The notes beneath the pieces are model-generated. The model saw only the letters and a program-made list of their open reading frames with translations, had not been told where the DNA came from and did no database searches. Position numbers and translations under genes: made by a program. From Dictyostelium discoideum (lineage: Eukaryota), in assembly GCA_000004695.1 (NCBI GenBank), contig CM000150.2, forward strand, positions 2,592,001-2,656,000: a stretch of 64,000 nt of DNA. Reading direction: 5' to 3'. Positions 1-64,000 of this stretch are shown one piece after another; within the stretch, counting starts at the first letter, position 1, and each line of letters opens with the position of its first letter.

Positions 1-1154
1 ACCATTTTCAAATGTAAATTCAATAACTAAAGAGAATACATTAGGATTTATACCAAGTGCAATAAAAATTAAAGCATGTATTGGACCTGATGAAAAGACA
101 GTATCAGAATTTTCATTTCATTTCATTGTTCGTGATCAAGCATTCGATATGTTAGAACAACTTTGGCAATATGCAATGGATCAATTATATGAAGCAACAA
201 ATAATGATAATAATAATAATATATCATCACCAACAATTGGTAGATCATCATCTTATTCTTCATTACTACCATCTTCATCTTCTTTTAATGATTTACAATC
301 TATTGATTCAACAAATAGTAATAATAATAATAATAATAATATTAATTCACCAATTTTAAAACCAAAAACAAAACAATTTTTAAATATTGAGAAAAAGAAT
401 AAAGATTTTCAAAGGGTATTTAAATTACCAATGGATGAAGAGTTGATACAAGTTCATGCATGTTGGATTGTGAGAAATAAGAATTCATTATTAGGTGAAC
501 TTTATATATCACCAAACTTTTTCTGTATAAAATATAAAGAGAGATTCACTGCAAAGAAATTTACAACAGTTATACATGTATCACAAGTTGAATCTGTAAA
601 TAAGTCAAAACCATTCCTTGGAATTTCAGTATTAACAGATTCGTTTGTAATTACTGTTATATCAGGTAGATCAATAACATTAAGATTATTTCATTGTGAT
701 GAAGCTTTAGATACAATGAGAAAGTATTGTTCAAATTTACAACATTTAAAACAGCAACAGCAACAAGATGAAGAATATCATCCAAATTTAATGCAACAGC
801 AACAACAACAACAACAACCATCATCACCAAATTTTAGAGAGAAATTAAGATTAGAAACTATTGGTACAAATTTATATGCTCAAGAACCAACGATTATATT
901 AGAGGATGAGAAAATTGAAAAAAGGAAATTTGAAATGTGGGATAATTATTTTAAAAAGAATGGTATGGATACAACAATGTCAATAACTAGAAGATTAACT
1001 TATTTAACTCATCTTGGTATACCTGAATTCTTTAGAGGTCATATTTGGTCATTCACAAGTGGTGCTTGTTTCATGTGGGAAAAAGAAAGAGGTTATTATG
1101 ATAATTTAGTTAAAATTAATGAAGATGAAATTGATAATTCTATAAATTTAAGTG

Positions 1155-1195
<41 letters not shown>

Positions 1196-1999
1196 TTATT
1201 AATTGATTCAGAAAAGATTACACAAGCAATTGAAGATATTGAAAAAGATGTTCGTAGGACATTTTCACATCATCCATATTTTAGAGATAATGGTGCTGGT
1301 GTTGACTCTTTAAGAAGAATTTTAATTGCTTATAGTAGACGTAATCCTACGATTGGGTATTGTCAAGGTATGAATAATGTTGCAGGTATAATGTTATTGT
1401 ATATGAAAGAGGAGGCTGCATTTTGGGTACTTTGTAAAGTGGTGGAACTATATCTTTGTGATTATTATAGCAAGGAGATGATTGGTTCAATAGTTGATCA
1501 AAATATTTTCGAAGATCTTTGTAAAGAGTATTTACCAGAGGTGTTTAATCATTTGGAGAGAATTGGATTACCCGTTAAAATTTTATCTACACCTTGGTTC
1601 ATCTGTTTATTTGTATCTTATATTCCATTTTATGTTGCAACTCGTGTGATAGATTGTTTGTTTTTGGATGGCACAACTGTGCTTTTTCAAGTGGGTTTGG
1701 CAATTTTGAAAATCAATAAAAATGCAATCATTGCCGAAAGAGAATCTGAAGTTGTCATTGAATTGGTTAGAAATAAAAAATATGACATTGATGAATTAAT
1801 TGATGTCACTTTCCAAGATTTTAATGGTTTGGACGAAAGAATTAAAAATTTAAGAAATTCTCATAAATTTTCAGAAATTAGAAAAAATCATAGAAATAAA
1901 ATGAAATCAAATTCTTTTATAAATCAAAATAATAATAGTGAAACAAATTCTCCAATAACCCCAAATACAACAACAACAACAACCACTACAACTTCATAA
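1..1999 (+). CDS. Rab-GAP with TBC domain and GRAM domain (TBC1D8/9-like). The CDS is 5'-partial: the reading frame is open from nt 2 up to the annotated Met at 149, so the start lies upstream of the window.
   Basis: TBC catalytic motifs: an IxxDxxR arginine finger (IEKDVRRTF) and a YxQ glutamine finger (GYCQGMNNVAG). A GRAM-like segment (FQRVFKLPMDEELIQVHACWIVRNK...FFCIKYK) precedes them. There is no stop codon in frame from position 2 to 148. PolyN and polyQ low-complexity inserts are typical for Dictyostelium. Confidence 0.8.
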
Positions 2000-2623
2000 T
2001 AAAATTTTATAATATTTTTTAATGTTTTAATTTATTTATTTTTTTTATTTTTTTTTATTTTTTTTTTTTTGTGTTCCAAAGTAATTATGTTCTCTTTCAA
2101 GATTCTACGTAGAATCCAATGATTTTTCTGGCAAAAAGTTTTTTTTTTTTGGCAGTTATAACTGAAATCGTGGCTAATTTGTTTTTTTGAGACTCGGACA
2201 GAAATTTCTGTTCCCAATTCAAAAAAAAAAAATAAAAAAAAAAAAAAAAATAAAAATAAAAAATAAAAATAAAATAAAAATAAAAAAAAATAGAGGGAAA
2301 AAAAAAAAAAAAAATAAAAATAAATAAATAAATAATATAGTTATAGAATATTTTTAATAATAATAAATTTTAAAATTTGATAATAAAATTTTTAATTGTT
2401 TTAAAAAATTTTATTATTTCCCTGGGCAGATATTTTACAAAAATAAAATAAATTAAATTAAATTTAAAAAATTAAATTAAAATGAGGTTGTACAATTTTA
2501 GTAATGAAAAAATGAAGTTTTAAAAAAAAAAAAATAAAAAAAAAATAAAAAAAAATAAAAAATAAAAATAAAAAATCTTAAAAAATTTTTTTTTTTATTT
2601 TTTTTTTTTTTCTTCGTCAAATT

Positions 2624-2627
<4 letters not shown>

Positions 2628-2670
<43 letters not shown>
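2628..2670. repeat. Pure poly(dT) homopolymer tract of about 43 nt, within an AT-only region of about 80 nt.
   Basis: Direct reading. Comparable tracts occur at about 30144..30192, 50157..50205 and 60611..60657, and poly(dA) at about 47560..47600. Confidence 0.9.
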
Positions 2671-3517
2671 CAAAATATTTATAAAAAACTTTACTACAAA
2701 TATATATATATATATTCTGATTTATATATATAATTTTTTTTCAAATAAAAAATGAAGCAAAGGTATGTTGGAATGATCATTCATACAATATTCTTAATTT
2801 TATTATTATTATTTTTACAATTATTATTATTATTATTTTTTTGTCAATGCATATTTCTTTTGCCTATATACCCATTTTCAATGTGTTTTTAGCCATCAAA
2901 TAACAAATAACAAATAACACTTAACAATTATATAAAAGTTCCATTGTGTTTTATAAAAAAAAAAAAAAAAAAAACCCCACGCACCACTTCGCACTCAAAA
3001 AAAAAAAAAAACCACAAAATAAAAAAATAATATAAAAAAAAAAAAAAAAAAAATGCGATTTAACGTTTGTGTTGGATCTCTAATTCAAATGGAACACCAC
3101 TATCATTTAAAAAAATAAAAATAACAACAAAAAAAAAACAATAATAATGAAAAAAAAAAAAACAAAAATAATAAAAAAAAAAAACAATAATAATGAAAAA
3201 AAAAAAAAAATAAAAAAAAAAAAATAAAGACAAATAATAACTGCACTGTTTTGGATTAAATTAAAAAAATAAAAATAAAAAAATAAAAAAATAAAAAAAT
3301 AAAAAAAAATAAAAAAAACGTTCACGCAATTGTATAAAATTAAAAAAAATTTTCAAAAGAAAAATCTTTTTTTTTTTTTTTTTTTTGTTATCTTAAAAAT
3401 ATCTTCTTTCATTTTCAATCTTGCCCAATATTTTAAAAAATAACAACATTATTACAATTATAAAATTACTAATACTATTATTATTTAATGTATAATATTT
3501 AAAAAAACAAAACAAAA

Positions 3518-14541
<11,024 letters not shown>

Positions 14542-15005
14542 ATATTAAAAAATTAGAAAAATAAAAATTAAATAAAAAAAAAAAGTATATAAAAAATTAA
14601 ATAAAAAAAAAAATATAATTAAATAAATAAAAATCTTAAAAAAAAAGATATTCATTTTTTTCGAGCATAAACTTTATTTTATTTATAAATTTCAACCAGG
14701 AAAATTTTATTACCATTTCTTGAAAATTTGGTCACTGTTCCGAAAATTTAAACCCACATTTTTTCGTTTTTTCACTTTTTTTTTTTTTTAAAATTTTTTT
14801 TTTTTTTTCTATAAATAAAAAAAAAAAAATTCGATACCACAAAAATTAAAATCCGATCAAATAAAATATTAATATTCAATACTAATTGGATAATAAAAAA
14901 AAAATAAAAAAAATAGTAAAAAAAAATTAAAATAAAAATAAAAAAAAATAAATAAAAAAAAAAAAAAATAAATAATTAAATAATTATATAAAAAATAAAT
15001 AAAAA

Positions 15006-15609
15006 ATGAAAATGGAGGAATACACATTCATAAAAAGGGGTGATGGATATACATTAGACTCTAAATTTCCAAATCAATTAAATGGTGTTATTACACATCA
15101 AGAATTTAATAGTATTATACAAGAATTTCACTCAACAGTAAATAGACTCCCAACACTTCTTTATTTAGTTTTACCAGTTTTAGCCATTCTTATTTTTCTC
15201 GTAAAATTTTTAGGTTTAAGTTTCTTACATTTTTTGGTTGTAATGGGAATTATTTTAGCATTTGATTTAGGAATATTAATTTTTATCATAGTATTTTATA
15301 TAGTTGTAAGTATTATTTTATTTTGGTTTTATTTTGTTTTATTAATATTGAATTGTTTTATAATACTAATTAATTTAATTTTTATTTTTTTTATTTTTTT
15401 TTTCTAATAATAAGAATAAAGTTAAATTTGGTGATCTTATAAAATCATTAAATCAACAATATCAACATAGATCAATATCATTTTCTTCTGCATCTTTTTT
15501 CCTTTTCAAAATTAAAATGCATTATAATATCATAGGTGTAGCCAATGATACTCCATTTGGTCCAACCTCTGAAACTTCACCACTCATCGCATCCGTACAT
15601 AATGTTTAG
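15006..15609 (+). CDS. Hypothetical small protein. Two-exon model: 15006..15305 and 15415..15609. The ORF-track version (15006..15407) reads into the putative intron.
   Basis: ATG at 15006 with a non-low-complexity N-terminus (MKMEEYTFIKRGDGYTLDSKFPNQLNGVITHQEF...), then a hydrophobic stretch. GTAAGT donor at 15306. Acceptor ..aataag at 15414. The phase-0 continuation is an open frame of 64 codons ending at TAG 15607. The poly-F/I tail in the ORF track is typical of intron read-through. Confidence 0.35.
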
Positions 15610-15972
15610 GATATTTTTTTTTTTTTTTTATAGATTTAAATTAAAACTATAATGCAAAATAAAAATAAAAATAAAAATAAAAATAAAAATAAAAACGTAT
15701 ACATTTGGTAAATTTATTTTTTTATTATTTCTTTTTTTTTTTGCACTGTTTTTAAAAAAAAAGTGGAAGTCAATTAAAAAAATAAAAATGCATTTAATGA
15801 AATTAAAAAAAATGAAAATAAATTTTTATTTTTTTTTTTTTTTATTATTTTTTTAATTTTTTTTTTTATTTTTAATAAATCCATACCATAAAAAAAAGGG
15901 TTTGGCTCCAAAATTTTTTAATTAATTTTTTTTTATTTTTAATAAATCCATACAATAAAAAAAAAAAAAAAA

Positions 15973-17167
15973 ATGAAGATTATAAGACAATCATCACTTG
16001 GAAATATTCAAGTGCTTTCATTTCTTTTATTTAGTGTCACAATCATTGGCACTTTAATCAGTAATTATTTTTTTAATATAGATTATTGTGCAAGAGAAAG
16101 GATTTATGAAAGTAAAAAAGTATCGACACAATTTTTTCACCACTTTCATTTGATAACTTCATTTGCATGTGTAATATTAATTGGCCTTCAATTGGCATTT
16201 TGGAATCCTCTAAAATTAAATTCACAAAGAATTGGTGGTAGAGTAAGTAAATAATAATAAAAAAATAAAAAAACAAATAAAATAAATAAAAATAAAAATA
16301 AAAATAAAAATTAATATTTTATTTACAGTTTAGATTTAATGACAGATCAGTATTTTTATTATTATTTACATTATTATGGTATGGTTCAACCTATTGTTTA
16401 TGTTATTTATTAAAAAGAATATTAGATGATAAAACATGTAATAGGACACACAATAGCGTTTCAGGACATTTCTTATTTCATTCTTTTTATTTCATAGCAA
16501 TACCTTATTGGGTTTTAACTATTGGTAGATTACATAATAAACAAATGAAAGAAATGAAAGAATCTGAAAAATTACCATCATCATCATCATCGTCATCAAA
16601 AAATCAAAAATCACCAAAATTAAAAAATTCAAAAGAAAGAATACCAACAATGGAACCAAGACATGAACTAAGATTGATTAAAAGATTATTCACCGAAAAT
16701 ATAACATCCTTATTAATTATTATATTTTATGGTTTATACATTTACTCTAGTTATGTTAATTTGGATAAAACTTGGGTAGATGGTTTTCATTCATTAAGAC
16801 AAATTTTATATGGTTTAATTTTATCATTCCTTTCATTATATCTTTTATTATTTGTTACTTCAAAATGTATGTATTTATTATATATATTGGTTTTAATCAT
16901 AGTTATTTACTAATCTAAATTATTATTTTTTAAAAAAAAATATATATAGGTAATAATTTAGATAAGAAATCATCTTGTCTTAAATTAGTATTATCATTAG
17001 GTGGATTTTGGATTATTTCAATTTTATTATTAAATTATTTCAATACTCGTATTCCCTTTAAATTGTTTGAAAAAGTTTTATTCTCTTTTTGTTATTTATT
17101 CTTAATTTACTTTTCAATTTATAGATCAAAGAATCTGGTTGAATCTAAAAAGATTAAAAAAGATTAA
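15973..17167 (+). CDS. Hypothetical multi-pass membrane protein of about 341 aa in three exons: 15973..16242, 16329..16866 and 16950..17167.
   Basis: Exon 1 ends ..GGTAGA|GTAAGT at 16243. Acceptor ..tttacag at 16328; the open frame continues in phase into the 16545 ORF (..IPYWVLTIGRLHNKQMKEMKE). Donor GTATGT at 16867 (phase 1) and acceptor ..tatatag|G at 16949 give C-NNLDKKSSCLKLV...SKNLVESKKIKKD then a stop. Several hydrophobic helices and a His-rich motif HNSVSGHFLFHSFYF. Confidence 0.5.
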
Positions 17168-17296
17168 ATAAACTAAAAAAAAAAAAAAAAATTTATATAT
17201 TAAATATATCAAAATTTAATAAAATTATAATTTAAAAAATAAAGAAAAACTATTATTATTATTATTAATTTTTTTTTTTAATAAATAAAATTTAAA

Positions 17297-18806
17297 TTAT
17301 TTCTTTTTTGAATCTTTATTATTTTTCTTTTCTTTTGATTCCCATTCTTCACTCCAATCAGAGATTAAATCATTTATTAATTCACCTTGTGGTGTTTTGA
17401 AAATGTAAGGTTTTGTTTCAAATTTTTTATCTTGACCAATTTTAAATTTGATTGTAAAAGAGTTTGAAGTACTATCCCAAGCAATGATATCACGATAGCT
17501 ATAGGAGACCATTTTCATTTCCTTTGGATCTATGATATGGAAACCATTACCATTGATACCTATTGAAACTTTACCTTGAAATTCTTGTGTGAAAAATGAA
17601 GTATTGGCAGGAATATATTTAGCTTTGAAAAATGTTGAACCATAGTATGCCCATCTTTGGCAAGTTTCAAGGTATGCACGTTTCAATTGAAGTGAATCGG
17701 ATCCACGTAACAATGAATGTTGTGGTATCACTAGCTGTTCCCATTCCTCTGCCTTACGTTTACTCAATAGATGTGATGGTATATAACGTGAAATCGATTC
17801 TTTAAAGTGATCTTGATGTTCCATTTTTTGGTCACCTACCAATACTTGTAATTGAATAGACGCCAATTTCAATGCTACATCCTCTTCACATGGATAATTA
17901 CTATTGATTACATTATGAATGGCTTGAATGTAGAATAAATGTGTTGCTTCGGCTGTATTGATCGATCTTTCTAATTCTAAAGGTAGTACACTTGTTGGTC
18001 TATAAACTAATCTAAATTGTCCTTCCTCTCCAAGTGTTGGGAATGATGATCTTAATTTAGATGCATGTTCACTTGCAATCGTTGTTGAAAGTGATGATGA
18101 TTGTGATTGTAATTGTGGTGATTGAGCTTTATTCTTTCTACCTAATGTTAAAAATCCTGATAATCCACCTTTTGGACTATTTGGTGTTGATGTTCCACTT
18201 CCACTTCCACTACCACTACCACTACCACTACCACTACCACTACCATCATTCGCATTTGATGTTGAACTTGCATTACTCTTTTTACCTCTAATACTTGATA
18301 ATCCACTTAAAATTGGTGATGATGTTGACGATGATGGCGAATTTTCCTCTGTATTACAATATCTTTTTTTTAAAATTCCCCAATTTTTAATAACTTCTGA
18401 TATATTTTGGTGATTAAATAATAACCATTCTAAAATTAAAAATATTGGATTTTAGTAATCTTTTTTTTTTTTTGTAAAAAAAAAACCTTAATAATAACAT
18501 ACCAATTTCATCATTTTGAGCCCAAACAAAAAAACATTCTGAATCTCTATTATTTATACCTAATTTCTCTGAAACCATTTCCCATAATTGATCACCAGTT
18601 GTATTATTTGGGTCAATCGATAGTGTTTTGTGTGTGTCATCAATAAAGTAAATACGAATTAAAACTTGGTTTGATCCAAGTCTACTAGTTGATGTTATAG
18701 TGCTTGACGAAGATAATGATGGTGATCCTTGTGATTGTGTAGGTATTAATTCTATATCATCCCTATTTTCATTTAAACTTTTTGATGCTTCAAATGATGA
18801 TTCCAT
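17297..18806 (-). CDS. Small FERM-domain protein of about 478 aa in two exons: 18503..18806 and 17297..18429.
   Basis: The N-terminal exon encodes a ubiquitin-like F1 lobe (VLIRIYFIDDTHKTLSIDPNNTTGDQLWEMVSEKLGINNRDSECFFVWAQNDE). GTATGT donor and ..ttttag acceptor on the minus strand, phase-consistent (304+1133 nt = 479 codons). The second exon holds the F2 lobe, a (GS)8 linker encoded by (CCACTA)n, and the F3/PH-like lobe (LETCQRWAYYGSTFF...FKTPQGELINDLISDW). Confidence 0.7.
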
Positions 18807-19058
18807 ATTTTAATTGTATGTATAAATTTTAAATAATAAAAAAAAAAAAAAAAAAATTGGTAATAAGGAAATAGTAAAAAAAATTATAAGGATGATTTAA
18901 AAATACAAAATTGTGGGTGTGTGGTTTATTATTATTATTATTATTTAATTATTATTATTATTTTTTATTTTATTTTTTTTTTTTTTTTTTTATTAAAAAA
19001 TTATTATATTTAAAAATATGAAACTATGGTACAAAAATAAACTAAAAGATATTATTAA

Positions 19059-19090
<32 letters not shown>

Positions 19091-19132
19091 AAGGGTGGCG
19101 TTTATTTTTGTTTTAAAAAATAAAATTAAAAA

Positions 19133-19163
<31 letters not shown>

Positions 19164-19407
19164 AATAAAAAAAAACTTTTTTTGAGAGATCTCGATTATC
19201 GCCAACAATTGGTTTTTTTTTTTTTTTTTTTTTTTTTTAGAAAAATGTGATGTTTAATTATTATTATTTTATAAATATTCATTGGTTTTCATTTTATAAA
19301 ATTTGGTAATTTTAAACATATTGGGAAAAATAGTGTATAAAAAAAAAAAGAACACATAAAAGTAAAATTAATTTTTTTTTTTTTTTTTTTTTTTTTATAA
19401 GAATGCC

Positions 19408-20236
19408 TTAGAGAGAAAGGTTATCTCTACTGTTTATTAACCAATCAGGTGATTTTGAAACAACTAAACATAATGAAGATTTCGATAGAGTTTCATCTGT
19501 GATTGATTCAACATTAAAACCACACAATTCATAAAACATTTTATTTTCAAAAATCTGTTTAAATAAAAGAATAAAAAGTCAGTAAAAGTTTTTTAAATTT
19601 TAATAATTTAAACAAAAAATATTAATTACTCACATTATTTGAATTCCATCTAACAATTTCATTTTCAATAAATGATTCTTCTATTTTAGATTGTTGTATT
19701 TGTTGTTTTTGATAATAAAAAGTTAAGAAAGGAGAAGATGGTTTTAATAATACAGAGATTTTATTAAATTTTTTAAGGTTTGAATTTGAAAGAGAGGATT
19801 GATTATTGACTGATGAGTTACTTGATTCATCAATTGCTATGATGGCATCAAATTTTGATTTCTCTTTCAAGTCATTAAAATGTTCAATCTCTGAATATTC
19901 AATTGAAAATAAATTGACTTTTAAGTTTTCATTATTGATATTATTGTAAATGTATTTTGCTGTTCTTTTTACAACATCAATTGGTATATTTAAACTATAG
20001 GTAATGATTATATTGATCACTTTATTATTATTATTATTATTATCATTATTACTATTTTCATTAATTTTATTTATAATATGAGTTTGAATTGATTTTTTAT
20101 AAAAATTTTCTTGTTTCCATTCATCAGATTGTTTATAATAATTTGTTAAATAATAACCTAATCCAACTGCACATCCTAATATTGATGTTGTTAATATTAA
20201 GCTTTGTTTACTTTGATTTATAATAAAATTTGTCAT
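19408..20236 (-). CDS. Hypothetical signal-anchored protein of about 249 aa in two exons: 19634..20236 and 19408..19554.
   Basis: N-terminal TM anchor (LILTTSILGCAVGLGYYLTNYY). Exon 1 ends ..AAT|GTGAGT at 19633. Acceptor ..ttaaacag at 19555. The phase-0 continuation IFENKMFYELCGFNVESITDETLSKSSLCLVVSKSPDWLINSRDNLSL ends in a stop. Confidence 0.45.
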
Positions 20237-20481
20237 TGTAATTTATTTTATTTTATTTTTTGAAGAGTCATGAAAATAATAAAAAAAAAACAAAAAAAAT
20301 AAAAAAAAAAAAAAAATAAAAATCTAAAAAACTTTTTTTGTCCTTTTTTTTTTTTTTTTTTTTTTTACAACCAGACAAATATTTTTTTATTATTTATTTA
20401 TTTTTTTTTTTAAATAATCAGACGAATAATTTTTTTTATAAATATTTTTATTTATTTATTTATTTTTTTTTTTTTTTTTGT

Positions 20482-23400
20482 TTAGACAACATTTTTTAAG
20501 AAACAACCTTCAAAAGCTAAACCAGGACCAAAGGCTAAAGAGATTGAATAAGTTGGTAATGATTTTGATTTTCTTGCATGATCCATTACAAAGATAACGG
20601 AAGCACTTGACATATTGCCATATGCATGATATACATCCCAAGTGTTTTTAGTTTGTTTTGGATCAATACCTAAACTATTTTCGATATTCATTAAAATTGA
20701 TTTACCACCAGTATGAATTAAAAATTCACAATCTTTTGCTGAAATAGCAGTGGAGGTTTGTAATTTAGCTTTGTCCAATAGGGTATCTACGAAAGCTTCA
20801 ATACCTGAACCGATTACAATTGGAATGGAAGCATCTAAACCTAAATTCCAACCTTCTTTTTCAAGGTCCCAAACCATAGCATTTTCAGTGTTTGGAAAGG
20901 AACGATTGATTGAACACATTACTTCATAGAGTGGTGTTTCTTCAATTCTTGGATTACAACCAATGATATAAGCGGCAGAACCATCTGCAAAGATTGAACT
21001 TGCAACCATTTGATCACCACCATCAGTATTTGAGAAATGTAATGAACAAACTTCAGTACAAACCACCAAGATACGATTACGTGGTGATGCTTTTGCCAAT
21101 GAAGCAGCGGTTCTTAAACTTGAAAGACCAGCGAGACAGCCCATTAAATTTAAACTTACTCTTTCTACATCTTTATTTAAACCTAAAAGGTCGATTAACT
21201 TGAAATTAACATCTGGTATGATAATACCAGTTGATGTAACAGATACGATGTGAGTGATATCACCTTTGTCACCACCCCAATCTTTGAGGGCACGTAAACA
21301 TGCTTGTTGAGCTAGATCTGGTACAACTTTCTTGAATTGATTATTTACATCGGTTATTGTTTCCAAATGACGGAATTTGATAGAGTTTTCTGGTTTTGTA
21401 TAATCTCTAACCAAATGACGGGTTTTAATTTGTGATTGTTCAAAGATTCTCTTAACTTTTTCATTGGTCTCAGCTTTGTCAGAGAAATCATTCGATATGG
21501 AGTCTTTCAATGATTGTTGAGAAATTGGTTCACCTGGTACTGATATACCAATACCCAAAACGAATGAATTATTATTGGATTTATATGAGAGTCTTGATAA
21601 TGGTTGTTGTTGTTGTTGAATTACTTGAACTTTTTGTTGTTGTTTTTGATGTTGTTGTACACTTTGAATTGGTGGTGTGTTAATTAATGATGAATTCTTT
21701 GTATTGTTTAAACTTTTAATTGGTGGAGTTTTCAATACATCTGATTGTGATAGTGATGGTGTCGAAGGGGTAATTATTGATTCTGTAATTTGATTAAACT
21801 TATTAAGAATTGGAGTTCTAATTAAACTTTCACGTTTTGGCTTATTAATTCTAATATCTGGTGAAATTATAATATGTTGATGTTCTTTTAATAATAATGG
21901 TTGTTGATCTTTATCTAAAGTAACAATTTCTTCTTTTACTATTGATGGTGATGATTTAACATTACTATTATTATTATTATTATTATTAGTTGATAAACCA
22001 TTAACTTTTTCAAGGAAAGAATTAATTGAAATAGTTGCTAATTGAATATGGGTGAATAAATTCTTTTCAAATTCTTTGTCAATCCATGATTTAAATTGAA
22101 CGGTTAATAATGAATCAAGACCATAATGTTTTAAAGGATGATCAAAATTAATTTTAGAGATTGGAATTGATAATAAATCAGAAACTTTTGAAGTAATTTT
22201 ATCTTGTAATGATATGTTTGAACTTGCTTTGGTTGAATCATTTATAATTGATGATTGTTGTTTTGAAATTGTTGGTTGAAGATGTAATAATTTTGGACGC
22301 ATAGTTGAAAATGATTCAATATAAGTTTTAAAATCAATTGGAGAGCAAATTAATTGACTTGGAATTACATGATTTGATGGGTTATTAATAACAACTTCTA
22401 ATAAACCAAATAATTTATTCAAAGATAATGATGGTAAACCACGACTTTTGAATAGTTTTTTAATGGATTTATTGGTTGAAACTTTACCTTCATCCTTCAT
22501 TGGACCTAAATTAATAGAGAATGATGGTAATCCCATGAATCTACGGAAATTTGAAAGTGCATCTAAAATACTATTGGCTGAATTGTAAATTGATTGATCG
22601 GGATAACCAGTGATGGCAGTAATTGAACTAAATAATACGAAATGATTTAATTTCCAACCAAATGAAACACTAATTCTATGAAGATTAACAGCGCCCAATA
22701 CCTTTGGATTATGAACTGATTCAACGGTTGACATTGTAACTTGATCCATTGGTACATCATTATAAATTGCAGCTAAATGGAAAACCGATGTAATTGGTGG
22801 TAAATCGGATGGTAATTGCTTGATTGCCTCCGATAAGGCATCGTAGTTTGAAATATCAACTTGAACATAGTTAAAGTGAATACCAAATCCTGATACGAAA
22901 TGACTTATCATGGTTTGTAATTTCCATTTCATTGTTGATTTTGAAATGATTACAACATTCTTAACATTACCACCAGATTTACTTAATAACCAATTCAATA
23001 ATGGGATTGATAAACCACTTTGACCAGTAATCAATAAAGTTGAATTTAAATTTAATTGATAGTTTGGTTTTGGTAATCTCATTGAAAAGTTTGTAATTAC
23101 ATCACCAACTGGATTACATTTTGAAATATCTGTACAATCTACAACAACCTTACCAATATGTGATCTCTTTGATAGGAGTTCGATTGCATCTTTAGTTTCA
23201 GTAGATGGGAAAATTGTAATTGGAATCTTTTCAAGGCTACCATTTACAATGGAATTGGTAATTCTTTGAAGAATTGATTGAAGAAGTTTTGGTTTCTCAT
23301 CAATTAATCTCTCTAAATCGACTGCTGAATAAAGATGATCAAATTTAAAGTTACCTAAACCAATTTGTTGATTTGCATAAACATGAGTTGCTGATAAATC

Positions 23401-26400
23401 AATGAGTCTTCCAAAAGATCTTAAAGATTTGAAATTTGATTCAACAAATTCACCTGATAAGGTATTTAAAATAACATCAATCTTTGATTCTAATTGATTT
23501 GAATATTCTTTATCTCTTGTACTAAAAATATTTTCACCATCTTCTTTGAAAAGATTATTAAAATTATCAATTAAAAATTTCTTCTTTTCATTTGATCCAA
23601 CTGTTGCGTAAACATTTGTTAATGGTTGTTGTTGTTGATTTTTCATTTTCAATAGATTTAATGATGCTAAACCAACACCACCAGTTGCTGAATGAATTAA
23701 AATGCTTTCTTCATTTGATAATTGACCAATGTTGAATAAACTATACCATGCAGTACAATAAACTACCGGAATTGAGGCAGCTTCAGAGAAAGAGATTGTA
23801 TCAGGTTTTAAGATTACAAGATCCTTGTTGGTAACAACATGTGAACCTAAACTATGACGAGCAAATCCAAAAACATTTTGACCAACTGAATATTCAGTAA
23901 CATTTGAACCGATTCTAGTGATAACACCACTACATTCTAAACCATATGGTGGATTATAGATATCACCCATTCTAAAGATTTCTTGTGGTAATAAACCTTT
24001 GTAAAATAGATTATCTTTGAAATTAATACCAACGCATTCTACTTTAATTTCAATTTGATTTTCAGTTAGCATTGATTGTTTAATTGCATATTTATATGAT
24101 AAATCTGATGATGCTTTACAATATAAATTTGAAGAATCAGTTTCAAATGCATTTGAACTCTCTAATAATTGTTTATTCTTGAAAATTCTAGAAACAAACA
24201 TTAATCCCTTCTTAAAGATGAATTCATTATCAGAGAATTTACTATTTGAAAATATTGGTTTCAATAATGATTGGAGTGAATAATCATTTGTATCCAAATC
24301 AATTGATGTAATTGATAAATTTGGATATTCATTCATTGATGTTCTTGAAATACCAATTAAAGATCTAGAATAGAATGATCTAGAAATTCTTTCACTTTGT
24401 TTTGTAATTAATAATACCTTTGGTGGTTTTTTATCATTTGATGATGATGCTGTTGTTGAAATCAAATTTAATAATTTAACATATTCAAATGATTGTTCTT
24501 GATAATTATTTTCTAATAAATCATATCCTAATAAACAAAATACTAATAAAGATTTTTGAATTTTCTCTAAAACTGAATTTGTAGAATTTAAAACATCCTT
24601 TGAATCAATAATTTCGATGGTTTTACAAAGTGATGTTGCCTCTTGAATATATTCAATAACCTTTGGGTATGATTTCATATTAGTTAATTGTTGACTATTT
24701 AAAACAATTACAATTGAACCAGATGATAAACCATTATTAATTGTAGTTGCTAATTTCATTTGTGAAATTGATTCTTTTTGACAATGTAAAATAAATGAAT
24801 GAGAATCTACATCTTTTTCACCACCAATAAATGATACATTTGAAAATCCACCATAACAATTTGATGATGATGATGATTCATTATTTAAAGATTGATTTAA
24901 TAATAATTGGTTCCATTGTGATTCTGATAATGAACAATGAGTAGTTCTAATATCATCATAGTAATTCCACCATTGATTGAAACAACCAAAAACTAAATCA
25001 CTAAAGACAACATTTGATTTAGGTTCAATACATAATAACCAACCTCTTGGTGATAATAATTTATAAAGTTGTTCAATACTGAATTTAATATTTGAAACTG
25101 CATGAATTACATAAGCCATTAAAACAATATCATAATCACCCATTAAGAAATCTGAACTATTGATGATTTCTTTTTCTAAATCCAACACAGAGAATTTAAA
25201 TGTAACATTTGGATAAAGGTTACACATTGTCTCTTGAATTTCACCAATGATAAAGTTTGCTGAAATATCTGTAAATGTATATTCGATTATTATATTATAA
25301 CCGCTACCACCATTACTATTTAATGTTGATAAGTAAGTATTTAATTTTGTTAAAACAACATTTGAAAGTGAACCAGTACCAGCACCAATTTCTAAAATTC
25401 TAAAAACTCTTTTCTCTCTAACTATTGGTCTAATTGATTCTAACACCATTTCAGAGACCCTTTCCAAGTAGAAACGAGTTGAATTTGAATTTGAATAGAA
25501 TCTAGTTAATAGATTATCTTGAAACAATGTCATTGATGATTGTTTATCATTTTCAAATAACAATTTTGGAATAATCATTGAAACTTTTTCAATTACTTCA
25601 AATTCTAAAAGTTGAACTTCACTTGGATACTTTAATTCAATGATTTCTTTTAATTCTTTTAATTCCTTTTCATTCAATATCTTTGGATATTGTTTAATGA
25701 TTGAAATAATTCTTGTAAAGAATCTAAGATATTCTTTTGAAATTGATAATGATTCCATAAGTTGGTCATCATTTAAATGATTCTCCAATGAATTGATATC
25801 GAATGATTGTTGATTTTTATATTTTTCATGATTAATTAATTCTTTATGAATTATTGAAGAACAATATTGTTCAAATTGAATGTCCTTAAGAATGGTTGAT
25901 CTAATGAACGATGGATTTGAATTTAATGGTGATTGTTGTTGAATTTGTTGTGGTGTTGGAATTGGTGAATCTTTTGATTGCCATTCAATTGAAAATGTTT
26001 CATCCAATGGAGATTCAATTGTTTCATTTGTTTTTGTTGATTTTGGATTAGTTGATTTAATTATAAATTTACCAATTGATAAAATTAAACTACCATCTTT
26101 TGTAAATAATTTACATGTACCTTCTGATGAGAATGAAGTTGCCTTTGAAATTGTAGTATAAAGGTAGAATTGAACATTACCAACTGATGTTTGATTAAAT
26201 GAACCAATATTTTCGAGATAGATTGAAACTGATGAAATACTTTCAACAACAAATGAACCTTTTTCATTAATTAAAGTTAATAAACCATGGAAACAATTAT
26301 CTAAAAGGCATGGATTTAAAATTGTTGTAAATAAAGTATCCTCTGGTAATGAAAGTGTTGCAAATGAACAATCTTTACCAGTTTCAATGGTATCAACCAC

Positions 26401-29400
26401 TTGGAAGAGTGAATTATATTGTAATCCAAGATTCTTTGAAATCTTATCATACAATTCAAATTTGTCAAGTTTTGAAATGTCACAACGATTTCTAAGTATT
26501 TGTAAATCTTGTTTCTTTGATAAAGTTAATGTTGATGATGGTGATGGTTGTTGTTGTTCTAATGAAATGGTTGCTTTACAAGTATTTGTCCAAGTTTCAT
26601 CACTCATTGATTTAACTTTTGATTGATCTTCAACAGTATCCTTTATGAAAAAGTTTACAGAGAATGCTGACTTTTTAGTAACAATTGGTTCAAATGATGA
26701 TTGTAGAGTTTGTAATTTATTCTCAGTTAAATGAATTGGGTTTAAGAATTGAATTTTATCAACATTGATTATATATGAGTTTGAACTATCTGATGAATTC
26801 AATTGTTGTTTTTGATAATCAAAGAATTCAATTATTATATCTAAATAACCAGCACCTGGGAATACTGGTTTACCATTTACTAAATGATCTAATAAATATT
26901 TGTAATTATCTGATTGTAAATCTAAAACACTTTGAAATACTGGGAATGAATAAATGATTCTGTGACCAAGCAATGAAGTTGTTGGACCCTCTAATCTATT
27001 CTTTCTTGAAATTAATGGTTCACTCCAATATTCATCTTGTTCCCATTGATATCTTGGTAAAGAATTTGTTGTCTCTTTAAATGAATTTTGTTTAACATTA
27101 TTCAAATGATGATCATTATTAACATTGTCACAAATTGAATTTAATTGAAAATTGAAATCAACATTTACACCATTGAAGTATAATTGAGAAACAAATTTTT
27201 TATATGAATTGTTTGAATTCTCTTTTCTATTCAATGGGCAAAGTACTGATGAAGAATTCTTGTTTGATGATGGAATTGATTTTTTAATTAAACTAAATAA
27301 AGTTGGATGTGGAGCAATTTCAACATAAATGACCTTTTGATTGGATGGATAATGTGATTTGATATATGATGTTATACTTTCGATTGTTTTTTGAAATAAA
27401 ACTGGTTCTCTAACATTATCATAGATATGTTGGGCTGTAACATGACCACTCAAGACTTGTCTACCAGTTACTGTTGAGAATAATGGAATTTCAGTTTCAC
27501 CAGTTGATTGTAAATTTGAAAGTTCTTCAAACATTGAACCTTTGATAACTTCTTGGTGACTACTATGGAATGAACATGGTGATCTTAAGAATGTATTAAA
27601 GATTTGATTCGATTCATCGGATAACTTAATTGACAATTCTTTTAATCTTTCTTCATTACCTGTGACAACGATTGAATCTGGTGCATTGTAACAAGCGATT
27701 TCGATATCTGACCATTCGGCGCTAAATTGATCATTCCATTGTTTAAAACCCATTGAAACCACTAACATTTTACCTGATCCCATTGTTTTATTTTGATTTG
27801 AACTTCTTACATATACTATTTTACAAGCGGTCTCTAAACTAATAATACCCGATAAATAGTAAGATGATACTTCACCAAAACTATGACCAACTGAAATTGA
27901 TGGATAAATACCCCAATATTTGAATAATTCAACTAAACCAATTTGTAATAAAAACAATGATGGTTGTGCAACAATTGGATGATTAATTGAATCATCATTA
28001 TCATCAATCTTTGATAATACATTTAAAATTGAATAACCAAAGTATTTATATAAAATTGAATCTACATGATCAACTGTATTCTTGAATACATTTTCGCTAT
28101 TATATAATGTTTTAATCATTCCATTCCATTGTGGTCCTTGTCCACAAAATACAAATACTAATAATGGTTCAATATCATTTATAGTTGATGTAGTAGTTGT
28201 ATTGATTTGATTTGCGCTATCAATACCGCGATTACTACTACTACTACCACCTTCGCCATCTTTACTTTCGATTAAATTATGAAACTCATTTGATCCCTTT
28301 ATAAAGGAATTCCAATCGTTTGCAATTGTAGTCATTCTATTTGATAAATTATATTGTTTAGATTTAATTTGAAATTTTACAAAATCATCAAATGAAATAT
28401 CTTTATGATAATTTGAATTCGTCTTTATCAAAATTAAATATTTATCTAATGATTTTTTAGTTTTACTTGAAATTGGTATTAAATAATCTATATTATTATT
28501 ATTATTATTATTGTTATTACTAAAAAATAAATAATGTTAATGGTTGAACTTTTAAATATAACTTTTTTTTAAAATTTTAAAAAATTACTTACCAAATTGT
28601 TGAATTATTTTTAAAATTATTATTATATTCTTGAATTATTAAATGACAGTTTGAACCTCCAAATCCAAAACTATTAATTCCAATATTTACCAATTTATCG
28701 GTTGGAAATTGTCTAATTTCTCTAATTACAGAGATATTATATTGATCGAATGGAATTGATGGATTTAAATTTGAACAATTAATTGATGGAACTAACATAC
28801 GATTTTTAAGCATTAAACAACATTTAATTAATGATGCAATTCCAGCAGCTGATTCTAAATGACCAATATTTGATTTAAATGATCCAATTAATAATGGTTC
28901 TGGTGAGGTATTATCGTCATCGTCGTCGTCGTTGTCGTTACCATCAGTGGAAAAATTATTTAATTGATTATTGTTTGAATTGCTAAATATTTTTGATAAA
29001 GCTTTAACTTCAATTGGATCACCAACTGGTGTACCTGTACCATGAGCCTCAATGTAATATATATCGGATGGTGACAAGGACGCTTTCTCCATTGCTTTTG
29101 AGATATTAATTGATTGAGCTTCACAAGATGGAGTAGTTAAACTATTCTTATCACCATTGGAAGCGCCGTCTTCATTGGAAGAAACTCCTTTAATTACGCC
29201 ATATATTCTATCACCGTCGAGTTTAGCTTGTTCCAATGATTTCAAAACAACAACACCGGCACCTTCTGAACGTACATAACCCGAAGCTTGATCAGAGAAT
29301 GAATTGCAACGGCCATTTTCACTTAATACACCTAATTTACTGAATGCCACACTTGTTGATGGATCAAAGAGTGCATTTACACCACCGCAAATTGCAATTT

Positions 29401-30117
29401 TACACTCACCCATTTGAATCGATTGAACACCTAAATTTACCGAAACTAATGAAGATGAGCATGCTGTATCAACGGTTATTGAAGGTCCACGGAAATCGAA
29501 ACAGTATGAAATACGATTTGAATTTAATGATGAATTTGAACCCGTCATTGTGTAAGGTGATATTGAATAGTTATCTTGAAAACCTAACTTTGTATAATCA
29601 TTATTAGAAACACCAATAAAAACACCAGTATTTGAACCACGTAATTCATCTGGACGAATATATGCATCTTCTAATGATTCCCAAACAATTGATAATAATA
29701 ACCTTTGTTGTGGATCAATAAATGGTGCTTCTCTTTTTTTTTTTTTTTTTTTTTTTTTATAAATTTTAAAATAATAAGTTGGAAAAATAAAAAAATAAAA
29801 AAAAATTAATATTTTAACCCAATAAAAAAATAAAAAAAAAAAATGACTTACTTTGGACCAATTCCAAAAAATAAAGGATCAAAATTTTTCCATTCTGAAT
29901 CTTTTAAAAAACCACCAAATTTATTTTTGATTAATCCCATTTCTCTAAAAGATGTAGCCCATCTCTCTTTTGGAACTTGAGTAATAGCATCAAAGCCATC
30001 TAATAAATTATTCCATAATGACTCTGGATCGTTTGAGTTACCTGGAAATCTAAAACCAACTCCAATTACTGCTACATCTGAAGAGTTTGGTGATTGGATT
30101 TTTGAATTTTTATTCAT
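20482..30117 (-). CDS. stlA: Hybrid polyketide synthase 'Steely': a FAS-like type I PKS (KS-AT-DH-MT-ER-KR-ACP) fused to a C-terminal type III (chalcone-synthase-like) PKS. Three exons: 29852..30117, 28593..29732 and 20482..28510. About 3144 aa.
   Basis: KS active site DTACSSSL and EAHGTGTPVGDPIE. AT motif GHSFGE. Methyltransferase motif LEIGAGTGS. ER motif HSATGGVG. ACP motif GLDSLL. C-terminal type III PKS motifs: MGCLAGLSSL (catalytic Cys), IHTGGKSI and GNMSSASV. Minus-strand GTAAGT donors at 29851 and 28592, and ag acceptors at 29733 and 28511. The summed CDS is 9435 nt = 3145 codons, in phase. The length fits the reported Steely1 (3147 aa) better than Steely2. The neighbouring rab7 also points to the chromosome-1 copy. 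Assignment to stlA rather than stlB is by recall, not alignment. Confidence 0.85.
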
Positions 30118-36493
<6,376 letters not shown>

Positions 36494-36562
36494 ATTAATA
36501 TTTCATAAAAATAAATAATAATAATAAAAAAAAAAATAAAAAAAATAAAATAATTGTAATCA

Positions 36563-36690
36563 AAAGTCTTTTTAATAAATGATAATAATGGTGATGATGA
36601 TAATGATGTTTAATAAAGAGATTAAAGTCTTTTTAATAAATGATAATAATGGTGATGATGATGATGATGATGTTTAATAAAGAGATTAAA
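36563..36690. repeat. Tandem duplication (two copies of about 62 bp) in the rab7 3' region. The (GAT)n length differs between the copies.
   Basis: The copy agtctttttaataaatgataataatggtgatgatga(t/a)aatgatgtttaataaagagattaaa occurs twice back to back. The second copy has extra GAT units. Confidence 0.8.
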
Positions 36691-37415
36691 ATATTTAAAA
36701 AAATTATTACCCATTTTATTTGATTTTATGAATTGTTATAATCATAAAAAATATATATATAATTAAATAATATATTATATATATATATTTTTTTTTAGAA
36801 TATACAAAGATTAATACTTTTTTTTATGAAATAAATAATATAAATTATAAAAAATATTAAAACAAAAAAAAATTTAATAAAATAAATAATTTTTTTTTTT
36901 TTTTTTATTATTATTACCCTTTTAAGTGAAAAATTTTACCCTTTTTGCCATTGCCCAATAAAGCACAAAATAAAATAAAAAAATCAATCAATAATAAAAA
37001 AAAAAAACAGGGTAAAAATGATGAGATTTTGTAATAATATTTTTAATAATTTTAATTATCTTGCACAATTTTTTTCCAAAGAAAAGAAAAATGGTAAAAT
37101 AAAAATAATTAAATCCTCATCACAAAAAATAAAAAAAAAAAAAACCTAGTCACTGAGGTCAGCATTTGAATTTTTTGTCTTTATAAGAATTTTTTTTTTT
37201 TTTTTTCCATACATTATTATATTTTTATTTATTTTTTCTTATTTTTTTTTAATTTTTTAATTTTTTATTTTTTTATTTTTTAATTTTTTAATTTTTTATT
37301 TTTTTTTTTTATTTTTATTTTTATTTTTTATTTAACTACAACAAATCATATATGTATAAAATATAATAATAATTAAATTTATAAATTCATTGTATAAAAA
37401 AAAAATCAAAAGAAG

Positions 37416-37465
<50 letters not shown>

Positions 37466-37487
37466 CAAACAAAAATAAAAATTAAAA

Positions 37488-38345
<858 letters not shown>

Positions 38346-38811
38346 TAATCAATTTAAAAAAAAAAAAAAAAATAAAAAAAATTAAAAAAATAAAAAAAAT
38401 AAAAACAAGATCGTACAATTGTAAATATATAATATATAATAAATTAGGGAAAAACTATAGTAATTTTAATTTTTTAATTTTTTAATTTTTTTTATTTATT
38501 TTTTTTTATTTTTTTTTTTTTTTTTTTTTTTTGGAAAAGCAATCAAAAGATCAAAAAACCATTTTTTATTATATTATTTTTATTTTTATTTTTTTTTTTT
38601 TTTGATTAAATTATTTTTTTTATTTTTTTAATTTTGCGAAAAAAAAAAAAAAAAAAAAAAATGAAACTCAATTTCATTTTATATTTTTAGAGAACAATAA
38701 ACTTCAAAAACATTTATTGTTTTTGTTTTTCCAAAAACATTAAAACACACCACATCAACATAGACCCCCCCTCCACTTCTCCCATAACACAAAATATAAA
38801 AATTAAAGAAG

Positions 38812-39796
38812 ATGTCAATTAAAACGCTAACATTATATAATTTTAATACCAGTTATTCATTTGGTAAAGAGGAGAAAAAAGAAAAAGAACAATCACTTAC
38901 ATCAAAATTAGCACGTTTAAAAGATTCTTATGAAAAAGAAGGATTAAGAAAAGCAGTAGAGGGTATCATTATTATTCATGATCATGGTCATCCTCATATA
39001 TTACTTTTACAAGATAATAATTATTTTAAATTGTATGTATATTTTTACAAAAAATAAAATCTATAAATAATTCAATTCAATTCAATTTATAATTATACTA
39101 ACCATATATGGTTAACATATATATATATATATATAGACCGGGAGGTAAACTTAAACCAGGAGAAAATGAAATTGATGGACTTATAAGAAAATTAACAAAA
39201 AAACTATCACCAACAGGTACTCCTGTATCAGATGCACCTTGGGAGGTATGATAATTTATTTTATTATTTTTTAATTTTTACTACTATCATTTTTATACTA
39301 ATATTTTTTAATTTAATTTAATTTAATTTAATTTATTTAATTTATTTAATTTTTAAAGATTGGTGATCATGTTTCAACATGGTGGAGACCAAATTTTGAA
39401 CCATCCCTTGTATGTATAATTTACTTTTTTTTTTTTTTAAACCCCAAATTTAAGATTAATAAGAAAATCTAATTTTCGTTTTTTTATTATTTTTTTTATA
39501 GTTTCCATATATTCCTTCTCATATAACTAAACCAAAAGAATGTAAAAAACTATTTGTTGTTACCCTTCCTGAAAAATGTAAGTAAAAAAAAAAAAACAAT
39601 ATTTAAGTTTTGGTTACTAATTTACATCATCATTAATATGAAAAAAATAGGTAAATTTGCTGTTTCAAATAATTTAAGTTTAATTGCTGTGTCACTTTAT
39701 GAAATTTATAATAATTCTCAAAGATATGGTGCTGTAATTTCAAGTATTCCTGCACTCATTAGTAGATATACTTTCGTTTATCTCAATGTAGATTAG
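38812..39796 (+). CDS. Cleavage factor Im 25 kDa subunit (CPSF5/NUDT21), Nudix fold, about 200 aa in five exons: 38812..39032, 39137..39245, 39359..39409, 39502..39577 and 39651..39796.
   Basis: Spliced product ..LYNFNTSYSFGKEE...GLRKAVEGIIIIHDHGHPHILLLQDNNYFKLPGGKLKPGENEIDGLIRKLTKKL...[90 protein letters not shown] matches human NUDT21 almost motif for motif (LYPLTNYTFGTKE...[30 protein letters not shown]...[28 protein letters not shown]). All junctions are GT..AG and in phase. Confidence 0.85.
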
Positions 39797-40260
39797 ATAT
39801 AACCAAAAAAAAAAATAAAAAAATAAAAAATGATAAAAAATAAAAATAATAAAAATATATATATATAAAAAACAACAGAATGAATGTAATCATTCTGTTT
39901 TTTGATTTTTTTTTTTTAAGTGTCAAATTTAAATGTTTTTATTGTCAATAAAATATTATTTTCACCTTTTTTTTTTTTATTGATAAAAACACCTAAATTT
40001 TTATTTTTAATATTTTAGTAAATTGGATTTATTTTTACTTTGAAATAAAATAAAATGAAGTAAAAAATAATTTAATTTATGATCGTTTTATGATTTTTCA
40101 TTGTGTGTGTTTAAAAATCAAAAAACATTTTGGTTGTAAATTTTTTTTTTTTTTTTTTTTTTTTTTCAATTTTTTTTTATTTTTTTTTTATTTTTTATTT
40201 TTTTTATATTTTTTTTTTTTTCATTCATTTTTATTCCTTCACACACAATATATATCGAAA

Positions 40261-40988
<728 letters not shown>

Positions 40989-41519
40989 AAATAATAACAA
41001 TAGTAATAATAATAACAATAATTAATAATAATAATATACTTTAAATACAAACAATCGCACGATAAGATTGTAAAAGGAAAAAAAGAATCAAATCACGAAA
41101 AAAAAAAAAAAAAAAAACAAATCACGTTATCAAGAACCATATACTACTTTTTTAATATAAACGTAGAAAGAAAACTAAAAACCTAAAAAAAAAACAAATA
41201 AAAAAATATAAAATTGTAAAAACAAAATTAAAAAAAAATAAAAAAAAATATCTAATTATATGTTTACAATAATCTTGGGGAAAAAAAAAAAAAAAAAAAA
41301 AGGAAAAAGAAAATGTTACTTAAACTAAAAATTTTTTTTTATTTTTTATTTTTTTTTTTTTTAATATTTAAATGTAGTCTTTTTTTAATCCTTTTCATTT
41401 TACCTGTTTCTTCTTTTTTTTTTTTCTTTTTTTTTTTTTTCCTGATTTGTTTTTTTTTTTTTTTTTTTTTTCTTTTCCTGACTTGTTTTTTTTTATTTTT
41501 TTTTTTTTATTAAATTAAT

Positions 41520-42450
41520 TTAACCAGAGAAAGAAATTGAACTTCTAATTTCAGTTTTTGGTAAAAAACGGATTAAATTTAATTTTTGGTCAAATTGACA
41601 AATTTCTTTTAAATTTTTATCCAAATTATTTTCAATATGACTGAGTATTGATTTATTATTTCTGTCACCAACTAAAGCAGTTTTCATATCGACATAAATT
41701 TCTTTAACTTCATTTTCCTCATCCAAATGTTTAATTACCCAACAGAATGGATGATTTTGACTAAATTGAACTAAAAATCTTACTGCTATATTATTATTAT
41801 TATTATTATTTACTCCACCATTTGTAGGTGATGGTGTTAATAATAACTCTTTTACTTTTTCATTTGTAATAAATAAAAATATCATTCCTAAATTCCAAAG
41901 ATCCATTGCATTCTTTTGATATTTAATAACTTTAAAAACTGGTGATAAAATTGAAATAAATGAATCAAATTCTTCATTTGTAATTTTATTTTCTTTTTTT
42001 TTTTTTATTATTATTATTAAAATTAATTAATATTAGTAAAAGTGGAAAAAAAGTGGGAAAAAAAAAAAAAGATAATATTTACCAGCAATTTGATTTAATA
42101 AATTTTGTAAAGGTTCATTTGGTAATAATTGATATTGTTGAACTAAATTTTTTCTAATATTTAAACAAATTGGAAAGAATTTTTGAAGTGTTTTAATAAC
42201 ACGATGATGAGTAACTTGATTAAATAAATATGGTTGTTTTTCTTGTTTTTCTTGTTTTTGTTTTTGTTGTTCTTGCTCTTGTTGTTGTTGTTGTTGCTGT
42301 TGTTGAAGCTTATCAGCATCCTCTAATGATAATGAATGTAAACTATGAGTGTTGCTGTTATTTTCTTGATTGTTTGATATTAATAATGGTACAGTGTCTT
42401 TATACTATTTATTTTTTTAAAAAAAAAATAATAGATTAGTTTATAATTAT

Positions 42451-42490
<40 letters not shown>

Positions 42491-42876
42491 ATTGACAAAA
42501 CTTACTAAAAATATTTCATCTTTTAATAATTGACAAAAATGATCAACCCATTGGGAATCATTTGCAAATACTATGAATCTCTCAGAGTAATTTGTTTCAA
42601 TTGTAAATTGTTCTTTGGTGATTTTATGAATTAAGCAAATTGAAAATTTCAATGAAGAAAATTGTGTTGTTGCTTTTACACATTTTAATGCTGTCTTACC
42701 GCTATATTTATTATTCTCAATTGGGAATAAATCAAATGTATGATGTTCAAATAAATCTGATTTTTCATTATTACTTAAACTTAATGGTGATGTATTTCCA
42801 TTATTATTATTATCATTTTCATTATTTCCATTCTGTATATTATTATTATTGTTATTATTATTACTATTACTATTAC

Positions 42877-42970
<94 letters not shown>

Positions 42971-44041
42971 GTTTATATTATTATTTATATTATTACTATT
43001 ATCGATACTATTTAAATTACCTATATTATTATTATTATTATTATTGTTTATATTATTATTTATATTATTATTTATATTATTTACATTATTATTTATATTA
43101 CTATTTATATTATTATTATTATTTATATTATTATTATCATTTTCATTTGAATGGTTCGGTGATAAAGAAGTATTTATAATATTATTTGTAATTGGTATAA
43201 TTGTACTATTTTGACCAATACTATTGATAGTTTGAGCAGAAGAATGTACTTTTAATTTTGAATAAGTGTATGGAAAGTTTGAAGTTGTGAGCATTTCAAT
43301 TATTAATTCATCAGGTTGCATTTGTTTATGTCTTTTAAGCATACCAGGGAATGGTTGTCTAGCAAATACCAATACTGCACTAGAATTACCATCGATAAGA
43401 TCTAAAGATGAATTGAAATCTTTTGGAGATGTTGTTGAGAATCCAATTGAAAATCGGTCCAATTCTTTCAATAAAATTGATAAATGTTTTGAAAGGTTAT
43501 GTAAATCTAATAATTTCAATTGTAATGAATGTGTAATAACAAATTCGAATCCAGTGACTAATTGAATTATTGAATCCCATAATGTTTTTATAATTGTAAT
43601 GGTTTGAGTTATCTCTTGAATAAGTAATGCACAAACTTGTGTAATATGTTGTGACTGTTGTTCAAATATAAATTCAGTTGGAAAATCTGAATCAATTAAT
43701 TTACTATTATTATTATTATTATTTTCATTTTTGTCTAATTGTTGTTGTTGTTGTTGTTGCTGTTGTTGTTTCTCTTCATATTCTTTCATTTGATTTTTTA
43801 AACTTATACCTTGTAAAATTAATCTATTTTGTTTTGCAATAAAATTTGAACATAATAATTTTAACTCTTTTGATTTTTTACTATAATAGTCATGTTCTTC
43901 TTTCATGAAACCATCAATTGTAATTGCAGATGATTGCTCCGATAATAATTGTTTTTGTTTTATTTCTGATTGAATTCTATGTTTGGCAAGTTCTTCAACC
44001 AATAATAATGGTTGAAGTTGTTGTAGTAATTCATCTGACAT
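41520..44041 (-). CDS. STAT-family transcription factor of about 776 aa in three exons: 42506..44041, 42083..42404 and 41520..41992. It has an N-terminal coiled coil, a STAT DNA-binding core, a ~115-residue poly-Asn tract, polyQ, and a C-terminal SH2 domain.
   Basis: The ORF-track entries 42485..44041 and 41520..41906 are one gene. The first reads through a GTAAGT donor (..KDEIFL|gtaagt) into a stop. Splicing to the aaatag acceptor at 42405 continues in phase (YKDTVPLLISNNQENN...). A second intron runs from GCTG|GTAAAT to aaaaag|AAAATAAAATT. STAT DNA-binding motif LVFARQPFPGM (compare FVVERQPCMP). SH2 region LWNLGMIFLFITNEKVKELLLTPSP...AVRFLVQFSQNHPFCWVIKHLDE (compare LWNDG.IMGFISKERERALL...GTFLLRFSES...FTWV). 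It is possibly dstD on chromosome 1, but the paralogue was not assigned. Confidence 0.7.
42849..43180 (-). repeat. Coding (AAT)n/(AAC) trinucleotide array of about 330 nt that encodes the poly-Asn tract of the STAT gene.
   Basis: Direct reading. The same array gives spurious polyY/polyL/polyI ORFs in the other frames and on the other strand. Confidence 0.85.
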
Positions 44042-44556
44042 TTTATAATAATAATAATATATAAATATTTTTTTATGTAAAAAAATAAAAATATATATAT
44101 CTCTAAATGTGAGAAATTAAAAATAAAAAAAAAATGTAAAAAAAGAAAAAAAAAAAAAATTTTCTCTCACCCCCTATGAGACCAAAAACCCGAAAAAAAA
44201 AAAACCATTTTTTTAATAAAAAATAAAAATAAAAAAAAATAAAAAAAAATAATCTTATTAAAATAAATAAAAAAAAAATACTATTATAGGAATTTTGAGA
44301 TCTTATTTAGTTAATTATAAAATAAAATAATAATTTTTAAAAAAAAAAAAAAAAAAACATTAATTAAAAAAAAAAAAAAAAAAAATATCCTAATCAAAAA
44401 AAAACATTAATTAAAAAAAAAAAAAAAATTTAATAATAAAAAATTAAAATTATTTTTAGTTTAAACAATATTCCTTTTTTTTTTTTTTTTTGGAATATAT
44501 AATGAAATCAAGATATATTTTTAGTAATAGTTTTAGTTTAATCAAAATAATAATAG

Positions 44557-44607
<51 letters not shown>

Positions 44608-44801
44608 AAAAATAAATAAAATTTATTTACTCACAGAAAAAAAACGAGCTTTTTAAAAAAGTTTTCGTTTTGTCATTTTTTTTTTTTAATTTATTTTTAT
44701 TTTTAATTTTTTATTTATTATCATCTCTCAATTGAAAAAAAAAAAAAAAATTTATTATTATTATTTTATTATTAATAAATAATAAATAATAAATAATAAA
44801 T

Positions 44802-45126
44802 ATGGCAGTTAGTAAAAATATAAAATCAAATGTTTCTACACATGTAACAAAGAAAGCAACTAAAAAAACTACAAATAATGGTGAAGAATCAAAAACTGTT
44901 AAAAAAGCAGTCAATAATAAATTATTATCTGATGAAATCAATGAAATTTTACATAGTTCAGAGAATATAAAGAAATCAATTGATCCAGAATCCATGGATT
45001 ATTTTGGTGATTCAGCAAAAGTATCGAAATCTGATGAAAATTTTGGTGAAATTGAAGATGATAAGTATGTACATATTTTTCCCTTTTTTTTTTTATAAAA
45101 ATTATAATTAGCTAATTATTTATTAC

Positions 45127-45223
<97 letters not shown>

Positions 45224-45727
45224 GTCGAGGTACAAGATTAAAGGGTGATATTCCAACAGAATTCACATCTGGTAAATATTCAGGTAAAAAATCATCAAGA
45301 AAAGATAATGATATGGAAGAAGATGATGAACTTGATCAAGATAATGAATATGATATTTTTGGTGGTGATAAACAAGATGATGATGATGGTGATGATGACA
45401 ACAGTGAGGATTTAGATGATGCTTTTGATTTTCAAGATAAACAAGATGATGATGATGATGATGATGACAAAGAAGATGATGATGAAGATGATGATGATGA
45501 TGAAAATGTTGTAGTATCATCAAATATTGATAGAGCTGATATGTTATTTAAAAAATTACAAAAACAAGAAAAGGAAGAAGAAAAACAACCAAAATTAGTT
45601 GGTCACACAAATGAAGCTGATGAAATGGAAAAAGCTCAAAATACAAAGAATCAAACTGTAAATAATATATTATTTTATTTATTTATTCATTTATTTATTT
45701 ATTGAATTATTTAATTGACTCAATTTA

Positions 45728-45808
<81 letters not shown>

Positions 45809-46688
45809 TTAGGCATTATATAATGAATTTTTAACAACTAGAATTTTATTACAAAAAACTATAAATTGTGCAAATAAATTACCAAAACCAAAAATATATA
45901 AAGAATTTTTAGAATTAAATGATGAATCATTACAAAAGAAATTTAAAGAAACTAAAACAGCATCATGTTTATTAATATCAGAATTATATAATCTTCAATC
46001 TGAATTGATTGATTTAAATGATGAAATTCCAAAACAACAACAATCAAAGAAAAGAATTAGACCAGATCAAAGTTTATCAGAGATTTGGAATACCATTGAA
46101 GAACAAAATCAAAGATTAGATCAATTTCATAATCAAACAATTACAAAATGGAATAATAGAATTAGCGTTACTTCTTCAATCAATAGTGGTGGTAAAGGTG
46201 GAAATAATTTGAAATCACTTAATCAATCAATTTTATCACAAATTCAAAATACATTAAATGATTTTGAAAGATTACAAAAAAGAACAAAATTAAAGAGAAC
46301 TACATATAGAATTATAGGCGAGAAGCAACAACAACTATCAAGTGCAAATAGTATTGACCAAAATGAAGAAGAAAAAGATGAATATGATGATGAGATTTTC
46401 GATGATACAGATTTCTATCAAACTTTATTAAAAGATTTAGAGGCTAATAATAGTGAAGAGAATGAAGTTGGTTCACAATATTGGATTGAAATGAGAAATT
46501 TAAAAAAGAAAAAGAAGAAGAAGGTTAATCAAAAAGCATCAAAGGGTAGAATCCTTCGTTATGAAGTTTTCCCAAAACTTGAAAATTTTATGACACCACA
46601 ATCATTACCAATCCCTGATTGGAATATTGATCAACTTTATCAAAATTTATTTGGTGGTTTAGGAAATGTTAATATTAATTTAAATTAG
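44802..46688 (+). CDS. AATF/Che-1/Traube (yeast Bfr2) homologue with an acidic N-terminus, in three exons: 44802..45064, 45225..45657 and 45813..46688.
   Basis: The C-terminal region [69 protein letters not shown]....LYQNLFGG matches the human AATF TRAUB domain (EIFDDDDFYHQLLRELIE...[21 protein letters not shown]...LYRSLFG). Asp/Glu runs are encoded by GAT/GAA repeats. Both introns are pure (ATT)n/(TTA)n with GTATGT and GTAAAT donors. Phases were checked. Confidence 0.75.
45121..45221. repeat. (ATT)n microsatellite of about 33 units, intron 1 of the AATF homologue.
   Basis: Direct reading. Confidence 0.9.
45721..45806. repeat. (TTA)n microsatellite of about 28 units, intron 2 of the AATF homologue.
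   Basis: Direct reading. Confidence 0.9.
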
Positions 46689-46838
46689 AGATTTAATTAA
46701 AATAAAAAAAAATAAAATAAATAAAAATAAAATAAAATAATAAAAAAAAAAAATCAATTGCTTATTTAATTTTTTTTTTGATTTTTGATTTTTTAATTGT
46801 TTTTTTTTTTTTTTAGGATGTATCAAATAAATAAAAAG

Positions 46839-46877
<39 letters not shown>

Positions 46878-46881
46878 TGGG

Positions 46882-46912
<31 letters not shown>

Positions 46913-47126
46913 CAAAATTTTGTGTCCTTTGACAATAAAAATAAATTGCTTAAACAAAAATTAGTGTTTTTATTTTGTTTTATTTTTATTTTTTATATCT
47001 CGATTGATTCAATAAATTTTTTTCCAAAAAAAAAAAAAAAAAAAAAAAAAAAACTTTTTTAAAAAAATAATTAAAGAAAAAATTTAAAAAAAAAAAAAAA
47101 ATTTTTAAAAAAAAAAAGTAAAAATT

Positions 47127-47166
<40 letters not shown>

Positions 47167-47563
47167 CCGAAGTTTTTTTTTTTTTTTTTTTTTTATTTTC
47201 AAGACCGACTTCTTCAGACAAAAGTGTACGTTAATTTTATACATATAATTTTTTTTTTTTTTATCATTTTTTTTTTTTTTTTTTATTATTGTTTACTTTA
47301 TTATTGTTTTTTATAATTTTTTTTTGTCTTATATGTACTTTTTAGACGCACAAAAATAGAAAATTAAAATAAAAAAAGAGTAAAACAAATGGCCTTTGTA
47401 TTGTGTGTTTTCAAATAGAAAAAAAAAAAAAAATTTATAAATAGAAGTTTATTTTCACCTTTTTTATCTTTTATTTGTTTATTCTTATTTTCTTTTTTTC
47501 TTTTTTTTTTTTTTCTTTTTTTTTTTTTCTTAACACACAATACCAAATAATAAAATAAAACTT

Positions 47564-47608
<45 letters not shown>

Positions 47609-48022
47609 TTAAAACCAAATTATTAAAAAGAAAGGAAAATTTAGTTTCTTATACTTTTCACATTTTGTTGGAGGGACTTTGATATAATTTCAACAATCAA
47701 TTCAATTAGTAATATCAACTGAACTAAAAAAATAAAAAAAATAAAATAAAAAAATAAAAAAAAAAAAAATAAAAAAAAAAAAAAAACCCCAAACCTCATT
47801 CTTTTTTACACATATAAAAATAGATACATTTGTGTTGTGCATTCGTTTTTTTTTTTTTTTTTTTTTTTTTTCACAAAAAAAAAAATAAAAATTAATTTAA
47901 ATTTAATTTTAAATTTATTATTTTTTTCTCACATACGACAAACTAAAAAAAAATAAATTATTAATTTTTAATTTTTTTTTTATTATTATTAAAATTTAAA
48001 TCACAAACGAAAGAAATAAAAC

Positions 48023-48722
48023 ATGTCCGCAAGGTAAATAGAATATGAAAAAACTAGTTTTTTTTTTTTGGCATCCTCTTTATATTTTTTCCTCCATAAA
48101 AAAAAAAAAAAAAAGCAAAAAAAAAAAAAGTTATAACAGGAATAAATAAAATAAGCTTCTTTTTTTTTTTTTTTTTTTTTTATCTGAGAGGGGGAGATAA
48201 AAAAAAAAAGAGGAAAAAAAAAAAAAAAGAAAAAAAGAAATAAAAATAGAACTCAAAATACTAATCAAGTTTTTTTTTTTTTTTTTTTATATTTAATAAA
48301 ATAGTAATAAAGATGACCAACTCATGAAAAATGAGTTCGAAAGTACCTACGACAAAATTGTCGATTCATTCGACAATATGGAGCTCCCAAAGGATCTCTT
48401 AAGAGGTATCTACTCCTATGGTTTTGAAAAGCCATCAGCCATCCAACAAAGAGCTATCATTCCACTCTCAAAAGGTTTTGATATTATTGCCCAAGCTCAA
48501 TCTGGTACTGGTAAAACTGCTACCTTCACCGTTGGTATCTTATCTAGAATTGATATTTCAGTCCTCAAATGTCAAGCTCTCATCATTGCCCCAACTCGTG
48601 AACTTGCTCAACAAATTCAAAAGGTAAATATTAAATAACCAAGATGACAAATACAGATGACGATGATAACAACGAAACAGATAACTAATAGAAAATCAAT
48701 TGGTGAATTATGATTAATTTGA

Positions 48723-48784
<62 letters not shown>

Positions 48785-49648
48785 TTATAGGTTGTTTTAG
48801 CTTTAGGTGAATATTTACACATTAAATCATACGCATGTATTGGTGGTACTAAGATTACTGATGATATTCAAGCCCTCCAAAGTGGTGTACACGTAGTTGT
48901 CGGTACCCCAGGTCGTGTCTTTGAAATGTTATCACGTGGTATCATTAATCGTGACACCATTAGAATTTTCTGTCTTGATGAAGCTGATGAAATGTTATCA
49001 CGTGGTTTCAAGGATCAAATCTATGAAATTTTCAGATTCTTACCAAAGACCATCCAAGTTGGTTTATTCTCTGCCACCATGACTGATGAAACTTTAGGTA
49101 TCACAAGCAAATTCATGCAAAACCCAGTCAGTATCCTCGTCAAAAAGGATGAATTAACCCTTGAAGGTATTAGACAATTCTACGTCAACGTTGGTGTTGA
49201 ACAAGGTAAATTTGAAGTTTTAACCGATCTCTACGAAACCCTCTCTATCACTCAATCCGTTATTTTCTGTAACACCCGTAGAAAGGTCGATTGGTTAACA
49301 AGCAAAATGACCGAACAAAAATTCACCGTCTCATCAACTCACGGTGACCAAAAGGATCGTGATGGTATCTTACAAGCTTTCCGTTCTGGTGCTACTCGTG
49401 TCCTCATCACCACCGATCTCTTAGCTCGTGGTATTGATGTCCAACAAGTATCACTCGTTATCAACTTTGATTTACCAACCAACATTGAAAATTACATTCA
49501 TCGTATCGGTCGTTCAGGTCGTTTCGGTCGTAAGGGTGTTGCCATCAACTTTATCACTGACGCTGAAAGAGGTCAAATCGATGAATTATCTCGTCATTAC
49601 AATACCTACATTGCCGAAATGCCACAAGACATTGGAAGTTTCCTCTAA
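48023..49648 (+). CDS. ifdA: Translation initiation factor eIF4A (DEAD-box helicase), about 395 aa, in three exons: 48023..48033 (11-nt microexon), 48305..48623 and 48791..49648.
   Basis: Spliced N-terminus [31 protein letters not shown], compared with human MSAS.....NWNEIVDSFDDMNL. Motifs: Q-motif [10 protein letters not shown], Walker [19 protein letters not shown] (LDEADEM), [16 protein letters not shown]. Near-identity to human EIF4A1 through the core. Donors: GTAAAT at 48034 and 48624. The gene symbol is recalled, not verified. Confidence 0.9.
48721..48782. repeat. (TAA)n microsatellite of about 20 units in eIF4A intron 2.
   Basis: Direct reading. Confidence 0.9.
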
Positions 49649-49871
49649 ACGAGTTCCAAAAATGGTTTATAGTTCAGTTGGTCCCCATTTGGTGAGGGCC
49701 ATAGGGTTTATAAATCGACCGCCCCCCTCCCTATCCAATACTCACACCACAACAACATATTTCATCCGCTCATTATAAAAACAACAAAAACTTCAACTCT
49801 TTTACACCTCGTTTAATAAAAAAAAAAAAAAAAAAAAATTTAAAAAAAAAAAATATCCTTTGTTATTATTA

Positions 49872-49905
<34 letters not shown>

Positions 49906-50148
49906 TAGAGGGTTTTATTCTATTTCCATTTTTTTTCTTTATTTTGCAATTTCAATGATTATTTATTTTGAATAATTTTAATTTTCCAATTATTAAAAGT
50001 ATAAAAGTAATATCTTTAACCATTTTGTTTATGTTTAAAAATTCTAAATAGCATCTTTAAATCTTTAGTTGTTCATCCATTTCCAAAAGGTTTATACCCT
50101 TTATTAGAATAATTTGATTACAATTTATTATTAATACATTCATTTAAG

Positions 50149-50196
<48 letters not shown>

Positions 50197-50576
50197 GAAA
50201 TATTATTATTATTTTTCGTTTATAGATTTTGGTATAATAGTTAATTTATTGGATTGGTTATCATAATCCTTTGGATTCTTTTGAAAAAGAATTGAAAATT
50301 AGTGTAATCTTTTGATTTTTTTAAGAAGTGTCAATTTAAAAAAAAAAAAAAAAAAAATAATAATATAATATAATCTATCATAAACTAGTTTTAATTGCTG
50401 ATTTATATTGGTATGTATTTAAAAGTATATTATTCTTTTTGATAGGTTGGGTCAAGGGATATTTTTTTTTTTTTTTGCACTTGGATGGGTGCAAATAATA
50501 AATTTCAAACCTTTTTTTTTTTTTTCTTTAATATTTTAATTTTATTATATATATTTTTTTTATTATTAAAAAATAT

Positions 50577-51428
50577 TTAATTTTTGATTGGATTATATTC
50601 ATTAATAATATCTTTCCAATTTTTTAAATTATAATCAAAAAGTTGATTTGATTTTGGGTGAGGATTTAATAAGAATTGTTCAGCTTCTTCTAAAGTTACT
50701 TCCTTTATTGATGGTGATGTTGGTAAATTATTTATAGTTTTTAAAAGGTTATTAATTATATGATCTTTGGATTGATATCTATCTTTTAATTTACAGAGGA
50801 ATGAAAGGTGGTCTCTATTTTGACGATATTCAGGTATTTTATCAGGCTGTTTCAAACAAGCCATCATATGATCATCTTTAAAATCATATAGAAATGAGGT
50901 ATGATGTAAAAATTTATGTTTTGAAAATGATTGTGCATTACCTCCAAATTTTTGTTTACCAAATGCATAATCGTTCTCTTGTAATCTAAAATCTAATTGT
51001 TCTTGAAAAACATGTTTATAAAATGAATTTGCTGACCAATTCATTATATCTTTTGGATAAATATTACCAACATTAATACTTGTGGTGGTAGTTTCTGTTG
51101 TTGTTGTTGTTGTTGTTGATGACATGGTTGGAAATAATTGTTTTAATGTTTCAAATTCGAATAAAATTGAAGTAAATAATGTGTTTTCATCAGCAACTAC
51201 TGTACCACCACCAGAAAAACGTTTCATTGTTTGAATACCTCTAGATTCGACTTCATCTAAATTCACCAATTTATCAGCTTTGCCTGTGGCTCCAACAATT
51301 ACTATTGGTTCTGGTGTACCATTATTTATAATTATCCAATTACCTGAATTTGGTGTTCTATATAAAGCTTCTTCAATTTGAAGTTGTTTTAAAATTGGAA
51401 ATCTATTTAATCGTAATAATCTAATCAT
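50577..51428 (-). CDS. Lipoate-protein ligase / lipoyltransferase, LplA/LIPT1 family (BPL/LPL catalytic domain), 283 aa, single exon.
   Basis: Family signature MKRFSGGGTVVADENTLF (compare LplA RRSSGGGAVFHD and LIPT1 RRNSGGGTVYHD). The upstream LRLNRFPILKQLQIEEALY...NWIIINNG...IVIVGATGK resembles the LplA N-terminal fold. A poly-Thr insert is present. Confidence 0.65.
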   Translation of the reverse strand: MIRLLRLNRFPILKQLQIEEALYRTPNSGNWIIINNGTPEPIVIVGATGKADKLVNLDEVESRGIQTMKRFSGGGTVVADENTLFTSILFEFETLKQLFPTMSSTTTTTTTETTTTSINVGNIYPKDIMNWSANSFYKHVFQEQLDFRLQENDYAFGKQKFGGNAQSFSKHKFLHHTSFLYDFKDDHMMACLKQPDKIPEYRQNRDHLSFLCKLKDRYQSKDHIINNLLKTINNLPTSPSIKEVTLEEAEQFLLNPHPKSNQLFDYNLKNWKDIINEYNPIKN

Positions 51429-52088
51429 CTAATAAATAAATAAATACAATAAAGTAATGATATCGTTTTTTCATATGAAAAAAAAAATAAAAAAAAATAA
51501 AAAAAAACAAAAAAAAAAAAATTTAAAAATAAAAAAACTTTTTTAATCTTTTTTTTAATTGATTACTTTTACCTTTTTTTTCTTTTTTATTAATTTAAAT
51601 TAAAATTTTAATATTAATTGGCCTTTTTTTACCAAATGGAATAATTTTTTATATTTTTTTAAAAAAAAACAAAAAAATATTTATATAAAAAAAAGAAATA
51701 AAAAAAATATAAAAAAAAAAAAAAAAAAAATTATAATACCAAATTACTTAAATTCACATTTAAATTCTAAAATATATAAAATCATTATTACAAAATTAAA
51801 TAATACATTTTTGTTTTTTTAATTTTATAATATTATTTTTTAATTAACCCATAATTTTTTTTTAAACTTGGAAAATAGTTTAATTTTCTTTTTTTTTTTT
51901 TTAAAAGTTTCCTTTTTATTTTTTTTTTTTACTTTAAAGGAATACTTTATTTTTAAAAAAACTCAATATTTCTTAGAAAAAAAAAAATCAAAAAAATTTC
52001 ATTTTTTTTTTTTTAATTAAATTTTTTTTTTTTGTTTCATTTTTTATTTAAACTACAGTTTACAATTAATAAATAAATAAAAATTAAA

Positions 52089-52150
52089 ATGGGTTCTTCA
52101 TCACAATCACAACCACCACCACAACAACAACAACAACAACAACCACAACC

Positions 52151-52181
<31 letters not shown>

Positions 52182-52186
52182 CCACC

Positions 52187-52223
<37 letters not shown>

Positions 52224-53514
52224 CCACAACAACAACCACAAACACAACCACCACAACAACAACAACAACAGCAACAGCAACAACAACCACAACAACAGCA
52301 ACAACAACCACAACAACCACCACAAGCCTCCAATTCAAGATTTTCTCCATCCACAAATGATGGTAATGTTGGACCAACACCATCCAATACTGCTACATTG
52401 GATGGTATAGCATTTTCAGCCAAATCAGAAAATGCATTTGAAATATCACAAGTATTGAGTGCTATATACAAAGTTGACCCTGAAAAGAGTAAAAAAAAAG
52501 ATATTCAAAATGTAAGTTCAGAATAGCACAATAAAAACAAAAAATTCTATTTACTTTTATTAACACATTTATTATTATTATTAATAGCAATTTGCAATTT
52601 GTAAAATTGCAGAGAATGCATTAACATTTATTGTTGAAGAAGGAAAACATTTCCAAGGTTTAGCAGGTTTTAAAAATACATTTTTTAAAGAATATAATTT
52701 TAATGCATCTCCTCAACAAGGTGCTTCAACAGCAGATCAGCAACAACAACAGCAAACATTATTATTCAAAATTAATTTATCAATGTTATTAGATTGTTTA
52801 ACAATTTTTGGTAATTCAAGTTTTACATCTGTTCAATTCTTATATAAAGGGTATGGTTCACCCTTTATTTTATTATTAGAGGAAATTGGTGGTGGTGTTG
52901 AAACACATTGTTCAATTAAAACAATGGATGCAGATGAAATTTTAGAGTTTGATTTACTTACACCTGTATCAAATAAATTATTTATGGAATCAGAGAACCT
53001 TTTAGAGGCTTTTGGAGAACTGGATTATACTTCAAACTCTTTAAATATTTTATTAACACCCGAAGCACCTTTCTTTAGATTATCAACCAATGGTCAAATG
53101 GGTTCATTCAGAATGGACTATTGTAAAAAGAAATCGGCTGATGATACATTTGAATATCATGACCTTCAAATACCAATTGAATACTCTTTCCCATTATCTC
53201 TTATAAAGCCATGTATTAAAGCACTCTCTCTTTCAAAGAAAACTCGTATAAGTCTTACTCAAGGTGGTCTTTTATCATTTCACCATATTATTACGACTGG
53301 CCCACAACAACATTTAGTTGAATTCTTTATTTTAGCATCTTCAAATAATTTAGATGAAAATTATTATAATCAAAGTAATAATTTAAATAATCAAAACCAA
53401 AGTAATAATAATAACAATAATACTGATAGTAATAATAATATTAATAATAATAATAATAATAATAATAATGTAAATACAAGTAATGATGTTCGTATGGAAG
53501 ATATGCAATATTAA
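52089..53514 (+). CDS. Rad1 checkpoint clamp (9-1-1 complex) homologue, about 449 aa, in two exons, 52089..52511 and 52588..53514, with an N-terminal polyQ/P tract of about 80 residues and a C-terminal polyN.
   Basis: LFKINLSMLLDCLTIFGNSSFTSVQFLYKGYGSPFILLLEEIGGGVETHCSIKTMDADEILEFDL and PFFRLSTNGQMGSFRMDY match human RAD1 (FRINLTVLLDCLSIFGSS...LRMCYQGYGYPLMLFLEEGGVVTVCKINTQEPEETLDFDF; PYFRLSTFGNAGSSHLDY). GTAAGT donor at 52512, ..ttaatag acceptor at 52587, phase 0. Confidence 0.75.
52117..52320 (+). repeat. Coding (CAA)n/(CAG)/(CCA) array that encodes the polyQ/P N-terminus of the Rad1 homologue.
   Basis: Direct reading. It gives spurious poly-Cys, poly-Val and poly-Leu ORFs on the opposite strand (52037..52471, 52084..52383, 52107..52325). 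Confidence 0.9.
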
Positions 53515-53713
53515 TTAAATGTTAATAAAAAATTGTAAATAGGACTTTTTTTTTGAAAAAAAAAAATAAAAAAAAAAAAAAATAATTAAAAATTCGAGTA
53601 AATAAATAAGTATATATACAATATTTTTTTATTTTTTTTTTTTAAAGATTTTAATTTTTTTTTTTTTTAATCAAAAATATTTTTAATTATTATTTTTTTT
53701 TTTTTATAATTCT

Positions 53714-56700
53714 TTATTTAAAAGAATTACCTTTTTTATTTGATTTATTTTGATTAGCATGTGAAAAAGCGAAACCAGTATTAACTTTATCATGTCTTAT
53801 TGATTTCATCCAAGTTAAGAATTTAATTCTCTTCTTTTTTCTTTTTTCTTGTTGTTGTGGAGATTCAACACCCATTTCTTCGATATCATTGGTCTTTGAA
53901 AATTTAGCCAAGTTTTCTTTACTCATAATATCGGATGGTTTACCATAGATTTTCTCGATTTCTTGAACGATTTGATAGTTGTAAGGTTTAACATCTCTTT
54001 GGATGTATTTGTAAATGACGTCGGGTGCCAAACAAATGGTTGGTAGCACAGCTATTGATAACCAGAATGATGGACTTGCAAATATTTTATAGGCAACATA
54101 ATAGATATCACCACTTGAAGTTGAACCAATACCTGGAATTGCAGCTAAAACTGCTACCCAAGCGAACCAAATTAAAATGGAAGCCCAAATTGAGAAATGA
54201 GTAATCCAAGTCCAATAACGAGTTTCAAATGCCAACTTAAAGTTTACGGTTATAACCACGAGAATGAAAATATTTTGACCCATTGCCCAAAGGTCCAAAG
54301 TGTCACCAGATTCCAATAAAGTACTACCATGACTGTAGAGACCATAAACACCAAAGAAAATAACCACTGAATGAATCCAAGCTTCAACGATCCAAACCCA
54401 AAGTACACGTAAATTGAATTCACTATCTTTTTGACCACTTGCATATAGTTGAGGATATTTTTGTGATGATTCAGCAGAGACATCTTGATCAAAGATAGCA
54501 CAAACAATAATTGGAAGACCAGTGAAAACTACATTGAAAATTGAAATGGACCAAGAATCAAACATTGTTTGAGCAGAGAAGGAATTGTAAATACCAAACC
54601 AAAATTGTGTCATTGCAAACACCATATTCTTGTAGAAACAATATAACATAAGTTTACTATTTCTCTTGTAATCCCAACGACCATGTACAACCAATAAACG
54701 ATAGAGGAAACTAAATTGTGCAATCGAATAATCGGATGCCATAACTGCTTGCATACCCTCATGACCACTAATACCAATACCAATGTGAGCTGCTTGAATC
54801 ATAGAAACATCGTTTGCACCATCACCAATTGCCAATGTAACGGCACGTAATGTATCACGAACCATTTTAACAACTTGAGCTTTTTGAAGTGGAGTGGTAC
54901 GACAACAAATAACAGATTTACAATTGGCAGCCAATTCAAGGAAAACCGATTTCAATTCGCCTTCCAAGGCAAAGTTTAGACATGAACCTTCGACAACCAA
55001 TGCAAAGCCAGAGTTTTGATGATTTTCGGCATCATCACTAAAGTAAGCATCGATAGCACCTTGAATTTGATTGTGTACATCCTCTTGATTACTACCATTC
55101 AAAATGATAATCCTCATATCCGATGTTAAAAGATGACATGAGAAACCAATGTTGATGGCAGTTTCTTGTTTATCACCAGTGAGTACCCAAATTTTAATGT
55201 TTGCTTTAATGAGATTTGCAATTGCTTGTGGTACACCCTCTTGAAGTTTATCTTCAATAGCGGTTGAACCAATCAGACTGAGATTACGTTCAATCAATTC
55301 ACTAACTTTGTCAACTTTCATATCACGATCTTGAATGGAGATTGCAGCTTCTTTGTAGAGTTCATTCCATTGTTGATAATCTTCCTCCTCGAGGTAAGTG
55401 TAGGCAAGACATAAAGTTCTAAGACCATCTGCAGCAAAATCTTGAAGAAACTCTAGTGTGATTGAATAAAGTTCCTCTTGATCCTTTCTAAGTAATGGAA
55501 GTACGGTGGTATCAGCACCTTTACAATAGAGTATGATACGACCTTGTGGATTACGACAAATGACAGACATTCTCTTACGATCACTATTAAATTCTAAAAC
55601 GTTTAAAACTTCGAATCTTTCAATCTTTCCACGAATATTTACAAGACAACCGGTTGGATCACGATTATAGAAAGCATAACCCAAATTCTTTGCAGCGGAA
55701 ACCAAGGCAGCCTCATCGGGTGAAGAAGCTTCATAAATGATTTCAGAGTCATCTTTATTTGGACGATCAGGTACGACGGAATGACAAACAGCCAACAAAG
55801 TGAGGAATTCATTGATGAGGAAAGATTGTTCGGAATTTTTATCCTCATCCAAGTGAGTGATTATACGACGATCCTTAAAGCCAAACTTTGGATCGGCACC
55901 AACTATACCCTCCATTGCGATACCATATGGTTTATTTGAGGAGGCATCATCTTCTCTTTCGACATTACCATAGACCATTTTACCAACAGAACATTTCAAG
56001 AAATCCATTTGATTTCTAGTGAGTGTACCAGTTTTATCAGAGAAAATGTATTCGATTTGACCCAACTCTTCACTGAGATTACTTGTACGAGTACGTGCTG
56101 GTGTATTTGTTTCAGGATCATACATTTTCACATCCCAACCCACATAAACGGCTTGAGCAACCTTTACCAACTCCAAAGAGACATACAAAGAAATTGGAAT
56201 CATAACTGCGAAAGCAATCATAAATGAAAAGAGATTGAGAACTGCTTTACGTACATCTTTTTGTTCGAAATCCAAATACCATTGTTTATCGATATTGGTG
56301 CTGGTGAGAATGACACTAACAATCATACCAACTACACAAACCACAAACATAATAATGAAAAGATTGATGAGTGCTCTATTGACCAACTTTTCCAAAGTAC
56401 TTCTTTTCGATGGAGCATCGGTTGAATTTTGCATCAATTTGGTATCCTCACCAGTGTAAACCACTGCACCATAAATCCATTCCGTATTTCTAAGGACACA
56501 ACCTCTTAACAATGTTTGTGTATTATTCAATGGATGCTTTTGGCTATCGTCGGTCATTTGAATTGCACCATTGTAAACGTAAATGACATTGTTTGGATGT
56601 TCACATTCTATATTACCTCTGAAATGCGCTAAATCCTCTTCGGATCTTAAAATTTCAAATGTTTGTGGAATGGCTTGACGTTGTTTCAAATTGGTTTCAC

Positions 56701-57590
56701 CATCTAAATTACTAGTTTCAATATAACAAACACCATGTTGTTCAGAGGAATTTAAAACTACTAAATCTGCTGGGAATCTTTCACCCTTATTAACTTGACA
56801 AATATCTCCAACTTTTACTTGTTTCCATGGTACAATTTCAAATTTACCATTTCTTAAAATTCTACAATCTAAATTATTAACTGTTTTATCTGATAAATTT
56901 CTTTTCTATAATAAATAAGAATAAAAAAAAAAAAAAACATTAATATTATTTATTAATTTTATTTTTTTAAAAAATAAATTATAAAAAAAAAAAAACACTT
57001 ACAATATCTTCAATACCTTCTTTAACTGCAGTTACAGCTAATACAAAAATTAAAGGTATCCAAGTTGTATAAGCATTAACTGGTGAGATACCTGGAATTA
57101 ATTGAATGACTGCAATTACAAGAAAATAGAAATTTGCAGCTCTTCTAAATTGTTCGTATAAATTCTTTGGTATGAATGACCATGGTGTATATTTTGTTGT
57201 GGAGATTTTATTATGAATAAATTTGAATGGTATATTTCTTTCTGGTTGATTTATGAAAATGTTTCTACTACTACCTATATATTTCTTCTTTTTAACTTTT
57301 TTCAATGCCTTTGGCTTCTTTTTGGGTTTATTTGAACGTAATGATGATGATTTCGTTGACTTTCTTGCTGCACCACTTGATATGGTTGATGATGGTGCTC
57401 TGCTTAAACTTGATGGTGGAGAATATTGATCCTCCCCTATATTATTATTACTACTATTATTACTTTTATGTAATGGTGATATGGTTTGTAATGATGGCTT
57501 TGAGTTACTACCACCAGCGCCACTACTACTACTACCACTTGGTGCGGCTGAGTCTACCAATGGTATATCTGTATATTGTTGATTTTCCAT
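53714..57590 (-). CDS. P4-type ATPase (aminophospholipid flippase, Drs2/ATP8 family), about 1259 aa, in two exons: 57003..57590 and 53714..56905.
   Basis: P-type phosphorylation site [40 protein letters not shown] hinge. [12 protein letters not shown]. Ten predicted TM helices. The P4-specific N-terminus (Nxx[25 protein letters not shown]) is in exon 1. The exon junction KEGIEDI|[22 protein letters not shown]...[24 protein letters not shown]...[15 protein letters not shown] was reconstructed with a GTAAGT donor and tatag acceptor, in phase. Confidence 0.9.
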
Positions 57591-58851
57591 TGTAGGACTC
57601 TTTTTACCACTATCTAAAATCCAACCTAAATTAGATTCTTTTAATTATAAATTTGTTTTTTAAAAAAAAAAAAAAATGTTATTATATTATAGTTTTTTTT
57701 TTTTTTTTTTTTTTATGAAAAAAATAATAATATGTGGTATATATTACAAATAAAAAAAAAACAAAATTGAAAAAAAGAAAAAAAAAAAAAAAAAAAAAAA
57801 TTTATTGTATGTGTGTTTAATTAAATAAATTTAATTATGTATTTAGTCTGAGGTAAGCGAGAATTTGCGTGAAAGTGTGTGTGTGTCTATGTGAGTGGGT
57901 AAAAAAAATAAAAAAAAATAAAAATAAAAAATTATTTATTTTTTAATTTTTAAAAAAAAAAAAATAAAAAATTTACCAACAAACTTATCGTTGTTGTTTG
58001 TATGACAATAAGGTATGTCTTTATATAATAGGTTATGACAATATTTATTATTATTGTTATTATTATTATTTTTTTTTTTTTTTTATTTTTATTTTTATAT
58101 TTTTTTTTTTTTTTATTATACGAAAATTTTAAAATAATAATGATAGAATAAATTTATAAAAATATTACAATTATATATACGATGGTTTTATTTGCTCTTT
58201 TTGATTTGTTTATAATAACCTTTTAAAATAAAAAAATATCAAAATAAAATTTTGAAAAGGGTTTTTTTTGAAAAATTGATTTTTTTTTTTTTCTAACCAA
58301 CTTTTTTTTTAATTTTTTATTTTTTTATTTTTTATTTTATTTTTTATTTTATTTTTTTATTTTATTTTTATTATTTTTTATTATTTTTTATTATTTTTAT
58401 CCTTTATTATTTTTTAATAGATAAATGGGTGATGAATGAATTGAGTTATTGAGATTTTACAAAACAAAAACTAAAAAAAAAAGGGGGTTAAAAAAAAAAC
58501 ACACAAAAAAATTTTTTTTTTTTTTTTTTTTTTTCATGGGTGTGTTTTCAAATAAACTAAAATTTGTAATTATAAAATTTAAATTTAAATTTAAATACAT
58601 ACGACTACTATTTGATTGTGCATCAAAACTTTGGTCTAAGCTATTTAAATCATTTTGAGAAGGTTGCTGCTGTTGCTGCTGCTGCGTATTGTTATATTGT
58701 TGATCTTTGTCATGCATTTTTCAACTATTTAATATTTATTTGTTGAATTTGACTTCCAACCAACTTTTGTATTGATATAAAGGTTCTTTTTTTTTTCTTT
58801 TCTTTTCTCTCTATGATTTTAATTGATTTTTGTTTTTAAAATTATTATTAT

Positions 58852-58903
<52 letters not shown>

Positions 58904-59078
58904 AATTGAATTGAAAAAAAAAAAAAAATTCAATTAATATCTTTAAACGTTATTTTTTTTTTTTCCTAATGAATTTGGGTGGTTCTGAAATTAATGAACA
59001 ATAAAATATTTTAATATTTACACTTTATATTATAGTTGTTGATAACTTTTAGTTTAATTATTAAAATGCTAAACTATA

Positions 59079-59113
<35 letters not shown>

Positions 59114-59698
59114 CTTTTAAACCATCTGTAAAATAATTATATTAATAAAATGAAATACAGAGATTAATGAGGTTTTCTTGAAATTAAAATTTTTGAAAAT
59201 AAAAAAAAAATTAAAAAAAAAAAATTAAATAAAAAATAAAAAAAAAAATAAAATAAAAAATAAAATAAAATTAAAAACTGAAAGATCGAGAATTGAAAAA
59301 AATTTAAAAAAATTAAAAAAAATAAATGAAATAACAATATTAACGAAAAGATTAAATAAGAAAGGGGTGGATTCTTTTTGATTCTAATCAAAACAACACA
59401 ATGTTGCAAAGTTTTGAAAAAAAAAAAAAAAAATAAATAAATAAAAAAATAAATAAATAAAAATTAGGAACATACAATTAATTTTTTTTTTTTTTTTTTG
59501 TTATTGAAATTATTATTATATTCCTGTTATGGCTATTTATAATTCTTCTTTAGTAATATAATTTTTAATTTATTAATATATTAGTGTTACTGAATTTATT
59601 AATAAATGCGCTAAATAAAATTAAATTAAAAAAAAAAAAAAATAAATAAAATAAAATTTACAGTTATAATTATTTTTAATTTTTATTTTTGTTTAGAG

Positions 59699-59733
<35 letters not shown>

Positions 59734-60602
59734 ATTTTTATTATTTATTTATTTTAAAGATTACTATTATTTTTGGTAATAGATAGAATATTTATAATTA
59801 TAAAGTTGATTATACACAAGTTTTTATTTTTTTTAATATAAATTCTATAGCCTCTATAATTGAAATAATCTTTTTTTTTTTTTTTTTTGATTATTTTATA
59901 ATTTTTATTATGTTTTTTTTATTATTTTTATTTTTTTTTTAAAAAAAAAATTTTAATTAAATATAAAAAAAAAAAATAAATAAAAAAAAAAAATATTATT
60001 TAAATAATATTAAAAAAAAAAAAAAAAAAAAAAAAGAGAGATTTTGTGGGGTGGGATTAAATTAAATTACAAAAATTTTATAAGGTTATAATAATGCAAA
60101 ATAACTAACAACAAAAATTGTATAAACTTTTATTATTATTGCAACTTACATGGTGCGTTTTAGTTTTTTTTTTTTAGTTTTTTTTTTTTATTGTTGAAAT
60201 ATTAAGTTAAATAAATAAATAAATAGAAGTTATTAAAAATATAAGAAAAAAAAAATATATAGTTTAATGATAAAAGAGAAAAGGAAAAAAACTAATTTCT
60301 TTTTTTTTTTTTTTTTTTTTTTTTTTTATTTTTTATTTTTTATTTTTTATTTTATTTTTTATTTTAATATTAATAATTAATATAAGACATGGATTGTAAA
60401 AAATTAAATTAAAAAATTAAAAAATTTAAAATGAGGGGGGTGAAAACAAATATTAATCGAACAACAATGAAACGTATTGTTTTTTAGTTAAACTAAGGGA
60501 AAAAAAAAAAAAAAAAAATAAATAAAAAAAAAAAAGTGAAAAAAATTAAAAAAATAATAATTTACCAGTTATAATACAAATAAATTAATTTCACTTTCGT
60601 AA

Positions 60603-60657
<55 letters not shown>

Positions 60658-60693
60658 CACACGACTTGAAATAAAAAAAAATAAAAAAAAAAA

Positions 60694-60732
<39 letters not shown>

Positions 60733-61184
60733 AAAGTTATCATATTATATGGTCATATGACCACAACAGCAAAAAAAAAAAAAAAAAAAACATCCTCTCA
60801 TAATTACAACATCAAAGAATTTTTTAAATTTAAATTAAAAATTGATTGTTATGTCGCGAGTGCATGACACTTGACATTTATTTTTTTATTTTTTTTTTAT
60901 TTTTTTTTTTTTTTAATTTTGGAATAAAAAAAAAAAATAATTTTGGAAACAATTGTTCGATTACAACGAATCTGGATTCTTATCAAAAATAAAAATAATT
61001 GGATCAATATTTAATTAATATTTTTTTTCTTTGAAATATATATTATTATTTTTTTTTTTTTTTTTTTTGTTTCTAAAAATAGAATATTTTCTTTTTTTTT
61101 AAAAAAATAGAATTTATTTATTTATTTTTTTAATAGTTTTTATTAATAGTTTTTATTAATAGTTTTTATTTTTTTTTTAAAAAT

Positions 61185-62559
61185 TTATTTTAACATAAAA
61201 GCTTCAATTTCATCAATAGTTCTTGGTAAATTTTTTGAAAGATTATCACAACCAGTTTCAGTGACTAAAATATCATCTTCAATACGTACACCACCAATGT
61301 TACGATATTTATCTAATTCGGTGAGATTAAAGAATTTGGCAGTTTCAGGATTTGATAAAGCTTGAGTGAGTAAATGATTGATGAAATAGCAACCAGGTTC
61401 AGAAGTGATGACCATACCAGCTTTGAGGGTACGAGTAGTTCTGAGTGAATGAACTTTTGGTTGACAATCACCTAAATAACCACCTACATCATGTGTATCC
61501 AAACCAAGGAAGTGACCTAAACCATGTGGGAAGAAAACTGAACCAATTTTATTGGCAATTAGATCTTGAAGGTCACCAACCAAAATTCCAGCTTTCAATA
61601 AGGCAGCTAAAATACAACGTTCAGCCAATTTATGCATATCTACCCAAGAAACGCCTGGTCTCATTGCTTCCATAACGGCTACTGAAGCATCCAATACGGC
61701 TTGATAGACAACTCTTTGTTCTGGACTGAATTTACCGGTGGCAGGGAAAGAACAGGTGATATCGGCGGTATAGCTATGATATTCAGCACCCATATCGAAT
61801 AAACAGAAACCATTCTCACTGATGGTGGCAGAGTTTGGTTCACCTGCATGACCATAATGGAGGACGGCAGAGTTCTTATTGGCGGCACAAATACAAGTAT
61901 AACCAACATTTCTACAACCCCATTCATTGTAAACATGATGAAGGAACTCACTTTCACATTGGTACTCCTTTAAGCCAACCTTGACTTTACGCATGACATG
62001 TTTATGTGCAGAAACGGAAGCATCGACACAATAACGAATTACCTCAACCTCCTTTGGTGATTTAATTACACGACATTCGGCAATCTCTGGGAATAATAAA
62101 GTATTGTTTACATTGAAAGTCTCTCTTAAACCTGGATATTGTGGTTCTACAAATGTTGAGCCACTATCGGTGTTGGTACCCAAGATGGTGTAGATTGTGG
62201 ATGCGTTCTTACTCTTTAAGTAATCCATCATCTCATCGACATATAATACTTGGTCGACTAAAAAGATCGATTTATAGTATTCTTTTGAACGAATTTCTCC
62301 CATCCATGTTGCATATTCAGCTGGCAATTTTGGAATACATAAAATACTAGTTGCTTGTTCATCCAATCCAACAATACCAAAACAATCTGGAATATCTGAA
62401 CCAAATGTCCAAAAAAAGTATCTTTCTTGTTTAAATAATGGTTCATGATCTGTATCATATTGCATTGTTGATTTACCACTTTCTAATAAAATAAATGAAT
62501 TTTCTTTAACTTGATCTTTATCTTTTTTTTAAATTTTTTTTTTTTTTTTATTAATATAT

Positions 62560-62605
<46 letters not shown>

Positions 62606-62791
62606 GAATAATAATATCATACGTTTTGATAAAATTTGAGAAACTAATCTTTGTCTATTTTCTTTATGTAAAACTAATGGTACTTTTAATGTATTATTAC
62701 CTAACCAGTAATAACCTGGAGAGTATTGACTATCAAGATGTGTTTTTTCACAACAATCATCTTTACCTTGGTTTCTTGGATGTACTGACAT
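61185..62791 (-). CDS. Xaa-Pro dipeptidase (prolidase, M24B metallopeptidase), about 488 aa, in two exons: 62623..62791 and 61185..62482.
   Basis: The N-terminal exon [22 protein letters not shown] matches human PEPD [28 protein letters not shown] donor and ..ttttattag acceptor, phase 1. Metal-binding and catalytic motifs: [59 protein letters not shown]. Confidence 0.85.
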
Positions 62792-63370
62792 TATTAATAT
62801 ATTATTAGTTATTGAAGTAAAAGTAAAAAAGAAAATAAATCAAAAAAAAAAAAAAAAAAAAAATATCTTTTCAATTTGGAAAAAATTAAAAAAATGAAAA
62901 AAAAAATAAAATTAAAAAAATTAAAAAAAAAATAAAAAATTAAAAATTAATTATTTTTTTTTTTCCTCATATCTCTTGTTTATTATAATAATAATCAATT
63001 AATCTTAAAAAAAAGAAAATTATTTTTCGTGTTTTGGTTCCTAATTAGTAAATTTTAATTTATTTTTTTTTTTTTTTTTTTTTAACCGAAATAATTTTCA
63101 AAATAATTAAAATTATTTCGAAATAAATTTACAAAAAAGAGTGATAGTTTTTTAATAGGTAATTAATTATTTTAGTTTAAATAAAAAAAAAAAAAAAAAA
63201 GATTTAATTATACAATTAAAAAAAATAATAAAAATAAAAGATAATATAATTTTTTTATTTTTTTTTTTATTTAAAACAAAAAAAAAAAAAAAAAAAAAAA
63301 TGGTTTTTTTTTTTTTTTTTTTTTTTTTTTTGATCAAATTTGAATGATTATTAAAAAAAAAAAAATTAAA

Positions 63371-64000
63371 TGGAAAATAATATTTTAGTTAAATTATTAT
63401 TAAAAGGAAATATTGAAAATGAAAATGAAAAAGAAAATGATAAATTATTTTTTTCAATTTGGAGGAATAAATATTTAAGAGATAAAATAACAAAAGAAAT
63501 AAAGATTTATTTAAATGCACATAGATTAATTAGATTTAAAAATTGTGAACAACTTAATCAATATGAATATAAAGATAGTTTAAATAAAGTGATAATTGAA
63601 GATCCATCAACACCATTATTAAATATACCATTGAATATAACAGAACTTGAATTTGAACCAAAATCAGAACATATTGCAACAATTAAAACCAACTTACCAA
63701 ACCATATAGAGAAACTTTATTTTAATTATAATTATTCTTATTATTCAACTTCAAATTTTTTAAATTCATTAACATCATTAAAAGAGTTAAGATTAGGTGG
63801 TTTTCAAAATGTTAATAAAATTCCAGAATCAGTTACAAATTTACATTTAGGATATGCATTATATGGTAATTTAAAAACATTACCACCATCGAATTTCATA
63901 CCTCAATCAGTTACAATTTTAAATACTGGCGAATTATCTACACCAATAAATAAGAACGACGACTCTTTTTTACCAAAGAATTTAAAGGAGTTAACATTTG
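63371..64000 (+). CDS. FNIP-repeat (leucine-rich-repeat-like) protein, a Dictyostelium-expanded family. The CDS is 3'-partial and runs off the window end.
   Basis: ATG at 63371. The frame is open to the last base of the window, so it is absent from the complete-ORF track. Repeats of the FNIP type: LPNHIEKLYFNYNY, LTSLKELRLGGFQNVNKIPESVTNLHLGYALYGNLKTLPPSNFIPQSVTILN, LPKNLKELTF. Confidence 0.55.

Follow-up and report, generated by a model that had tools for sequence, protein, structure and literature searches.

An intact three-exon Dictyostelium gene of a divergent fifth STAT clade, most likely independent of tyrosine phosphorylation

A 64,000-nucleotide stretch of Dictyostelium discoideum DNA (the window) displays an intact three-exon gene whose product appears to represent a divergent fifth clade of STAT proteins. 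The clade lacks both parts of the STAT switch (the pocket residues of its SH2 as well as the tyrosine of the tail), and its members most likely function independently of tyrosine phosphorylation. This reading as a whole is given a probability of about 0.8.

Outside the metazoans, Dictyostelium is the main model in which SH2/phosphotyrosine and STAT signalling are studied. The published inventories consulted for Dictyostelium consistently count 4 STATs and 13 SH2-domain proteins, and a fifth STAT-fold protein that has no phosphate-binding pocket and no phospho-acceptor Tyr would alter them. The clade would also serve as a natural experiment in how a STAT core can work when tyrosine phosphorylation is absent; for mammalian unphosphorylated STATs, such phosphorylation-free function is a matter of active debate. 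The practical effect is small: there is one additional gene to knock out and tag, both of which are easy in this organism.

Gene structure and fold

The gene and its parts are as follows.

44041..41520, minus strand: whole gene; 3 exons, 2 GT..AG introns (101 and 90 nt), 776-aa spliced product
42506..44041, minus strand: exon 1, codons 1–512; ATG at 44041..44039, 3′ end ..KDEIFL, phase 0; coiled coil, DNA-binding barrel with Asn-rich loop, first linker helix
42405..42505, minus strand: intron 1, 101 nt, GTAAGT...ATAG, 7% GC, with a 34-nt homopolymer run inside
42083..42404, minus strand: exon 2, 322 nt, residues 513–619 plus 1 nt; linker domain with a Gln-rich insertion
41993..42082, minus strand: intron 2, 90 nt, GTAAAT...AAAG, 12% GC, phase 1
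41520..41992, minus strand: exon 3, linker end and SH2-like domain; TAA stop at 41522..41520

An earlier note, made from the DNA letters, had proposed the two junctions as targets for RT-PCR. Both are borne out: the splice sites are canonical, the spliced translation keeps its reading frame through both, and four orthologues span both collinearly in protein alignments. The exons have a GC content of 21%–26% (versus 7% and 12% in the introns), and each of the three is homologous to the orthologues and to STATa. The D. purpureum gene has introns at positions and in phases identical to both of these; its exon 1 ends in the same EIFL (followed by GTATGT), and its intron 2 is at the same codon (..TCAG, intron GTAATT...ATAG, then AAAAT). 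The orthologues share the N-terminal sequence MS[DS][ED]LLQQLQP, their sequences also continue past the 3′ end of exon 1, and the positions of their C-termini differ by no more than a few residues. Exons of D. purpureum and C. fasciculata map to positions 42081–42230 by tblastn. There is synteny with D. purpureum as well: exons of the neighbouring gene at 40345–40557 and 40803–40973 match the D. purpureum downstream gene. On this comparative evidence for the junctions, the locus is taken to be a real, intact three-exon gene.

The listed open reading frame 42485..44041 does run into intron 1, as the earlier note stated, but the readthrough is 6 sense codons (VSFVNY) plus a stop and not 11 codons. 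The description of the gene as hidden in two open reading frames is correct in that the two are listed separately; however, this is merely an effect of a prokaryote-style listing applied to DNA with introns. The mechanical list and the ATG at the start of the 128-aa frame at 41906..41520 would fit two independent genes, the first ending at 42485 and the second encoding a separate, small SH2-like protein, but this arrangement is hardly credible. The alignment to STATa is collinear over exons 1, 2 and 3, the linker domain is incomplete without exon 2, the annotated D. purpureum and C. fasciculata orthologues are single proteins, and both introns have canonical splice sites that are conserved. 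In addition, the 128-aa frame starts at M649, one residue past the point (648) at which the modelled SH2-like domain begins, and its product would be missing the linker that the domain packs against.

Scanning the window for Rfam families and tRNAs gave no hits. A Steely-type PKS gene is also present in the window; the D. discoideum stlB/chlA primers (PMC9489281) have no match to it.

The relationship to STATs is seen at both the sequence and the fold level. The single window protein matches STATa (1uur) in three collinear pieces (phmmer, E = 1.7e-5). A profile of the orthologue clade matches STATa with E = 2.5e-21 over the end of the coiled coil, the DNA-binding domain, the linker and the SH2, and a C-terminal profile finds STAT3 and STAT1 with an E-value of about 1e-3. 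The AlphaFold (AF2) model has a pTM of 0.73, with 404 residues at pLDDT of at least 90. Foldseek searches with this model give STATa as the best match (about 1e-18, target-normalised TM 0.71), followed by STAT5a, 6, 1, 3 and 2. A control model for which the five clade sequences were the sole input still matches STATa with an E-value of 1.6e-11, although the fold match is not fully independent evidence because AlphaFold has seen STAT structures. The domain order from AF2 and Foldseek is coiled coil, Ig-like DNA-binding barrel, helical linker and C-terminal SH2-like fold. Thus splicing to the two downstream exons restores a STAT architecture with an SH2 at the extreme C-terminus, as had been proposed, and the gene is a divergent member of the STAT family that keeps the full STAT core.

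Pfam gives weaker signals. No match to Pfam SH2 (PF00017) was found in the window protein, and no clade member exceeds its threshold (best clade score 16.8 bits against a cut-off of 21, E = 0.002–0.008). PF18214 (STATa_Ig) exceeds its gathering score of 26.6 bits in three orthologues (30.7–34.8 bits) but reaches 21.3 bits, under threshold, in the window protein with its low-complexity stretches removed. Since the Asn tract interrupts the barrel, the full-length protein yields noise only (PH, DDHD). Both domains are sub-threshold in the window protein, and they are therefore assigned by comparison of profiles and folds. SH2-derived domains that fall under standard Pfam thresholds are missed in censuses of SH2 proteins.

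The N-terminal and central domains are as follows.

43442..44035, minus strand: four-helix coiled coil, residues 3–200; AF2 helices 3–34, 39–108, 122–164 and 171–200, mostly pLDDT >85
42566..43378, minus strand: Ig-like STAT DNA-binding barrel, residues 222–269 and 439–492; contains the LVFARQPFPGMLKRHKQ motif
42794..43186, minus strand: Asn-rich tract, residues 286–416; (AAT)n with interspersed ATA/AGT

The coiled-coil region is matched to STAT cores by Foldseek; it has a Gln/Asn-rich stretch at residues 91–112 and then a low-confidence loop at residues 109–121. The barrel assignment is based on the STATa alignment (222–254 and 448–511), the profile alignment and the AF2 strands. The Asn-rich tract had been described as a run of about 115 Asn between the DNA-binding region and the SH2-proximal exon. 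It is instead an Asn-rich sequence with 93 Asn out of 131 residues (71%; 89 AAT and 4 AAC codons), in which the two longest uninterrupted Asn runs have 16 and 15 residues, and TRF reports a repeat of period 6 with 57 copies at 42800–43141. Its location also differs, since the DNA-binding segments aligned to STATa flank it: it sits within the barrel, between modelled strands 263–269 and 439–441. Residues 274–425 have a pLDDT of about 30 (AF2), i.e. a disordered loop. Low-complexity inserts are found at the same place in the orthologues, and these are shorter. The tract is best taken as a variable surface loop of the barrel that has expanded in a species-specific manner. Low-complexity sequence of this kind is typical of Dictyostelium, and no mechanistic importance is expected of it.

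A clade apart from the four described STATs

The orthologue census (an exhaustive HMM search, clustered at 50% identity, which can hide further species) yielded four orthologues at E-values of 1e-180 or less, with 133 other STAT-like proteins appearing only from 1.9e-20 upward. This is a gap of about 160 orders of magnitude between the clade and all other STATs. The clade also forms its own long branch in a neighbour-joining tree. Identity within it is 46%–61% across five species, and about 140 positions are invariant over four sequences and about 90 over all five in the C-terminal 283 residues. Long invariant motifs occur, some of them clade-specific and located in the SH2-like domain; DMKxxLxGDRxNKS is an example of a clade-specific motif. 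Such conservation speaks for functional constraint. A word-indexed homology search with a low-complexity-free C-terminal alignment gave P0006 as its sole match. In the published dictyostelid classification, the five species are located on both sides of the deepest split.

The orthologues in D. purpureum (XP_003294910) and C. fasciculata (XP_004367196) are not listed among the amoebozoan STATs in Table 1 of PMC4206453, and a literature search with the orthologue accessions found no paper. Published CRISPR guides for dstA, dstB, dstC and dstD have no match in the window at up to 3 mismatches. These data bear on the suggestion that the gene is one of dstA–D, with the missing tail due to an incomplete gene model. 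The overall STAT architecture would agree with it, as would the richness of Dictyostelium STATs in Asn/Gln runs (PMC3670131); but the absent guide matches, the absence of the orthologues from the published list and the distance of the clade from all other STATs make it exceedingly improbable. So do the Gln found at betaB5 in this clade only (see below) and a C-terminus that is conserved in five species and followed by 545 bp of non-coding sequence. From sequence comparison, the window gene is considered to belong to a fifth STAT paralogue clade, distinct from STATa–d. The D. discoideum gene may already be annotated in dictyBase/UniProt.

The SH2-like domain, the tail and the proposed mode of action

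The C-terminal features are as follows.

41532..41909, minus strand: SH2-like domain, residues 648–773; from profile alignments to STATa and STAT3, AF2 and Foldseek
41864..41862, minus strand: N663, at the alphaA2 Lys/Arg position, aligned to K of STAT3 FISKER
41768..41766, minus strand: Q695 (CAA), at the betaB5 Arg position, aligned to the Arg of STATa FIIRFSE and STAT3 FLLRFSES
minus strand: E717, at the betaD His position (KHYLV)
40975..41519, no strand: 3′ intergenic spacer, 545 bp, 15% GC, A/T homopolymers, up to the convergent neighbour gene

The AF2 elements of the domain are alphaA 663–670, betaB 690–696, betaC 703–709 and betaD 715–721, and STAT3 K591 and R609 align to N663 and Q695 of the window protein. 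The betaB5 residue is Gln in five of five clade members and, in a census of 83 aligned STAT-like proteins, Gln at this position is unique to the clade (Arg in 69 and Leu in 5 of the 83). The alphaA2 residue is Asn (four members) or Gln (one), found in this clade only; Arg or Lys is present in 77 of the 83. The betaD His, present in 96% of canonical STATs, is Glu or Asp in all five. Loss of phosphotyrosine binding in the clade is suggested by the identity of these residues. An aberrant pocket alone is not proof of inactivity, because Dd-STATb works with Leu in place of the invariant betaB5 Arg of its SH2 (PMC2906285). Four basic residues are invariant in the clade, R691 (betaB1), K723, R730 and K733, and these could form a substitute site.

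The second part of the switch is the tail tyrosine. No Tyr of the window protein lies beyond Y719, which is within betaD of the SH2-like domain and is not conserved; the earlier observation that no Tyr follows the SH2 is thus correct, and the absence of the tail is conserved in the five species. The C-termini of the clade extend 81–92 residues past betaB5 and have no G-Y-[D/E] motif. In most canonical relatives with a complete C-terminus, G-Y-[D/E] (or G-Y-x) is present, typically at +88 to +95 from betaB5; the clade chains stop about 10 residues short of the tail Tyr position. The earlier note had called for a search for a phospho-acceptor Tyr in exons 3′ of 41520. Three-frame translation of the 545-bp spacer reveals neither an open frame nor a G-Y-[D/E] motif, and an exon with the tail tyrosine therefore does not fit in; a hidden 3′ exon before the neighbour gene is ruled out.

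Both parts of the canonical switch are thus missing in every clade member, and a reciprocal phosphotyrosine–SH2 dimer would therefore not form. Action independent of tyrosine phosphorylation is most likely for this protein, its SH2-like domain probably being a structural or phospho-independent interaction module. The atypical activation mechanism raised in the earlier note finds support here, in the conserved absence of the tail Tyr and in a pocket substituted in all five members (Gln, Asn/Gln, Glu/Asp). The best reading of the clade would be a conserved, phosphotyrosine-independent “pseudo-STAT”.

Whether such a protein binds DNA bears on a second reading, in which the clade is a STAT-derived adaptor or scaffold without any DNA binding, its core kept as a protein–protein interaction platform. 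Positions conserved in at least 75% of 49 canonical amoebozoan STATs were compared with all five clade members. The “GTRK” basic loop and several other conserved positions of the DNA-binding domain are altered in the clade: the Arg of “GTRK” is Thr or Ala and the Thr of “VITNE” is Ala, Asn or Val in all five. Divergence is greatest in the linker, where 11 of 24 conserved positions have been lost. N583 of the linker (100% conserved in canonical STATs) is no longer present in the clade, nor are the Trp residues of “FWxWFGK”. Against these changes, the RQPFPG..K.R.K motif and N494, Q497 and W498 of the canonical “TNExQW” stretch are clade-invariant and common to canonical STATs, and the DNA-binding barrel is modelled with confidence by AF2. 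The TNExQW stretch presumably includes an Asn that contacts DNA in the STAT1 and STAT3–DNA structures. An adaptor without DNA binding is thus a tentative alternative, deserving some weight.

A decaying duplicate of a STAT gene, i.e. a pseudogene or functionless relic that has lost its switch, might also be expected to show the loss of defining functional residues and tail, a long branch in the neighbour-joining tree and a large low-complexity expansion within a domain. It is nevertheless very improbable for a locus with reading frames intact in five species, conserved intron positions and synteny, so many invariant positions and clade-specific motifs, and a high-confidence fold.

An old, stably kept STAT lineage with a different logic is an unlikely explanation. 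It has two versions. The SH2-like domain may have been re-tooled for a non-phosphotyrosine ligand, bound through R691, K723, R730 and K733; or the clade may have split off before STATs became coupled to tyrosine phosphorylation. In the midpoint-rooted tree the clade is outside all other amoebozoan STATs, a position that is likelier to come from long-branch attraction. If true, either version would make the clade a natural model, open to genetics, of STATs whose function is obligately phosphotyrosine-independent.

Comparison with known systems

Dictyostelium STATa (PDB 1uur/1uus) is the best sequence and fold match to the window protein. The two have the same order of coiled coil, Ig-like barrel (PF18214), EF-hand-like linker and SH2, and have in common the motifs xQPFPxxxxKxKQ, the Asn-Gln-Trp of TNExQW and LWxxG, at about 12%–20% identity in structural alignments. 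They differ at betaB5, which is Arg in STATa (FIIRFSE) and Gln in the window protein; the latter also has a longer coiled coil and a disordered loop of roughly 150 residues in the barrel. A close Tieghemostelium homologue of STATa (P0031) displays the alphaA2 Arg, the betaD KHYLV and a C-terminal GGYEPL phospho-acceptor, whereas the window protein has Asn at alphaA2, Glu at the betaD His position and no tail.

In the same organisms, STATb already provides an example of a STAT SH2 without the betaB5 Arg, and STATb-like sequences in the census show Leu at this position. These proteins keep the alphaA2 Arg, the betaD KHYLV and mostly the tail Tyr (G-Y-D-P-L), all of which the window clade has lost. 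STATb is on a different branch of the tree from the window clade, and the two losses of the betaB5 Arg therefore appear to be independent.

The next-best fold match after STATs is the Cbl TKB domain (four-helix bundle, EF-hand and SH2), over the linker and SH2. Cbl TKB is the other known EF-hand/SH2 composite. The match is much weaker (E 1e-2 to 3e-4, TM about 0.25); Cbl TKB has no DNA-binding barrel, and Cbl retains the phosphotyrosine-binding Arg.

The cores of metazoan STAT1/3/5/6 have the same four-domain fold as the window protein (Foldseek E 1e-6 to 1e-9). Unlike the window clade they retain a working pocket and the tail Tyr; an N-domain and a transactivation domain are absent from the window protein. 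Unphosphorylated STATs (U-STATs) demonstrate that STAT cores are able to act without tyrosine phosphorylation. In metazoan STATs this phosphorylation-independent action is one mode among several; in the clade described here it would be the sole possible mode.

An intact STAT-like gene in five dictyostelid species

The STAT-like gene (44041..41520, minus strand) is intact, has orthologues in five species and keeps its intron positions and synteny in D. purpureum. A minus-strand ATG at 44041 starts a 512-codon exon, at the end of which KDEIFL directly abuts GTAAGT. Splicing gives a product of 776 aa:

44041..42506, minus strand: exon 1, 512 codons, 3′ end in phase 0
42505..42405, minus strand: intron 1, 101 nt
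42404..42083, minus strand: exon 2, 322 nt, phase 1
42082..41993, minus strand: intron 2, 90 nt
41992..41520, minus strand: exon 3, stop codon TAA at 41522..41520

GC content is 21%–26% in the exons versus 7% and 12% in the introns. The window (24% GC) has long repeats coding for Asn/Gln, and its introns are short and very AT-rich: the signature of dictyostelid genomes. The split of this gene into two open reading frames is ordinary. The open reading frame at 42485..44041 reads six codons and a stop into intron 1, not 11 codons as the earlier note had it. Intron 1 also carries a perfect 34-nt homopolymer (42453–42486; A on the coding strand).

Homology searches yielded four orthologues:

D. 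purpureum, DICPUDRAFT_100099: 670 aa
a EukProt dictyostelid: 598 aa
Cavenderia fasciculata, DFA_07334: 761 aa
Synstelium polycarpum: 492 aa

The alignment is collinear from the initiator sequence MS[DS][ED]LLQQLQP almost to the C-terminus, with 46%–61% identity, and spans both splice junctions. In the D. purpureum genome both introns are at identical positions and phases (..EIFL/GTATGT and ..ISG/GTAATT...TAG/AAAAT), and the neighbours are shared: AATF/Che1 upstream, a small convergent gene downstream, and then a NUDIX gene. Thus two independent genes are ruled out, and the proposal that the two open reading frames are spliced into one STAT gene is borne out. About 140 positions are invariant over four sequences and about 90 over five in the C-terminal 283 residues, and clade-specific motifs in the SH2-like domain include RFLxQFSxxHP..W and DMKxxLxGDRxNKS. 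These invariant positions suggest a gene under constraint and not a decaying copy.

The gene order at 38800–46700 (AATF/Che1, STAT-like gene, small convergent gene, NUDIX_2 gene) is that of D. purpureum contig GL871597. The convergent neighbour has plus-strand exons at 40345–40557 and 40803–40973; a 51-aa minus-strand open reading frame (40796–40951) is antisense to its second exon. The annotation of DFA_07334 (positions 5001–8050 of C. fasciculata locus L002) includes an N-terminal Ras domain, attached over a ~370-nt gap (5749 to 6120). This domain is absent from the other four orthologues, and C. fasciculata has a Met where the others start; the Ras-STAT-like model is probably two adjacent genes fused by automatic annotation.

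Elsewhere in the window, a Steely-type hybrid polyketide synthase (20482–29548, minus strand) shows KS, AT, DH, methyltransferase, ER, KR and ACP domains and, at its C-terminal end, a chalcone/stilbene-synthase (type III PKS) domain. An intron presumably separates its two open reading frames, 20482–28431 and 28589–29548. Neither the stlB nor the chlA primers published for D. discoideum (PMC9489281) match it, so it is either an stlA-type gene or the window comes from another species. An uninterrupted plus-strand open reading frame of 3202 aa (4933–14541) has a laminin-type EGF repeat near its C-terminus as its sole Pfam match. Other loci are:

149–1999: GRAM and TBC RabGAP
50577–51428: lipoate-protein ligase-like gene
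53714–56689: P4-type phospholipid flippase
61185–62465: M24 Xaa-Pro peptidase

STAT fold and the Asn-rich loop

The window protein has a STAT fold, as had been claimed from its architecture. Alone, it aligns to Dictyostelium STATa (PDB 1uur) as three collinear segments (E = 1.7e-5); the clade profile gives E = 2.5e-21 over a match running from the last part of the coiled coil to within the SH2. Mammalian STAT3 and STAT1 are matched as well (E about 1e-3) by a profile built from the C-terminal 283 residues. The AlphaFold2 model (pTM 0.73; pLDDT at least 90 for 404 residues) displays the following domains:

residues 3–200: four-helix coiled coil
residues 222–269 and 439–492: beta-barrel
residues 495–644: helical linker
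residues 648–773: SH2-type alpha/beta domain

A Foldseek search of the PDB places STATa first (E about 1e-18, target-normalised TM 0.71), followed by STAT5a, STAT6, STAT1, STAT3 and STAT2, with Cbl TKB domains only after these. STATa is still the top match (1.6e-11) for a control model of the C-terminal part built from the five clade sequences only. Pfam STATa_Ig is above threshold in three orthologues; in the window protein it is sub-threshold (21.3 bits) and seen only with low-complexity stretches removed. The Pfam SH2 model is above threshold in none of the five clade members.

An Asn run of about 115 residues had been described between the DNA-binding region and the SH2-proximal exon. A long AAT-coded tract is present, but it is not pure: residues 286–416 hold 93 Asn out of 131, 89 of them coded by AAT, and the two longest uninterrupted Asn runs are of 16 and 15 residues. 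TRF shows a period-6 array of 57 copies at 42800–43141. The tract is instead a loop within the DNA-binding barrel, flanked on both sides by STATa-aligned segments, with a pLDDT of ~30 across residues 274–425. All orthologues have a low-complexity insert at the same point, shorter and unrelated in sequence. It is an expanded variable surface loop, ordinary for Dictyostelium. Two long plus-strand open reading frames at 42640–43214 (poly-Tyr, 179 aa; poly-Leu, 121 aa) arise from reading through the (AAT)n tract on the antisense strand and were rejected as genes.

Loss of the SH2 pocket residues and tail tyrosine

Pocket residues and tail tyrosine are both absent from the clade. SH2 regions of 83 STAT-like proteins were aligned; the betaD figure is from a second alignment with 49 canonical STATs.

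Residues at SH2 pocket positions
betaB5: Arg in 69 and Leu (STATb type) in 5 of 83; clade, Gln in 5/5, exclusive to the clade
alphaA2: Arg/Lys in 77 of 83; clade, Asn (4) or Gln (1), exclusive to the clade
betaD His of KHYLV: 96% conserved in canonical STATs; clade, Glu/Asp in 5/5

In HMM alignments Q695 pairs with the Arg of STATa FIIRFSE and STAT3 FLLRFSES, and N663 with the Lys of STAT3 FISKER. By residue counting the counterparts are STAT3 R609 and K591, which structural work has established as ligands of the phosphate.

Most relatives with a complete C-terminus have G-Y-[D/E] (or G-Y-x), typically 88–95 residues past betaB5. The clade proteins end 81–92 residues past betaB5 with no motif of this type and no conserved Tyr. 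As the earlier note had observed, no Tyr lies downstream of the SH2: the last, Y719, is within betaD and is replaced by Leu, Ile or His in three orthologues. The suggested search of 3′ exons for a phospho-acceptor Tyr found none; the 545 bp between the stop and the 3′ end of the convergent neighbour are 15% GC and homopolymer-rich, with no open frame. In D. purpureum, too, the gene ends here, and the sequence context is unrelated.

Four basic residues of the SH2-like domain (exon 3, about 41780–41650) are clade-invariant: R691 at betaB1, a position occupied by Thr in 82% of canonical STATs, and K723, R730 and K733 within DMKxxLxGDRxNKS. They may form a candidate substitute ligand site.

The atypical activation suspected earlier is thus supported and extended, the clade being without the pocket residues as well as the tail Tyr; the earlier observation as a whole needs minor corrections only. 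The window protein would be unable to join reciprocal phosphotyrosine-SH2 dimers, be it with another copy of itself or, as donor or acceptor, with STATa–d, and so would act independently of tyrosine phosphorylation. Of the features relevant to putative DNA binding, RQPFPG..K.R.K is retained, as is the Asn-Gln-Trp (N494, Q497, W498) of TNExQW; a phosphorylation-independent DNA-binding regulator has a probability of about 0.5. An adaptor without DNA binding would fit the absence of Arg from the ‘GTRK’ loop and the changes at several other highly conserved DNA-binding and linker positions, both in all five members, but is rather unlikely given the motifs retained.

A fifth clade and its place in the STAT family

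The comparison with DstA–D proposed earlier places the window protein, homologous to STATa, in a separate fifth clade. An exhaustive clade-profile search gave four proteins at E ≤ 1e-180 and the next at 1.9e-20; another 133 STAT-like proteins follow, and the ones looked up come from dictyostelids and other Amoebozoa. A rough neighbour-joining tree puts the five members on a separate long branch. Amoebozoan STATs were previously collected by BLAST, and the dictyostelid ones placed in four clades (a–d) (PMC4206453); the D. purpureum and C. fasciculata orthologues (XP_003294910 and XP_004367196) are absent from that STAT list. Published CRISPR guides for dstA, dstB, dstC and dstD have no match within the window, a test valid for a window from D. 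discoideum. Together these results rule out identity with DstA–D.

Four STATs are counted in PMC6873476, and four among thirteen SH2-domain proteins in PMC2906285. A literature search on the orthologue accessions yielded no paper naming them. UniProt automatically names the C. fasciculata protein ‘STATa immunoglobulin-like domain-containing protein’, a sign that this orthologue is already partly flagged in databases. The gene encodes a conserved fifth paralogue with a STAT fold but without any part of the phosphotyrosine switch, and it is apparently unrecognised in the literature. By descent it belongs to the STAT family, but it lacks the tested features that define a canonical phosphotyrosine-activated STAT; thus “STAT-like” or ‘pseudo-STAT’ is a fitting name.

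Among relatives with solved structures, STATa is the closest. STATb is a precedent for an SH2 without the Arg; STATb-like proteins, however, retain the alphaA2 Arg and betaD His, most also the GYDPL tail, and their branch differs from this clade. The nearest functional analogy is to the functions of mammalian U-STATs.
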